This document shows positions 1-64,000 of a stretch of 64,000 bases of DNA, piece by piece (position 1 is the stretch's first letter; each line of letters begins with the position of its first letter). The DNA comes from Candidatus Iainarchaeum sp. (lineage in GTDB: Archaea > Iainarchaeota > Iainarchaeia > Iainarchaeales > JAZDFD01), in contig JAZDFD010000023.1 of assembly GCA_043808155.1 (NCBI GenBank), positions 1 through 64,000 of the forward strand. Reading direction: 5' to 3'. Below the pieces are notes generated by a model. That model worked only from the letters and a program-made list of their open reading frames with translations, ran no database searches and was not told the origin of the DNA. Position numbers and translations under genes: made by a program.

Positions 1-276
1 TGTCACAATATGTCCCCCATCAGGGGATGTTGTTGTTACTCTTGCAGCGCCCTTAGATGTGGTTGTGGTAATTGTTGTCTTCCCATCTTCAGTGGTTGTA
101 AATTCGGTTGTTCCGCCAACCATGCCTGTTGGTGCAGAACATCCTTCAGAAGTTGCAAACTGCAGATTTGCGGGGGCTAAATTAGCTCCGTCAATTCCAT
201 ACTGTTCAAAATACAAAGTATTTGCTAAAACGCCTGTGATTACAAGCAAACTTAAGAAAATCAATTTTTTCGACAT
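1..276 (-). CDS. Secreted/surface protein, N-terminal part (runs off window start)
   Basis: Not in the ORF track. ATG at 276 with GGTGG RBS upstream; open to position 1. Translation MSKKLIFLSLLVITGVLANTLYF...TTTEDGKTTITTTTSKG shows a signal peptide and a Thr-rich segment. Confidence 0.75.
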   Translation of the reverse strand, partial: MSKKLIFLSLLVITGVLANTLYFEQYGIDGANLAPANLQFATSEGCSAPTGMVGGTTEFTTTEDGKTTITTTTSKGAARVTTTSPDGGHIVT

Positions 277-858
277 AAATCCACCTTTAAATTTTTTATT
301 TTTGTTCATTTAATTCCATCAATATAATCTTTTTTACATATTTAAATATACCTATTTTTTGCCTTTTAAGCATAACTTGTTCAATGTTACATTTCTTCTG
401 AATGCCTAGTTTATCATATTTTAAGTATTTTTGATTTTTTATGGCTTTTGGGGATGTTGATGTCTTCTACACTTTGACATACTCTATATTTGTACAATTT
501 ATGTGGTAAATTGTTGTCTAGCATGTTTTAGTATTTGTAGACACCAACCCCCTATTTAATGATAACTTATGAAAAATAAAAGCTTTTTGGATTGCAATAT
601 TAGTGTATATTATTGTTATTTGTTTATTTTGCTTCGTTCTTTTACTTTGATGTGAGGGGGGGGTGGTTGTTTTCCCAGAAATAGTTAAATGGAACTTCGT
701 CGGTTTCAGTTAGTGAGCTTAGTTAGCTTCTTGTTGTCACATCTGCTGATGCAATAGCAGAGTTTTTGTTGGGCTTATTATCAATCTGTTGTGATATCTG
801 CAAAGCCTCTTTTATTGATAAGCATCTCTTTGATGGGGGAGATCACAATTCAGTATTA

Positions 859-1344
859 TTACACGCTAAAAAACATCAATAAAACAGGTATTGCGATTGA
901 AAGAACAGAAGCAACTACAACATAAATCATAATTGGTTTTTTATGGTCGAAGAAATTATCTTTTCCCTGCATATCTCTTCTCAGATAAATCCCTGCCAAA
1001 ACACCGGCATATGATGCAAGAAGTACAGGTGCTGCAAGAAGAAAATTAAGCTGGTTTTGTGCAAAAACTGCACCCTGCATCATCCCAACTGCAAACATTA
1101 TAATTGGTGCAACATAACCAAAAAACAGCATTGAAAAAACAAATACTGTTAAAGTAAGAAAAAAAGAATCAATAACCGGATGGACTGACATCATTGGTTC
1201 TAATGAAATACCCACAACTAATGAGACCGCAATCCCTGCAAGCCAGCAGCACGCAACAATTAAGTAAAGAATTTTCACATTCCCTTTCATTACTGTAGGG
1301 TCATCTGTCTTCTTTTGTGATTCGCCTGCTTTTGGAATTGTCAT
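859..1344 (-). CDS. Integral membrane protein (4-5 TM), loosely SpoIIM/DUF95-like
   Basis: 161 aa, mostly hydrophobic helices; starts 13 bp after the 2343-aa gene on the same strand, so probably co-transcribed. Confidence 0.7.
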   Translation of the reverse strand: MTIPKAGESQKKTDDPTVMKGNVKILYLIVACCWLAGIAVSLVVGISLEPMMSVHPVIDSFFLTLTVFVFSMLFFGYVAPIIMFAVGMMQGAVFAQNQLNFLLAAPVLLASYAGVLAGIYLRRDMQGKDNFFDHKKPIMIYVVVASVLSIAIPVLLMFFSV

Positions 1345-1356
1345 CTTTATGCACCA

Positions 1357-4300
1357 TTAGTTTGCAATATTGTAGAACTTGTCTGAGTTCCAGTAAATCT
1401 TGAAAACATCTGAACTTGCTTCACTTACACAGATTTTTTCAGTTTTAATAAGTTCAAGATATTTCTCAATTGAATAATAGTTAACCATTTGTGTATTATT
1501 CAGTTCAAGAACTGCATTGTCACCTGTGATATTTCTGCTTACATTTGCTGTGTCTGTTTTTCCAGTTACACTGCTTCCTTCAGGTGTGAATTCTCTTGAA
1601 CTTAAACTGTGTTCTGAACCTGAACAGAGCATTCTGAGTTTTGTTGGAACATTAATTGGTACGTATGCAATTGCTCTTTTGTTTGCCGAAATATTTCCTG
1701 ACAAACCATATTCATCTGTTGAAATATTATTACATACTCTTACAATATTTGTTCCGCTTTCTTTACGGTCTTTCAGAAGTGTACCATTTTTCCATTGCAG
1801 TAAGAAAATATCCCCCGCTTCCGGATCCATTTCATAGAACATACCTGAAGTTTCATTTGAAATTCTTGCAAGTACATTTACTGGTGAGGATGGTTCATAA
1901 TTGAATGTACTTCCATTTACTGTTAGAACCCATCCATCTCTAACATCATTGAAGCTTTCGCTGAAATTACTCATGCTTTCTGCAAGTTTTGCAACTCCAC
2001 CCTGAATTCCGCCAGTTTGTGAAATTATCATCGACTCTTTCCCGTCCGCAATTCCTGCATTAAGTGCTTTGAAGAAGAAAATATTGTTAGTGTATTCTTT
2101 TCCTTCTCCCTGAATATTTCCAAGCTCATTGCGGTCTTTAACATTCATTAGTTTGAAAGAAGCATCTCCTTCCCATTCATAATTCAAAAACAAGTAATGT
2201 TTTCCTGCTTTATCATTAATTGAACTGTCACCTGTCAGATTCCAGTTTTCAAATCCAATGGCATCTAGTTCACCATTGTCATAACTTAAATATCTGGTTC
2301 TGAATTTGCTTTTGCTGTATTGTCCCGCGTCTCCGTAATTATCTTTGATTAAGTATGAATCAAATCTCAAATTCTCTTTCCAGAATTTAAATGAATCAGT
2401 AATTCCCTCTTTGTCCTGTGCGTTTTGCATTATACTGACTATTTCTTCTTCGTGTTCTCTAATGTGCAGAGTGCTCTTAGCACGCATTCCCACATGGAAT
2501 GTTATGTTGTTGTAAATTTTCTGTAGCAATGAAGCAGTTACTGTAACTTCACTATCAAAAATAGTAACTGTACAACTGTCTGCACCTAAACAGCTTGGTC
2601 CTGCTGCTACAAGTGCATTGTGCAGTGACTGATACTCATTGAATGTAATAACATGTTTATTGAAATTAGTTGGTTTTCCTGCTTGCAGTGTCTCAAGTTC
2701 AGTTTTTTCTTCAGTTGTGAATTTAGTCCCAGTAGTATCAATAATCCCAATAATATCTTTCTCATCTGCGTTTGCTGAACCTTCAACAGCAGTCATCAGT
2801 GTTTCCATTGCAGTTACAACACTAGGCATATCAGTATATGTGTCTTTGATTCTTTGTGCTTCTATAAATTCACTGTCATTAATATTAAGTTTTTCATTTT
2901 CTAAAATTTCATCACTATTTTTCAGGAAGAACAGATAACTTTCGCCTGTTGCATCATCAGTTACTTTCATAAGTTTCTTAACCCATAAATACAAATGTTC
3001 TGTATCTTTGAAGTTTGCAATTGTTTCAAATCCTGTGGCAGACGAAATTGTTTCGCTTGAATTTAATGAACTTCCATTTCCAATGAAGTCTTTAATTGCT
3101 TTTCCTTTTTGTGAAAGTGAAATACTGAACTGGGTTGCGTCACAGAACTTTTTAGTTGTTTGATTTGTGATTTCCATTTCATCACAAATGTTCTTTGTTA
3201 CATCGCTCCATTTCCAACTGAACAATAATCTGTCAAATCCATATTTATTGTAAACATTCTCACCTGTTTGTGTAGCGTCACAACTGCTCATTATGCCTAT
3301 TCCGCCGTCACCTGCTGGAAGTGGTTCTTCTGTTCCGTCTGGACCCTGTTGGTTTGAATCAACTGTAAGTCCAAATTCCTCCAGTCTCCACAAATCTTCA
3401 ATTATGATTGGGAAATCACTCTGACTGTTTCCAAACTGCTGTCTGAAATTAACATGCACATTTCCCCGTACATTAACATAGTAAACCATTGCCTGTACAG
3501 TCGCTCGTAAAAATCCCAAAGACGCCTTTGGATTTTCATTAAGTGTTTTTGCAACTTCCTGTCTGAATGCTAAGTTAGGTTTAACTTCAAATGAAACAAC
3601 TTGTTCATGTCCGTTAGAACCTGAACTCATTCTTTCACCCATAAACCATGAAGGCTGTTCAAGTATTGGACAGCTGCTCATACCGCCGCTTGGAATCCCC
3701 CCTATTGCACCACTGTATGCTGGATTTGAAAGATCTCCGCCCAAGTTTGGAACATTACATGAAATTTCAATTCCGTCAGAGCCTGTTGCAATTCTGATAC
3801 CCATGTCATAACAATAATTGTAAACTTCTAATTTCGCAGCTCTTCCAAATGGGTCTGTTAATGCAATTTTGCTTGGAGGAATTATTTTTATACAGTCTCC
3901 ACTCTGCAAAAGATCTTCAAAGTAAGTAACAATGATTTTTAATTCATCAACTAATTTAAATTTGTCTTTTGAACCATCAAGTCGTGCCTTAACTTTCAAT
4001 GGGTAAATTCCCATCTTCTGACTTGCGTTAAGTACCACATCTTTTTCTTCATTTGATTCTAATGTAAATGAACTTTCATCAGTTGTTATTGCTGGAACAA
4101 GTTCCAAATTAATTTCAACTGGTGCAGTGCATTCATTTACAATTCTGAAACCATCTGTGCTGTATGAACTCTGTGACATTTGCTGATTGTATGATGTTGT
4201 GTCTGCTGCGCCACTTGGCAAATAACTATTGCCGCCAGTAAACATTCCTGCCCAACCCATACTTGGGTTTTGGCCATAAGTGTAAACACTTGAGTCATAC

Positions 4301-7300
4301 TGACTTTGAGGATAAGGTGTATTGTAACCCTGTGAAGGGGTCATTGAGCTTCCATAACCAGGTAATGAATACTGCATACCGGGATCATATCCACCGCCAT
4401 ATCCATAAGCATCTGGAATTCCACCTGCAGCTGGATTATAACCATAATTTTGATATTGGTTCCAGCCCAAATTAGTTGGTGCAATTGTGAGTGTAATTTC
4501 TTTATTACCCACAATTTTAACACATTCTGCAAGATTGTTTATTGAAAGTTCAATTGGTGCACTGACTTCTATTTTTTCATTTCCATCAGGTGTACTGTTT
4601 GTTGCTCTTACTACAAGTTTGACATCACTTGCAGATGATTCAACATCTTCATCAGGTGTGAATGTAAATTCAATCTCTCCGCTGAAGTTCTTATTCATAA
4701 GTGGAGCAAACACTTCAAAGTTTTCACGTATTTCCATCCCTTCTGCTCCAAAGTCAATACTTTCTGCTTTGAAAACACCTGAAATATTTTCATTTTCAGA
4801 TTCAATTGCTAATTCAAGATTTCTCAGAACAATTGGTATTTCATTAACTGTACAATTATTTTTGATTTTAAATGTCATTGATTTAGCTTCTGTTTCTGTT
4901 ATAATTACCCAATCAACTGGTTCAATTTCAATACATCTGCTGTCATCAACTTCATTTCCTAAGCCAATTCTAACTTCAACAGGAATATTTGTGAACCATG
5001 ATTTTTCTGAATCTTTATTTGTTACATAAATTGTAAAGGTTCCTTCTAATTTTGTTGGTTCTTCAATTAGTTTTCCTTTATCTGTTAATTCAATTGTGAA
5101 ATCAAGCTGCATCTGCCCATCCCTTAATGTTGAATCTTCATCTTCTTCAGTTGATTCAATTGTGTTTTCTTTTTTTGGTGCAATATCCACATCTAAATAA
5201 TCATCATCAAGACTGAATCTTACCCTTCCTTCAAAGTCATTACTGAATTCAAGATCCTGAATTGTCATAGGTATTGGTGTGTAATTCTCAACTAACACTG
5301 ATACATGCAATTCATCATCAACTGATGCATCAAACCTTTCCCGGATTTCACTTGGAGTTACAAACAAAACATCTTCATTAAGTTTTATTTCTGTTTCAAT
5401 TTTTTTGTAACCACGTTTCTCTGCAATTACTTTTATAGTGCCGGGTGAAGGTGCCTGCAGCATATAAGGATAAATTCCTTCTGAATCTGTTTCGCCAATT
5501 GTAATAAGTTCATCTTCATAGTAAATGCTTACCTGAACTGCACTTAATTTTCTTTCCTCTTCACCAGTGCCTGTTGAAACTTCAACAAGCATCATATTGT
5601 CAATAAACGGAACCAATGCTTTTGGAAGAATTTCCATATGCATTTCTTTTGATGCTTCAACATCAATCACAATGTTTCTGTTAAACACTTCTTCTTTTCC
5701 TGATTTGATTATTATGTTCAGAGTGTTTGCACCTTCTTTCTCTGTTTTGAAAGAAACAGTTCCTACAACAACGGAACCCTGTCCAATATCTCCTGCAGAT
5801 TCAGTTATTTCATAAGCTGATTCGTCTGAATTGTGTGAAATTCCGTCTGCACCTCTTATGTTGTAATTATCAAATCTTAAACTGTCACCTGAACTTCTTA
5901 TTTCAATGCTTGAATTTGCAAGAAGTTTTTCCGAGATACTTGAAATGCTGAATTCTAAATTATACAATGAACTGTTTTTTGCAGGATATGATTCAAGAAC
6001 AACGCTTTTTGTTTCTCTTTCAACATCCTCAATTGAAAAGCTTTTGCAGAAATTATTTCCGCATAAATTTGAAGGCCCGATACTGTACTGCATTAGGTTT
6101 GCATTTGCATAAAGTGCCTGTCTCATTCCTGTGCTTTCGCTGTCGCCTAATGTTTCGTCATAGGGATCTCTTACATAGCTCCCAGATTTAGCCCATCCCC
6201 TGTACCATAATTTAAGAGTTTCTCCGACACTTGCAGAGTCTTTTACAACTACTTCTGCAATCATGTCATAGACGCCGGCATCAATATCTTTCCACACAAC
6301 ATTTACCCATTTTGCATCCCCTGTTGTTAATTTACCTGAATCAAGTGAATATCCATTTGAAGGTGTGTATGATGTCCCTTTTAATTTCCATTTTGAAGAT
6401 GAAAAGATTTCTCTTATTAAAATACTGTCTTCTTCCAATGTGCTTGTTCTATCTTCTGAGTCATTTCCAACTCTAAAATGAACCCCCCCTTCTCTGTATG
6501 CTGCACCTTTAGGAATCTTAAGTCTGAACATTGCATTATATTTCTGCCCCTGTGAAAGCGTATTGTTAGAAACAATTTCACCATTTAAATAAAGCCCGAC
6601 AAATTCAAGTTCTACTGAACTTACATCAGTATCTAATGTAAAACTAACTGGCACAATTGTGTTGTCTACTCCGTACATTGGTATTGAATGATATTTCAAA
6701 TAACCAGGTGCATCAACTTCAAAATAAACTGTCCTGTCCAGTCGCAAATCAAATATTTTCTTTCCCTGTGCATCTGAAATTCCGGAATCAAATTCATCGT
6801 CTGTTGCTAAATCAATCATTGTTATTTCTGCGCTCTGAATTGGCTGTTTTTCAGAATCCAAAACATTTATTTCTACGCTTCCAAAACCAATTGGTAAAAT
6901 TAATTCAACATTTGAAATTTGTTTTGGCAAAACCTGAATTGCTTCGCTTTTAACACTGTCAAATCCTGTTTTCATTGCTTCAACATGATAAAATCCTGCA
7001 GGCAGATTTCTGAAATTAACTAAACCGTCAAATCCTGTTGTAAGCATATTTCCGACAAGTGTGCCGTCTGATTTCATTAAACTTACTTTTGCATCTTCTA
7101 TTGGTTTGTTATGTGAATCTAAAACAGAAACATTTATTGCCTGTGAATTTTCAGATGTTGCTTTCTTAAGATAAACTGTCATGGTTGTTTGATTTTGGAG
7201 AACCTCTGATGTTGCAATTAAATAATCCGGATGATTAATTTCTAAATTGTGTCTTACATTAACATCTAATTCAAAAGTAACTTTTCCGTCGCTGTTAGTG

Positions 7301-8388
7301 TATCCTGCAGCTACTTCTTCATTATTGAGAATAAGTCTTACTGGTGCATCTTTTATTTTTTTGCTAGTGGTTTCATCAAGAACAGTCACTTCTAAAGTTC
7401 CCGCAATCGTTCTTATCATATTTGCAGTGAATGTGTTTTCAGAAGTTGCAGACACAGCTTTTGTTGGTGAAGTAAATAATGCATAATCTCCGTGAATGTC
7501 TGATGCAACAATATAATATGAGTTTTCTTCAACTTCCTGAAAGCGTATTGTTCCGCCAAATCCTGTTTCGCCTTTATTTTTTTCAATACCAGTTGAAGTT
7601 TTTAATGAAACAGTAATTCCTTCAAGTGCGTTGCCTTCGTTATCCATTATCTGCACTAAAACATTTGCTTTTGGTTTTTGTGCTCCCTGAAGTTGAACAA
7701 TTGGAGTTGAATAATTTTGCCAATCAATTAAGCCCCCAGAACCCTGAAAGTTTGAATTTAAAACATCTGCATAAAATGAATTACACCCTGCAGGAATTTC
7801 GATATCAATTTCTCCGTTATAAACAGTTTTAGTTTCATCATATTCTGTGTTTCCACAATAAAATCTAACTTGTAAAGATTCACTTACCATATATCCTGTT
7901 GTACTATCTTTGAACTGAATTGTCGTCATATGCGAAGTAATTTCACTAAGGGTTGCGTAAGTAGTTGTTTCTCCAGTTTCAAAAACGGTTATCCCCCCAC
8001 TATATTCGGAATAACCTTCTTTTGTGGCAGTTATGTTTGCATATCCCCCGCCATCAATAAAGAATTTTGCTTTACCTTCTGAATCAGATGTTTCTGTAAA
8101 TGTTTTACCTTCAACAACAGCTGTGACAGTTGCACCTGATATGGGATTGTCACTCAAAGTGCTTACTTCAACAATTAAATTATACTGGTCTGTGGAGGGT
8201 TGTATCATACCCATTATCAGCCATCCGCTTCCAATGACTAATAGTAAAACAATAAGCACTGCTAATGGGAAGCTTGGAATACCCGCTTTTTCAATTCCAT
8301 CAACAACTCCGTATAGATGAACACCTTTATCATCAAGCCAATCAAGAAAGCCATACCACTTATCTTCCATGCTTTGATAAATACCCAT
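1357..8388 (-). CDS. Giant membrane-anchored surface protein (2343 aa) with tandem carboxypeptidase-regulatory-like/Ig-like beta-sandwich repeats
   Basis: N-terminal TM (PSFPLAVLIVLLLVIGSGWLIMG); repeated 'V.V.D....PI..A.V.L......TD..G...F' units; paralogous to 10258..18972. Confidence 0.85.
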   Translation of the reverse strand: MGIYQSMEDKWYGFLDWLDDKGVHLYGVVDGIEKAGIPSFPLAVLIVLLLVIGSGWLIMGMIQPSTDQYNLIVEVSTLSDNPISGATVTAVVEGKTFTETSDSEGKAKFFIDGGGYANITATKEGYSEYSGGITVFETGETTTYATLSEITSHMTTIQFKDSTTGYMVSESLQVRFYCGNTEYDETKTVYNGEIDIEIPAGCNSFYADVLNSNFQGSGGLIDWQNYSTPIVQLQGAQKPKANVLVQIMDNEGNALEGITVSLKTSTGIEKNKGETGFGGTIRFQEVEENSYYIVASDIHGDYALFTSPTKAVSATSENTFTANMIRTIAGTLEVTVLDETTSKKIKDAPVRLILNNEEVAAGYTNSDGKVTFELDVNVRHNLEINHPDYLIATSEVLQNQTTMTVYLKKATSENSQAINVSVLDSHNKPIEDAKVSLMKSDGTLVGNMLTTGFDGLVNFRNLPAGFYHVEAMKTGFDSVKSEAIQVLPKQISNVELILPIGFGSVEINVLDSEKQPIQSAEITMIDLATDDEFDSGISDAQGKKIFDLRLDRTVYFEVDAPGYLKYHSIPMYGVDNTIVPVSFTLDTDVSSVELEFVGLYLNGEIVSNNTLSQGQKYNAMFRLKIPKGAAYREGGVHFRVGNDSEDRTSTLEEDSILIREIFSSSKWKLKGTSYTPSNGYSLDSGKLTTGDAKWVNVVWKDIDAGVYDMIAEVVVKDSASVGETLKLWYRGWAKSGSYVRDPYDETLGDSESTGMRQALYANANLMQYSIGPSNLCGNNFCKSFSIEDVERETKSVVLESYPAKNSSLYNLEFSISSISEKLLANSSIEIRSSGDSLRFDNYNIRGADGISHNSDESAYEITESAGDIGQGSVVVGTVSFKTEKEGANTLNIIIKSGKEEVFNRNIVIDVEASKEMHMEILPKALVPFIDNMMLVEVSTGTGEEERKLSAVQVSIYYEDELITIGETDSEGIYPYMLQAPSPGTIKVIAEKRGYKKIETEIKLNEDVLFVTPSEIRERFDASVDDELHVSVLVENYTPIPMTIQDLEFSNDFEGRVRFSLDDDYLDVDIAPKKENTIESTEEDEDSTLRDGQMQLDFTIELTDKGKLIEEPTKLEGTFTIYVTNKDSEKSWFTNIPVEVRIGLGNEVDDSRCIEIEPVDWVIITETEAKSMTFKIKNNCTVNEIPIVLRNLELAIESENENISGVFKAESIDFGAEGMEIRENFEVFAPLMNKNFSGEIEFTFTPDEDVESSASDVKLVVRATNSTPDGNEKIEVSAPIELSINNLAECVKIVGNKEITLTIAPTNLGWNQYQNYGYNPAAGGIPDAYGYGGGYDPGMQYSLPGYGSSMTPSQGYNTPYPQSQYDSSVYTYGQNPSMGWAGMFTGGNSYLPSGAADTTSYNQQMSQSSYSTDGFRIVNECTAPVEINLELVPAITTDESSFTLESNEEKDVVLNASQKMGIYPLKVKARLDGSKDKFKLVDELKIIVTYFEDLLQSGDCIKIIPPSKIALTDPFGRAAKLEVYNYCYDMGIRIATGSDGIEISCNVPNLGGDLSNPAYSGAIGGIPSGGMSSCPILEQPSWFMGERMSSGSNGHEQVVSFEVKPNLAFRQEVAKTLNENPKASLGFLRATVQAMVYYVNVRGNVHVNFRQQFGNSQSDFPIIIEDLWRLEEFGLTVDSNQQGPDGTEEPLPAGDGGIGIMSSCDATQTGENVYNKYGFDRLLFSWKWSDVTKNICDEMEITNQTTKKFCDATQFSISLSQKGKAIKDFIGNGSSLNSSETISSATGFETIANFKDTEHLYLWVKKLMKVTDDATGESYLFFLKNSDEILENEKLNINDSEFIEAQRIKDTYTDMPSVVTAMETLMTAVEGSANADEKDIIGIIDTTGTKFTTEEKTELETLQAGKPTNFNKHVITFNEYQSLHNALVAAGPSCLGADSCTVTIFDSEVTVTASLLQKIYNNITFHVGMRAKSTLHIREHEEEIVSIMQNAQDKEGITDSFKFWKENLRFDSYLIKDNYGDAGQYSKSKFRTRYLSYDNGELDAIGFENWNLTGDSSINDKAGKHYLFLNYEWEGDASFKLMNVKDRNELGNIQGEGKEYTNNIFFFKALNAGIADGKESMIISQTGGIQGGVAKLAESMSNFSESFNDVRDGWVLTVNGSTFNYEPSSPVNVLARISNETSGMFYEMDPEAGDIFLLQWKNGTLLKDRKESGTNIVRVCNNISTDEYGLSGNISANKRAIAYVPINVPTKLRMLCSGSEHSLSSREFTPEGSSVTGKTDTANVSRNITGDNAVLELNNTQMVNYYSIEKYLELIKTEKICVSEASSDVFKIYWNSDKFYNIAN

Positions 8389-8520
8389 TTTCCAATCGCC
8401 TGCCCTAGCTAGAGTTATTTCCTAATATATTTGGTTCATTAATCTATATTAACTTAGCGTGTAAGCTTATTTTTAACTAAAAGTCTTTCCGGATATATAA
8501 ACTTATTTATTCAAAATTAG

Positions 8521-10212
8521 TCATTCTGTTTTTGGGGAGCATTGTATTGCTGCTGCTGCTCCGCCTGCTGCTCCTGGTGCAGGACTTGGCTCAAATCCCT
8601 GCTGATAACATTTCCAATCGTCATTATCATAACTGCATCCGTGAGACTTTACACTCCCAAATAAACAAGTCGAACTATTCAGCCCCACTGGTTTCAATGT
8701 AGGATCAAATGTTCTATACCTGTTATCCTGAATCTCAACTGTGAATTTAACAACATTGCTTGGGTCATTAACAACTTTATATTTTGGATTTTCCTCAACA
8801 AAAACAAGCTCTGCAACAACTCCCGTAACTTCTGCACATTCTGCATATTCAACACCAGTTGTTACAGAAGATGAACAACTTGCACTTGCAGCTGTATAAT
8901 ATTCTGTGTTTTCAGCTGTTCCGAACAAAGCTGCATTTGGATTGTCAAAACCATTATTCTGGCTTATAGGGCAAATGCCTGAGTTGTAACTTCCAATAGC
9001 GGGATTAGGAACATCTTTCAATAAATTGCCTGTATTATGAATCTGCTTTGACGCTTTTGGATTCACCTGAACTGTCAGGTCACTTAATTTTGAAGGCATT
9101 CCGCAAATAGCGGGACTATCACTTTCTAAAATTATAAAATCCCCATAATCTGCATTTAATGCATCATTAAGAGCTGTAATTTCGCAGACTCTTGCCTTTA
9201 CTAATTCTGCAAGTTGTATATTCTTTGTTGCTGAGGTATAAGTTCCACCATTATCCATTGTAACTTCTGAAGTTCCGTTGCATTTGTTTTCCCATTCTTT
9301 TGCATCAGGCGGCATGTAAGGATTTGTTCTTGGTGCGCAGTAACCTTTATCACAAAAACCAAGTTTCATTTCTTCAATTTCATTATGAACACGAGGAGAA
9401 AGCAGACCATTATTTTGTGACAAATTATTAAGTTCATTATAATTCAGTGCAGCATCTCTTGCAATTGCAAGTGCTTTAAAAAGTCTTAACGGAACATAAA
9501 TTCTTAAATCATGCCTCGGGATAATTCCAATTTTTACAAATTCATTTGTTGAATTATCAACAATTTTTAAAACAGGAGCTTGCTCATAATCTTCATCAGT
9601 AATTTTGCTTCCTGCAAATGTAATGTAAAAAGTGCCCAGATCACAATTGTCCGGATCTCCATTTTCACAACCAATAACTTCAAAAAATTCACCTGCAAGC
9701 GCACTTTCATCCATCGTTGTTCCAATAACTTCTTTAAGTGGATCTGCATTATTTGGATTTTGAAAATAACTCATATCCACATCTCTATCTTCAAGTTTCA
9801 TAGTGTAATTTCCAAAACTCGTTGTTGCTCTGAAATAAGATCTTAAATTACGTGCCAATTTCCAAGCGAACGAATCACCTTTGTTTATACCACCCCCAAA
9901 ATATGTTATTGCATACTCTTTTTGTAAATCATCCCAGTTTCTTAAAACAGTTGGGTCATCCATGAGATATGTTCCTCCGCTTTCTGTAATCCAATCTTCA
10001 ATATAATATCTTACAAAATAATTGAAAATCTGCAGTGCATCTGCTCTTGTAATATGTGCTACTGCATATAATTTAGATTGTGATTCCAATCTTGCAATTG
10101 TTGAAATAACAGTGTCTTCAGAACTAAGCATACTTTGCACTAAAAGAATTGTAAGCATAATTAGCACAAATGCAACTAATGCAGTAAAAAGATTGAAAGC
10201 ACGCTGATTCAT
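8521..10212 (-). CDS. Large pilin-like/adhesin protein with class III-type signal peptide (563 aa)
   Basis: MNQRA|FNLFTALVAFVLIMLTILLV: basic leader, R-A cleavage site and hydrophobic helix; Cys-rich extracellular body. Confidence 0.7.
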   Translation of the reverse strand: MNQRAFNLFTALVAFVLIMLTILLVQSMLSSEDTVISTIARLESQSKLYAVAHITRADALQIFNYFVRYYIEDWITESGGTYLMDDPTVLRNWDDLQKEYAITYFGGGINKGDSFAWKLARNLRSYFRATTSFGNYTMKLEDRDVDMSYFQNPNNADPLKEVIGTTMDESALAGEFFEVIGCENGDPDNCDLGTFYITFAGSKITDEDYEQAPVLKIVDNSTNEFVKIGIIPRHDLRIYVPLRLFKALAIARDAALNYNELNNLSQNNGLLSPRVHNEIEEMKLGFCDKGYCAPRTNPYMPPDAKEWENKCNGTSEVTMDNGGTYTSATKNIQLAELVKARVCEITALNDALNADYGDFIILESDSPAICGMPSKLSDLTVQVNPKASKQIHNTGNLLKDVPNPAIGSYNSGICPISQNNGFDNPNAALFGTAENTEYYTAASASCSSSVTTGVEYAECAEVTGVVAELVFVEENPKYKVVNDPSNVVKFTVEIQDNRYRTFDPTLKPVGLNSSTCLFGSVKSHGCSYDNDDWKCYQQGFEPSPAPGAAGGAAAAIQCSPKTE

Positions 10213-10257
10213 TTAAATCAGAAACAATAAGTGTTAAGGGAGTATAAAAACTTTGAG

Positions 10258-13200
10258 TTATGCTACTAGCCCAAGTTCTTGTTTGTATGCTGCGGCTTTG
10301 CCCATTACATCTGGAACATAATGTGATGCGGATTCACTACAACCCCATCCATTATATGCACGTAATGCTGCTTCCCATTCTGTGTAATTCGCATAACCAT
10401 ATTGGCAGTTTTCACATTGCGAAGCAGATAAAGAGGAACCACTACACCCATTTTTCCATTGATCATATTTTGCTTTTAAAAACTGAGCTCCGCATTCAAT
10501 ATTATTTCCCATGTCCATTAATTGTTCTCGCGTCATGCCACATTTTGTTTCATTCTCTTCCACTAATATTTGAAACATTCCTATGGATCTATAAAAAACA
10601 ACTCCATTTCTAGTTACCTTGTCGCCTAATTTCACAGTTGTTCCACTACTAAAATGATTCATTGAACTTTCTTTATCTGCAACTGCTAATAAAATTTCAG
10701 GTGGCACATTGTATTTATTTGCAGCTGCAATTATCAGATTTTTTACTTCTGTAGTTCCAAGTGTGCTATATGTTTGGTTATTGCCGGATGTGTTACTGGA
10801 TGAATTTCCATATTGATTTTCCCAGTCTATTCTATAACCTGTCCATCTGTTGAATGTAGTTACTAAATTTCCTGCATTTATTCCATGGTTTTGTGCATAT
10901 GTTCTCAGTAATGCTTCATCGTCACTTGGATGACTAACTCTTAATTGTTCAAGTTCTGACGCAACAACACCAATTTGTGTTTCAAATTGTGATGCACTTA
11001 AATTATGCAATGGCGGAACACTTTCAAACACAATCGCCATTAACATGGCTTCAGTGATTCCTTTGTCTTTGTATCTTATTGCCATATTAACAACTGGTTC
11101 CTGAATTGCAGGACTATAATAAACGGTTTTTCTTGCACCTTCACTATCAGGTGGTGATAATGAACCAAACACTATCTGGATACTTTTTTCCATAAATTGT
11201 CCTGAGCAGTATATGTCATCTAATCTTGTTGCGCTTCCATTTGCAAGGTCTTCTTTCATTGTTGCAATATCTGCTTCAGAAGTAATCTCTCTCATGTTAA
11301 TTGTACGAGTTCCGCCGCCTACTGATTGTTCAATATCAATTCTGTAAGTTGAGTATTTCCTTATTGTCTGCTGTAAAATATTTCCGCAGTCTTCATCTAT
11401 TCTGGTGTCTCCATCATTGTCAATCCCATCGCAGGTTTCCTCATCTGTTTTACCATCATCATCGTCATCCTGTCCGTTACCTGGTCCTTGTAAGTTAAAG
11501 TTATTTGCTTGGTCAGCTGGATCTGCGTAATTTTTACCCCAATACCAGTTCCATGCTCCCATTCCCGCTATGTTTGAAACTGCACCGCAAAGCACACCCC
11601 ATCCTATGCCTTTTGCAGTCTGCCAGCTCCAGAGATTTGCCACTGCTTTTTTAACACCTTGACCCCAGTTAAGTTTCTTTGATTTTTCTGCTAGTTCTGC
11701 TAGGGCCTTGTCTGTCAATTCTTTACCTATTTTGTTTTTGAACTTAGCATTTCCGCTAAAGTTAGTAATTCCTCTCCTGACTAATGATTTTACATTTCCT
11801 TCATTTACTGTTGCAGTAACTTTCCAACCCGTTGTTGTTGTTGAAGTTACCCCTGTAAGAGGATGTGTAGTTGTTGTTGTAATTGGGTCAAAAACATAAT
11901 CAATGTAAGGTGCGAATGCACTTTTGCCCAATGTAGTTGGAGGTAGGTCTGAAGCAGAGATTGAAATTCCTTTGCTTGTCAGGGAGTCAACCACGTGACC
12001 CTTAACATTAGTGTTTATTCCGCTTGATAGTTCAGTTCTCCAACTTTTTACAGTGCTTTCCATTAAAGTTTCCATGTCTACTCTTGTAGGTGCAGTAGCA
12101 CCTGGCCATGAATTTGTGGCACTAAATGAACTTCTACTTAATTTACTGTAAATATCATCTGTTGCGGTTGAAGAGAAAAGTCCCCTAATTGCGTCATTTT
12201 GTGCGCTTCCAAATCGAGCTGGTATCGTACCACTTGTCCAATTTGATGCATCGCTTAACAAATTAAAGTGCTTTGTTGTAGTTTGCCCCATTGCAGTTGT
12301 GTATGCTTTTTGGACTGTGTCGGCAATTTTATCTGCACCAGTCATTGCCCTTCTTTCAGCAGTAGTGGTTGCATCTTTCATGATTTTATCAAGTGCTTTT
12401 TTCATTTCTTCTTTCATTGTTTTTGAAATTGTATCTGCAGCTGTTGATTCTACGCCTTCTTTCACAAGTTGTGTCTTTAAATTAGCTGCTACGGAGTCTG
12501 AAATTGCTGTTGCACTACTTGGAGTTAGTTCTGTTAAACCAACATGTCCTGCCCTTGCAAGTAAATCTAAACCCAAACCAATTTCTCTTTCAACTAATAA
12601 ATTTGAATATTCTGCAGATGTTTGATTAGCTGTCTGCGGATTCTGCAAACCACCTGGTGTTTGAGTTACGGGGTTTGCGCTTGGATCATTACTGCCCCAT
12701 AGCAAATCACCTATGCCTCCAAAGAAATTCTTTATTGCCTGAGCAACTGCGGAATCCTGACCCGCATATATCAATGCAGGAATACCGCAGTCGAAGAAAG
12801 CATCCCATAATCCACCTGCCGGACTTAATGTAGTGGCCCATCCACATAATCCTGCAGTTAATACACAGGCTCCTAAATAGACACTTAATGCAGGCCATTT
12901 TTTACTTGCAATAAAACTTTGCCAAGCTGGTGAATTTGTAAGATCCAAACCAGTATTTGCACCTTCCTGTATTGTTGCTCTGTCTAACTGATTATCTCTG
13001 TAAAGTGCTCTCCAAATATCTACAGCGTCGATTTCGTTTGGTTCGCCTTTCCAGCCAACAGTTGCATAATATCTGCCAGGTTCTGCGTTTGACATGTCTC
13101 TGAATAAATCATAAGGATGGATTACACAAACTTTAATTTTGATAATTTCTTCAACTGGCTGGAATCGTGTTCCGCGCCCAGTAACTTCAACACTTTTTGC

Positions 13201-16200
13201 AGTAAGTTTGATTTCTTTCATATTTTCTACTGCTAAATTAAACTGATTACTTCCCTTTGCACAGACTTGGAATTTATGTTCATATAATTCTCTGCCTTCT
13301 TCTTTCACTAAGTCAATTTCCTGATCTTTTGAAATTTCAGTTCCGTCCAAATTCTTCAATTTAACATACATCACACCTGCTTCTGAACTTCCAAGATCTG
13401 TAACTCTTTTTTCAAAGTCAGTTTCAAGTGTAACTTTTTCCGGGAATTCACTGCTAACATTCGCATCAATACAAACTTCATCAGTTGTTAAACGTAACTC
13501 ATCTTCTGCTTTAAGACTTAATTCACCAAATTCTTCATAACTCTGAATTATGAATGAAGATTCATCTTCACTTATGCAGCCATCAACACTGTGTTCTGTT
13601 AATGATGCAACTGCGAGCGCAGCTTCTTTTGCAATCTGTTCTTTAAGTTCTGTATTTCCGGTTTCATAAGCTCTGTTAATGTAAGCATAAACTGTTTTTG
13701 GTGAATCCTGCGAACCTTCCTGTTTAATTTCAAGTTTTAATATTCCGCCCTGAGTATCTCCAAAATCTAAAACAAGTTTATTGTTTGATGGATTCAGTGT
13801 AACTCTGTCTTCAACATCAAATAATTCTTTTGAGAAACTTTTTGTTAATGATTCCAAACCAGTTTTTTGTTTTATAATTCCCGGCCATGCATTGTAATTT
13901 TCAGTAACACTATATTCTTCATCCACTGGCAAGAAATTCATGAAGTTTTGTATTTTGTTTGCACATTCTGCAGTGTTTTGTCTTTCTGGTTCGCTCTTTA
14001 ATAAAAGAATATAATTATCTTCCAGAATTCTGTTGTTGGAAACCTGCATTACTCCGTTAATTGTGAATGTGTACATTCCGCATCCTTTAATATCATCTGA
14101 AACATAAAGCTGACTTGACCAGCCTCCTGTGGCTAGTGAACTGATTTCAACATCTGAAATTGAAACACTTAAATTTTTTACTTCAGTTAAACCAGAATTA
14201 CTTAACTCATGCTGCAAGACCTGTGTAGTCATATAATCGTTCTGCATGAAAACAGTAAACGCAGTAGGGACAATTCCTAATGACGTAAAACTACAGTATT
14301 CATTATTTGCACAGCCATGGAAATTAGCTGATTCATAACTTCCGCGGTATGCTTTTGATTTTGCTTCAACTACTAATTCCTTTAATTTATCTTTCAGATA
14401 TAATGCAAGTGATTTTGCATCACAGTAATTTCTTGAACAGTCAGTCCCAATTAATGGATAATAAATTGTTTTAATAGTTTCACTGTCACAAACTGCAATT
14501 TCTTGCGGAGACGTGGCTGCACTTGTTTCTTGTATATCATTTCCTAATTTTATTGTAAATGGCTGGGATATTGTTGCGTCCACAAACTTCTGTGTTCTTA
14601 CAAGAAGACCTTTAACAACAACTTTGATATTTTCCTGATTATAATCCTGTCTTTTTTGAAGTATTATTTCAAAGTCTGCCTGCTGATTTGGTCTTAAAGT
14701 AGTTGCTGAAAGAGGGTGAAGTATTATTGAATTCTGCCCAAATTTGTCTGGTGAAATTGACGTAATATTCACTTCTTCTGCACATTGATTTCTTACTGTG
14801 ATTATTTTGCTTATTGAACCTGCAGAACTTTCTGCACTCTGGAAAAGCAAATCGTCATCAGACCATGCTTTTAAACACTCAAATCCGGAAACATGAATCC
14901 ATGCATTAACTCTTCTTAATTCATATCTTCTGCCGTCAATATTTCCAGAAATTACAACTATTCCTGGTACTGGTTCTGCTAAACTGTCTTCAATATCTGC
15001 TTCTGCGAACAGTGATCGTGTTGGTGATGCTGGCTGCCCTGGCATTAAACCAGGTATGTTTTCAGCTGGAACAATTGAAACACTGATACTGTTCAATCTC
15101 CAGTCATCACTCATTAGTGAAAAGCCAATATCTTCTACTGGCACAACACCTGTATTTCTTACAAAGATTGGCGCCATTGCTTTTGCTTTTTCTTCAACAT
15201 TTGATTTACTTAACCATAACACAAGATTGTCTGATGCTGAAATTGAAAATGCAGGGTTCCATATTAACACATTCAGTGAAATTCCCTTTGCAATTCTCGC
15301 AGATTCAAATACTATTGAATATGAAAAATTAAGTGGTGGTGCATTCATTCTTTCAACTTTATTCAGCACATCAATTGTAACATTCTGAGTTTCACCTGCG
15401 TTTATTGAAACTGAATTTGCAGTGATTTCAATATATGGGTCTCCTCTTCTAGGCAGTGCCCTTGTTGATAATTCTAATGCAGTGTCGCATGTGTTTTCTA
15501 TTGACAATTCAAGCTGTTTGCTTGTGCCTGCAGTTCCTGTCATGTAAAGCTGCAATGCACCTTTATCAAATTTCAGACAATCACTGTCAATTTTCTTGTT
15601 GTAACTTACTTTTACGATTGTTGTTCCTAAAACTTCATAAGTGCCGGAAATAAATCCTCTGATTATTACCTCTGTTTCACTGTACAGATTTGCTTTTGGA
15701 TTTTCTCCAATATATTTTGCAGTGAATGATACACCAATCTTTTGTTCAGCTTCAAGCGCATCTGGTAAATCAACTTCTAATGTAAAGTTTCTTGAAAATT
15801 CCCTGTCATTTACAAGTTCAAATGAAACCTGCTCAACTTTATAATTTGCTTTATTCTCTAAATCCACAATTACAGTTCCAACATCGCCTAATGCATCTAA
15901 ATTGAAAACAATTTCATCGTCAAGTTCAATTCCACCTTCTGCTTTTATTTCAATTTCTAGGTCTGAGCTTGCATAACCATCAGCTGAAGCAACAAATTTG
16001 TATTCACCAGGTGCGAAAATATTTTCAAAGAAATATAATCCGTTTTCTCCCTGTTTAGGAGTATTATTTCCGATTATTGTTACTGCAATGTTTTGTTCTG
16101 AATCATGTAAATGCACAGTTGCATTAGTTATTTTTTTACCCTGACTTTTAATTTCAAGTATGAAGTTTTCTGCAACATTTATTTCTTCAGGTGTTACTGT

Positions 16201-18972
16201 GAGTTCAAGTTCTTTTTCTCCTTCAACTTCTAAATTTATTTCTTTGTTTATTATTGTGCTCCCTGAAATTAACTGAAGAGTAAGATGAGTTATTCCTTCT
16301 GCAGTAGTAATGAAATTAACTGTTACTATTTTTTCTTCTCCTTGTGCAAGCCTCACATCTGAAACATCTAACGAAGTGACCTCCAGATTATCTCTTACTG
16401 AATCATCTAAAACATATCCTGTGACAAACAATTTTGGTTCTGATTTATCTGTGCTTATTTTTAATTTTGCGTTTCTGTCTTCTTCTGAAAGAATGCTCAC
16501 AAGTAATTCATAGTTTTTATTTAATGCAGGTCTGAATTCACTGCTTTCATATTCTAATCCTGTTTCATCTCTGAAGAAATAAGATACACAAACTCCGTCT
16601 TCGCATTTTGCATCCGGACTTTCTAAAATCTTCACAAAGTCAGATTTTGTGTTTGCATAAAGTCCTGTTCTTTCAAAATTATATTCGTCTTTTCCTAAAA
16701 CATCATCAACCGGATTTCTGAAATATTCATAGCCTATTAAACCCCACACACGGGATTTAACTTCAAAATCATCCAATGAAGTAGTTTCACGTGCCTGAAC
16801 CTTAACTTTTACAATAGTTGTGTCTGCAGGGTTATCAAAGTAAAGATCCAGCCATTTGTTATACTCACCCGGCACGCCCTGATTTTGCCTGTCAATGCCC
16901 TCATTTCCAGGTGCGGGTTCAGGAGTATAACTAGTGCCGTAGAATGATTCACCCACTACTGCATCAAATCCCAGAATACCTACGTCCTGTGAATCTGCAA
17001 ACTGAATATTATCATTTCCAATTCTTATATGCACTCCGCCTTTATAATCTCCTTCGGGCCAGTATGTTTCAAACTTTAACCAGTAATATCTGCCAGGGCT
17101 TATTCCTTCAACTTCTGCCCCAAATTCATCTAAAACTCCGATAAATTCAATTCTTGGTTCTAAACCCAATACAGTTTTGCCTGAAAATACTAGTTCATAA
17201 TAATCCAGTCCCTGCATATTAACTTCTTCTGAAAACTCTTCCCCAGTGTCAGTAACAACATAAACATCAAAAACATCATTCCCCCGAGAATCAAACAAAA
17301 TATAGCCTGTGTCTCCGATTGTTCCATTATAAAGTTCGGTTCCGTCTTTTGCAGTCACTACCACCGTTCCAAGAATACGTTCGTTGTTAGGGCCTACAAA
17401 GTATAATTCTTTCAAGGCAGTTGTATCTTCTAAAAAGATTCTTATTTCATTGAGCTCATTCAATCTCACTAAAACGCTTTCACTCCCTTCCATTGAATTT
17501 TTCACTGCTTTTGCAACAAGTTCAATATTTACCGGGGAGCGTACCTGCACATAACCTGAAAGATTTGTCTGAACATCAGGGATCCCAATTGGCAGTTCCA
17601 CGCCGTTTTTTAATTCCAAAAATGTAACTGTTGCATTTTCAACAACATCATACAAATCAGTTGCAACATAAATGCTTACATTTGAAGCATTGTCTGTGCT
17701 TGCATAATCCATAACAAGATCTACTTCTGGATTTTCTGAAATTTTTGCTTCAGCTCTTGCAGGCAATACTCCGTCTGCGTATGCAACAGCATAATATGTA
17801 TCTTCAGGATTTAAATTTCCGAATTCAACTGCACCTGAAAATGCAGAGTCCTCTTCACCAATTAATTCATTTTGTGAATTGTAAAGTCTTACTTTTACAT
17901 TTGTAAGACTCTGTCCCTGCGTGTCAGTTGTATAAACAGTAAGTTTTTGCCCGCCATGTTCAAGCATAACATCCAGAACTTCCTCATCGCCAATAACAAC
18001 AATACTGTCGTTTGTTACAAGACTGTCGTATCTTAAATAATCAGTATCTTCTTTTTGAACAATTACTCTTAATGGTTGTGTTTTGGGAATATCATTTGCT
18101 AAGAATTCTCCGTTGTCAGTAAAAGAATCAAAAAGTACAGCGCCACTATCCCGGTTTTCAATTGTAATTTTTGCTCTGTCAACTGGCTGATTTGTTTCAG
18201 CATCTGTTACTGTTACAAGAAGTCTGCCTGTACCCTGAAGATTAATGTTTTTTGGTGACATGTAAATTGCTTCAACACCAGTGCCTGAAAAAGTTCTTGT
18301 TTGATTTGAAATATCTTCATAATTGTCTGCTCTGACACTAACACTTAACTCAATGCCGGTTGGTACGCCCATTAAATGATAATAATTATCGCCTAAGAAT
18401 TCTGCTTCTAATTCTGTTGCCATGTCTGGAACTTTTACAATTACAACTGCATTTGGTATTGGTGTTTTTGAAAGTTCATCAATAACTGAAAGAAGTACTT
18501 CTTCATTTTGAATTATTTTTTTCATTGTAATTGGCACATAAATAATTTCTTTATCGATTTTAATTGTTGTACCTGCACTTTCATAACCACTTTTTGAAAC
18601 ATCAATTCTAATTTCTGCACCAGGCCAGATTCCTTTCAAATCAATTTTAGTTCCGTAAGACGGACTGCTAATTTGTTTTCCTCCTGAATCATAAATAGTT
18701 ACTGTCGGACCTGCAACTGTTGTCTGGAATTGATCTGTAACTGTAAGATTAATTGTGGGGTTAATTGTAAGCCCAATAAAAAACAAAGCAAAAAGTCCTG
18801 CAATAATAATTACAACAAGTGCAACAGTAAATGGGAATGAAGGTATTCCGTTGTTGTCAAGTGCATCTGCATACACTCCGATTGGGATTCCTTTTTCTTC
18901 CAGAGAATCAACTAGTGCATACCACTTATCTTCAAAGCCTGCATAAAAAGATCCTAGTTTTTCTGAAATCAT
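10258..18972 (-). CDS. Giant membrane-anchored surface protein (2904 aa) with C-terminal lytic transglycosylase (SLT/lysozyme-like) domain
   Basis: N-terminal TM and beta-sandwich repeats. The C-terminus carries SLT motifs in order: IIAAANKYNVPPEILLAVADKESS, SIGMFQI, NNIECGAQFLKAKYD, WEAALRAYNG. Confidence 0.85.
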   Translation of the reverse strand: MISEKLGSFYAGFEDKWYALVDSLEEKGIPIGVYADALDNNGIPSFPFTVALVVIIIAGLFALFFIGLTINPTINLTVTDQFQTTVAGPTVTIYDSGGKQISSPSYGTKIDLKGIWPGAEIRIDVSKSGYESAGTTIKIDKEIIYVPITMKKIIQNEEVLLSVIDELSKTPIPNAVVIVKVPDMATELEAEFLGDNYYHLMGVPTGIELSVSVRADNYEDISNQTRTFSGTGVEAIYMSPKNINLQGTGRLLVTVTDAETNQPVDRAKITIENRDSGAVLFDSFTDNGEFLANDIPKTQPLRVIVQKEDTDYLRYDSLVTNDSIVVIGDEEVLDVMLEHGGQKLTVYTTDTQGQSLTNVKVRLYNSQNELIGEEDSAFSGAVEFGNLNPEDTYYAVAYADGVLPARAEAKISENPEVDLVMDYASTDNASNVSIYVATDLYDVVENATVTFLELKNGVELPIGIPDVQTNLSGYVQVRSPVNIELVAKAVKNSMEGSESVLVRLNELNEIRIFLEDTTALKELYFVGPNNERILGTVVVTAKDGTELYNGTIGDTGYILFDSRGNDVFDVYVVTDTGEEFSEEVNMQGLDYYELVFSGKTVLGLEPRIEFIGVLDEFGAEVEGISPGRYYWLKFETYWPEGDYKGGVHIRIGNDNIQFADSQDVGILGFDAVVGESFYGTSYTPEPAPGNEGIDRQNQGVPGEYNKWLDLYFDNPADTTIVKVKVQARETTSLDDFEVKSRVWGLIGYEYFRNPVDDVLGKDEYNFERTGLYANTKSDFVKILESPDAKCEDGVCVSYFFRDETGLEYESSEFRPALNKNYELLVSILSEEDRNAKLKISTDKSEPKLFVTGYVLDDSVRDNLEVTSLDVSDVRLAQGEEKIVTVNFITTAEGITHLTLQLISGSTIINKEINLEVEGEKELELTVTPEEINVAENFILEIKSQGKKITNATVHLHDSEQNIAVTIIGNNTPKQGENGLYFFENIFAPGEYKFVASADGYASSDLEIEIKAEGGIELDDEIVFNLDALGDVGTVIVDLENKANYKVEQVSFELVNDREFSRNFTLEVDLPDALEAEQKIGVSFTAKYIGENPKANLYSETEVIIRGFISGTYEVLGTTIVKVSYNKKIDSDCLKFDKGALQLYMTGTAGTSKQLELSIENTCDTALELSTRALPRRGDPYIEITANSVSINAGETQNVTIDVLNKVERMNAPPLNFSYSIVFESARIAKGISLNVLIWNPAFSISASDNLVLWLSKSNVEEKAKAMAPIFVRNTGVVPVEDIGFSLMSDDWRLNSISVSIVPAENIPGLMPGQPASPTRSLFAEADIEDSLAEPVPGIVVISGNIDGRRYELRRVNAWIHVSGFECLKAWSDDDLLFQSAESSAGSISKIITVRNQCAEEVNITSISPDKFGQNSIILHPLSATTLRPNQQADFEIILQKRQDYNQENIKVVVKGLLVRTQKFVDATISQPFTIKLGNDIQETSAATSPQEIAVCDSETIKTIYYPLIGTDCSRNYCDAKSLALYLKDKLKELVVEAKSKAYRGSYESANFHGCANNEYCSFTSLGIVPTAFTVFMQNDYMTTQVLQHELSNSGLTEVKNLSVSISDVEISSLATGGWSSQLYVSDDIKGCGMYTFTINGVMQVSNNRILEDNYILLLKSEPERQNTAECANKIQNFMNFLPVDEEYSVTENYNAWPGIIKQKTGLESLTKSFSKELFDVEDRVTLNPSNNKLVLDFGDTQGGILKLEIKQEGSQDSPKTVYAYINRAYETGNTELKEQIAKEAALAVASLTEHSVDGCISEDESSFIIQSYEEFGELSLKAEDELRLTTDEVCIDANVSSEFPEKVTLETDFEKRVTDLGSSEAGVMYVKLKNLDGTEISKDQEIDLVKEEGRELYEHKFQVCAKGSNQFNLAVENMKEIKLTAKSVEVTGRGTRFQPVEEIIKIKVCVIHPYDLFRDMSNAEPGRYYATVGWKGEPNEIDAVDIWRALYRDNQLDRATIQEGANTGLDLTNSPAWQSFIASKKWPALSVYLGACVLTAGLCGWATTLSPAGGLWDAFFDCGIPALIYAGQDSAVAQAIKNFFGGIGDLLWGSNDPSANPVTQTPGGLQNPQTANQTSAEYSNLLVEREIGLGLDLLARAGHVGLTELTPSSATAISDSVAANLKTQLVKEGVESTAADTISKTMKEEMKKALDKIMKDATTTAERRAMTGADKIADTVQKAYTTAMGQTTTKHFNLLSDASNWTSGTIPARFGSAQNDAIRGLFSSTATDDIYSKLSRSSFSATNSWPGATAPTRVDMETLMESTVKSWRTELSSGINTNVKGHVVDSLTSKGISISASDLPPTTLGKSAFAPYIDYVFDPITTTTTHPLTGVTSTTTTGWKVTATVNEGNVKSLVRRGITNFSGNAKFKNKIGKELTDKALAELAEKSKKLNWGQGVKKAVANLWSWQTAKGIGWGVLCGAVSNIAGMGAWNWYWGKNYADPADQANNFNLQGPGNGQDDDDDGKTDEETCDGIDNDGDTRIDEDCGNILQQTIRKYSTYRIDIEQSVGGGTRTINMREITSEADIATMKEDLANGSATRLDDIYCSGQFMEKSIQIVFGSLSPPDSEGARKTVYYSPAIQEPVVNMAIRYKDKGITEAMLMAIVFESVPPLHNLSASQFETQIGVVASELEQLRVSHPSDDEALLRTYAQNHGINAGNLVTTFNRWTGYRIDWENQYGNSSSNTSGNNQTYSTLGTTEVKNLIIAAANKYNVPPEILLAVADKESSMNHFSSGTTVKLGDKVTRNGVVFYRSIGMFQILVEENETKCGMTREQLMDMGNNIECGAQFLKAKYDQWKNGCSGSSLSASQCENCQYGYANYTEWEAALRAYNGWGCSESASHYVPDVMGKAAAYKQELGLVA

Positions 18973-19149
18973 TTAATCACAACACACCCATAGGGTTAAA
19001 CTAATTTAATCACGATCCCCTGTATTATTATCTACATTAATATATTAATAATCCCTTCTGTTTCCAATTTATTATAGTACTAAATTGGTCATTCTAATAT
19101 ATAAATCTAATATTAAAGACTTAATATTTGCTCATTCTTTATTTTTTAT

Positions 19150-19731
19150 TCATTTTTTTCGGAACACATTTGCAATATCTTTCTTCGCATTCTCAAGCTG
19201 ATTAGTGGCCCACAAAAACCAAACAATATAAAATCCAGCAATCACAACAAACAAAGTCACTCTGAACAGAATGTCGTGTGTGAATTCTAAAACTCCTGGT
19301 GCAGGATTACTCACTGCAAATAGTATTGTCACAACAATCCTGAATATATTAAACACAAAAGCAAAGACAACACCAGCAACAATACCAATGAGTCGTTTTC
19401 GCATTTCAATTCCCAAAGACGCAAGCACTGCACCAATCACAATAAAAATTTCCATCAAACCAGTGCACAAATATGAAATCTGAATTTCCAAACTAGATTC
19501 AAGAAGAATAAGAACTGGTTCCTGCAGAACAATACTCCCTTTAACACCCATAATCCCAAGTAATGACATCACAATCGATGCAACAAAAAATTCAAACATT
19601 TCCAACGGAACAATAAAATTAAATCCGAAATAAAGCAAACTGTAAATAATCACGAAAACCAGCAGGAACTTAGTGCCTTTCTCTTTTTCGTCTTTCCTGA
19701 ACTTAAATCCAAATAAAGCTTTTTTTTCCAT
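19150..19731 (-). CDS. Archaeosortase/exosortase-family membrane protein
   Basis: Multi-TM; ISYLCTG (catalytic Cys), FNIFRI (Arg) and HDILFR, matching the exosortase/archaeosortase triad spacing. Confidence 0.8.
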   Translation of the reverse strand: MEKKALFGFKFRKDEKEKGTKFLLVFVIIYSLLYFGFNFIVPLEMFEFFVASIVMSLLGIMGVKGSIVLQEPVLILLESSLEIQISYLCTGLMEIFIVIGAVLASLGIEMRKRLIGIVAGVVFAFVFNIFRIVVTILFAVSNPAPGVLEFTHDILFRVTLFVVIAGFYIVWFLWATNQLENAKKDIANVFRKK

Positions 19732-19808
19732 AGTTTATTAATTAAGCAATTTATTTATATAAGTTTAATCCTTGTTCTAGCAAATTACTTAAACAAACCA
19801 GTAAAAAT

Positions 19809-22100
19809 GTGATATTTATGAAAATAGGGGGCTATACTGTCGGAGATTATACTGTAAAGGAAGAAGGGGAGAAGAGACACCTGATTTTTGACTGTAAAAA
19901 CTGTCCTTATTCTGCTTCAATTTCAGATGATGAAGCCTGCAGATATCACGTAATTTCGATTCTGCAGGACGTAGAAGCAAATCTCGTTGTTCTGGCAGAA
20001 GTTTATGAACGTATCTACAATGAAGATCAGACAAAAATGCTTATTGAAATATCAAACCTTGTACAAAAATTTGAGGTTGAAAGTGTCTGGAGCTATAAAC
20101 ACTTAGGAACCGCAGGAACAGAATGTGAAAAAAAATTCCCTGACAGACACAATATTATTGTAAGAATTGCACATGATCTTCTTGCATATGATCCTATTGC
20201 AACTTATATTTCCTGCTTAAAAGAATTAAAACGTGAGCAAAGACAAATTGAAGAATCATCTGATTCATACAAACAATGTACACGCCCTTACATACAAACT
20301 TTAACTTACATAAAACAAAAACTTGAAGAAGCCGAAATGGTAAAAAAGTCAATGAACTTTATAAATAAATTGCAGGATGTATCTGACACAAAACAATTAT
20401 ATCATTCTTTATTTGAAGTTGACCTTAAACCAAGTTTTATTGGCTCGCGTTTAATGTTTGGAGACTCAGAACAACTTTCACTGTTAGATGAATACGCTGT
20501 TAAAGAATCTAACGTTCAGGTTTTTTCACATCCTGATAAAACTGAAAAATTATATTTTATCAATCCTCCGGAATACACATTAGCACCTGATAAATATTTT
20601 GTTTTAAGTAAAACTCGTGAAATTGTTGCGGGTTACCAGCCAGGAAGAACTGCATTAAGCACTGTTGCAAAAAGCAGAAAATATTTTGAAAGAATTTATC
20701 AATCCACAATTAAAGATGTTGCAAAAGAAAATCAAATTGATATTACAAAAGATGAAATTTCTGAACTTGCAAAAATTGTTGCGCGTTACACTGTTGGTTA
20801 CGGAGTTTTAGAATTACTTCTTTCAGATAGAAACATAACAGATATTTATTTGGATTCGCCAATTGGACAAAAACCAATTTATATTGTTCATGCTGATTAT
20901 GGTCAGTGTCAGACAAATATTATTTACACATTAAATGAAGCAGAATCATTAATTTCAAAAATACGTGCAATGTCAGGCAGACCTTTTGATGAAGCACACC
21001 CTGTATTAGATTTTGATTTACAGGAATTTGAAACAAGAGTTGCATTAATTGGAAAACCATTAGCACCTGAGGGTGCTGCATTTGCATTCCGTCTGCACAA
21101 AATGTCACCCTGGACAATGGAACAGTTTATTGATATAAAATATATCACGCCTTTAGCTGCGGGATTACTTAGTTTTTTCATTGATCAGCAGGCAACAACA
21201 TTAATTACTGGTTCAAGAGGTTCAGGAAAAACTTCATTGCTCAATGCATCTATTCTTGAAATTCCCCAGAATTCAAGGATAATTGTGCAGGAAGACACTT
21301 TAGAAATTGCAGTTCCTTATATGAAAAAAATAGGATTCAATATTCAAAGACTTAAAACCCGTTCCCCAATTTCAGTAAGCAAAACAGAAACTGAAGTTTC
21401 TGCTGCAGAAGCATTAAGAACTGCTTTGCGTTTAGGTGACTCTGCTTTGGTTTTGGGTGAAGTGAGATCAACAGAAGCAAAAGTCCTGTATGAAGCAATG
21501 CGTGTTGGTGCTGCAGGAAACGTTGTTTTAGGAACAATTCATGGTGATTCTGCATACAGTGTCTGGGATCGTGTTGTTAATGATCTTGAGGTTCCGAACA
21601 CGTCCTTTAAAGCAACCGATTTGGTTGTTGTTGCTCGTCCAATAAGATTTGCAGGTTCACTCACAAGAAACAGACGTGTTGTGCAGATGACAGAAGTAAA
21701 AAAACACTGGGTTGAAAATCCAGACGCAGAAGGCGGTCTGCTTGACTTAATGTTATATGATGCGAAAAAAGACAAATTAGAACTTTTAGAAGACAATCTG
21801 AAAGAATCAGAACTATTTGAAAAAATCGGCAGAGTTTCAGGATTATCAATGGAACAAATGTGGGCTGATATTAAAATGCGTGCAAAAGCAAAAGCATTCC
21901 TTGTAAGTTTGAAAGAAAAACACGCACTCCCTGTAATACTGGAAGCAGAAAATACTTCTCTTGCGAACAGCAAACTTCTAATAATTAAAGAAGAACAAAT
22001 TAATGAGTTCGGAAGTGTTAATTATGAAGAAGCATTAGGTAAATGGAAATACTGGGTAACAAACAATCTGCTCAAAAACTTAATTGTAAACAAAAAATAA
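19809..22100 (+). CDS. Type IV pilus/type II-IV secretion ATPase (VirB11/CpaF/FlaI family) with long N-terminal extension
   Basis: Walker A GSRGSGKT, EDTLE Asp box, LVLGEVR Walker B, GTIH His box; likely start ATG 19818. Confidence 0.92.
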   Translation: MIFMKIGGYTVGDYTVKEEGEKRHLIFDCKNCPYSASISDDEACRYHVISILQDVEANLVVLAEVYERIYNEDQTKMLIEISNLVQKFEVESVWSYKHLGTAGTECEKKFPDRHNIIVRIAHDLLAYDPIATYISCLKELKREQRQIEESSDSYKQCTRPYIQTLTYIKQKLEEAEMVKKSMNFINKLQDVSDTKQLYHSLFEVDLKPSFIGSRLMFGDSEQLSLLDEYAVKESNVQVFSHPDKTEKLYFINPPEYTLAPDKYFVLSKTREIVAGYQPGRTALSTVAKSRKYFERIYQSTIKDVAKENQIDITKDEISELAKIVARYTVGYGVLELLLSDRNITDIYLDSPIGQKPIYIVHADYGQCQTNIIYTLNEAESLISKIRAMSGRPFDEAHPVLDFDLQEFETRVALIGKPLAPEGAAFAFRLHKMSPWTMEQFIDIKYITPLAAGLLSFFIDQQATTLITGSRGSGKTSLLNASILEIPQNSRIIVQEDTLEIAVPYMKKIGFNIQRLKTRSPISVSKTETEVSAAEALRTALRLGDSALVLGEVRSTEAKVLYEAMRVGAAGNVVLGTIHGDSAYSVWDRVVNDLEVPNTSFKATDLVVVARPIRFAGSLTRNRRVVQMTEVKKHWVENPDAEGGLLDLMLYDAKKDKLELLEDNLKESELFEKIGRVSGLSMEQMWADIKMRAKAKAFLVSLKEKHALPVILEAENTSLANSKLLIIKEEQINEFGSVNYEEALGKWKYWVTNNLLKNLIVNKK

Positions 22101-22138
22101 TGTGAGACCAGAAAATGAAATGTGAGAACAGCAAATGA
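22099..22138 (+). repeat. Imperfect 20-bp tandem repeat between ATPase and tadC
   Basis: aatgtgagaccagaaaatga / aatgtgagaacagcaaatga. Confidence 0.6.
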
Positions 22139-22189
22139 AATAAATTGATAACCAAAAAATATTAACAAAAAAAAACGAAATGTGATTAA

Positions 22190-24526
22190 ATGCCTGAAAG
22201 AAAAAATAGAAAATCATTACTGAGACAGCTCTCGCCAGGTGAAATTTACAGAAACATTGTTGTACCAAGAAAGAAATTTGAATCTGGTGATAAACAACTT
22301 TTCAAAAGAAAAGAACCAGATTTTGTAATTTTCTGCAAAAACATTTATCACAAATTTCCTTCACTAGGGCAAAAAGCAAAATTCAAAAAATCACACGCAG
22401 AAGCAATTGATTTTTTAGGATGGGATTTAAAACCTGAAGAATTTGCAGCTGCAACAAAGTTTGTTCTAATTACATCCATTCTTATTGGTGCAGTTTTAGG
22501 CACTATAATTCTTGTAGTTCCGGATTTGTATGATATTGTTGCTGCACTTGCACAGATTTCTGCACTTGTACCAGTTTATATTTTTGGACCTGTAGTTATT
22601 GTTGCAGTATTTCTTGCAATGTATGTTGATAGTTACCCATTATCTGCTGCAAAAACGGAACAAACAAAAGCACTGACATATGTACCAGAAATTATTGGCT
22701 ACATGATTATGTCAATGAAATTAGTTCCAAACTTAGAAAAAGCAGTTGAATTTGCTGCCGAACATGGACGAGGAAAAATTTCAGATGATTTCAAAAAAAT
22801 GATGTGGGATATGCAATTAGGTGTTTACGTAAGTTTGTCAGAAGCACTTGACAGATTAGCATATCGCTGGGGGCACTTTTCTGATGAATTCAAAAGAGCA
22901 TTAATGAGATTACGTGCTTCTGTTCTTGAACCAACTGACTCTGCACGTTATGAACTTCTTGACAGAACAATGGACAACATATTGCTTTCAATAAAAGACA
23001 AAATGGAACAATATGCAAGGGATTTGCAGCAGCCAGCAATAATTCTTTTCTATTTGGGAATTCTTCTCCCATTAATTCTAATAATTATTTTACCAATTGG
23101 TTCTGCTTTTACTGGCGCAGCATTAGCAACACCAATGGTATTAATTCTCATTTACAATATTGCAATTCCTTTAGCTACACTCGCATTTGCAATGCACTTA
23201 GTTAAACAAAGACCACCCACATATGATCCTCCAATTATTCCGGATAATTATCCGACACTCCCTAAAAAATATCAGATGCTGCTTGGACGATCGTCATTTG
23301 ACATAAGAATGGTTATAGCACTTGTTCTCATTGTTGGTGTAGCCTCCTCTTTTGTACTTTCAACAGAAGGACTCCCTCCAAAATCAGTAGTTACATATCT
23401 TGATAAGACAATTACTAATCCTGATGATGTAAAATCCCAGCTTGTGCCATTTGATAAAACTAAAGCATATCTTTTGGGACTTGAAAGCAAACCCGAAACA
23501 TATTATGATGATGGGGGTGAGCGCTTTGTGGAATTACGCGCAAGAGGACAATCTATTGAACAAGCTGAAAAAATAGTTTCTGCAGAGAGAACTGATTTTT
23601 TCATGCAACCCGAAAACGATATTACACCATATATTTTAATTTTCGGTTTGCTTCTCACTTTCTCAATGTGCATTTATGTTTACTTACATTATACTTCAAT
23701 TTACAAGAGAAAAGTTCAGCTTGAAATAATGGAAATGGAATCTGAATTCAAAGAAAGTCTTTATGTTATTGCTTCACGCATGGGTGAAAACAAACCTGTT
23801 GAAGATGCACTAAGACATGCACGTGATTTCCTGCCTGACTTAATGATTTCAAAAAGAATTTTTGCAAGAACTGTTGAAAACATTGAAATGATGGGTATGC
23901 CTCTTGAAGCTGCAGTATTTGATGAATCCTATGGTTCTTTGAGAAACATTCCTTCGAATACAATTTTCACTTCAATGAAAATAATGATTGACTCGGTAAA
24001 TTTAGGAGTTAATGTTGCTTCACGTTCTTTAATTTCACTTTCATTGCAGTTAAATAACTCTGAACGTGTTGCAAAAATGCTGAAAACATTAGTTTCTGAC
24101 ATTACACAAATGATGAAAACAATGGCAATTTATATTGCACCAGTTGTGCTTGGGATAACTACATCTTTACAAAAAGTTGTAATGCTTACATTAGCTTCAA
24201 TTACAAGTGCAGGTGTTCTTAATCAGCTTGGAGAACTTTCTGACATTCCAGGTTCATCAAATCTTGGTGGTTTTAATCCTGAAAGTATTGGTTTCGGAGT
24301 AACTACTGAAGTTTTCCAGACAATGGTACAACCATGGCAGTTTATTTTAATTGTTGCAGTTTATGTTGCACAACTTGTTGTAATTCTTACATTTTTCACA
24401 ACACGCATTGAAGAAGATAACACATTACTTGCAAGACTTAATATTGCAAAAGCCCTCCCAATTGCAATGGTTATTTTCATTATTGCAACACTAGTGTCTA
24501 ACTTGCTTGTTTCAGGTTTTATGTGA
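22190..24526 (+). CDS. Type IV pilus membrane platform protein (TadB/TadC/FlaJ-like, two T2SS-F domains)
   Basis: Two T2SS-F-like halves (NLEKAVEFAA...LSEAL; PVEDAL...PLEAA), each followed by TM bundles; directly downstream of the ATPase. Confidence 0.85.
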   Translation: MPERKNRKSLLRQLSPGEIYRNIVVPRKKFESGDKQLFKRKEPDFVIFCKNIYHKFPSLGQKAKFKKSHAEAIDFLGWDLKPEEFAAATKFVLITSILIGAVLGTIILVVPDLYDIVAALAQISALVPVYIFGPVVIVAVFLAMYVDSYPLSAAKTEQTKALTYVPEIIGYMIMSMKLVPNLEKAVEFAAEHGRGKISDDFKKMMWDMQLGVYVSLSEALDRLAYRWGHFSDEFKRALMRLRASVLEPTDSARYELLDRTMDNILLSIKDKMEQYARDLQQPAIILFYLGILLPLILIIILPIGSAFTGAALATPMVLILIYNIAIPLATLAFAMHLVKQRPPTYDPPIIPDNYPTLPKKYQMLLGRSSFDIRMVIALVLIVGVASSFVLSTEGLPPKSVVTYLDKTITNPDDVKSQLVPFDKTKAYLLGLESKPETYYDDGGERFVELRARGQSIEQAEKIVSAERTDFFMQPENDITPYILIFGLLLTFSMCIYVYLHYTSIYKRKVQLEIMEMESEFKESLYVIASRMGENKPVEDALRHARDFLPDLMISKRIFARTVENIEMMGMPLEAAVFDESYGSLRNIPSNTIFTSMKIMIDSVNLGVNVASRSLISLSLQLNNSERVAKMLKTLVSDITQMMKTMAIYIAPVVLGITTSLQKVVMLTLASITSAGVLNQLGELSDIPGSSNLGGFNPESIGFGVTTEVFQTMVQPWQFILIVAVYVAQLVVILTFFTTRIEEDNTLLARLNIAKALPIAMVIFIIATLVSNLLVSGFM

Positions 24527-25872
24527 TTCTCACTAAAAACCACACCCCTTCAGGCAGTGGATAAAGCATGTCATTTCACTGGAAATGTACTCTTCCCTTT
24601 CTATATATAAATACCTGAAATCTCATTTTAAAATGCAGCTTGTAAAAACTATAAAAGTGAAAATCCACAAACCAACTAATGTAAAAAAGCAGTTTCTGGA
24701 ACTAATACAAGAAAATGCAAAAGTCCTAAACCACTACATTCAAACTATGAAAAAGCATAAAACAACAAGCAAAACAGAATTGCACAAGCTAATCTATCAG
24801 GAGCTCCGCAATACTAGCACGTTGCCGTCAGCAATAATACAAACCTCAAGAGATAAAGCAATTGAAGCATACAAATCCTACAAGCGAAAAAAGAAGTACA
24901 ACTATAAAGCATCTCCGCCAAAATTTAATTCCAATGCACCAGTGCGCTTAGATAAAAGAACGTTCTCTCTAATCGAAACAAACAACAAACTAAAGTATTT
25001 TGCAGCAATAACAACAAACAATGAACGAATCCATGTTCCATTATTAGGGCAGCGCTATCAGTACAAATACCTAAAAAAGATACTAAACAATGAGCTGCAA
25101 TGCGGAACAGTAGAATTGCTAAAGAAAGAAAAGGATTTTTACCTTTACATTGCAGTAAAAAAAGAAATTGACGTAAATACTCCAAATAAAGAATCCATTC
25201 CAATCGGCGTAGATTTGGGTTTGATAAATATTTCAACTTCCGTGATTTTGAAAGACAAGCCAAGCTGCATAAAATTTTACAAAGGAAACAAAGCAATAGC
25301 AAAAAGAAATTATTTTGCTGCTTTCAGACAATCTCTAGGAAAAGCAAAGAAACTTTGGCGAATAAAAAAAACTAAAGAGAAAGAGAGTAGATATATGCGA
25401 GACTTAAATCATAAAGTATCAAACTCAATAGTGCAGCAGGCACTTACAGTAGAAAACCCAGTAATAGTAATGGAAAACCTCAAACACATAAGGCAGAGAA
25501 TAAAAGCAAACAAAAAGCTAAACAAACATCTTCACAATTGGAGCTTTTCACAATTACAGAGCTTCATTGAATACAAAGCGCATTGGCAGGGAATTCCTAT
25601 AATGTATGTCTCCCCAAAATACACTAGTCAAAGATGCAGCAAATGCAGTCATACAGAAAAAACCAATAGAAAAGGAAAAACATTCAGGTGCAAAAAATGC
25701 AGCTATGAATTGAATGCAGATTTAAATGCTGCGATAAACATAGCTCAGAATTATAAAAACTTTGCCTCTAGCTATATGTTAGAGGAAATGGGTAATGTGG
25801 CAATGCCCCCTAACCCTGCAGGCTAAAGCTTATCAGGGAACCCCCATGTCTAAAGGCGTGGGAGGATGTCAC
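24523..25872 (+). mobile_element. IS200/IS605-family, tnpB-only (IS1341-like) element
   Basis: tnpB with subterminal hairpins: left ccac..cc-ttca-gg..gtgg (24540-24560) and right cccatgtc-taaa-ggcgtggg (25843-25862), ending in TCAC (25869-25872). No tnpA. The left boundary is 24523 or about 24528. Confidence 0.8.
24633..25826 (+). CDS. tnpB: RNA-guided endonuclease TnpB
   Basis: RuvC-I IGVDLG, RuvC-II IVMENL, zinc finger CSKC...CKKC, RuvC-III NADLNAA. The ORF track starts at 24585, but ATG 24633 after a TATA-like box is more likely. Confidence 0.92.
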   Translation: MQLVKTIKVKIHKPTNVKKQFLELIQENAKVLNHYIQTMKKHKTTSKTELHKLIYQELRNTSTLPSAIIQTSRDKAIEAYKSYKRKKKYNYKASPPKFNSNAPVRLDKRTFSLIETNNKLKYFAAITTNNERIHVPLLGQRYQYKYLKKILNNELQCGTVELLKKEKDFYLYIAVKKEIDVNTPNKESIPIGVDLGLINISTSVILKDKPSCIKFYKGNKAIAKRNYFAAFRQSLGKAKKLWRIKKTKEKESRYMRDLNHKVSNSIVQQALTVENPVIVMENLKHIRQRIKANKKLNKHLHNWSFSQLQSFIEYKAHWQGIPIMYVSPKYTSQRCSKCSHTEKTNRKGKTFRCKKCSYELNADLNAAINIAQNYKNFASSYMLEEMGNVAMPPNPAG

Positions 25873-25885
25873 GTGAGATGATTAA

Positions 25886-26326
25886 TTGAAACTGAGAATT
25901 AATAAAACAGGCCAGATGTTTGAAGGTTACAGATTAATAATCGGAGCAATAATGGCAATAATGATTTTAGTAATTATTCTTGGAATGATTACTTATCTCC
26001 AAAATATTCAAATGCAAATAAGCCAAGAAAGAATGTATGATGGTTTAAAAGCTGCAAAAAAAACCCCTGATGGAAGTGTTGTTGTAAGGGAAAACTTGAT
26101 CTTTACGGATGGGCAAAGTTATTCTCAGAATTCATTTGCAAATCAGATAAATCTGGCTAGTGAATGTGTAACTATTCAATCAAAAGACAGCAGTGCCTAT
26201 GAACTACTTGCTACTGGCACTTTAAACATAAATACCTATCAAACAACTAATGTATACTTCAAATGTTTCATGGGCGGAGATTGTGACATTACTTGTGTTG
26301 TTTCTTTCGGAAAACCGTTTGAGTAA
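25886..26326 (+). CDS. Pilin-like protein (class III signal peptide)
   Basis: INKTG|QMFEGYRLIIGAIMAIMILVIILGMI. Confidence 0.8.
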   Translation: MKLRINKTGQMFEGYRLIIGAIMAIMILVIILGMITYLQNIQMQISQERMYDGLKAAKKTPDGSVVVRENLIFTDGQSYSQNSFANQINLASECVTIQSKDSSAYELLATGTLNINTYQTTNVYFKCFMGGDCDITCVVSFGKPFE

Positions 26327-26337
26327 CCCAGAGAAAT

Positions 26338-26389
26338 GTTTAAATATCTGAAAGCTTTCTTCTTATCATACTTTAATATAGGTGATTAA
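26338..26389 (+). promoter_or_regulatory. Promoter (TATA box TTTAAATA) and GGTGA RBS of first duplicated pilin
   Basis: Nearly identical to 26977-27027. Confidence 0.65.
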
Positions 26390-26935
26390 ATGGTGAGAAA
26401 ATTTATGAACAACAAGGGGCAGGCATATTCCACATTCCAGCTTCTTATTGCAGCTGTAATTGCAATGGCTATTCTAGTAATACTTATTCCAATCATTATG
26501 CAGGTTATGGGAATCATTACCTCCGACCCTACTGATGAAACAAAAAGAATGCTAAGCAATGCTGTTGATAACCCAAGTGCACTGCAATATACACCTGAAG
26601 TTGCATTTGAACCAGGTGATGTTCTTGCTGCACAGGCAATAACTGAACGAACAGGCATTGCAAAAGACCAAGTATGTATGGGTGCATTAGATTTCGGGGA
26701 TGAAGGTGAAGATGATGATTTTGAAGTACTGAAGGATGATGCTGCACATAGAATACTGTATCACGGTACTGGAACAAAAACAGTAAAAATTGCAATTGTC
26801 TGTAATGTAAGTTTAGAGGACCTTGAAGACGATATTGCAGCATATGGTTTGGACGACAAAATCACACTTGACGACTGCCCAGAAACATGCCAGGAAGGCG
26901 GAACCTGCTGTGCAGTAATCTTAAAGAGAACTTAA
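26390..26935 (+). CDS. Pilin, probable major pilin paralog 1
   Basis: MNNKG|QAYSTFQLLIAAVIAMAILVIL; has its own promoter and terminator; C-terminal Cys cluster. Confidence 0.82.
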   Translation: MVRKFMNNKGQAYSTFQLLIAAVIAMAILVILIPIIMQVMGIITSDPTDETKRMLSNAVDNPSALQYTPEVAFEPGDVLAAQAITERTGIAKDQVCMGALDFGDEGEDDDFEVLKDDAAHRILYHGTGTKTVKIAIVCNVSLEDLEDDIAAYGLDDKITLDDCPETCQEGGTCCAVILKRT

Positions 26936-26936
26936 C

Positions 26937-26969
26937 TAGTCTAATTCTCTTTTTCTTTTTTCTTTTCTT
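26937..26969 (+). terminator. Oligo-T archaeal terminator (copy 1)
   Basis: tagtctaattctctttttcttttttcttttctt, identical to 27562-27594. Confidence 0.65.
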
Positions 26970-26976
26970 ACCAAAA

Positions 26977-27027
26977 GTTTAAATATCTGAAAGCTTTATT
27001 CTTGTCATAATTAATATAGGTGATTAA
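26977..27027 (+). promoter_or_regulatory. Promoter and RBS of second duplicated pilin
   Basis: gtttaaatatctgaaagcttt...taatataggtgattaaATG, a copy of 26338-26389. Confidence 0.65.
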
Positions 27028-27564
27028 ATGGCATTAAAATTAATGAATCAAAAAGGTCAGGAATTTTCTGCTTTCAAACTTTTAATTTCAGCAATTGTTG
27101 CTGTTGCAATTTTGGCAATATTGATTCCATTACTTACTGGTGATTGGTTCGATCAAGATCCTAATGTAAAAGTTAAGCAGCTGATTGGTCAGGCAGTAGG
27201 TAATCCAAGTGCTATTCAAACATATGACGACATCACTTTTAAGAATGGGAACTCGATTTCTGCAGCTTCAATAATGTCAGATTCAGGGTTATCGTCAAAT
27301 CAAGTTTGTATGGGTATTAATAAGTTTGAAAATCAAGATTTCAGATTGATTGGCGGCGCCTCAAGCGAGAGCGGATATTATCGTATAATCTATGATGGTG
27401 GTAGTGACAAAAAAGTAAAAGTCATTGTTTTATGTGATACTGATTCAGAAGCGCTTGTCAATGACATTGTAGATTATAGCCACGATGACAAAATTAACAC
27501 TTCTGATTGTGATATTTGCGAAGGTCAGGGAAGTTGCTGTGCAGTAATGCTTGACTTCCGATAG
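27028..27564 (+). CDS. Pilin, probable major pilin paralog 2
   Basis: MNQKG|QEFSAFKLLISAIVAVAILAIL; shares NPSA.Q, QVCMG, DDKI and CCAV.L with 26390..26935. Confidence 0.82.
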   Translation: MALKLMNQKGQEFSAFKLLISAIVAVAILAILIPLLTGDWFDQDPNVKVKQLIGQAVGNPSAIQTYDDITFKNGNSISAASIMSDSGLSSNQVCMGINKFENQDFRLIGGASSESGYYRIIYDGGSDKKVKVIVLCDTDSEALVNDIVDYSHDDKINTSDCDICEGQGSCCAVMLDFR

Positions 27565-27594
27565 TCTAATTCTCTTTTTCTTTTTTCTTTTCTT
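27562..27594 (+). terminator. Oligo-T archaeal terminator (copy 2)
   Basis: Identical 33 bp to 26937-26969. Confidence 0.65.
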
Positions 27595-27632
27595 CCAGAA
27601 CGTTTAAATACTTCTTTTTGGCTTCTATTATT

Positions 27633-27806
27633 ATGGATCTTTTTGAACTGATTTCAGAGGAAAAAGCGCAGAGTGAATGGAATTCAGTTTACATGTTGAT
27701 TGTGCTTGTTATTGCGGCCTTACTTCTAATTATGGTTGTAAAACCAATGTTTCAGCAGACTGGAAAAGTAATTTCAAAAACAACACCTTCTGCAAGCACT
27801 GGGTGA
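27633..27806 (+). CDS. Small Flp-sized pilin-like peptide
   Basis: MDLFELISEEKA|QSEWNSVYMLIVLVIAALLLIMVV; ATG 27633 preferred over TTG 27618. Confidence 0.7.
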   Translation: MDLFELISEEKAQSEWNSVYMLIVLVIAALLLIMVVKPMFQQTGKVISKTTPSASTG

Positions 27807-27811
27807 CCTCC

Positions 27812-28411
27812 ATGAATCAAAAAGGGCAGGAGTCAGCACCTTTTGAGTTGCTGGTTGCAGTTATAATTATGGGATTTGTAATGTTTGTTGGAATTTATGC
27901 AATGTCAAATCTGCAGAGAGAACAATGCTATAATGAAACACAAAAAACAATTCAGGATTTTTCAAGAACATTGGAAGAAGTTGCAACAACTCCTGGTCAT
28001 ATTAAAAGCTACAACCTCGCATTTCCAAGTGGCTGTGGTGCGGGAACAAAAAAGAAAGTAACTATTAACGATGTAGAACAATATACTGAACAACTTTTCC
28101 TAAGAGCATGGTCAAAGCCAGAGTTTTGTGCAACTAATTGCGAATCGTCAGGTTCTTTGTGTGTAATGCTCCATTATTTTATGGCTGAAGGCGGCGGCGT
28201 TATTAAATGTATCAACATCCCTCCTGATACTGTGTTTCCCGACGATGTATCGGGAGAATGCACTGACAAAAGCGATGAAACACCAGCTTACAAATTAATT
28301 GATGTGCGTGTTGACATCCCTGAAGGATATTATCTTTTTCAGAATAAAAGTTCACCAAATTCCACAAATCCTGTGATTTGTGCATATGTAAGAATGGCTT
28401 CTAACAATTGA
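27812..28411 (+). CDS. Minor pilin-like protein
   Basis: MNQKG|QESAPFELLVAVIIMGFVMFVGI; ATG 27812 follows a GGGTGA RBS (the ORF-track start 27677 overlaps the previous gene). Confidence 0.8.
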   Translation: MNQKGQESAPFELLVAVIIMGFVMFVGIYAMSNLQREQCYNETQKTIQDFSRTLEEVATTPGHIKSYNLAFPSGCGAGTKKKVTINDVEQYTEQLFLRAWSKPEFCATNCESSGSLCVMLHYFMAEGGGVIKCINIPPDTVFPDDVSGECTDKSDETPAYKLIDVRVDIPEGYYLFQNKSSPNSTNPVICAYVRMASNN

Positions 28412-29181
28412 TGATATTTATGATGGGATTTACTTTAAGCAAGTTAAATATGCTGATTTTCGTTACATCTATTTTTGTAATTGTAACTTTTTTCATGTCG
28501 CATTTAGCACCTTTAGCAATCCAGGTTAAAGCAAATCAGCAGGTAAATAAAGTTGCACAGTTAGTTTCAGATAAAGAAAATGCACAAACAGTCTGCGCAG
28601 GCGGGAAAATTTTAATGCCGCAGGACTTCACATATTTCGGAAGCAGTGCACTTTCAGGAAAAAGATTTTTTTATACAATGCGAATTTCAAAAATTGAACG
28701 TCCCGAGCCTGATGGACTAAATAGAATAATTTTCAAAATTCTTGAAAGAGGAACAGACAAACTAATTGCTGCGGACATTGTTCACACTACTGCAGATGTA
28801 AGAATTTTTGGCTGGGAACTTAATTATTTTAAAACCGGGGACAAGGAAGTTAAATGGGTTACTGACTCAACAGATCTTGAAGATATTGAAAGCGAAGGCT
28901 ACTATGCAGAAATTGATTCTCAAAAAGGATATCTTTTAGCTCCACCAGACACACTTTATGTAATAAAAGAAAATTATGAAGGCAAAGATACAATTTATCT
29001 TTTTACATGCCCCTCAACTTTGTGTGCTACCCGTATTGGTTCTTCAAGTGCAGATTCTGATTTAGCAGGCACGCAGACAATAAGTAAAATTATTTCTGAT
29101 GAAAGAAGCGGACTCACACCAGTATGTATTGATGTTGCAGAATATGTCCCTGATGATTATTATCTGTACAACGCAAGTTAG
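28408..29181 (+). CDS. Pilus-associated protein with N-terminal hydrophobic helix
   Basis: Overlaps the previous stop; LNMLIFVTSIFVIVTFFM; no clear class III cleavage site. Confidence 0.7.
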   Translation: MMIFMMGFTLSKLNMLIFVTSIFVIVTFFMSHLAPLAIQVKANQQVNKVAQLVSDKENAQTVCAGGKILMPQDFTYFGSSALSGKRFFYTMRISKIERPEPDGLNRIIFKILERGTDKLIAADIVHTTADVRIFGWELNYFKTGDKEVKWVTDSTDLEDIESEGYYAEIDSQKGYLLAPPDTLYVIKENYEGKDTIYLFTCPSTLCATRIGSSSADSDLAGTQTISKIISDERSGLTPVCIDVAEYVPDDYYLYNAS

Positions 29182-29190
29182 TGATAACAA

Positions 29191-29718
29191 ATGAAATTAA
29201 AAAATGAAAAAGGATTCTTAGGTCCATTAGGTGATGATTTACCATCGCTTATTCCTTTACTTTTTGCATTAGTTATTTTCTTTTCTGCATTCACCAGTGC
29301 ATTTAACACATTTGATAAAAAAAATTCTGCATTTCAGGCAGAATTGGAAGTTTCTTCTATTGCAGCTAAACTGGTTGCTGATTCTTATATTGAAGGTTAT
29401 GATGGTTTTCAGTTGCTCTGCAAGAAAGTAGCTGCATCTGATGTGAAATACAAAGCAGGCATTATTGAACTGCCTTTGGGAATTGATGACGATGTTCCCA
29501 CAATAAATCCTTTAAATCCTGAATTTTATTATTTTCCAACAGAAGATGAAAAATTTGAATGCCCTGAGGGTGGTGAAAACCCAACTGAAAATAGCAGAAA
29601 TCTTATGGTAAGAGTTTATCCTATTGCACTTGAACTTAAAGATGATACAAAAATAAAAATTGCAAGTGGTTTTATTGTAAGACCAATGATTTTGGTGGTG
29701 ATTACATGGAACGATTAA
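29191..29718 (+). CDS. Minor pilin-like protein
   Basis: MKLKNEKG|FLGPLGDDLPSLIPLLFALVIFF. Confidence 0.75.
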   Translation: MKLKNEKGFLGPLGDDLPSLIPLLFALVIFFSAFTSAFNTFDKKNSAFQAELEVSSIAAKLVADSYIEGYDGFQLLCKKVAASDVKYKAGIIELPLGIDDDVPTINPLNPEFYYFPTEDEKFECPEGGENPTENSRNLMVRVYPIALELKDDTKIKIASGFIVRPMILVVITWND

Positions 29719-30464
29719 AATTAAATCAGCGTGGTCAGTCTTCAATAACTGATGCATTATTTTTTCTTTTGATAGTCACTGCTCTTGCATCATTTCTTTT
29801 CTTTTTTGCAATTCCCTATGGTTCAGATGTAAGTGAAAGATTAGTTATCAAATATAGGCAGGATTATATTACCTCTTCATTGAAAACAATTCTTTATTCA
29901 AGCGTACCCCGCAGTGATTTAGAAACACTTGCAACTGCAAAAGAAGTAGATTATCTTGTTGCAGCATTAAATGAAGATTATGCAGATGATCAAACTGTGA
30001 ATGAAATTAATGATGTCTTCAGAAATAATATTGTAACAATAATGAAACCATTTGCTCCAAGTTATGATTATCTCTTTTACATTTATTTGCCAGGATCAAC
30101 TCCCGGAAGTGATGATAAATTTATTTATACAATTCTTAAATTAAGTGAATTTTCATTTGATGAAAATTCACGAGATGCAGATGTAATTTCAGTAACTGAT
30201 GCAGTTTATTTTTGCGAACCACCTCCTGCAGGTATTAACATAATAATTAATGAACTGCTTCCAAAAGTAAGAGGCAAAGCACAGGCCAACAGTAAATTAC
30301 AATTGCCTTCTGTTTCATTAACAAGTACTGATTCCCAAATCATACCAGACGATGTCCACGTTGTTTTAGTAATGTGGATTTCAACACCTCTTGATGACGA
30401 ACTATTATTTGGTCAAAACACTCTTAATTGTCACAAAGACGGAAGCGAATTGGTTATTCCATAA
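29706..30464 (+). CDS. Minor pilin-like protein
   Basis: LNQRG|QSSITDALFFLLIVTALASFLFFF. Confidence 0.8.
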   Translation: MERLKLNQRGQSSITDALFFLLIVTALASFLFFFAIPYGSDVSERLVIKYRQDYITSSLKTILYSSVPRSDLETLATAKEVDYLVAALNEDYADDQTVNEINDVFRNNIVTIMKPFAPSYDYLFYIYLPGSTPGSDDKFIYTILKLSEFSFDENSRDADVISVTDAVYFCEPPPAGINIIINELLPKVRGKAQANSKLQLPSVSLTSTDSQIIPDDVHVVLVMWISTPLDDELLFGQNTLNCHKDGSELVIP

Positions 30465-30470
30465 AACAGA

Positions 30471-32216
30471 TTATCTTACCCTGACTTTTAATTCGTAATT
30501 GCAGCTTGGGCAGGTATAATGTATTCTGTCCCCGACTTTTTTTGCCTGCTTTGCACAATGGGGACAAAAACCAGTTCCGCACTCAGGACAAAAAACCAAA
30601 TCATTAGTTGGTGTTTTACAATTAGGGCATTTATTTTTGTCAGTGTCCATTTCCTGCTGAACATTGTCAACATCATCATCCATCTCTTCTAAATTAAGAT
30701 TGAATTCATCATCTTTTGTATCAACATCATCAAGATTAAGCGATTTTTTTTTCTCAAGAAGATCTTTAACTTTCATGTTACTGATTTTTTCAGGTGATGG
30801 TGCGTCTTCATCAACATTCTGTTCAAGGGCTGTTGGTTCAGCTAATGTAAGCGGTTCTTCTTCCATTGGTTCAATTTTCATGTCATCTCCTTCTTCTAAC
30901 TCTTGTTCACCTGCTTCTTGCTCATCTGATTTCTGTCTTTCAAGTTTTCTTAACTCACGTCTGCTTAATTTTTCAGCTGGGACATTTACTGATTTTTGGA
31001 TTGTGTGTATACCAGTGCCTGAAGCGGTTTCTGAGCCCTCTGCCTGTTCTTTCCTTAATTCATGCTGTTCTCGTGGTGTGAGTTTCCTATCGTTTGTTTC
31101 TGCAGTTCCCTCCTCAATCCCGAAATTATTTGAAATTTCCTTTGCAATTTCTTCTCCTTCTTCCTGATTTGGATATCTTCCTTCGCGTTCCTTAAATTTA
31201 CGAACTTTATGCATTGTGTGTTTTAATGTCTCTGCCCTTTGGTTCTCAATAGACCTTTCAGCAATCTGCTCGTAAATTGCATTTGTTATTCGTGAATCTT
31301 GGGGAATTTGTTCTTCTTTTTCTCTTGCATGTATCTGTTCAAATAAACTTTCAGCCATCTGTTCATCTTGTTTAGGTTCGCCTCTTTGTGAAACGTGCAT
31401 TCTTCTCAGTCTTGGAGAAAGTCTTTCTTTCTCATTCCCGTCTGTTTTAAACAATTCTTTGACTTTAACTTCCTTAATTGCATCAAATATTTTTCTGACC
31501 TCTTCTCTCTTTTTAGCTTCTTCTGTTTCTTTTTCAATTTTTCTCTGATTTTCTTCTTCTTTCATTTTTGCAAGAGTCATTGCAATTGCAAGTGCTTCTT
31601 TTTCTTCTTCAGTTGCAGTAATTCTTCCTAGGTCTATTTCTCTTTTTGTCATGAATAAATCTTTTTCAAATTTTTCTGCCAGTTTTATATCTTCACTTGA
31701 AAGTTCTTTTGATTCTGGCATATTTTCAGGTTCTTCATCAACAGACACAATAGGGGCTGCTTTTTGAATTTGGTGAGTTTCAACAGCTTGTTTTATTTCG
31801 TCTGCTGTCTGTTCCTGCACATTTGGTTCTCGATGTTTTAATAATTTTCCAAAGAATGATTTCTTTTTTGCTTTTGGTATGGCTTTTTCTTCAACTTCTT
31901 TTTCAGGGGCAGTGATTTTTTCTGCTGCTGGTTCTTCAATTTTTTCTGTCTTACGTTTTTCAGAATCTAATTTTCCAATGATTGCAGCCTGAGCAACTGC
32001 GTACGAAGTATCTTGTGGTGTGTCTTTTTTGCTTTCAACTAATTTTTCTTCCTGTTTTGTTTTTGTGGACACTGCAACTTTAATTTCTTTTTCAATTTCT
32101 GAAAGTTCCCCTTCTTCATGTCTGTCATCCAGTTCTTTTTCAACTGTTTGTTTAATTTCAGTTTCTTTTTTTTTCAGCTTCTGCTTTTCCCGCTTCTGAT
32201 TTTTTTCCTTCTTCAA
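30471..32216 (-). CDS. Highly charged protein with C-terminal double zinc ribbon; probably the C-terminal part of a frameshifted gene
   Basis: E/K-rich; ends CPNC..CPEC..CPHC..CPSC; overlaps 32158..32730 across an A9 tract. Confidence 0.7.
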   Translation of the reverse strand: MKKEKNQKREKQKLKKKETEIKQTVEKELDDRHEEGELSEIEKEIKVAVSTKTKQEEKLVESKKDTPQDTSYAVAQAAIIGKLDSEKRKTEKIEEPAAEKITAPEKEVEEKAIPKAKKKSFFGKLLKHREPNVQEQTADEIKQAVETHQIQKAAPIVSVDEEPENMPESKELSSEDIKLAEKFEKDLFMTKREIDLGRITATEEEKEALAIAMTLAKMKEEENQRKIEKETEEAKKREEVRKIFDAIKEVKVKELFKTDGNEKERLSPRLRRMHVSQRGEPKQDEQMAESLFEQIHAREKEEQIPQDSRITNAIYEQIAERSIENQRAETLKHTMHKVRKFKEREGRYPNQEEGEEIAKEISNNFGIEEGTAETNDRKLTPREQHELRKEQAEGSETASGTGIHTIQKSVNVPAEKLSRRELRKLERQKSDEQEAGEQELEEGDDMKIEPMEEEPLTLAEPTALEQNVDEDAPSPEKISNMKVKDLLEKKKSLNLDDVDTKDDEFNLNLEEMDDDVDNVQQEMDTDKNKCPNCKTPTNDLVFCPECGTGFCPHCAKQAKKVGDRIHYTCPSCNYELKVRVR

Positions 32217-32730
32217 GTGTTCTTAAGGCTTTTTCAGCTGCTTCTTTTGCAAATGCTTTTCTCTTTTTATCTCCATCTTCTTCGAGTTTTTTATTTTCAA
32301 GGAACTTTTTCAGCTGAATTCTTTGCTGTTCGTCCATTTTTGTTTTGAAAAGAATTTGCGGTTCAGTTACTACAGGAACTGCGTTATTTGCAATTTTCCT
32401 CGCAGCAATAAATTCTTTAGGTACTGCTACTCTCATTTTTTTCTTTTTAGGAAATTTCTGCCTAATCGCCAAGAATCCGATTAATATGATGAAAAATACA
32501 CTAATTACTGCTGGAGCAAGCCACAATCCATAAACAAAACCAATCGCAAAACTTAAAACCCCTGTTAATGCACTAAAAATAAGCCCCAAAATCACTGACC
32601 AGCCTGTTTTATATGATTCATCTAATTTTCTTATGCTTGGCCAGCCCATTCTCATGAACAAATAACCCATTGAAATGCTTCCCAATGCTAAATATGCCAC
32701 AAGACCAATAGTAATATACATGTTTTCCAC
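32158..32730 (-). CDS. Membrane protein (3 TM) plus start of charged tail; probably the N-terminal part of a frameshifted gene
   Basis: Stops immediately after the A9 run (plus-strand T9 at 32166-32174). Confidence 0.7.
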   Translation of the reverse strand: MENMYITIGLVAYLALGSISMGYLFMRMGWPSIRKLDESYKTGWSVILGLIFSALTGVLSFAIGFVYGLWLAPAVISVFFIILIGFLAIRQKFPKKKKMRVAVPKEFIAARKIANNAVPVVTEPQILFKTKMDEQQRIQLKKFLENKKLEEDGDKKRKAFAKEAAEKALRTLEEGKKSEAGKAEAEKKRN

Positions 32731-32786
32731 CGTTTCTAAAAACTAACACATTAACTTATTTATATAAGTTATTATGACTATATTTT

Positions 32787-33320
32787 ATGGTATTAGAAAT
32801 AGTAAGTAATATATTCAATACACTGCTAACTTTTTTTCTTGCAGCATTGATTTTATCAGTCCCAGGCATCATTTTAGCAGTTTTTGGAAAAACAATCTAT
32901 TCTAAAATTTCAAAAAAATTTGGTTTGAGCTGGTTAAAGGCTGTGTTTGCAACCACGCTCATAATGACAGTATTTTTTGTATTTCTGGCATATTTTATTC
33001 CAATTGCAGATGCATTTTTCAGGGTAAATGAAGGGATTGCCCCAATCGTGTTTCAGGAGGAACCAGTGGATTTGCTTCTGTTTTACATTTATACAATTTT
33101 AAAATTAATTTTTGCAGCATTAATAATAACCATACTTTTAACACCTTTCCAGATTATTGGCTCATTAGTGCATGACTGGGCGCGAAATAAAAGAAAATTA
33201 CCAATTTTTATTTCACTCTATCTAACAGTATTTTCAGTCTGTTTCATAGGATTTGTTGTTTTCATAACTATGTTTCAATGGGTGTTTCTTGGATTACTTT
33301 ATTTAATTTACTTTGCATAA
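32787..33320 (+). CDS. Integral membrane protein (4 TM)
   Basis: 177 aa, hydrophobic; directly upstream of the 1530-aa surface protein. Confidence 0.75.
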   Translation: MVLEIVSNIFNTLLTFFLAALILSVPGIILAVFGKTIYSKISKKFGLSWLKAVFATTLIMTVFFVFLAYFIPIADAFFRVNEGIAPIVFQEEPVDLLLFYIYTILKLIFAALIITILLTPFQIIGSLVHDWARNKRKLPIFISLYLTVFSVCFIGFVVFITMFQWVFLGLLYLIYFA

Positions 33321-33337
33321 ATATAATGGGGAATCAG

Positions 33338-36300
33338 ATGGACAAAAACCAAAAAGAAATTTTTCAGAAAATATTCTCGCTTTTCGTGATTTTTCTAATT
33401 TTCTCCATGGATTTTGCAATGGTTTTTGCTTACTCAGAAAACAATACACAAATTAATTTTGAAGAAGATGAATCTGCTGGTGCTTCTGATATTGCTACTG
33501 ATGCAGTTGCAGATGCAATTGAGGGTGCTGTTGATGATGCACAAAGCACAATTGAAAACAATGGAATTGATACAACAACACGTCCTGATTTTACATGTAA
33601 AAATACATCACTAACTCCGGAAGAAGTTCAGAAACTTTGGGATAATGCAATTGAAAAAGGATTTAATGCTGAAGAAATAACTTCTGGTGCAGATCCAATT
33701 GCACCTGAAGACAGGAAAACTTCAGATCACAACACAGTAATAATTCCAACAGGCGAACAAAATAATGCAGTTGCAACTGAAGTTCCAAATCAAAAAATGA
33801 ATCCTAATGAAGTTCCCTGGTTAAACCAAGGTATAAATGGTGCGTTTGCATTTGGAATTGTTTTGGAAGACACTTTACGTGTTGGTGTATGTGAAAACTT
33901 AGATGATAACAGAGCCTGTCCATTGCAGGGACAAAATCTTGCATTAAGAAATTCAGGTGAAGGCATAGTGGAAACATTTATTTTTATGAAAGATGATACT
34001 GTTTCTGCTTTCAGGAAAGTTATTACTGGTGAAGATGCAAAACCAGGCACAATGTCACAGGCAGAGTATGATGAATTTCAGCAGAGATTTGCACAGGAAG
34101 ATGTTAATGAATTCAATATGCAGACCTTCCAGAGAACTGCAGACAAATTAATTGAAAATCACATTATTACAGATGATTTTGATGCTTCAATGCAAACTAA
34201 TTGTACAGATGATGAATGTGTCATTGCAACTTATTCAATGTTTGATAAATATTTCAACAGATGGTTTGCAGGTGAAATGGTAGTTTCTAATTTTGGCCCG
34301 CAACTTTGGGGTGAAACCTCGAGATTAATGGGCTGGGCAAGAAGAAGAGGAGGCTGGCCATGGAAATTAAGTGAAACAAAATTGGGACAAGCATTTAGGC
34401 GAACATTCGGCAATCCTGATACTTGGTTTGGACCCTCAAGAGTAATGAGAATAAAACAAAGAGCAGACACACATGGGTTTAGTGACTTTTTCAATGATTT
34501 AATTGAAAATGAGGGTTGGACTTCTGGTTACTTACTTACAAAATCCGGTGAGCAAAGAAAATATATTGCTGAAAAAATTTTGGCACAGGGTGGTTTCCTT
34601 GATCAGATGGCGAAAAGACCATTAGCAGACAGAAGAGCTTTTTATGATTCAATGTCTGATTTGCATGTTTACACACAATATAATAAAGCAGTTCGTGATT
34701 TTGAAATGGCTAAATATAATTCAGTAAAAGCAAACTTCGGTGCAGGTTCAGCACAGGAAATTGCACAAAGAAAAGAATTTGCACAGGTAGTGTCTGAGCG
34801 AATGAGAAAGTATGATCATGATTTTTCATTGGATTTTCCAGAATGGCTAAGCAGGGAAGAACAAGCCGGACTTTACACATATGGTGTAAAAAATCTTGCT
34901 ACAAATCAGATTGCTCCTTTGTCTGGAGATTCTGTGCCTTTACAAAGTATTATGGAATACTTTGAAAACAATGGAACTTTTAGAGGAATTGACACTATGA
35001 GTACAAGCCTTGGTGCAAACAGATTTCAGATAGATGGTGAAAATTTAGTTCTTTATGAATTAAAACCGCAGGGAAACCCAAGAGAAGTTGCAGTTGCTGA
35101 TTTACATAGTCATTTATCAGAATTAAGAGAACGAGTTGTTATTACTGACAGAGGGGAACCAATTCTTCTTAATGAGCATAATTTGGCCAGAATACAGCAG
35201 GATGCTGCAGGAACAGTAAGAGTTTATGATGCAGAGGGCTGGCGACCAGAACATAATATGAGTGCAGATGAATTTGCTGGAAAGATTTTGCACGACCGTG
35301 CTTTGTACAATCTAGCAGACGGACCTCAAGCACTAACTCAAAGAATTATGGATGCTGCAATTGAAAGAAATATTGTCGGAAGACAATACACATCTATTTT
35401 AGATAAAGCAATGGCTGAAGAAGTTACAGTATTTAGAAGTTATTTAGGAACTTTAAAAGGTGCAGCAAAATGGACTGTTTATCCTTATGTTTACTGGGCT
35501 GCAAAACAGGGTGGCGGGGGATTGTTTGATAAATTTTCAGCATACCAGTTACCTGAAACATGGCAGGAATTAAATTACACCCATGGTGAAGGCGTGATTT
35601 ATGAAGATGCATTTGTTGATTTCTTTGCAAATCATGGTTCTGATACAGGTGACATTTTTGTACAGGTTCTAAACAAACTTCCCTGGAAAATGGTTTTGAA
35701 TGAAGTATGGGACAGCTACTTACCCTTCAAAGAACAATTTGAGAAATTCACTTCAGGTTTGCTTGTAAGACAAAAAGTTGAAAACCTTGCAGTATATCTT
35801 TCAACAAATAAAACTTGTGCAGGCTGTTTCATTACTCTGAAGACAGAAGATATGAAAACATTTGAACCGAATTTCAGCACACAGGACTTTGTTGATATTT
35901 ATATTTTAGAGGACACTGTTTCAAAAGCTGCGAAAGAAAAAGGAACAAACCTTATTTCATTTGCACATCATCTTAACATTTCCGGAACAACAACTGAAGG
36001 CACAGGTGAAAACATAAACCTGCTTGAAGCAATGCGGGAAGAAACAACCTGCAGGGATGCAGCAGCAGAAGTATTCTTCGGAGTTCCAGTTACTGCTGTC
36101 TTAGGTGATGAACCATACAGAATTGCAGCAGTTTTGGGCTTTGGTGAATCTTTAGGTTATTTGGTTTTTAACTGGGGCGGGATTTTGGGCAGTGTAATTC
36201 AGCAGACACTATTAGTTCCGAAACTGCATGGCTGTGTTGATGTTGATGAGGGTTATTTCACACACATCTATTCTCCTAAACGTGAAACCGAAAATCCGGA

Positions 36301-37930
36301 AACGCAGTCTGAATTCTCAACTCAAAGCATAACTGAAACAATAAAAGACGGCGTAGACAAGGTTTCTGATATGATTCAAACAGACCCGAATTCATTTGGA
36401 GGAGAACTAACTGACAACTTCAAAGAGCAGGTTGATCAGTTTACTGATGATTCAATGAAGAATGACATTGTTGAAGGTATTTTCAAAATCCCAGCAAGAA
36501 GTAATGGAAGAATGCTTGGAAAACAGCTCTTTATGTTCTGGTGGAAAGGAATCAGCCAGCCAGTTACCTGGCCAACAGAGGGTGAGCTAAATTTCATAGA
36601 TGACGATACTAACACAACAGTTACTGTTGATTATGGTGACGGAACAATTTCAATTAACGGAGAAACAGTGATTGATAACAATTATTTAGTTCCGTTAACA
36701 ACAACAAACACTGACATCCCTGCAGCAGAAATTCCGCAGAGAGCAACAGTTGTTGGACTTACAAACAAAGACACCCCCCTGTTTGAAATGAACATTGAAA
36801 AAAGTGTTTATGTTTTAGATACAGATGTTTTAGACTGCATAAAAGCAGGAGTAATGGAACAAACAGGAGTTCCATTAAACAGCAATAATCTGAATGATGC
36901 TTTTGGCGAAGCAAAAGCAATTGTAACAAACGCATATAACATTGCAGCTGATACTGAAAAAAGAAGAATCACTGCAACGGGGGAAACAATGGAATATGTT
37001 GAAGGCAATTCAGCAAAAGTAACAATAAGCGGAAACAGAAATACAATGCTTAAGAATGGTTCTGAAGTTCCGGTTGGGAAACTAGAGTCAATACAATTTG
37101 AACACGGAATAATAATCTATAAACCTGGTGACAATGAATTAGTTATCTGGTTAAGGCACCACAAACAGGCAATAACAAGTCAGAATGATATTTCAGGATT
37201 AAAAGCAACACTCACTGAAGTTATTGACCCAATCACAGGTTGCCCAGTCCCTGCTATTGATTTAGATGCAATACCAATTCCAGGTTCAGACAGAGCTGCA
37301 GAAAAAGTTCAGCTTCTGAATGATTCACTTGGTGTAATGGGGCCATTCAAAAAAATTGAAACTGAGAAAAAGATTTTCATATTCTACAGCAAAAAAACAG
37401 ATCCGAGCTGTAATGTAAACACACCTGGATGTTGTGAAGATTATTTCAAAGTCATAGATAAAGAAACTGGCGAAGTTCTTGTAGATGAAAAAATCTCAAG
37501 TATAAAGCAAACACCGACAGGAATTGAAGTCACAACAGAAGACGGACAAGTACATACACTTGATTTTTCAGCACCAAACGGCGTGCCAATGGTTTCATAC
37601 AATGGGGGCCCCCCAGAAACAATTCAGACTGCACAGGGTCCAAATGGTTCATTCTATTATGATCCTGAAACAGGTTTATGGTATCCTGAAAATGCACAGC
37701 TCCTGCCAATGGATAACGCATTCAAGCAGAAAGGAGTTTCAACAACAGTAAACCCAGACGGAAGTGTAAGCTCAAAACCCGGAGATAATATTTTCAATAT
37801 TGGTTCAGCTGGTTCAGATACTGGGCTTAATTTACCATCACTCCCTGAAAATGTACTACTGCTGGTTTTGTTTATTTCAGCTATTCTCTCGACAATGCTC
37901 TTTGTAAGAAAGAGATACTCTAATTACTGA
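33338..37930 (+). CDS. Large secreted, C-terminally anchored surface protein (~1530 aa)
   Basis: Signal peptide (IFSLFVIFLIFSMDFAMVFA); C-terminal LPSLPEN + TM + RKR. ATG 33338 follows a GGGGA RBS (ORF track starts at 33278). Confidence 0.8.
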   Translation: MDKNQKEIFQKIFSLFVIFLIFSMDFAMVFAYSENNTQINFEEDESAGASDIATDAVADAIEGAVDDAQSTIENNGIDTTTRPDFTCKNTSLTPEEVQKLWDNAIEKGFNAEEITSGADPIAPEDRKTSDHNTVIIPTGEQNNAVATEVPNQKMNPNEVPWLNQGINGAFAFGIVLEDTLRVGVCENLDDNRACPLQGQNLALRNSGEGIVETFIFMKDDTVSAFRKVITGEDAKPGTMSQAEYDEFQQRFAQEDVNEFNMQTFQRTADKLIENHIITDDFDASMQTNCTDDECVIATYSMFDKYFNRWFAGEMVVSNFGPQLWGETSRLMGWARRRGGWPWKLSETKLGQAFRRTFGNPDTWFGPSRVMRIKQRADTHGFSDFFNDLIENEGWTSGYLLTKSGEQRKYIAEKILAQGGFLDQMAKRPLADRRAFYDSMSDLHVYTQYNKAVRDFEMAKYNSVKANFGAGSAQEIAQRKEFAQVVSERMRKYDHDFSLDFPEWLSREEQAGLYTYGVKNLATNQIAPLSGDSVPLQSIMEYFENNGTFRGIDTMSTSLGANRFQIDGENLVLYELKPQGNPREVAVADLHSHLSELRERVVITDRGEPILLNEHNLARIQQDAAGTVRVYDAEGWRPEHNMSADEFAGKILHDRALYNLADGPQALTQRIMDAAIERNIVGRQYTSILDKAMAEEVTVFRSYLGTLKGAAKWTVYPYVYWAAKQGGGGLFDKFSAYQLPETWQELNYTHGEGVIYEDAFVDFFANHGSDTGDIFVQVLNKLPWKMVLNEVWDSYLPFKEQFEKFTSGLLVRQKVENLAVYLSTNKTCAGCFITLKTEDMKTFEPNFSTQDFVDIYILEDTVSKAAKEKGTNLISFAHHLNISGTTTEGTGENINLLEAMREETTCRDAAAEVFFGVPVTAVLGDEPYRIAAVLGFGESLGYLVFNWGGILGSVIQQTLLVPKLHGCVDVDEGYFTHIYSPKRETENPETQSEFSTQSITETIKDGVDKVSDMIQTDPNSFGGELTDNFKEQVDQFTDDSMKNDIVEGIFKIPARSNGRMLGKQLFMFWWKGISQPVTWPTEGELNFIDDDTNTTVTVDYGDGTISINGETVIDNNYLVPLTTTNTDIPAAEIPQRATVVGLTNKDTPLFEMNIEKSVYVLDTDVLDCIKAGVMEQTGVPLNSNNLNDAFGEAKAIVTNAYNIAADTEKRRITATGETMEYVEGNSAKVTISGNRNTMLKNGSEVPVGKLESIQFEHGIIIYKPGDNELVIWLRHHKQAITSQNDISGLKATLTEVIDPITGCPVPAIDLDAIPIPGSDRAAEKVQLLNDSLGVMGPFKKIETEKKIFIFYSKKTDPSCNVNTPGCCEDYFKVIDKETGEVLVDEKISSIKQTPTGIEVTTEDGQVHTLDFSAPNGVPMVSYNGGPPETIQTAQGPNGSFYYDPETGLWYPENAQLLPMDNAFKQKGVSTTVNPDGSVSSKPGDNIFNIGSAGSDTGLNLPSLPENVLLLVLFISAILSTMLFVRKRYSNY

Positions 37931-38010
37931 AATCGGATTACTGAACACATAACTCAGTTATTAACTCATTTATGCTACGCGTAACATTTTTAAGTATTAT
38001 TTCTCCAAAA

Positions 38011-38673
38011 ATGATTATGGTTAAGGAAAGTGATTTTTTTCTTTTATTATTTCTTGCTGAAAAAACACAATTTTCAAATAATATAAAACTTTCAACATCA
38101 GAAATAGCTTCAGCACTTGAGATTTCACAGCAGTCTGCTTCCCGAAAATTAAGAAATCTTGAACAAAAATCACTTATAAAAAGAAACCCAACGTCTTCCG
38201 GAATTGAAATTTCATTAACCCGCAAAGGAAAATCAGTTCTGAAAACACATTTCAATTCTCTCAGAAAATTATTTGATTTAGGTGATGAAGTTAAAGAAAT
38301 TTCCGGACAAGTTGTTTCCGGATTTGGTGAAGGAAAATATTATTTATCTTTCAAACAGTATTTATCTCAGATTTCCTCAAAATTAGGATTTCTTCCATTT
38401 AAAGGAACTCTTAATTTTTCAGTTGATGAAGATTCATTATTGGATTTTGTTTCCTCTTTAAAAGAAATCACAATTGATGGTTTTAAAACAGATGAACGTG
38501 CTTTTGGCAGTATTAAATGTTTTCCTGTTTTAATAAACAGCAAAATAGAAGGTGCATTGGTTTTACCTGAACGAACAAAACACAAAGGAATTGCAGAATT
38601 AATTGCACCTCTGAATCTGAGAAACAAATTCAAATTAAAAGATGGTTCTAAAATTAATATTTCTGTAAAATAA
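38011..38673 (+). CDS. ribK: CTP-dependent riboflavin kinase with N-terminal winged HTH (RbkR-type)
   Basis: HTH STSEIASALEISQQSASRKL; kinase motifs GQVVSGFGEGKYY, PFKGTLN, ELIAPLNLR. Confidence 0.92.
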   Translation: MIMVKESDFFLLLFLAEKTQFSNNIKLSTSEIASALEISQQSASRKLRNLEQKSLIKRNPTSSGIEISLTRKGKSVLKTHFNSLRKLFDLGDEVKEISGQVVSGFGEGKYYLSFKQYLSQISSKLGFLPFKGTLNFSVDEDSLLDFVSSLKEITIDGFKTDERAFGSIKCFPVLINSKIEGALVLPERTKHKGIAELIAPLNLRNKFKLKDGSKINISVK

Positions 38674-38713
38674 AATGTGAGTATGAAAAAGTGATTATGC
38701 AAAAGGTGATGGT

Positions 38714-39244
38714 GTGAAAAAATCAAATTTGAAAAAAATTGGAATTGCAGAAAGGGACTCTGTCCCTTTTCAAACCCTGAAAAGAGTTGGCATAGCAGAT
38801 ACAATGTTTGCAAGAGGGGACATGGGTGCATTAGCTGAAAAAACAATCAAAGAATCAACATTTGATGTTGAGATTGTACGTTATACTGTTCCTGGTGTTA
38901 AAGATTTGCCTGTTGCATGCAAAAAATTATTTGATGAACAGCACTGTGACATTGTTCTTGCATTTGGTATGCCTGGTTCTGCAAAAGTTGACAAAACCTG
39001 TGTGCATGAAGCTTCTTTGGGCATTGGTCAGGTTCAGTTAATGACTAACAAACACATTCTCGAAGTTTTTGTACACGAAGATGAAACAGAAACAGATGAA
39101 GAACTTGCAAAAGTAATGCACAACAGAACAGTCAAGCACACAATGAATGCATTATATTTACTTTTCAATCCAGACGAAATAAGAAAAAAAGCAGGCACTG
39201 GGGAAAGACAGGGCTTTGCAAATGCAAAATCATTTGATTTGTGA
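38714..39244 (+). CDS. ribC: Archaeal-type riboflavin synthase
   Basis: GIADTMFARGDMG, RYTVPGVKDLPVACKKL, HILEVFVHEDE, GTGERQG. Confidence 0.93.
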   Translation: MKKSNLKKIGIAERDSVPFQTLKRVGIADTMFARGDMGALAEKTIKESTFDVEIVRYTVPGVKDLPVACKKLFDEQHCDIVLAFGMPGSAKVDKTCVHEASLGIGQVQLMTNKHILEVFVHEDETETDEELAKVMHNRTVKHTMNALYLLFNPDEIRKKAGTGERQGFANAKSFDL

Positions 39245-39269
39245 ACAAGAAAAAAATAGAGATGATTAA

Positions 39270-39671
39270 ATGAAAAAATTAGGAATAGCTGTCTCAGAAT
39301 TCAATTCAGAAATCACAATGAAAATGCTGGAAGTTGCAAAACAACATGCAACTTCTTTAGGTGCAGACGTCACAAAAATCATTACTGTTCCCGGCGCATT
39401 TGATTTGCCCTTTGCAGTAAAAAAACTTCTTGAACTTCCTGAAATTGATGCAGTTGTAACTTTAGGATGTGTAATTGAAAACGAAACTGAACATGATGAA
39501 ATAGTTGCACACAACGCAGCAAGAAAAATAATGGATTTATCTTTAGAATATAACAAACCTGTTGGTTTTGGAATTTCCGGTCCGGGAATGAATAAATCCC
39601 AGGCAGAAGCAAGAATTGAAAGCTATGCAAAAAAATCAGTTGAAGCAGCACTTAAACTTCTTGAAATTTAA
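39270..39671 (+). CDS. ribH: 6,7-dimethyl-8-ribityllumazine synthase
   Basis: SEFNSEIT, VPGAFDLP, LGCVIENETEHD, KPVGFGISGPG. Confidence 0.93.
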   Translation: MKKLGIAVSEFNSEITMKMLEVAKQHATSLGADVTKIITVPGAFDLPFAVKKLLELPEIDAVVTLGCVIENETEHDEIVAHNAARKIMDLSLEYNKPVGFGISGPGMNKSQAEARIESYAKKSVEAALKLLEI

Positions 39672-40481
39672 TTATTCTGCCTTTCGATCATAACTAAAAG
39701 GTTCACTTGGTCTTTTTGTAGATCTATGTCCCTGTGCAGTCTGACTTGCCTCGTATTGTTCATTCCAACTTTGTTTTCCTTTTTCTCCTTTTAAGTATTC
39801 AACATGTTCTTTATCTTTTGCTAATTGAGAACGTGCTTGTTTCAGCTGTTGGTTCATTTCCCAAAGCTGACCAGGTTTAGTTTTTTCACGGAACGTCGCG
39901 ATTGGAGCGAACATATAATCTAATGCTGTTTTAACCCAATGACCACGAACAATGCCCTCAATATGCTGACGTATAGGCCGCCACCTTTTTTTACCTTGTG
40001 GTCCTTTGTCATCCTTTCTTTTATCAATTGCTGCTTTCATATTCTCAATTCCAGCTTCAGATCTTTTTAGATGATCTTCCCACGCAGCCATTGCTTGTTC
40101 ATAAGGTGTTTTTGCTTTGTGTTCTGATTGATAAAAATGAAGATCTTTTGGGATTTTAATGCCACGTCTTTCCAGTTCTTCTCTTACTCTCTCAGGGAGT
40201 GCACCACTTTCTCTTACACTAACGCCTTCAATTCGTGTAATCACTTTTCCATTAAAATCTCTGATAACTGCATCTACCCTTGCAGGAATATCCTTGAGTG
40301 TATTTCCCTGTGTGTGTTCTATTTCAATAGTTGGCCCGTCCTGAGCTAATGTTAATCTTTGGCCCGGAATACGTATTGGTTCGTGTTTTTCATGAAATAC
40401 GTCAACAATAGGCTTTCTCACACCGACATTTACATGTGGCTGAAATTCGACATTAGCATCTGACCTAACCCTTGTAACCAC
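39672..40481 (-). CDS. Hypothetical basic protein (orphan); N-terminus paralogous to 40517..40702
   Basis: 269-aa ORF; reading frame extends to an ATA at 40505 placed after a GGTGA RBS. Confidence 0.65.
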   Translation of the reverse strand: MVTRVRSDANVEFQPHVNVGVRKPIVDVFHEKHEPIRIPGQRLTLAQDGPTIEIEHTQGNTLKDIPARVDAVIRDFNGKVITRIEGVSVRESGALPERVREELERRGIKIPKDLHFYQSEHKAKTPYEQAMAAWEDHLKRSEAGIENMKAAIDKRKDDKGPQGKKRWRPIRQHIEGIVRGHWVKTALDYMFAPIATFREKTKPGQLWEMNQQLKQARSQLAKDKEHVEYLKGEKGKQSWNEQYEASQTAQGHRSTKRPSEPFSYDRKAE

Positions 40482-40516
40482 GGACTTTTTTCTACGGGGT
40501 GTTATTTAAATCACCA

Positions 40517-40702
40517 TTATTTGAAGAAATTTTTCGGTATTTTTTTACCTGTTTTGAATTTTTCTGTTTGTCCTGTTTCTTTGAATACGTTTACAACTGG
40601 CTTTTTCACACCAACATTTGTATTTGATCTAAATTGCACATTTGCATCAGATCTTACATTAGTTACTACTGGCTTTTTTATTGGTCTTCTTGGTTTTGGC
40701 AT
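40517..40702 (-). CDS. Small basic hypothetical protein
   Basis: MPKPRRPIKKPVVTNVRSDANVQF; shares about 30 aa with the downstream gene. Confidence 0.6.
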   Translation of the reverse strand: MPKPRRPIKKPVVTNVRSDANVQFRSNTNVGVKKPVVNVFKETGQTEKFKTGKKIPKNFFK

Positions 40703-40772
40703 AATACATCACGCTCCTTATATCTAATAAGTCCTAAAGATTATTTAAAGATTCCTAAGTTTGTCTTTGAGA

Positions 40773-41549
40773 TTACGTGAACATCGGAGTATGACCTGAA
40801 GAGAGTTCAAGTTCCTTTACTTGATCACCTGTATTTTTGATGTCTTTCATGTGTTTTATCAGGGACTGTTCAACATCCTGGGCTTCTTTCATTAGGGGCT
40901 CAACATCAATTTTGAATTTTAAGATTGAACTGAGCTTTTTCATAACCGCAGCCGCAGCTGTGTAATCTGCTGCAGATTCAACATTACCCATCAAAGAATA
41001 AGCATCAATTTTTTTATTCATCAACTCAAGCAAAATTAAAGCAGTAACTCCTGTTGTAATTCCCTCTCTAATAATTTCAATATCATTGGCTTTCAGAAGT
41101 TTCTTTGTTTTTTGATTTGACGCAATACCATAAATCTCTGTAGTGTGCTCTCCTTCTGGCGTTGCTTTAATTCCTGAAAGTGAAATTATTTTGGTTATTT
41201 TCTTTTCTTCAATCCATTTAACAACTGCTTTTGCAAGTTTAGCAGTATGGTTCTGCGGAATAACCTGTTCTGAAACAAGCACAACTAATTTCATTTTTTT
41301 GCTGAAATAAATTCTTGATGGAAAAACCGGCAATCCCTCATGAATTCTTATAATTGGTACAAACATACCTGAATCAATATAACCAAGCTGTTCAAATTCC
41401 ATTTTATCTACAATATATTTTGCACAAATAGTTCCGACTAATCCCATTCCGGGAAAGCCCTCAATCAATGTGAATCCTTTCAAATCCACTTTCTTAAATT
41501 CAACAAATTTTATATCTCCAATCTCTTTTTTTTCAATTTTAACTGCCAT
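40773..41549 (-). CDS. Proteasome assembly chaperone (PAC2 family)
   Basis: LIEGFPGMGLVGTI, PSRIY, ITGV-type motif. Confidence 0.88.
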   Translation of the reverse strand: MAVKIEKKEIGDIKFVEFKKVDLKGFTLIEGFPGMGLVGTICAKYIVDKMEFEQLGYIDSGMFVPIIRIHEGLPVFPSRIYFSKKMKLVVLVSEQVIPQNHTAKLAKAVVKWIEEKKITKIISLSGIKATPEGEHTTEIYGIASNQKTKKLLKANDIEIIREGITTGVTALILLELMNKKIDAYSLMGNVESAADYTAAAAVMKKLSSILKFKIDVEPLMKEAQDVEQSLIKHMKDIKNTGDQVKELELSSGHTPMFT

Positions 41550-41595
41550 TTACATCACATTATTAGAAAGTTTAAACCGATTAATAAGGGTTTGC

Positions 41596-42510
41596 TCAAA
41601 TTCCCTGTGCAATCAGAAATGCAGCAAAACTTAAGGGAACTAAAACTACTGCGTAAAGAATTGCATTCTTTATGTTGCCCTCCTGATTTGCAATAAATAG
41701 TGACGCAATAATTGCATACTCTATAATGTAAATTTTTGTTCCAAAAAGCGCAGCTTCAAAAATTTCTTTTCTTTCCAATGCACTCATTCCCAGTTCAAGA
41801 CCCTCAATAATTGAAAAATTCATTCCGGAAACCATGCCTGAAAGCAGACCCAAAATTACAGGCACAATAATCCCTCCTGCAAAAATAAGCGTGTATTTTT
41901 CAATAATCAAAGTTGATACACGTTCACGCAGAATTTCATTAGTTTCAAGTATATCTTCCGCTGTTTCCTTGAAAATTTGGCTCATATCTGCACCTGATTT
42001 ATAGCCGTGGATGAGAAGGGTTATGGCACGATCAATCACCCTGCTTTTGCATCTGTTTTTGATGCTTAAGAGTGCCTCTTCAACAGAAGCACCCTTTTGA
42101 ATCTCATTATATGCTGTCTTGAATTCATTTCCCAAAAGTCCATAATCTGCTTCGCCCACATACTTAATCATTCGAGTTACTTCCGTTCCTTTTGGAAAAA
42201 CAGGTGCCTGAAGCAATAAATCAGGGACCATTAGCTCCTTATTACTTTTATCTCGCTCAAAGGAAAGGGCTGCGAGTGAGTATTTCAAAATCAGGGGTAA
42301 TATTAGAAAAATAAATGAAATCCCTGTTATGTATAAGACATCAAAGTCCAGCAAGGTCAAAATTCCAATTGATATCAAAGAAAAAATAATTCCTAATTTT
42401 ATATTTTCTATAACAAAAATTTCGAGTTTAATTCCCAGAAGATTTTCAAAATTATTTATTTTTTCACTTTCAAGAAACAAATTAACCCATGTTTCAACTC
42501 TCTTGCCCAT
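41596..42510 (-). CDS. Type II secretion system F-family (TadC-like) protein
   Basis: YGLLGNEF...IQKGASVEEAL...KSGADM. Confidence 0.85.
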   Translation of the reverse strand: MGKRVETWVNLFLESEKINNFENLLGIKLEIFVIENIKLGIIFSLISIGILTLLDFDVLYITGISFIFLILPLILKYSLAALSFERDKSNKELMVPDLLLQAPVFPKGTEVTRMIKYVGEADYGLLGNEFKTAYNEIQKGASVEEALLSIKNRCKSRVIDRAITLLIHGYKSGADMSQIFKETAEDILETNEILRERVSTLIIEKYTLIFAGGIIVPVILGLLSGMVSGMNFSIIEGLELGMSALERKEIFEAALFGTKIYIIEYAIIASLFIANQEGNIKNAILYAVVLVPLSFAAFLIAQGI

Positions 42511-43335
42511 TTAATCCCTCATAAAAATAGGTGTTTTATTTCTGATGTAAATTAAAATCGCAATATCAAGCAATGGAAAAACAAGTGTAACAATCAAAAA
42601 AACCTGAATTGCATTAAAACTAAGTTTAAGAAACATTGAACCAACAATAATAAATGCCTGAAAAATTGCAGGTACGATTGCAGAAACTGCAACAAACATC
42701 AGTGAAAACACAACAAGTTTCCCTGAAAATTCTTTACTTTCTGTTTTCTGCCTGCTTAAAATTTCTGAGGAAATTTTTTTCAGTGCATCTCCTGAGTTTT
42801 TGCCTTTGCTTCCCTGTGAATAAATTGCAGAAATTTGAGCAACTGCTCTTTTCAGCATTAATGAATCAATTCTCTCTGTTAAATGAAGTAATGCTTCACT
42901 CAAACTGGAACCACTTTCGTTAATTTCATTTGAAACTTTTTTGAATTCCGAAGAAACTAAACCATAATTTTCTTTTGAAATATTGTTAATTGATTGTTCA
43001 AACGGAATTTTCAAATTCATTTCAACTGCCATCGCACTCATTGCAAAAGGAAATTCTTTTTCAAATTCTTTTGCAGCTCTTTTCTTTTTTCGGATCGGCA
43101 AATACAGATAGAAACAGAAACATATTAATGAACAAAGAAGCCCTGTTGCAAGTGATTCAATTATTTGAAAAGTCAAAAGACCCGAAACTAACCATATCCC
43201 AATCCCTGCAAGAGAAGAATACATCAGTGATTCTTCAAGATATTTTTTAGAATCTTTTTTCATATTCGCAGATTTTAGATTTTGTGCAAGACCTTTATTT
43301 ATTTTTCCAAATCCATTTCTAAAAAATCTCATCAT
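42511..43335 (-). CDS. Type II secretion system F-family (TadB-like) protein
   Basis: EKEFPFAM...YGLVSSEF...SGSSLSEAL. Confidence 0.85.
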   Translation of the reverse strand: MMRFFRNGFGKINKGLAQNLKSANMKKDSKKYLEESLMYSSLAGIGIWLVSGLLTFQIIESLATGLLCSLICFCFYLYLPIRKKKRAAKEFEKEFPFAMSAMAVEMNLKIPFEQSINNISKENYGLVSSEFKKVSNEINESGSSLSEALLHLTERIDSLMLKRAVAQISAIYSQGSKGKNSGDALKKISSEILSRQKTESKEFSGKLVVFSLMFVAVSAIVPAIFQAFIIVGSMFLKLSFNAIQVFLIVTLVFPLLDIAILIYIRNKTPIFMRD

Positions 43336-45112
43336 TATTCACTTCTTCAAAAAATTGGTTCATTTTCATTTCTGAAAATTTGTGTGCATCTAAAAATTTC
43401 TGTTTGTTTTTTAGATTTTTTCGGATTTCTTCTTTTTTGCAGGAAAATAATTTCACTACTTTATCTGCTATTTTAATACTTTCATTAATTTTCTTTAATT
43501 TTTGATTTTTGTAATCAAACTCAAATATTTTATTAAGCAGAATTTGATTTTCATCTCTAATGACTTCTGCAACCTCAACTATCCGCCTTATTTCATTGCC
43601 TTTGCTGCTGCCGCTAAAATTTTTCCATCTCCTTTGAATTACTATTAAATCAATGGCACCTATGTCGATGTCCAAGATTCCATGTTTTTTCAATCTTGTT
43701 ATCGCTTCTGTTGTTGACTGTGCATGAAATGTTGCATAACTTCCACGTCCCTGACCTGCAAGTAGCGTATCTATGAATGCTGAAATTTCATCACGAGTTC
43801 TAATTTCCCCCACAATAATTCTGTCTGGTCTCATCCTCAAAGTTTCCGAAATGAGTTCTTGCATTCCAATTTCAAGGTTTTCCACCACATTCAGCTTGAC
43901 AATCTGTTTATGCGGTAATGAAATCTCAGGTGTTTCTTCCGTTATTACAATTCTTTCATTTTTTGGCACAAATGAAAAAAGTGAATTAAGTGTTGTGGTT
44001 TTTCCTGACCCTGTATTCCCCGCAATCAGTATTGATGAATCTGTTTGAATCGCCAGCCATAAAAATGCCATCAATTCAGAACTGCATGTTTTGTTTCTTA
44101 TAAGATCTAAAGGAGTGAATGCATCCTTTCTGAATTTTCTAATTGTAAATGTTGGGCCGAACAAAGAAACAGGATTTATAGTTGCATTTAATCTGCTCCC
44201 GTCTGGTAAAAAAGCATTCAATTTAGGTGTTTGCATTGCAAGTCTTCGTCCAATACCACGCGCCATTCTATTTACTGTGTTTTTTATTGCGTCCTCATTC
44301 GCATAATAGAAATTAGTTTCAAGCCAACCATGATTTCTGTGAAAAACATAAACTGGTTTTTCAGAACCAATTCCTATTGCTGCAATTTCTTCAATATCCT
44401 GATTCTCAAGAATTGATGAAAGCGGTCCAAAACCCTGAATCTGCGATTTCAGAATATTCAGAATGTATTCTTTTTGTTCTGAATCAAGTTCAATTAAATT
44501 ATCTGTGCAATGTGTTTTCAGAGTATTATAAATTTCATTTTCTGTAACCTTTCTTTTATCATCTGCTTTGAATTTTTCTAGAACTTCTTTTACAAGAACT
44601 GCTTCATGTTTTGTTATTGCGGGAAATCCCTTAACAAGATATTTTTTTTCGTTTTGCACGTTAACAATTTCAAATTTTTCCGAGTTTTCTATACTTCGTG
44701 ATTTGTTCATTTCTTTCAGTATGCCCCATCCTAAAATATTTTCGATTTCACGTGTATTTTTTTTATTTTCTTTTATTAAAATGGCATTTTTTTTACATGC
44801 GCGGATACACTGAATAAAAAAATCATTTGATGCACAAAGATTGCATTTTGATGCTTTTCCATTAACAAACCCAATTGCATTTTTAGGGCATGCTTCCAGA
44901 CACGCTCCACATCCATTACATAATTCAGAATCAATACTTAAAATCCCCTCTGCAATTTCATAAATTGCATTTACGTTACATGCGTTTTTACATTCTGCAT
45001 TTTCAGTATCGCAGTGTTTACACTGCAAAGCATTAACTGAAAGTAAATTAGGGCAGTTTGCCATGCATTGCTTACATTGATCACATTTATCTTTATCAAG
45101 ATATAATTCCAC
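43319..45112 (-). CDS. CpaF/TadA-family pilus ATPase with N-terminal multi-[4Fe-4S] ferredoxin domain
   Basis: N-terminal CDQCKQCMANCP, CKHC..C..AC, CNGCGACLEACP, CNLC..C..AC; ATPase GNTGSGKTT, LRMRPDRIIVGEIR, ATFHA. Confidence 0.9.
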   Translation of the reverse strand: MELYLDKDKCDQCKQCMANCPNLLSVNALQCKHCDTENAECKNACNVNAIYEIAEGILSIDSELCNGCGACLEACPKNAIGFVNGKASKCNLCASNDFFIQCIRACKKNAILIKENKKNTREIENILGWGILKEMNKSRSIENSEKFEIVNVQNEKKYLVKGFPAITKHEAVLVKEVLEKFKADDKRKVTENEIYNTLKTHCTDNLIELDSEQKEYILNILKSQIQGFGPLSSILENQDIEEIAAIGIGSEKPVYVFHRNHGWLETNFYYANEDAIKNTVNRMARGIGRRLAMQTPKLNAFLPDGSRLNATINPVSLFGPTFTIRKFRKDAFTPLDLIRNKTCSSELMAFLWLAIQTDSSILIAGNTGSGKTTTLNSLFSFVPKNERIVITEETPEISLPHKQIVKLNVVENLEIGMQELISETLRMRPDRIIVGEIRTRDEISAFIDTLLAGQGRGSYATFHAQSTTEAITRLKKHGILDIDIGAIDLIVIQRRWKNFSGSSKGNEIRRIVEVAEVIRDENQILLNKIFEFDYKNQKLKKINESIKIADKVVKLFSCKKEEIRKNLKNKQKFLDAHKFSEMKMNQFFEEVNNDEIF

Positions 45113-45163
45113 TCAACCAACTCTCTTATTTCTATTAAAATATGAATGAAATTTTATTTAAGC

Positions 45164-46105
45164 TTATGCTCCAACAACAAAAAGCCGAGCATACATATAA
45201 ATAAAATAACACCCAATAAGCACAACTGCCTCGGGTTTTGTCAAATCATGCTTCCTATACAAAAACAATAATGCAAGTAAAGTAACTAACCCCATAATAG
45301 GAATGTCCAGCGCAAGTACTGTTTCATCCACAACAAAACCTGAAACACTTGCACCAAGGCCTACAACAAATAATGAATTGTTTATATTGCTCCCTATCAA
45401 ATTTCCGATTGAAAGCTCTGTCTGACCTTTAAGCAAAGCCATAAGCGAAACCGTTAATTCTGGAAGCGATGTTCCAAGACCAATAAGCAACCCTATTGTA
45501 AGTTCTCTAACACCATATGATTTTGCAATAAAAATACTCTGTGAAACAACGATATCACTTGTGTAAATAACTGCTGCTAAACCAACCAAAATCATTACAA
45601 AATCGACCAGTGGATTTTTGCTATGATTATGCTGGGCTTTTTCAACAATTTTTTCTGTTTTTGCTAAATAAAGAAGATAAAACATATTTAGTATTATCAA
45701 AAATGCACCCTCTTCTTTTGAAATAAATCCATTCATAGATGCAATAGTAAAAATTATCATTGAAGCAACAAGCATCAATCCATCACGTTTGAGATTTTTT
45801 CTACCAATTGTAAGAACTGCAAAAAATCCCACAATCCCCAAAATCAAAGTAATGTTTGAGATATTACTCCCAATAATAGTGCCTATTGCAATACTACTTG
45901 TTTCAATTCCCTGAAGTCTCTCAAAAGCAGCAGCCAGTGTTGTTGCAATTTCCGGAAGAGATGTTCCTATGGACACAACTGTCAGGCCTATTATCAATTC
46001 GTTAATATTCAATGCCTGAGCTATTTTCTTTGCACCATTAACAACTAATGATGCCCCCAGAACTAATCCCCCAAGACCAACTACTAATACAACCCATTCG
46101 AACAT
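45164..46105 (-). CDS. Ca2+/Na+ antiporter (CaCA/YrbG family)
   Basis: Two GTSLPE alpha-repeats and two GSNI motifs. Confidence 0.92.
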   Translation of the reverse strand: MFEWVVLVVGLGGLVLGASLVVNGAKKIAQALNINELIIGLTVVSIGTSLPEIATTLAAAFERLQGIETSSIAIGTIIGSNISNITLILGIVGFFAVLTIGRKNLKRDGLMLVASMIIFTIASMNGFISKEEGAFLIILNMFYLLYLAKTEKIVEKAQHNHSKNPLVDFVMILVGLAAVIYTSDIVVSQSIFIAKSYGVRELTIGLLIGLGTSLPELTVSLMALLKGQTELSIGNLIGSNINNSLFVVGLGASVSGFVVDETVLALDIPIMGLVTLLALLFLYRKHDLTKPEAVVLIGCYFIYMYARLFVVGA

Positions 46106-46110
46106 TCTTA

Positions 46111-48708
46111 TTACCTTTCAAAAATTCTTGAAATATACGGGACAATTAACGCAGGCAAACTTAATAATATTACCACTAACCATTCCCCTGTCAATGGAAC
46201 AATTTTCATTGCATCTGCAAACATTGGAACATACATCACAATTAAATGAACTAAAAATGAACCTGTGACAGCTAACACAAGTATTTTATTACTAAACAAA
46301 GGCATTTCAAAAACTGTTTTATCTTCTGATCTGCAGTTGAAAACTAAAATTAATTCAAAAAGAATTAATGTAGTAAGTGCCATTGTTAATGCAGTTTCAT
46401 AATTTGTGGAAAAACCAATCAGAAATGCAATTAAAGTTGAAATTCCGGTTAAAAGTCCCCCTACTAAAATAAATGCAGGCATTTTATGAAGCAATGTTTC
46501 ATTTTTTGGTCTTGGCGGTCTGTGCATTTCACTTTTGTCAAGTCCCTCCCTGCTAAGTGCAAGTGCAGGTATCCCGTCAGTAACTAAATTAACCCACAAA
46601 ATCTGTATTGGAAGCAAAGGCAGGGGAAAGTCAAAAAACAGTGCGTTAACTAATGTTGCAAAACCAATAACAAAAACTTCACCAGTGTTTGCAGTCAGTA
46701 AATATCTTATGAATGATTTAATGTTAGAATAAATTTTTCTTCCACCCTCAATTGCTTTGACAATTGTTGCAAAATTATCATCCATAATAACAACATCTGC
46801 AGCTCCTTTTGATACATCTGTTCCAGTAATTCCCATCGCAATGCCGATGTCTGCTTCCTGTAGTGCAGGTGCATCATTAACACCATCGCCAGTCATTGCA
46901 ATTACTTTTCCTTTTTTTCTTAAAGCATTAACAATTCTCACTTTATGTTCAGGATTAACCCTTGCAAAAACAGAAATATTTTCAATTTTTTTAAAGAGTT
47001 CATCATCACTCATTTCATCAAGCTGGTTTCCTGTTACATGTAATGAGTTTTCTCTGAAAATGCCAACTTCTTTTGCAACTGCCAATGCAGTCAGTTCATG
47101 GTCCCCTGTAATCATTTTCACATCAATTCCTGCAAGTCTGCATTTTTCAATTGCTTTTTTGACTTCAGGCCTTGGTGCATCAATCATACCGACAAGTCCT
47201 GTAAAAATCAAATTCTGTTCATACTTTTCATTTTCTTTATGTTCTTTGTATGCAAATGCAAGAACACGCAGTCCGTTTTTTGCCATTCTTTTATTGTTTT
47301 CAAGAAGTTCAATTTTGTTTTTTTCTGAAAGTTCAACCACGTTTCCATTAACGCTTATTTTTTTACAGTCCTTCAGTACACTTTCAATAGCGCCTTTCAT
47401 AAACACATATTGTTTTTTTTCTTTTTCAAAAACAACACTCATTTTTTTCCTTTCAGAAGAAAATGGAACTTCTTCAATGAATTTATATTCTTTTAAAAAT
47501 TCGGCTTTCTGAAAATTTTCAGATTCTGCAAATTTAAGAAGTGCAATTTCTGTCGGATCACCAATATTATCTTCTCCTATTTCTGCATTATTACATAGCA
47601 CGCAGTTTTTCAGAATCATTTCTTTTTCATTAGTTTCAGGTATTCCTTCTTCCTCTGCTCTGAAAAAATTATTTCCCAGAAAAATTTCTCTTACCGATAA
47701 TTCACTTTTGGTGATAGTTCCTGTTTTATCAGCGCATATTACACTTACTGAACCAAGAGTTTCAACTGCCAGTATTTTTCTTACAATTGCATTTTGCTTT
47801 GCCATTCTGTGCATTCCCAATGCAAGTGTTATTGTCAGAACAGCAGGAAGCCCTTCTGGAATTGCAGCAACTGCCAGTGCAATTGCACTTTCCAATGTGT
47901 TAATTGTGAATTTTCCAGAAATAAAAACAATTAATGAAAGCGCAAAAATTATTCCGATTATTAAAATACCCAGAACTTTCCCAAGTTTATCAATTTCAAT
48001 TGACAAAGGAGTTTTTGTTTCGTCTTCTTTATGAAGCATTTCTGCAATTTTTCCGATTTCTGTTTTTAATCCTGTATTAACAACAACAGCCTGCCCTCGT
48101 CCATAAGTTACCACGGTTCCCATGTGCAACATATTTATTCTTTCACTAATCTGAATTTTTTCTTTTTGTGTTTCAGTAACTTTTCTTACAGGTATTGATT
48201 CTCCTGTGAGCATACTTTCATTAACCTGTAAATTTATTGATTCGATAATTCGTACATCTGCAGGTATTTTGTCGCCCTCACTTACTATTATTATGTCCCC
48301 GGGTACGAGTTCTTCAGAATTGATAACTTTTTTTATTCCGCTTCTTATAACAAATGCTTTTTGAATTGCCATTTTTTTAAGTGCGTCCATTGCCTTTTCT
48401 GATTTGAATTCTTGAAACAAACCAAGTAGTGCATTAAGAATTACAATTACACCAATGACTAAGGCACCAGTATAATCGCCAATAAGTACATACAATACAA
48501 TTGCAAAAATTAGAACATATACAAGGAAGCTTCTGAACTGGGAAATTAATATTTTTAGAATTCCCGAACCTTCTTTTTCCGGAAGTTTGTTTTCACCGAA
48601 TTCAAGAAGTCTTTTTTCTGCTTCTTTTTGTTCAAGACCCTCTTTTTTGACACCGAGTGCCTTCATCACATCTTTAAAATTAAGTGCATGGGCATTTTCT
48701 AAGCTCAT
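46111..48708 (-). CDS. P-type IIA cation (Ca2+) transporting ATPase
   Basis: TGES, AIPEGLP, DKTGT, MITGD, TGDGVND, LWVNLVTD. Confidence 0.93.
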   Translation of the reverse strand: MSLENAHALNFKDVMKALGVKKEGLEQKEAEKRLLEFGENKLPEKEGSGILKILISQFRSFLVYVLIFAIVLYVLIGDYTGALVIGVIVILNALLGLFQEFKSEKAMDALKKMAIQKAFVIRSGIKKVINSEELVPGDIIIVSEGDKIPADVRIIESINLQVNESMLTGESIPVRKVTETQKEKIQISERINMLHMGTVVTYGRGQAVVVNTGLKTEIGKIAEMLHKEDETKTPLSIEIDKLGKVLGILIIGIIFALSLIVFISGKFTINTLESAIALAVAAIPEGLPAVLTITLALGMHRMAKQNAIVRKILAVETLGSVSVICADKTGTITKSELSVREIFLGNNFFRAEEEGIPETNEKEMILKNCVLCNNAEIGEDNIGDPTEIALLKFAESENFQKAEFLKEYKFIEEVPFSSERKKMSVVFEKEKKQYVFMKGAIESVLKDCKKISVNGNVVELSEKNKIELLENNKRMAKNGLRVLAFAYKEHKENEKYEQNLIFTGLVGMIDAPRPEVKKAIEKCRLAGIDVKMITGDHELTALAVAKEVGIFRENSLHVTGNQLDEMSDDELFKKIENISVFARVNPEHKVRIVNALRKKGKVIAMTGDGVNDAPALQEADIGIAMGITGTDVSKGAADVVIMDDNFATIVKAIEGGRKIYSNIKSFIRYLLTANTGEVFVIGFATLVNALFFDFPLPLLPIQILWVNLVTDGIPALALSREGLDKSEMHRPPRPKNETLLHKMPAFILVGGLLTGISTLIAFLIGFSTNYETALTMALTTLILFELILVFNCRSEDKTVFEMPLFSNKILVLAVTGSFLVHLIVMYVPMFADAMKIVPLTGEWLVVILLSLPALIVPYISRIFER

Positions 48709-48757
48709 GCATAAAATAAGCGTTTAGTATTTAAAAAACAAACCAATTATTCCCAGC

Positions 48758-48916
48758 TTATCTGCCCATATACCTGTCTTTGCATTTCTGAGAGCAAAAA
48801 CTGTGTCTGTATACCGGGTTTGTTTTATCTTGAATGAGCTTACCGCATTCAAGACATTTTTTCTCAGGCAGGTCATACTGATTTGCATTTTTTCGTAACA
48901 TTGAATTGTATGTCAT
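48758..48916 (-). CDS. Small zinc-finger protein (treble-clef/TRASH-like), 52 aa
   Basis: Below the ORF-track size cutoff: MTYNSMLRKNANQYDLPEKKCLECGKLIQDKTNPVYRHSFCSQKCKDRYMGR. Confidence 0.75.
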   Translation of the reverse strand: MTYNSMLRKNANQYDLPEKKCLECGKLIQDKTNPVYRHSFCSQKCKDRYMGR

Positions 48917-49214
48917 ATAAATCTCATTTGCTATACAAACAGTTTAAAAACAATTTTAGTATGCGGAAACAAAGTCTTTCCTTTAAAAAGTTAAATTTCC
49001 AAACCTGCAATGCTTAAATATTTCATCGCAGTCTATATATTGGGTTATATCACCCCCGGATTCTCTAAGAAGGCAAAAGGCGAAGGAGGAAAGTCACAAT
49101 GCGTTTTCGCATATCCCTGGCTTTCCCCTCAATTTCTTATAACTTCATTTCTAACTATTTGGGCAATTAAGAAAATTAAATTAGATGCTAACGCTATTGC
49201 ATCAAATGCTTAAG

Positions 49215-49568
49215 TTATTCCCATTCTAATATGTCATTAAGCTCAATCCCTGATGCTTTCCCTTCAGGCAGTTCAACAAAATAGTAACTTCTTGCTTTTG
49301 GAGTATAACTTGGAGTGAAAGGTTTCAAACTCTTTACAATATCGACTACCTTTTTCGTCTTATCAACATAAACAACATCAATTGGGAAAAAAACAAACAT
49401 CATGTGAATTGTAGCTGACATTTGCGCATCTTTTCCCAAATCAAAAACCAGAGCATAATCAAATTTGGTTTTGTCTTCAAACATCAAACCTTTAGTTTTT
49501 TTCCAGTGCGTGTCTGCAATTTTAACTTTTGACATTATTTGTTTGTTTTTTGTTTTATTAAAAAGCAT
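49215..49568 (-). CDS. DUF192 family protein
   Basis: IADTHWKKTKGLMF, IHMMFVFFPIDVVYVD, YFVELPEG. Confidence 0.88.
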   Translation of the reverse strand: MLFNKTKNKQIMSKVKIADTHWKKTKGLMFEDKTKFDYALVFDLGKDAQMSATIHMMFVFFPIDVVYVDKTKKVVDIVKSLKPFTPSYTPKARSYYFVELPEGKASGIELNDILEWE

Positions 49569-49584
49569 GCAAAATCACGAATGT

Positions 49585-49815
49585 TTATTTGTTTTTATCT
49601 TTAAGTAATTCTAAAGCAGGCACTCTTATTTCTTCCAGCATTGCTCTTGATTTTTTAGGAGATGAACCAAAACTAATTTCTTTGGACTCTATTCCTTCAG
49701 CTAATGAATCTATTTCATTCATCTTTACTTTAAGCTCTTTAATTATTTTCAGAAGTCGTTTTTTCTTTGCTTCGCTGAGACTTGTATTGTCATTTTCCAA
49801 ACACACCACGTCCAA
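49585..49815 (-). CDS. Small hypothetical protein
   Basis: 76-aa ORF co-oriented with DUF192; start codon uncertain. Confidence 0.5.
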   Translation of the reverse strand: MDVVCLENDNTSLSEAKKKRLLKIIKELKVKMNEIDSLAEGIESKEISFGSSPKKSRAMLEEIRVPALELLKDKNK

Positions 49816-49897
49816 TAGTATTATGCAACTGCTCTTTTAAAGGATATCTTTTTAAAGCCTCAGTGGCATCTATTATTCTTAGTATTATAATCACTTC

Positions 49898-50608
49898 TTG
49901 GTGTGCATTGTGGAACTTCAATCTATAGCATTTATCCCTGATGGTAATCGCAGATATGCGCAAAAAGCAGGCATTTCGCTTATTGAGTCTTATCAAATGG
50001 GGACGCAAAAAGCATGGAATGTTTTGGACTGGCTTGTGAAATACCCCTCAATTAAAGCAGGCACTTTTTTCACACTTTCTCTTGAAAATCTTTCAAGAAC
50101 GAAACAAGAATTAAACATTCTTTTCAAAATTTTTGATAAGGAACTTGATAAAGTAAAAACAGATGGTATTTTTGAAGAACATAATTTGAAATTAAATTGT
50201 ATTGGACGAACAGAGTTATTTCCGGAAAAACTAAGAAATAAGATGAAAGAAACTGAAAAATATACTGAAAATTTTGGTCCAAAAGAAATTAATTTAGCTC
50301 TTGGTTACAACGGACAGACCGAAATAATTGATGCTGCAAAAAAACTAGCACAGGATTATAAAAATAATGAAATTTCTCTTGATTCAATTGATGAAACGTC
50401 CTTTGGAAACTATCTTTATGGCGCATCATTAAATCCGGATTTCATAATCCGTACTTCCGGAACACAAAGACTTTCCGGCTTTCTAACTTATCAGTCTGCC
50501 TATTCTGAACTTTATTTTTCTGATAAATTCTGGCCTGAATTTCAGGAATCTGATTTAAAAATTGCAGTTGATGATTTTTATTCAAGACAAAGAAAATTTG
50601 GAAAGTAA
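49898..50608 (+). CDS. uppS: cis-prenyltransferase (polyprenyl/undecaprenyl diphosphate synthase)
   Basis: IPDGNRRYA, SLENLSR, IRTSGTQRLSGFL, YSELYF..WPEF. Confidence 0.93.
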   Translation: MVCIVELQSIAFIPDGNRRYAQKAGISLIESYQMGTQKAWNVLDWLVKYPSIKAGTFFTLSLENLSRTKQELNILFKIFDKELDKVKTDGIFEEHNLKLNCIGRTELFPEKLRNKMKETEKYTENFGPKEINLALGYNGQTEIIDAAKKLAQDYKNNEISLDSIDETSFGNYLYGASLNPDFIIRTSGTQRLSGFLTYQSAYSELYFSDKFWPEFQESDLKIAVDDFYSRQRKFGK

Positions 50609-50641
50609 TTTAAAAAGTCTCTTTCAAAAATTAATTCTCAA

Positions 50642-50714
50642 AGCCCCGTAGTGTAGCGGCCAAGCATACGAGCCTCTGGAGCTTGTGACCGGAGTTCGAA
50701 TCTCCGCGGGGCTA
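50642..50714 (+). tRNA. tRNA-Gln (CUG)
   Basis: Acceptor AGCCCCG/CGGGGCT; anticodon arm CGAGC-CTCTGGA-GCTTG; T arm CGGAG-TTCGAAT-CTCCG; no encoded CCA. Confidence 0.95.
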
Positions 50715-50733
50715 TCCTAACTCGGCGTTCCGA

Positions 50734-50875
50734 GTGTGAACATATGTGTCCTATCTTCGATAGGACGGTAATATTTTTCTATCAAAAAATTACAGGGGTT
50801 TACAAGGGGACGGAGTCCCCTGTGTGTGAACATATGTGTCCTATCTTCGATAGGACGGTAATATTTTTCTATCAA
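50734..50875. repeat. Two identical 52-bp hairpin-containing direct repeats, 90-bp period
   Basis: gtgtgaacatatgtgtcctatcttcgataggacggtaatatttttctatcaa at 50734-50785 and 50824-50875. Confidence 0.9.
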
Positions 50876-50932
50876 CAAATTTCAGGTTATTTTTTAATTA
50901 ACTTTAAAAAACATTTGGTTTCCTTTCATATA

Positions 50933-51745
50933 ATGTCTGTTGATGATAAGAAATTGAAATATTGGTTTGACGAACGTATAAACTGCCATGATACTTATTA
51001 TTATGAGGGTTATTATGGTCCGCATATGTGGAAATATATACGCGCTAAGCTACGACCCTATTATTCACACTTTAAGTCTGTTTCTAAAAATGCAAAAATT
51101 CTTGATGTGGGATGTGCAACAGGTCATCTTTTGATTGGTCTTTCAAGGTTTTACTTCCCAGACGCAACTCTTTATGGAGTTGATATTTCTAAAGGCATGG
51201 TAAAAGTAGCTAGTGATAAAGCGAAACAAATTAGTGCAAAAAATGTTTCTTTTCAGGTGGGAGTCGCAGAAAAACTCCCTTTTAAAGATAATGAAATGGA
51301 CATCGTTTTTTGTAATGCCGTAATTCAGCACATTCCAAAAGAAAGGCACAAACTAGTTGTGAAAGAACTTTTCAGAACTGTAAAACCTGGAGGTTATTTA
51401 TGCATTGAGGTGCCAAGCTCATTGGGGTTTTCAGGAAAATCCACTAGCGTTGAAATAATCAAGGAAACTGATAAAAGAATTATTTATGAATATCAATTCT
51501 CACGTTCTGAATTTATAGACCTTTTCAGTATTCTCAATAAAAATGACTTTAAAATAGTTAATTTCTCAGGAGCAGAAGCTTGGGGACTTAAAAAAATAAT
51601 GGGTGTAACAAGAAGATTGAATGAAAAATATGGTTTGCCAAAATGGATGCTCTGGTTTATAACAATCCTGCAGATGAAAATTGTCGGCGCTTCATTGTTC
51701 CCTAGCTTATGGCGTGGCTATAAAGTAATAATTAGAAAGAAATAA
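50933..51745 (+). CDS. Class I SAM-dependent methyltransferase
   Basis: ILDVGCATG, GVDIS, AEKLPF, VKPGG. ATG 50933 preferred because the ORF-track start 50744 lies in the DNA repeats. Confidence 0.88.
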   Translation: MSVDDKKLKYWFDERINCHDTYYYEGYYGPHMWKYIRAKLRPYYSHFKSVSKNAKILDVGCATGHLLIGLSRFYFPDATLYGVDISKGMVKVASDKAKQISAKNVSFQVGVAEKLPFKDNEMDIVFCNAVIQHIPKERHKLVVKELFRTVKPGGYLCIEVPSSLGFSGKSTSVEIIKETDKRIIYEYQFSRSEFIDLFSILNKNDFKIVNFSGAEAWGLKKIMGVTRRLNEKYGLPKWMLWFITILQMKIVGASLFPSLWRGYKVIIRKK

Positions 51746-51785
51746 ATTTAACTTTTAAAAAACCCATTTTTTTAAAATTAGATTA

Positions 51786-52661
51786 TCAAAATTTATTTTT
51801 GTCAGTATTTATTTCGATTCCACTAGACCCTATTTTGTATGGCACCATTTTTTTGACATGCTCACTAGACCTGAGTTTTAATATTTCAAGTGCGTTTTTT
51901 CTGAAACCTTCATGTTTTACATTATAAAGAACAACAACTGCGTCTGCTAAAAATTCCTCTACACCTGTTTTGCTGTATATTTTTGGATTTTGCTGCGTTT
52001 CTGCAATAACAAGGTTTACTGAATTATAACTTTCTAAAAATTCAAATAACTCTCTTATATATTTTCGGTAATTGTCCTCATCTTCAAATGCAATAGATAA
52101 TGCTGAAAGAGAATCAAGGCATATTCTGTCTGGTTTAAATGGTAATTCAATGTTTTGTATTTTTATTTTAAGTGACCCGCTCTTCTCTGCAATTTTGCCT
52201 TCCACAGTTCTTGCAATTTTTGCAGGATCTAATTTAAGAAATGCAAATACACCCTGCTTTTCAAGTTTATAAAAATCCCATCCAAAATTTTTTAGCATGT
52301 GTTGTTTTATTTTTGCAGGTTCTTCCTCAAAGGAAATAAAAATGCCTTTTTCCCCTTTAAGTGCACTATAATACATGGATTGTAATGCAAAAGTTGTTTT
52401 ACCAGTGCCAGTACCCCCAGAAATCAGGGTTGTAGAACCGCGTTCTAAGCCACCATCTTTAATCAATCCATCAAATTTATCCACGCGTATGGGCATAATT
52501 TCAATTGTTTTGGGAATATCAAACGTTTTGTCTATTTTGGGTCTTTTTTTTGGGATTTTTCCCGCCGTGGTTTCTTCTGGATTTTCTTGTATATTTTTCA
52601 GGGCATTTTTACTTTTAAATGCATTTAAAATTTTTTCAATGTAATTTTCCATGGTTCTCAC
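51786..52661 (-). CDS. KaiC/RecA-superfamily single-domain ATPase
   Basis: GGTGTGKT, SFEE, RICLDSLS, EEFLADAVVVL, LEILKLRSSEH; likely ATG 52652. Confidence 0.88.
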   Translation of the reverse strand: MRTMENYIEKILNAFKSKNALKNIQENPEETTAGKIPKKRPKIDKTFDIPKTIEIMPIRVDKFDGLIKDGGLERGSTTLISGGTGTGKTTFALQSMYYSALKGEKGIFISFEEEPAKIKQHMLKNFGWDFYKLEKQGVFAFLKLDPAKIARTVEGKIAEKSGSLKIKIQNIELPFKPDRICLDSLSALSIAFEDEDNYRKYIRELFEFLESYNSVNLVIAETQQNPKIYSKTGVEEFLADAVVVLYNVKHEGFRKNALEILKLRSSEHVKKMVPYKIGSSGIEINTDKNKF

Positions 52662-52673
52662 ATGTTTTAAGAG

Positions 52674-53870
52674 TTATCTTCTATTTAATATTTTCTCAAT
52701 TTCTGCCTTTCTTGATTCAAATTCAGCAAGCTTTTTGTTATATGTATTTTTTTGTATCTTATTCCTCTCAAAATAGTCTTTTTGCAGTTCTTTAATCTGG
52801 CTATTTAGGTGTTTTTTTTCTTTTTGTAGATTATGGCTTTCCAGATTTTTTTTAAATCTAGGATAAATGACTAATCCCAAAATGACAATTAAAATAAATG
52901 CCAAAATAAAATAGCCTGTTTCTGAAATTAATGATGAAATAAAACCGCTTGTTACAAGCAGATTAACTTCTTCGGTTGCATGATTTCCAAATTTGTCTTC
53001 AACTGAAATAATTATGTTTTCTAATCCCAAATATTCGTCTGATACAAACAGACTTCCAGAATATAGCTTATTTGTTTTTTTATCTAAAGTTAATTGATAA
53101 TTGCCTATTTGAACTTTAGTTTCCCCATCAAATTCTTTATTGTTAAAATATGTTATTTCTGCCTCCACTATTAACTGACTTCCGGTTTCAATACTTGGTT
53201 TATCTGGTTTTAATACATTAATTTTGAACTTTGAATTTTCAATTTCTATGTCTAATTTTGCGTCTCCGCCTATTTTGTCAGTTTCCGTTTTTTCCTCTGC
53301 AGTAATTCTTATCTGCCATTCTGCTGTATTTGCATCAAGTGGGATTGTGTATTCTGCTGAGTAAATGCCTGTATTTTGATATTCTAGTTTTTGTTTTTGT
53401 CCTTCCAAATCCCAAAAGATAACTTCTGCATCCTCAACAGCATTTCCTGCATCTGTTATTTTTACGCTTATATCTAAATCTTCATTTTTGTAATACGACT
53501 CTTTCCCAGGGCTTAAGAAAGTAATAACTAAAAATTTGCTTTTTTTAGTAGATTTTACTAAAATTTTTTGAGATTTTAATTCATTACCCTGTTCGGAATA
53601 AATTTCCCAATAACCTTCAGGGTCTAAAAATGACACTTCGTATTCTGCAAAGTATTTTCCAAATTCATCGCATTCTAATGATTTCTCAAAAACAAACCGG
53701 TCATAATTATTTGCATAAATCTTAATACTGCCTTCATCACATTCACCTAGTATTTGTAGTGTATCTTCTTTATTTATTTCAGTTTGATTAAGGTTAAGTG
53801 TAAGTGCATGTACTGATGTTAAAAAAATTAGAAACATCAATACTATCAAAATTGCATTATTTTTACTCAT
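52674..53870 (-). CDS. Surface protein with Ig-like repeats, C-terminal TM and short cytoplasmic helical tail
   Basis: Signal peptide; TM FILAFILIVILGLVIY; tail LQKDYFERNKIQKNTY. Confidence 0.75.
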   Translation of the reverse strand: MSKNNAILIVLMFLIFLTSVHALTLNLNQTEINKEDTLQILGECDEGSIKIYANNYDRFVFEKSLECDEFGKYFAEYEVSFLDPEGYWEIYSEQGNELKSQKILVKSTKKSKFLVITFLSPGKESYYKNEDLDISVKITDAGNAVEDAEVIFWDLEGQKQKLEYQNTGIYSAEYTIPLDANTAEWQIRITAEEKTETDKIGGDAKLDIEIENSKFKINVLKPDKPSIETGSQLIVEAEITYFNNKEFDGETKVQIGNYQLTLDKKTNKLYSGSLFVSDEYLGLENIIISVEDKFGNHATEEVNLLVTSGFISSLISETGYFILAFILIVILGLVIYPRFKKNLESHNLQKEKKHLNSQIKELQKDYFERNKIQKNTYNKKLAEFESRKAEIEKILNRR

Positions 53871-55626
53871 TTTTTTCCAACTCTTTTAATTCTGCATCTA
53901 TTTTATGAATCTGATTTTCATAATCATCCATTAATTCATTATATTCAGTTTCCTGAATTGAATTTTCTTTGAAATATTTTTTCTGAAGATTTTTTTGTAA
54001 AGAAATTATTGTTTGTTTTCTTTTTTTAAGTTGTTCAGTCTTTTTCTTTCTGAAAACAATTTTTCCTACACGCGGTGCTAAAATAACTAAAATTGCCGCA
54101 ATCAGAACAATTAACAAAACATTTTTTTGGATTAAATAAAAAACATCAGTTCCGGCAACATCAATACGTTCTTCGCCCTTACCTATATTTTCTGATTTAT
54201 CTTTGGCTTCAAACTGAATTTTAATATTACCTGCATCTTCCTCTTTAAGGACATATAATGTAGAATAGATTCCTGCAGCTATTTCTTTTAGATTAAGCTC
54301 TGTTTTATTGATTAATGCCTTAACATCTGCACCGCGGACTGGTTCATCATCAGGATATCTAACTTTAATTTGAATTTCAATATTTTCTCCTATCTTGTAT
54401 AAGCCCATCTGCGGCTTTATAAGATCAAGAATAAGCCCGCTTTTTTCAATTATTATTTCAAAATCTTTTGTTCCCTGTAAAGAATATTCCTGATTTTCTT
54501 TTTTTGCATTTATTGTGAAGTTTTGCATTTCTAAAGGCATGTCTGAATTTATTTTATAAACTGCAGAATATTGACCCTCTTTTAGTTCATTAAGTATTAC
54601 TGACTCATCCAAGGGGCTTATCATTTTTACATCTGCCCCTGTAATTAACTCCTCAGACTCATTTTTAATTTCAACAATAAATTCTAAATTTTCACCACGC
54701 GAGTAAGTTGATTTTAATTCTTTTATCAGTTCTATTTGTAAAAATTCATTCTTTCTTTCTTCAAAAACCTGCACTTCTTTTTCAATGTATACATAGTTAT
54801 TGTTTTTATCTGTTCCCCGAACTTTAATAATCCACGTTCCTTTTGGATCAATAAGTGAAGTATGGTATTCGGTCTTAAAAACTCCGTTTGAATCTGATTC
54901 AATAGCTGTTTCAAAAATAATATTTTCATTTACGCTGATATTAACGTCTAGTGGAATCGAAATTTTGTTATTTTTTCTTTCAACAAAACCAGTTATTTCA
55001 ATTAAGTCACCCAGATTATAGTATTCTTCTGAACTAAAATCGCCCCCAAGCTGAGTTTCTACAGTTATATTAAAATCTATTATTTCATAAATTCCTCTGA
55101 ACACCGCCCCCACACTTACAGGATATATTTCTTTCTTTTGACTGTCACTAATTGTCACATAAACCCCATAAACTGAATCAAATGCTTTGTTGTCCTCATG
55201 TTTTCCGTCGTTTTTCAGCATAATTGATTTAAAAAAATCCGTGCTTTCTGCATTAACATCTGACCCTGCTGCACTTCTTCCATGCGCAGTCACATCTGCT
55301 TTAATTAGAAAAGTTTCTCCTCTGTAATAAAAATCATCAGCCTCAGGTTTTAGAATTTCTATATCTACTTTTGTTGGTGTACAATCCGCGGGGCAATTAC
55401 CAAAATCTTCAAAATACTCCCCTGAATCTTCGCATATATCATTGCCACAGCAATTAGGTTCAATCACTACTCTGCAAAAACCTTCATCAGAGTCCCATTG
55501 CAATTCTTTGCATGCGCCGTAAGAACCACTGCATAATGATTCATCTTCAAAATAAATAGTTAAAGCAGAAACATAACTCACAAATAAAATAACAAAAAAA
55601 AGAATTATCATTGACCTAAATTTCAT
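53863..55626 (-). CDS. Surface protein with Cys-rich motif and Ig-like repeats, TM and cytoplasmic tail; paralog of 52674..53870
   Basis: Signal peptide; CCGNDICE..NCPADC; DGKHED..DSVYG; tail LQKKYFKENSIQETEY. Confidence 0.75.
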   Translation of the reverse strand: MKFRSMIILFFVILFVSYVSALTIYFEDESLCSGSYGACKELQWDSDEGFCRVVIEPNCCGNDICEDSGEYFEDFGNCPADCTPTKVDIEILKPEADDFYYRGETFLIKADVTAHGRSAAGSDVNAESTDFFKSIMLKNDGKHEDNKAFDSVYGVYVTISDSQKKEIYPVSVGAVFRGIYEIIDFNITVETQLGGDFSSEEYYNLGDLIEITGFVERKNNKISIPLDVNISVNENIIFETAIESDSNGVFKTEYHTSLIDPKGTWIIKVRGTDKNNNYVYIEKEVQVFEERKNEFLQIELIKELKSTYSRGENLEFIVEIKNESEELITGADVKMISPLDESVILNELKEGQYSAVYKINSDMPLEMQNFTINAKKENQEYSLQGTKDFEIIIEKSGLILDLIKPQMGLYKIGENIEIQIKVRYPDDEPVRGADVKALINKTELNLKEIAAGIYSTLYVLKEEDAGNIKIQFEAKDKSENIGKGEERIDVAGTDVFYLIQKNVLLIVLIAAILVILAPRVGKIVFRKKKTEQLKKRKQTIISLQKNLQKKYFKENSIQETEYNELMDDYENQIHKIDAELKELEKNE

Positions 55627-55677
55627 ATAATCACATATTAATTAACATTGTCTAATTTAAAGACTATGGCCAATTTA

Positions 55678-56910
55678 CTATTTTAAGTATTTGAAATAGA
55701 CATAAACTGCAATTAAAATTGCAATTATCACAACTGCAATTAATGTAAAGTCCATTTCAGGAGGCTGTGTTGTTCCAATGTTTTGACATTCTCCTGAAAT
55801 ACAAACTTTTCCAAATCCACAGTTTGTTTGATCAGGAGCATTAATATGTGAACATTGATTATTTGTGCATCTGTCGATTGTGCATTCTTTATTATCGCTA
55901 CATTCTGAATCGCTAGCACAAACTATAACTGGAGGTTCTTCACCAGTTGGTGTTTCACCAGTAGGTTCTTCACCAGTTGGTGTTTCTTCCCCCGTACCGC
56001 AATCATCTGGACAGTTTTCTGAATTCTCACCTTGAGTTCCGTCACAAATATCATCCCCGCAAACAACACCTGGTTTGCAGTCTTCAGGACAACTCTCGAC
56101 ATCTTCAGTATTTTGACATGTTCCGTCTCCGCATTTGTCTGTTGTTTCTGATCCACCAGCTTCATAAGTACAGGTTATTGATGCAGCGCTGCTGTTATTA
56201 TCTGCATTATCCCGTACTTTCACGTAGTATGTTTGAGTAAATGGCAAACCCGTGCCTGCACCAATGCTAAAGTTATAAGATGTATTTGTACTGTTATCTG
56301 TCCATGTGCTGTTGTTTGTAGACACCCAGTAATCTTGAACACCTGCACCTGCTTCAGTAGCAGAGTATGTCAGAATAGTATATGGAAGTATTGATGTACA
56401 GGGCGTAGCGTTTGTAATTGCAATACTTGGATTTGTATTATCAACTATGAATGTATTGTCACTTGCATTAAAATCTGTTTCAACATCTGCAGCTGCTTTT
56501 GCTGCATCAAATACTTTAATCAAAATATAATATGTACCGTCACTTACACTGGTTGATACAATATTCCAATCCCATGTGCATGTTGGTGAAGTAGTAAAAT
56601 CCTCGCTTGTACATTTTGCTTCCGCTGTTGAAAGATTCAAATCTGCTTTAATAACTGTTCCGCTACCTTCTGCACTTGTGGTAGAATAATTAATGTCTAC
56701 CGTCAGCCGATTATTGTCTGAATCAGTTACAACAAAAGTAATTGTCAGATTCTCATCTTCGGCATATGAAAAAGAAGGTATTGTTGTGTTATCGGGATTT
56801 CCGTCAATTTGAGTTACATTAACATCTGGTGCAGCTGCCCCTGATGCACCTACAAAGCTAATAAGCTGTATTAATAAAAAAGAAATCAAAACTATTTTTC
56901 CTAAATTCAT
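55678..56910 (-). CDS. Surface glycoprotein with Cys-rich CGDGxC repeats, GEEPT linker and C-terminal TM
   Basis: ATG 56910 gives MNLGKIVLISFLLIQ (signal peptide); CGDGTC..SCPEDC and CGDDIC..NCPDDC; TM followed by K residues. Confidence 0.78.
   Translation of the reverse strand: MNLGKIVLISFLLIQLISFVGASGAAAPDVNVTQIDGNPDNTTIPSFSYAEDENLTITFVVTDSDNNRLTVDINYSTTSAEGSGTVIKADLNLSTAEAKCTSEDFTTSPTCTWDWNIVSTSVSDGTYYILIKVFDAAKAAADVETDFNASDNTFIVDNTNPSIAITNATPCTSILPYTILTYSATEAGAGVQDYWVSTNNSTWTDNSTNTSYNFSIGAGTGLPFTQTYYVKVRDNADNNSSAASITCTYEAGGSETTDKCGDGTCQNTEDVESCPEDCKPGVVCGDDICDGTQGENSENCPDDCGTGEETPTGEEPTGETPTGEEPPVIVCASDSECSDNKECTIDRCTNNQCSHINAPDQTNCGFGKVCISGECQNIGTTQPPEMDFTLIAVVIIAILIAVYVYFKYLK
55930..55995 (-). 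repeat. 15-bp coding tandem repeat (GEETPT/GEEPT linker)
   Basis: Repeated ttcaccagt(t/a)gg units. Confidence 0.65.
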
Positions 56911-56955
56911 GGTAAGTATTACTTTAATGATATATATAAAACTAATGGTTCTCAT

Positions 56956-58098
56956 TCAGCTTCTCAAAAACCCCATTAAGGGACCCAATAAAAACCAAAA
57001 TCTCGGAGATGTTGCCATTTTTCCCAAGAATTTAGATGGTTTATCCATATCCCCGTGTTCAGTTAAAAATTCTTCAATTCCTGCGTTTTTTAATTTTGCA
57101 AACATTTTATTCATGTATTGTTCATTCTGATTCTTAAGAAAATTCTGCATTTTCCAGTGAATAAGAAGTTCTTTGTTCAGATCTTTTAAGTGTTTTTGAT
57201 AATTTTTCAATGGTTCTTTTCTTTTGAAATGATTTGAAACAGTTTTTGCACAGGCTTCTGCTGCTGTTAAACCAGTAACAATTCCCCCGCCTGTTGTTGC
57301 CTTTGTCTGAAATGCAGCATCTCCAACAAGCATTAAATTATCTTTAACTGCTGTTTTTAGTGGTTTTGAAATTGGAATAAGAAAACTTCGTGTATCACTT
57401 AACTCTGATCCAATGTGATTTTTTTCAAGAAATGTTCCAAAATTTTTTGAAATATTTTCCCCAAGAACATTTCCTAGTCCAACACGCGCTGTTTTTTCAT
57501 TTTCAGGAATAACCCATGCGAAAAAACCCTTTGCAAAATCACCAAAATATAATCTAACAATGTCTTTTTCGAATTCACCTTCCATTTTTCCCTGAATCGT
57601 GTGTATGAAATTACTGGGTACTGTGTTCCCAAACATAATATGTCTTACTGTTGATGTTGCGCCATCTGCACCAATTATTATTTTTGATTTTTCCATTTCG
57701 CCTCGTCCATTAGCTTCAATAAAAACAGAATTACCACGCACATTCATCAATTTGTTTTTAAGTCGTACATCAAGCCCTATTTTCATTGCTTCTTTGTAAA
57801 ATATTCTGTCAAATTTTGCCCTGTCAACGACATAAGCAACTGTATCTTTTCTTTTTACAAATATTTCGTTGCCTCCAGGAGAATAAATTTTCGCGCCTTT
57901 AATTTCGTTGATTAAACAATCATCTAATTTGATTCCATGTTCCTGCATACCTGTTTTTGAAAATAAACCTGAACAATTAGCTGGTTCCCCGATTGCGGAG
58001 TGTTCTTCTAAAATCGAAATTTCAAAACCTTCCCGTTTCAAAAGTAGTCCTGTTTTCAAACCTACAGGCCCGGCCCCAGCGATAGTTATTGCAACCAT
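56956..58098 (-). CDS. Geranylgeranyl reductase family FAD-dependent oxidoreductase
   Basis: GAGPVG, CSG, IIGADG, FFAWVIP, LVGDAA...TGGGI; ATG 58098. Confidence 0.88.
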   Translation of the reverse strand: MVAITIAGAGPVGLKTGLLLKREGFEISILEEHSAIGEPANCSGLFSKTGMQEHGIKLDDCLINEIKGAKIYSPGGNEIFVKRKDTVAYVVDRAKFDRIFYKEAMKIGLDVRLKNKLMNVRGNSVFIEANGRGEMEKSKIIIGADGATSTVRHIMFGNTVPSNFIHTIQGKMEGEFEKDIVRLYFGDFAKGFFAWVIPENEKTARVGLGNVLGENISKNFGTFLEKNHIGSELSDTRSFLIPISKPLKTAVKDNLMLVGDAAFQTKATTGGGIVTGLTAAEACAKTVSNHFKRKEPLKNYQKHLKDLNKELLIHWKMQNFLKNQNEQYMNKMFAKLKNAGIEEFLTEHGDMDKPSKFLGKMATSPRFWFLLGPLMGFLRS

Positions 58099-58179
58099 GT
58101 TAATCTCTCTGCATATATTACTCAAAAGGATATTTTAAATATCTTCGCAATTAAAAAGAAAAAGAGAAATAATTGGGCA

Positions 58180-60798
58180 TTACTTCTTGTATGCCCATCT
58201 ATGATTTTTGTCTACTGGTTTTTCGTTTCTTATTTTGCCTGCAAGATCTGACAGGAATTCAGATTGTCTGCTTCTAGAAGAAGGTCCAAATCCGCCTTTA
58301 TCTGCTTTTCTGTATGCTGCACTCAAACCAAAGCTGTTTGAAATTCCGTTGTCAGATCCGCCTTGCCCTGATCGCATGTAATTAACAACAAACAATGCCA
58401 CTGCTGCTAAAATAAGCAAACCAAGACCCAGCATTATATACTCGCTACCTAAAAGATTTGCAAACATAGTTAACGCTGATGGTTCCTCTTCTGCAGAAGG
58501 TTCATCTGCAACAACTGTGTTCGTTTCTGTTGTTGCAACTGTTCTTACTGATGGTTCTTTTTCTGTTGTGCTTTTTGCAACTCCATTATCGTCTTCAAGA
58601 ACTATTGATTCTTCCACAATTTCTTCGTCTGTCAGTGTAATTGTTATTTCTTTATTTGTTGCATTTCCGCATGCGTCTCTTGCTATTGCTCTTATTGTGT
58701 AATTGCCTAATTCTTTTTCACTTGCATCCCACTCATAAATCCAGTTGTTTCCTGAACTTGGGGATGTTGTGCTTCCAAGGAATTTCATGTCGTAATAAAA
58801 TTTTACGCTTCCCATTGTGCTATTGTCAGTTGCACTCACTTTTAGCTCTATAGTTCCTTTGTTGAATTTTTGTCCATCTTTTGGAAAAACCCAGTCTAAT
58901 TTTGGTTCCGTAGTGTCACTGCATGATGAGCCTCCACCACTACTAGTTCTTCCTGAATCACTACTATCATCATTGCTTGGTGCTTCAGGTGTTGCAGATT
59001 TTACATTACTGTATGAACTTTCATTCCCTGCATTATCAACAGCCCGAATTTTGAAATCATATTCTGTTCCGTTACTTAATCCGTCTGCATAGTATTCTGT
59101 ATCTGTTGTTGTGTCAATTTCAGATCCGTTTTGGTAAATTTTATAGTGTTTGATTCCTGAATCACCATTATCTGAAACCTCGTCCCAGTCCAAATAAACT
59201 TCCCCATTTCTTGAATTTGCTGTATTAAGTGTTGGCGTATCCGGGTCGCTATTGTCATATTTTACTTCTGTTTTTATAGTTACAGTTGATGTATTTTCTG
59301 CAGCGTCTTTAAACTGAACATATACATTTTTTGTTCCGTTTCCCGTACTGCAACCATAACTTGAAGAATCAATGTCAAAGTTAGTGTATGTTGAACTATA
59401 ATTTACCCAACTTGTCCATGATGATTCATTACATGAAAATCTCATTTCAATTACGCTTGAACCCGTGCCGTCTGCACTTAATTCAAATTCCGGGGTCTCA
59501 TCATTTGTGTAGTTGCTTGTATAGTCATTTGTTATTGAACCCGTTGGTTCTGTTGTATCATAATTGGTTGAATCGTTTTTGATGTCAGAATAATTATCTT
59601 CGTCATCTTTTACAACTGAATAAATTGTTTTTGTTCCGTTTGAAGTACTACAGGCATAAGCCGCGGTTGTAATGTCAAAGTCGCTGTAACTTGTAACACA
59701 ACCTATGGATTTCCACTCACTAGTATTTAATTCGTTATTATTGCAACTTAGCAGTATGTCGTGACAATCACCAGCGTAGTCTAATGTGAATTCTGGTGTT
59801 GAATCACTGGTAACGTCAGTAACTGTAATTGAATTATTGACAGGTAGCCAGTTCATGTCAATACTATTAAAATCCCCTGAAGTCCAATTTCCTGCAGTGT
59901 CAGAAAATTTAACATAAAGTGTTTTTGCACCATCGTCTGTGGAGCACCCATACTGCCCAGAAACCAAATCAAATGCATTATAAGTTGTTGCATAAGATAC
60001 AGAATCTGAATACTCGCTTTCTACGCCACTACAGCTGAATTTCATTTGACCGTTATCTATTCCTGAAATTAGGTCTGTTGCTTCCAGTGTTAATGAAGGT
60101 GTGGTGTCTGTTATTTCTCCTTCTTGTGCATTATCAAAGATTAATTTTACAAATGTAGGTTCGGTTTTATCTAAGTTTAAAATCTGACTTAAAATTCCTT
60201 CCTCATTTCCAACATTATCTGTTGAATTAAATCTTATGTAATTTGTTCCTTCAGTTGAGTGGGTTATTTCTGAAGTGTAAGTTGTAGCTGGAGTGCATGT
60301 ATTAACTGAATCAATACAATAGTTTGTTTCTGCACATCCGCTTCCAGTAGCATCATCACAAGCAAGTGTTATTGCAATATCTGCAGTTTGCCAGTTTGTT
60401 GATGTAAATGAGGGTGTTGTAACAGGTGCGGTATCATCAACAGTAACTGCAACAGCAGTTCCAGTTCCTAATTCGCCGTTGGTTGCTTTCATATTAACTG
60501 TTAAGGGTGTTCCGTCAGTTTGCCCAGTGATATTTTCAGTGCAGCTATTGGTGTCTCCAACAGTCCAAGTTGCAGCATACCAGTTAGCTCCATTATTTAA
60601 GGTATATTCACAGCCAGTAATTGCTGGATCTCCGCCTCCGATTGTAAATTCTGTTGTTATACTGAAATCTGTAGCCGTGTAGTTGGTTCCTCCATTGTCA
60701 TAAATTGGATCAACTAATACGCTCCCTGCTGTTGGCGCTGCAGCAAAAACGCTTGCAGCCATAAAAATAGTCAAAAATATTGCTAATAATTTCCTCAA
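58180..60798 (-). CDS. Surface glycoprotein with Ig-like/fibronectin type III domains and C-terminal TM
   Basis: Signal peptide; repeated D.T.P units; FN3 segment (LDWDEVSD..YKIY..YDFKIRAVDNAGNES); TM near the C-terminus. Confidence 0.82.
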   Translation of the reverse strand: MRKLLAIFLTIFMAASVFAAAPTAGSVLVDPIYDNGGTNYTATDFSITTEFTIGGGDPAITGCEYTLNNGANWYAATWTVGDTNSCTENITGQTDGTPLTVNMKATNGELGTGTAVAVTVDDTAPVTTPSFTSTNWQTADIAITLACDDATGSGCAETNYCIDSVNTCTPATTYTSEITHSTEGTNYIRFNSTDNVGNEEGILSQILNLDKTEPTFVKLIFDNAQEGEITDTTPSLTLEATDLISGIDNGQMKFSCSGVESEYSDSVSYATTYNAFDLVSGQYGCSTDDGAKTLYVKFSDTAGNWTSGDFNSIDMNWLPVNNSITVTDVTSDSTPEFTLDYAGDCHDILLSCNNNELNTSEWKSIGCVTSYSDFDITTAAYACSTSNGTKTIYSVVKDDEDNYSDIKNDSTNYDTTEPTGSITNDYTSNYTNDETPEFELSADGTGSSVIEMRFSCNESSWTSWVNYSSTYTNFDIDSSSYGCSTGNGTKNVYVQFKDAAENTSTVTIKTEVKYDNSDPDTPTLNTANSRNGEVYLDWDEVSDNGDSGIKHYKIYQNGSEIDTTTDTEYYADGLSNGTEYDFKIRAVDNAGNESSYSNVKSATPEAPSNDDSSDSGRTSSGGGSSCSDTTEPKLDWVFPKDGQKFNKGTIELKVSATDNSTMGSVKFYYDMKFLGSTTSPSSGNNWIYEWDASEKELGNYTIRAIARDACGNATNKEITITLTDEEIVEESIVLEDDNGVAKSTTEKEPSVRTVATTETNTVVADEPSAEEEPSALTMFANLLGSEYIMLGLGLLILAAVALFVVNYMRSGQGGSDNGISNSFGLSAAYRKADKGGFGPSSRSRQSEFLSDLAGKIRNEKPVDKNHRWAYKK

Positions 60799-60941
60799 TT
60801 TCTCCCACCCCTAAATTTTAAGATTATTATATTATCTTTCTTATAGATATCTTTTAATACTTAATTACTTGATTTGTAAAATTTGAAAGTTATGTTTAAT
60901 TCGTGCATCAACTATAAATACTTGTATTGCATTTTTCTATA

Positions 60942-61454
60942 ATGGTGCCTGGATTAAATCCTTTTGAATTTTTTCGTAGAGTGAAAAATGCAAGGAGGGA
61001 AAAATTAGAAAAACAAGGCATCCGACCAAAACCAAGCAAAAAAGAAATACTTGAACAGCATATTGAAAGACAGCCTGAAGTAATTAAAGAACTTTCAAAA
61101 AGAGATGAAACCTTAAAATCAAGGCACAAACAAATAAATGATTCTATGATAGGTATGCCTGTTGTTGCTCTTGATGAATTTAAAACTCATTTTGCAAAAT
61201 ATAATGATGCATATTCTGATTTTCTTGCTGCAACTAAAAAAAATCATGTTGGGCTTACTGAATTAGAAGCTCTTGAATTATTTTTGGCAAATGCAAAAAA
61301 AGTAAGGAATTTGAAAAAGAAAGAATCTCTTATTAGACACTACGAAGAAAGACGGCTTTGGCTTGATTCAAAATTAACAACACTTGAAAATGCTGAAGAA
61401 GAATTGATTAAAGTACTTATGAAAAAAGGAATTTTGCAAAAAGATTTCAGATAA
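60942..61454 (+). CDS. Hypothetical helical protein (paralog of 61645..62097)
   Basis: Shares ATKK and KLTTL.N..E.L motifs with the next orphan. Confidence 0.65.
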   Translation: MVPGLNPFEFFRRVKNARREKLEKQGIRPKPSKKEILEQHIERQPEVIKELSKRDETLKSRHKQINDSMIGMPVVALDEFKTHFAKYNDAYSDFLAATKKNHVGLTELEALELFLANAKKVRNLKKKESLIRHYEERRLWLDSKLTTLENAEEELIKVLMKKGILQKDFR

Positions 61455-61592
61455 GCGCGCCCTTCAAAATGTCTTTAATGCTTAAATGCTCACCCAAATT
61501 ATCATAATCAGATACGGTTGCAATATTTGCATAACAAAGTTCTGCCTTTCTCACTAATACTGCTTCAGGACACAAGTCATGCCAATAACATC
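61447..61592 (-). pseudogene. Degenerate 3' fragment of MTAP
   Basis: PEAVLVRKAELCYANIATVSDYDNLGE...LKGALI matches the C-terminus of 62107..62880, with an internal deletion. Confidence 0.85.
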
Positions 61593-61644
61593 CTAAAAAT
61601 GCGCCCTGCGAAATAATAATAAATATCAAAGTTCTATTTCTATT

Positions 61645-62097
61645 ATGCCAAAGCCACCAGAACACAAAGGAAGGCCTGAAAGAAAATTATCAACAACTGA
61701 AAGACAACGCTTGCAAGCGCGAGTTGAAAGAGAGAAAAAAAATCTAAGAGAACTCTCTGTTATAATTGAGGCTCGATTTCATGTCTCTTACCACTTAAGA
61801 GACATTCGCTTACAAATACGGGATGGCATGAAAGCGGGAGATAGAATAGCTATTGAAAACTGGCCCATTTTAGAGCCACTTTTTGATGATGTAGAGACTG
61901 CAACTAAAAAGTTCTATGACCTTGTTTTAACTCCTGAGTTTTGTGAACTTGATAGACATCTTGAAAACATACAAAATCCTGAAGACCTGCGACCGTATCT
62001 TAAGACTCGTGCACAAATTAATGCTAAACTCACAACCTTACAAAATACACATGAAAAATTAGTAATAAAACTAAAAAATTTACACCTTTTTAACTAA
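61645..62097 (+). CDS. Hypothetical helical protein (paralog of 60942..61454)
   Basis: 150-aa ORF with basic, Pro-rich N-terminus. Confidence 0.65.
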   Translation: MPKPPEHKGRPERKLSTTERQRLQARVEREKKNLRELSVIIEARFHVSYHLRDIRLQIRDGMKAGDRIAIENWPILEPLFDDVETATKKFYDLVLTPEFCELDRHLENIQNPEDLRPYLKTRAQINAKLTTLQNTHEKLVIKLKNLHLFN

Positions 62098-62106
62098 TTC
62101 AACTTC

Positions 62107-62880
62107 TTAAATCAGCGCGCCTTTCAAAGCATCTTTGCATAAGCACACCCGTTCTTTCGGAATTTTTGGAATCACTTCTTTCAGAAGTTTCATTACATTG
62201 TCATCGTTTTGTTTCATTACTGAAAGAACTTCTTCAGTTGAAACCGCAGTCTCACCCAAATTATCATAATCACTCACAACACAAACTGAGGCATAACAAA
62301 GTTCTGCTTCGCGTGCGAGGGTTGCTTCAGGAACTAATGTCATTCCAATAACATCTGCATAATTTCTGTACATTGCACTTTCTGCACGAGTTGAAAATCT
62401 TGGGCCTTCAATTACTGCGCAGGTTCCTTTGTCTTTGTAAGGAATGCTCAATTTATTGCATCCGTCAATCAAAATGTTTCTCATTATCTCGCAAAAAGGG
62501 TCTGATACATTAATGTGACATACTTTGTCTTCATCATAAAAAGTATATTCTCTTTTTTTAGTAAAATCAATAAAATGATCCGGAATAACAAAAGTCCCTG
62601 GCTCAATTTCCTTTTTCAGACTTCCGACTGCATTAACTGCAATAATGTGATTAACACCAACTTTTTTTAGTGCCATAATATTCGCACGATAATTTACATT
62701 TGTGGGATTTAGTTTATGTCCAATACCATGCCTTGGTAAAAATGCAACATTTTTGCTTGTGTAAACACCAACTTTTATAGGTGCTGAAGGTTTCCCGTAT
62801 TTTGTTTCAATTTCCTGTTCTTTTGGATTGTAAATAAATTCTGCATTATACAATCCTGAACCGCCAATAATTCCAATCAT
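62107..62880 (-). CDS. mtnP: S-methyl-5'-thioadenosine phosphorylase
   Basis: IGIIGGSG, FLPRHG, NYRANI, IEGPRFSTRAES, IGMT..PEA.LAREAELCY, SDYD. Confidence 0.93.
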   Translation of the reverse strand: MIGIIGGSGLYNAEFIYNPKEQEIETKYGKPSAPIKVGVYTSKNVAFLPRHGIGHKLNPTNVNYRANIMALKKVGVNHIIAVNAVGSLKKEIEPGTFVIPDHFIDFTKKREYTFYDEDKVCHINVSDPFCEIMRNILIDGCNKLSIPYKDKGTCAVIEGPRFSTRAESAMYRNYADVIGMTLVPEATLAREAELCYASVCVVSDYDNLGETAVSTEEVLSVMKQNDDNVMKLLKEVIPKIPKERVCLCKDALKGALI

Positions 62881-62902
62881 TATTCTTCCCCCGTGTAATT
62901 AA

Positions 62903-63994
62903 CTAATTTTTCTCCTCTAATTTATATCGCAGAGACCCCGTAACCCAGCTTGGATCTCCTCCCTGCTGTTTTATTTCATCCTCAATTTCCATAATTGCAA
63001 GCTCTGCTTCTTCACGCATGCCTGCATCTAGAAAAACATCAAATGCACTGCTTAAATAATGAACTGCATTATCCAGATCGCCTTTTAGTTCATGCATCCC
63101 TCTTCCATACAATATCTCCCCAAGTATTTTTTGTGCATGAGGCCCCGCAATTTTAGCAATGCCTTTTGCAGTTTCCTCTTCATACCTTAAAACAGATTTG
63201 TCCTCATTTATTTTCACTGTAAAAAAGCTTCTTAAATCCCCTTCTCCAAGACTTTTCAAACCATAATGTCTGCCAACTTTTTCAATAAGCCTTGACATTG
63301 CTTCTCTGTTATTTACCTCACGGTATGCTTCAGCCGCAAGCACAAAGTCCAAAATTGCACCTTCTCTTACAATGCCAACAGGGTGTTGGAGTGAATGTTC
63401 GCCAGATTCTTCGTATACTTCCCCAAGTAATGAATAGGCTCTTTTTTTGGGAATAAACCTGCACAATGCCTTTGCAATAGCCTGTCTATTACTATCTTTA
63501 GTCGCGGCAAATACTTTAAAAAGATTTTTAATTTCCGTGTCATCTGCTTTTGCAAGCCCTGTTTTTTGCACTATTCTTTCTGCTGAATTTTTATCGCCTG
63601 CAAGTCTGTAAAACTCAATTGTTTCTCCATGCAAAGACAATTTCTCTATTTTATCAGAACGTAAATCAGCCAGCCATTCAAACATTGTACCAAGTTCAGC
63701 ACATACCTCACGTTTTTCTCCTATTGTGCACAGCATTTCAGGAATTTCCGATAATTTTTTCCCTTTGAATTTGTCTGCAGTTAACACATTAAGTTGTCTT
63801 TCTTGTGAAATCAGCTGAAACATTCTTGTTATAAATTTCGGGGAAATTTTAATTTTTGTTGGAGTTTCAGCTTTTTTTCTGCCCTGTAATTTTAAAAACT
63901 CATTGTATTCATTACGAATTGCTAATGCACATTCTTCTGCAGTTTGTGGTTCAACATTGCCATGTAGAATTAGTTTTGATCTTCCTGCAGCCAT
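62903..63994 (-). CDS. Hypothetical alpha-helical repeat (TPR-like) protein
   Basis: 363 aa; internal repeats such as AYSLLGEVYEESGEHSL and AQKILGEILYGRGMHEL. Confidence 0.6.
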   Translation of the reverse strand: MAAGRSKLILHGNVEPQTAEECALAIRNEYNEFLKLQGRKKAETPTKIKISPKFITRMFQLISQERQLNVLTADKFKGKKLSEIPEMLCTIGEKREVCAELGTMFEWLADLRSDKIEKLSLHGETIEFYRLAGDKNSAERIVQKTGLAKADDTEIKNLFKVFAATKDSNRQAIAKALCRFIPKKRAYSLLGEVYEESGEHSLQHPVGIVREGAILDFVLAAEAYREVNNREAMSRLIEKVGRHYGLKSLGEGDLRSFFTVKINEDKSVLRYEEETAKGIAKIAGPHAQKILGEILYGRGMHELKGDLDNAVHYLSSAFDVFLDAGMREEAELAIMEIEDEIKQQGGDPSWVTGSLRYKLEEKN

Positions 63995-64000
63995 TTGGAC

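Follow-up and report, generated by a model that had tools for sequence, protein, structure and literature searches.

The question raised by this locus is whether an archaeal surface protein of almost three thousand residues really ends in a working lytic transglycosylase and, if so, whose cell wall the enzyme would cut. We analyzed a window of 64,000 nucleotides (positions 1 to 64,000 of contig JAZDFD010000023.1, assembly GCA_043808155.1) from Candidatus Iainarchaeum sp., a DPANN archaeon with a 1.08-Mb genome that is 88% complete. The same contig carries markers of an archaeal host, namely a CTP-dependent riboflavin kinase, PAC2, and FlaI-like ATPases. A sequence-only reading of this DNA had proposed an intact lytic transglycosylase domain, borne at the end of a long stalk with an N-terminal anchor, well away from the cell, and directed against a foreign wall. 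Our analysis makes it probable that the protein, here called P0001, is a membrane-anchored stalked giant that ends in a competent lytic transglycosylase and cuts the wall of a contacted bacterium. The features of the locus are listed in Table 1.

Table 1. Coordinates of the giant gene, of its segments, and of neighboring genes in the window.
Feature	Coordinates	Strand	Basis
Paralogue of the giant, 2343 aa, sharing its N-terminal motif and stalk but lacking SLT	1357..8388	-	BLASTP, Pfam
563-aa ORF between the two giants, N-terminal hydrophobic helix (MNQRAFNLFTALVAFVLIML...)	8521..10212	-	hydropathy
P0001, giant surface protein ORF, 2904 aa	10258..18972	-	ATG start, TAA stop, uninterrupted
aa 2736-2904, SLT / GH23 lytic-transglycosylase domain	10261..10767	-	profile, alignment, model, fold matches
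Codon GAA, Glu2768, predicted catalytic acid of the ES motif	10669..10671	-	alignment
aa 2092-2735, lineage-specific region common to P0151, helical and S/T-rich parts	10768..12699	-
aa 2015-2091, conserved hydrophobic helical region (AC..T..G, DCG-I/L-P)	12700..12930	-	alignment, AlphaFold model, hydropathy
aa 71-2014, conserved stalk, CarboxypepD_reg / macroglobulin-like beta-sandwich domains	12931..18762	-	PF13620 E 2.9e-18
aa 48-70, sole strong membrane helix (FTVALVVIIIAGLFALFFIGLTI)	18763..18831	-	Kyte-Doolittle mean 2.81, no charged residue
aa 1-47, conserved acidic N-terminal segment (EDKWY..LD.L..KGIP...GIPSFP)	18832..18972	-	16-member family alignment
Exosortase/archaeosortase-family membrane protein, 193 aa	19150..19731	-	TIGR04178 42.6 bits, cut-off 23
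Type II/IV secretion (FlaI/TadA-like) ATPase, 763 aa, divergent	19809..22100	+	PF00437 E 5.4e-20
T2SSF-type platform membrane protein, 778 aa	22190..24526	+	PF00482 E 2.7e-06, 27.8 bits, cut-off 25.2
Seven small archaeal pilin-like (class III signal-like) ORFs	25886..30464	+	sequence pattern

The segment singled out by the sequence-only reading, 10258-10760, corresponds to residues ~2738-2904 of P0001 plus the stop codon. The PF01464 profile (gathering cut-off 21.3 bits) matches residues 2746-2875 with E 2.3e-10 and 40.5 bits when the whole protein is the query, and with E 4.4e-12 and 46 bits when the last 200 residues are searched alone; the match is far above chance. The consensus motifs of SLT domains include G-L-M-Q and A-Y-N-x-G. 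In P0001 the motifs VADKESSMN, GMFQI, NIECGAQFL, and ALRAYNGWGC are all in place, as had been read, and GMFQI (with F for the usual M) and RAYNGWG supply the SLT motifs that follow the ES motif. In an alignment of 32 sequences of the SLT subfamily, the glutamate of the ES motif (E2768-S2769) is invariant and the serine is at least 90% conserved, the G..Q and cysteine columns are invariant or nearly so, and F replaces the M that at least 90% of the rows show in G-x-M-Q. The extra cysteines claimed earlier amount to six within residues 2811-2878, of which Cys2811 is invariant, while Cys2853 and Cys2878 are at least 90% conserved. When the subfamily profile was compared with PDB sequences, MltC was matched with E 1.3e-15 and an EtgA fusion construct (8urn) was the third-best distinct sequence with E 1.3e-12. 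The invariant ES falls on the ES of both MltC and EtgA, the glutamate of which we take to be the catalytic residue.

A phmmer search of PDB sequences with the last 200 residues as a single sequence found no lytic transglycosylase and one spurious match (E 0.57), so that the link depends on profile or fold comparison. Likewise, a word-indexed search with the SLT region against proteins of 1597-5082 residues returned the query alone; because P0151, which carries the SLT domain, surfaced in the stalk search, this result is a miss of sensitivity and not a sign of uniqueness. P0151 is the nearest database relative of P0001, at only 53% identity, and a full-length one, aligning across residues 1-2897. 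Identity is 77% in residues 1-47, 32-67% elsewhere, and 50% in the SLT domain, and this full-length conservation speaks for constraint on P0001.

An AlphaFold model of the last 176 residues has a pLDDT of 88.6 and a pTM of 0.86. Foldseek comparison with the PDB gave four matches at E <= 0.001, all of them lytic transglycosylases with probability 1.00, and the top matches comprise lytic transglycosylases and g-type lysozymes. A comparison by VIA-align with 48,161 chains, independent of Foldseek, matched MltF (Z 14.4, rmsd 3.0, 130 aa), LtgA (Z 14.3, rmsd 1.9, 124 aa), MltC (Z 13.5), and Slt70 (Z 11.0), with 13-23% sequence identity to the family-1 bacterial enzymes in the structural alignments. 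Together, the profile match, the model, and these fold matches confirm the C-terminal ~170 residues as a genuine SLT/GH23 domain of lysozyme-like fold, and to this extent the earlier claim of an intact enzyme domain holds.

GH23 also takes in chitinases. It is conceivable, if quite improbable, that the substrate is another beta-1,4-linked GlcNAc polymer, such as chitin or chito-oligosaccharides or a glycan of archaeal or eukaryotic origin: the VIA-align fold matches at Z 7-10 include a GH23 chitinase (3w6b) and chitinases of plants and bacteria, a GH23 chitinase reaches Z 10.4, and a crystal structure of MltE holds chitopentaose (4hjy). However, every one of the top fold and profile matches is a lytic transglycosylase of peptidoglycan. 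Moreover, among 93 scanned relatives from the SLT subfamily, 10 contain a second domain specific to peptidoglycan (Peptidase_M23, NlpC/P60, Peptidase_M15_4, GH25, LysM, or YkuD), partners that target the peptide moiety or bind peptidoglycan. The same pairing with other wall-cleaving enzymes, together with the invariant catalytic ES that P0001 retains, makes it unlikely that the domain serves as an adhesin that binds walls but has hardly any catalytic activity or none, although the M-to-F change in G-x-M-Q and the adhesin-like domain composition of the stalk would suit such a role, and "attachment to bacterial cell walls" is what PMC8204110 proposes in its passages on such proteins.

The strong helix at residues 48-70 would hold P0001 in the membrane, in agreement with the N-terminal anchor of the sequence-only reading, and the 47 residues in front of it, presumed to be cytoplasmic, are the best-conserved part of the family in an alignment of 16 members; their motif recurs in the paralogue. 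An archaeal type IV pilin has a class III signal, in which a short basic leader with K/R at position -2 and G/A at -1 is followed by a hydrophobic helix. The N-terminus of P0001 departs from this rule, as its pre-helix segment is 47 residues long and contains 8 acidic against 3 basic residues, and N precedes the G of GIPSFP; residues 1-75 match no Pfam pilin family even at E <= 1. At the GIPSFP site most relatives in the family alignment have K/R-G-I-P-x-F, so that a processing site related to the class III signal may be present; the genome encodes two Peptidase_A24 proteins (C13:33348-33713 and C34:31569-31862). A loose class-III-like test of N-termini was positive for 37 of 149 SLT relatives, but ordinary signal anchors would pass it as well, and the count carries no weight.

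The giant gene lies in a conserved cluster of type-IV-filament and exosortase-like genes. The exosortase-like gene is directly upstream of it on the same strand, and in 5 of 5 relatives tested its orthologue is flanked by the ATPase on one side and a giant gene on the other; in all five, the ATPase orthologues, 66-67% identical, are no more than about 14 kb away from a giant gene. The platform protein has many membrane helices. Most of the seven pilin-like ORFs begin with basic residues and contain K/R-G-Q (or KG) as well as a hydrophobic helix, and although none matches a Pfam pilin family at E <= 1, a strict [KR]GQ-plus-helix test was passed by just 11 of 1767 ORFs genome-wide, 4 of them in this cluster. 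The 563-aa ORF between the giants matches no Pfam or NCBIfam family, and no pilin family at E <= 1. This gene context had no part in the sequence-only reading.

The cluster bears on the question of whose wall would be cut. Bacterial SLT enzymes encoded in filament clusters work on the wall of the producer itself, and by analogy P0001 might remodel a peptidoglycan-like wall of the archaeon or open its own wall for the adjoining pilus-like machine. The location of the gene and a single Mur_ligase_M match in the genome would fit such a role. We regard it as extremely improbable, since the enzyme could reach a wall of its own cell without a spacer of 2700 residues, two wall-less controls, M. jannaschii and H. 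volcanii, give Mur-ligase matches as well, and the families of PBP transpeptidases (PF00905), SEDS proteins (PF01098), and GT51 (PF00912) have no match in this genome (the controls match in 10 of 14 genomes), which at 88% completeness could still have wall-synthesis genes in unassembled parts. The absence of PBP, SEDS, and GT51 matches, together with the second peptidoglycan-specific domains of subfamily relatives, points to a foreign, bacterial wall as the most likely target of P0001, in line with the foreign wall of the sequence-only reading. A feeding role for the domain is conceivable but finds no support, as searches of the genome, 88% complete, gave neither AnmK nor Amidase_2, markers of muropeptide salvage.

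We also considered a recent origin of the SLT domain from a phage, plasmid, or virus, which is unsupported, as the matches are weak: among phage and plasmid records the highest-ranking one covers 63% of the domain at 32% identity, a PHROG transglycosylase profile matches with E 6.5e-7, and one IMG/VR locus is 34% identical over 84 residues.

The position of the enzyme at the far tip of the stalk, the remaining element of the earlier claim, is not established. Between the stalk and the lineage-specific region, residues 2015-2091 are modeled by AlphaFold as three helices (pLDDT 65-78), and a second hydrophobic patch occurs at residues 2462-2479; these segments could put the C-terminal part near the membrane or in another compartment. 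Beyond the second patch, residues 2480-2540 form an acidic, D-rich stretch with cysteines and a helical domain at about residues 2615-2711 is modeled with confidence. Residues 2092-2735 match no Pfam family at E <= 0.01, and a search of the protein Atlas with residues 2540-2735 gave no usable match.

On a rather unlikely variant of the geometry, the helices would re-enter the membrane and keep the enzyme close to the cell, or the C-terminal part would be cut and released, for example by the adjoining exosortase-like protein. The hydrophobic region is kept across the family and coincides with the point (residues 1958-2246) at which 20 of the 22 near-full-length alignments listed come to an end, and the recurrence of the exosortase-family gene between ATPase and giant, in the window as well as in the five relatives, would provide a candidate protease. 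On the other hand, the three helices, each of which has two charged residues, reach a mean hydropathy of only 0.66-0.95, compared with 2.81 for the N-terminal helix, and the 915-residue model that contains them is of low confidence (mean pLDDT 60.9). Exosortase sorting signals consist of a C-terminal motif, a membrane helix, and a basic tail; P0001 ends in ...AAAYKQELGLVA with no C-terminal helix, and thus lacks the signal known for exosortase cleavage. A signal of this type does end a 1550-aa protein encoded at 33278-37930.

Of 195 other genomes in the order, 175 have a match to the stalk family, and SLT is one among several C-terminal endings of the family. One stalk-family relative, P0154, is labeled simply "archaeon". 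The paralogue in the window is 24% identical to P0001 over 501 residues (BLASTP E 3e-18) and 45% identical over the N-terminal 38 residues. BLASTP of P0001 against 149 SLT relatives gave no alignment outside the SLT domain, so that the giants among these relatives do not belong to the P0001 stalk family. One SLT-subfamily relative, P0011, is labeled "Nanoarchaeota archaeon". A search of genome contigs for P0001-related loci found no relative.

These observations lead us to speculate, tentatively, that the stalk family is an order-wide carrier, the N-terminal handle and stalk of which are exported or displayed by the machine composed of the adjacent ATPase, platform, exosortase-like, and pilin-like proteins, and that varied effector ends, SLT among them, are joined after residues 2015-2091. 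If this is true, the system would be an archaeal counterpart of the bacterial polymorphic-toxin and contact-dependent systems, aimed at bacterial hosts.

Under the reading that we prefer, the tethered giant that cuts a contacted bacterium, the N-terminal helix behind its conserved segment would anchor the protein, and the beta-sandwich stalk of ~2000 residues would lead, presumably outside the cell, through the lineage-specific region to the SLT/GH23 domain. Lytic transglycosylases cut peptidoglycan without hydrolysis and leave 1,6-anhydroMurNAc. Through Glu2768 the domain would cleave MurNAc-GlcNAc bonds of a bacterial wall touched by the cell, and local opening of the sacculus may serve attachment, access, or killing. 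A tethered peptidoglycan cutter in a cell that apparently does not synthesize peptidoglycan points to bacterial partners or prey. Residues 2736-2904 constitute a small, defined domain amenable to in vitro work, and the near-universal giant family with its ATPase, platform, and exosortase-like cluster offers a handle on how these cells build a contact apparatus.

SLT giants of DPANN archaea are a kind of protein already described. According to the passages of PMC8204110 that deal with fam00969, Woesearchaeota and Pacearchaeota encode large proteins with an SLT domain, reaching ~3000 residues, with a proposed role in attachment to bacterial walls, and PMC9723730, in its section on such enzymes, reports a "large lytic murein transglycosylase" of GH23 in DPANN archaea; between them, these passages propose binding or degradation of bacterial walls. 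P0001 fits the fam00969-type description, as it comes from a small DPANN genome, has the appropriate length and an SLT domain, and has a Nanoarchaeota-labeled relative. What is added here is the spread of the stalk family, its differing C-terminal ends, the conserved filament and exosortase-like cluster, and the doubt on the tip geometry; a stalk family with differing ends and the cluster do not appear in those passages of the two papers.

P0001 shares the fold and the ES, G-x-M-Q, and AYN-G motifs with Slt70, MltC, MltE, MltF, and LtgA. Unlike these family-1 bacterial enzymes, it has extra conserved cysteines and the RGYNGWGC and YVE.V motifs that mark a separate subfamily, and its SLT domain is fused to an archaeal stalk of 2700 residues in a producer that apparently has no wall of its own for the enzyme. 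Like EtgA of type III secretion and the VirB1-type enzymes, the domain is encoded within a filament or secretion gene cluster, but those enzymes are small and open the wall of their producer, whereas the producer of P0001 is an archaeon and its target would be another cell. Archaeal peptidoglycan hydrolases have been described as wall-degrading weapons between cells (PMC12352652). The use of a lysozyme-like domain against a foreign wall would be shared with phage tail and tape-measure lysins, Tse3 of the T6SS, and DslA of Bdellovibrio. By fold or profile the domain also matches gp41 (a tape-measure protein), Tse3, and DslA, but more weakly (Z 8-10). Those weapons are injected or secreted, whereas the domain of P0001 is, as far as can be judged from its sequence, covalently tethered to the cell that makes it.

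The giant protein P0001 is encoded on the minus strand by a single ORF without interruptions (window 10258-18972; ATG start, TAA stop, 2904 codons), and its last ~167 residues (10258-10760) are the segment in which the sequence-only reading had recognized an intact lytic transglycosylase (SLT) domain. The motifs it named are all present and in the order it gave, here VADKESSMN, GMFQI, NIECGAQFL and ALRAYNGWGC, and the extra cysteines it mentioned are found as six Cys residues at aa 2811-2878. The Pfam family PF01464 (SLT) matches aa 2746-2875 with 40.5 bits when the whole protein is used and scores 46 bits (E 4.4e-12) with the last 200 aa alone, where the curated threshold lies at 21.3 bits.

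Searched exhaustively with HMMER, 1.84 billion representatives yielded 193 relatives of the SLT domain at E <= 0.001, 14 of them at E <= 1e-10, with 49% identity for the best non-self match; among the matches listed, 81 of 149 relatives cover the whole domain. Their alignment delimits a subfamily of its own, in which (Q/K)ES, G-x-MQI, NI-CG, AALRGYNGWGC, YVE-V and several Cys are conserved. A 32-row subfamily alignment shows no variation at the glutamate (aa 2768), a G, a Q, one Cys and one Val; P0001 departs from it at one near-invariant position, where the M of G-x-M-Q is replaced by F. When the SLT region was compared as a single sequence with PDB sequences, no relevant match emerged. The AlphaFold2 model of the last 176 aa, built from the 32-row alignment, has pLDDT 88.6 and pTM 0.86, and Foldseek comparison with the PDB retrieved LtgA, MltC, Slt, MltF, MltE and g-type lysozymes (probability 1.00, best E 4.4e-4). 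With a second, larger model as query against 48,161 chains, the top VIA-align ranks are lytic transglycosylases: MltF (Z 14.4, rmsd 3.0 over 130 aa), LtgA (Z 14.3, rmsd 1.9 over 124 aa), MltC (Z 13.5) and Slt70 (Z 11.0). The subfamily profile matches MltC (E 1.3e-15) and EtgA (E 1.3e-12), aligning the invariant ES onto the ES of both proteins, whose Glu is the catalytic residue. The HMM and structure search of the last ~170 aa proposed by the sequence-only reading thus returns a lysozyme-like SLT fold in Pfam, Foldseek and VIA-align. The SLT domain of P0001 is real and intact, and it agrees with a family-1 lytic transglycosylase in every criterion of sequence and modelled fold; its activity is predicted.

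The suggestion that the enzyme sits at the tip of a stalk anchored at its N-terminus is supported in its first part by a membrane helix near the N-terminus (see table), while the position at the far end of the stalk is only plausible because the fate of the conserved hydrophobic region that follows the stalk is ambiguous. This region is modelled as three helices (pLDDT 65-78) with two charged residues apiece and mean hydropathy of just 0.66-0.95; burial, membrane insertion and use as a processing site are all conceivable for them. Between these helices and the SLT domain, the chain includes a helical domain modelled with confidence (about aa 2615-2711) and a stretch that is acidic and contains Cys. 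Most relatives have a class III signal-like site, K/R-G-I-P-x-F, ahead of the N-terminal helix. The leader of P0001 is long and acidic with N at the position expected to be K/R, and we do not classify the protein as a pilin. Two Peptidase_A24 genes are present in the genome.

A search with the stalk found six full-length relatives of P0001. The closest, P0151, likewise ends in an SLT domain; its identity to P0001 amounts to 53% over aa 1-2897, with 77% for the N-terminal segment and 50% for the SLT domain. The other five are 26-30% identical with no SLT in Pfam. The C-terminal ~200 aa of two stalk relatives, P0152 and P0153, have no Pfam SLT match and contain stretches such as ...VVAIWKSDFG..., which loosely resemble the opening part of an SLT domain but lack the Glu; judged by sequence, these ends may be degenerate lysozyme-like domains. 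Stalk matches at E <= 1e-10 occur in 176 of 196 genomes of the order, this one included, and in 54 of 55 high-quality genomes. Among the matches listed, 22 alignments start at or before residue 27 of P0001 and end at or after residue 1958; 20 end at aa 1958-2246, two near 2490-2498 and none beyond. Since the corresponding ORFs are mostly 2400-2800 aa long (range 1965-2804; a few cut short), the stalk is conserved, while in most relatives the final 500-800 residues do not align to P0001. PF01464 itself is found in 60 of the 196 genomes, again including this one, mostly in proteins of 250-350 aa, and by overlap of coordinates it lies within stalk-family ORFs in three other genomes (G016, G053 and G045). 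The SLT domains of those giants keep ES-type, GLMQ-type and AYN-G-type motifs and score just 31-44 bits with the P0001-subfamily profile, compared with 112 bits for a 529-aa protein of the same order. The giants thus have SLT ends that are no close copies of one another, which may reflect repeated capture or fast divergence. Outside the SLT domain, P0001 aligns with none of the 149 listed SLT relatives. The genome that carries P0001 also encodes a third giant paralogue of 2401 aa with the same N-terminal motif (G000:C6:5846-13051), preceded by a 1903-aa ORF, and on that contig a 344-aa protein with a second, weak SLT match (28.8 bits; L002:1207-2241, minus strand).

The genes around P0001 (see table) form a cluster, parts of which are conserved in the five relatives tested, from five families. 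In all five, orthologues of the ATPase (66-67% identity) and of the exosortase-like protein (36-45% identity) are neighbours of a giant gene, next to it or at most about 14 kb away, and the relative orientation is preserved. Across these families the ATPase is far more conserved than the giants, which are 30-34% identical; at its N-terminus about 300 extra residues precede the FlaI-like part, the match beginning at aa 297. Of the 1767 ORFs examined in this genome, only 11 pass a strict pilin-like test, and four of these fall within the run of seven small ORFs; no Pfam family was found for the pilin-like ORFs. The TnpB-like gene, which follows the platform gene and precedes the pilin-like ones, resembles an insertion of IS200/605 type into the cluster. 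P0001 lacks an exosortase-type C-terminal signal. From its sorting-signal-like tail, a 1550-aa protein encoded 14 kb from the giant is a candidate substrate of the exosortase-like protein.

Features of P0001 and of the surrounding window
Feature	Location	Placement	Remarks
Acidic, highly conserved segment	P0001 aa 1-47		EDKWY..LD.L..KGIP...GIPSFP
Sole strong membrane helix	P0001 aa 48-70		mean hydropathy 2.81
Stalk	P0001 aa 71 to about 2014		CarboxypepD_reg and macroglobulin-like beta-sandwich domains
Conserved hydrophobic region	P0001 aa 2015-2091
Region common only to P0001 and its closest relative	P0001 aa 2092-2735
SLT domain	P0001 aa 2736-2904
563-aa ORF		downstream of giant	N-terminal helix
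2343-aa paralogue of giant		downstream of giant	same N-terminal motif, 24% identity over 501 aa, no SLT
193-aa exosortase/archaeosortase-family protein	window 19150-19731	directly upstream of giant, same strand	TIGR04178 42.6 bits, cut-off 23
763-aa type II/IV secretion ATPase	window 19809-22100 (+)	divergent from exosortase-like gene
778-aa T2SSF platform protein		divergent side of cluster
413-aa TnpB-like protein	window 24585-25826 (+)		Cas12f1-like TNB domain, E 1.3e-24
Seven small ORFs		divergent side	most with basic N-terminus, K/R-G-Q, hydrophobic helix
1550-aa protein	window 33278-37930 (+)		no Pfam family; tail ...PSLPEN, hydrophobic helix, RKRYSNY
Riboflavin/FMN gene group (small; predicted from sequence)	window 37972-39671 (+)		CTP-dependent riboflavin kinase with N-terminal HTH, then two DMRL-synthase-fold genes (176, 133 aa)
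Second type-IV-filament gene set	window 41596-45112 (-)		T2SSF proteins of 304 and 274 aa; 597-aa T2SSE ATPase with N-terminal 4Fe-4S ferredoxin domains (Fer4 E 1.3e-10), an unusual fusion

The window belongs to contig 23 of a 1.08-Mb assembly (35 contigs, 88% complete, 0.4% contamination). The archaeal genes on this contig (CTP-dependent riboflavin kinase, PAC2, KaiC-like and FlaI-like ATPases) and the labels of relatives ('Nanoarchaeota archaeon' for one of the SLT subfamily, 'archaeon' for one of the stalk) indicate that the host is a DPANN archaeon. No PBP transpeptidase, SEDS protein or GT51 glycosyltransferase was found in the 88%-complete genome, with controls positive in 10 of 14 genomes, and the single Mur-ligase-domain match belongs to a family that is also positive in wall-less archaeal controls; at this completeness the genome thus gives no sign of a peptidoglycan of its own. 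GH23 also takes in chitinases, one of which reaches Z 10.4 against the SLT model in VIA-align, and the substrate may be a glycan other than peptidoglycan. Among 93 of the 149 listed SLT relatives scanned with Pfam (sets of 21 and 72), 10 have a second peptidoglycan-specific domain: Peptidase_M23 in three proteins, NlpC/P60 and GH25 in two each, and Peptidase_M15_4, LysM and YkuD in one each. We consider that the SLT domain of P0001 probably cuts bacterial peptidoglycan at cell-cell contact. The same 93 relatives include one more with a GDSL esterase and one with DUF2272. O-acetyl-peptidoglycan esterases of the GDSL/SGNH fold clear the way for lytic transglycosylases; a GDSL/SGNH-type motif (...VGDSLTVGYSP...) follows the SLT domain in the orthologous giant of G045, a genome from another family (locus L029, G045:C4:33500-36600).

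Known phages, plasmids and viral contigs contain only distant relatives of the SLT domain and provide no evidence of its recent transfer. Full-text searches found no paper linking giant SLT proteins to a type-IV-filament/exosortase-like cluster; the link may nevertheless have been published, and the supplementary tables of PMC8204110 may bear on it. The order-wide giant family with its differing C-terminal ends and the conserved gene cluster merit further study. The core idea, large archaeal SLT proteins acting against bacterial walls, is already published. PMC8204110, which cites earlier sightings, proposes that such proteins attach to bacterial walls or degrade them. Genes for a 'large lytic murein transglycosylase' (GH23) are reported from Woesearchaeota genomes in PMC9723730, which argues for predation, and PMC12352652 shows that other archaeal peptidoglycan hydrolases kill bacteria and mentions the Woesearchaeota case. 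P0001 therefore belongs to an already described kind of protein.
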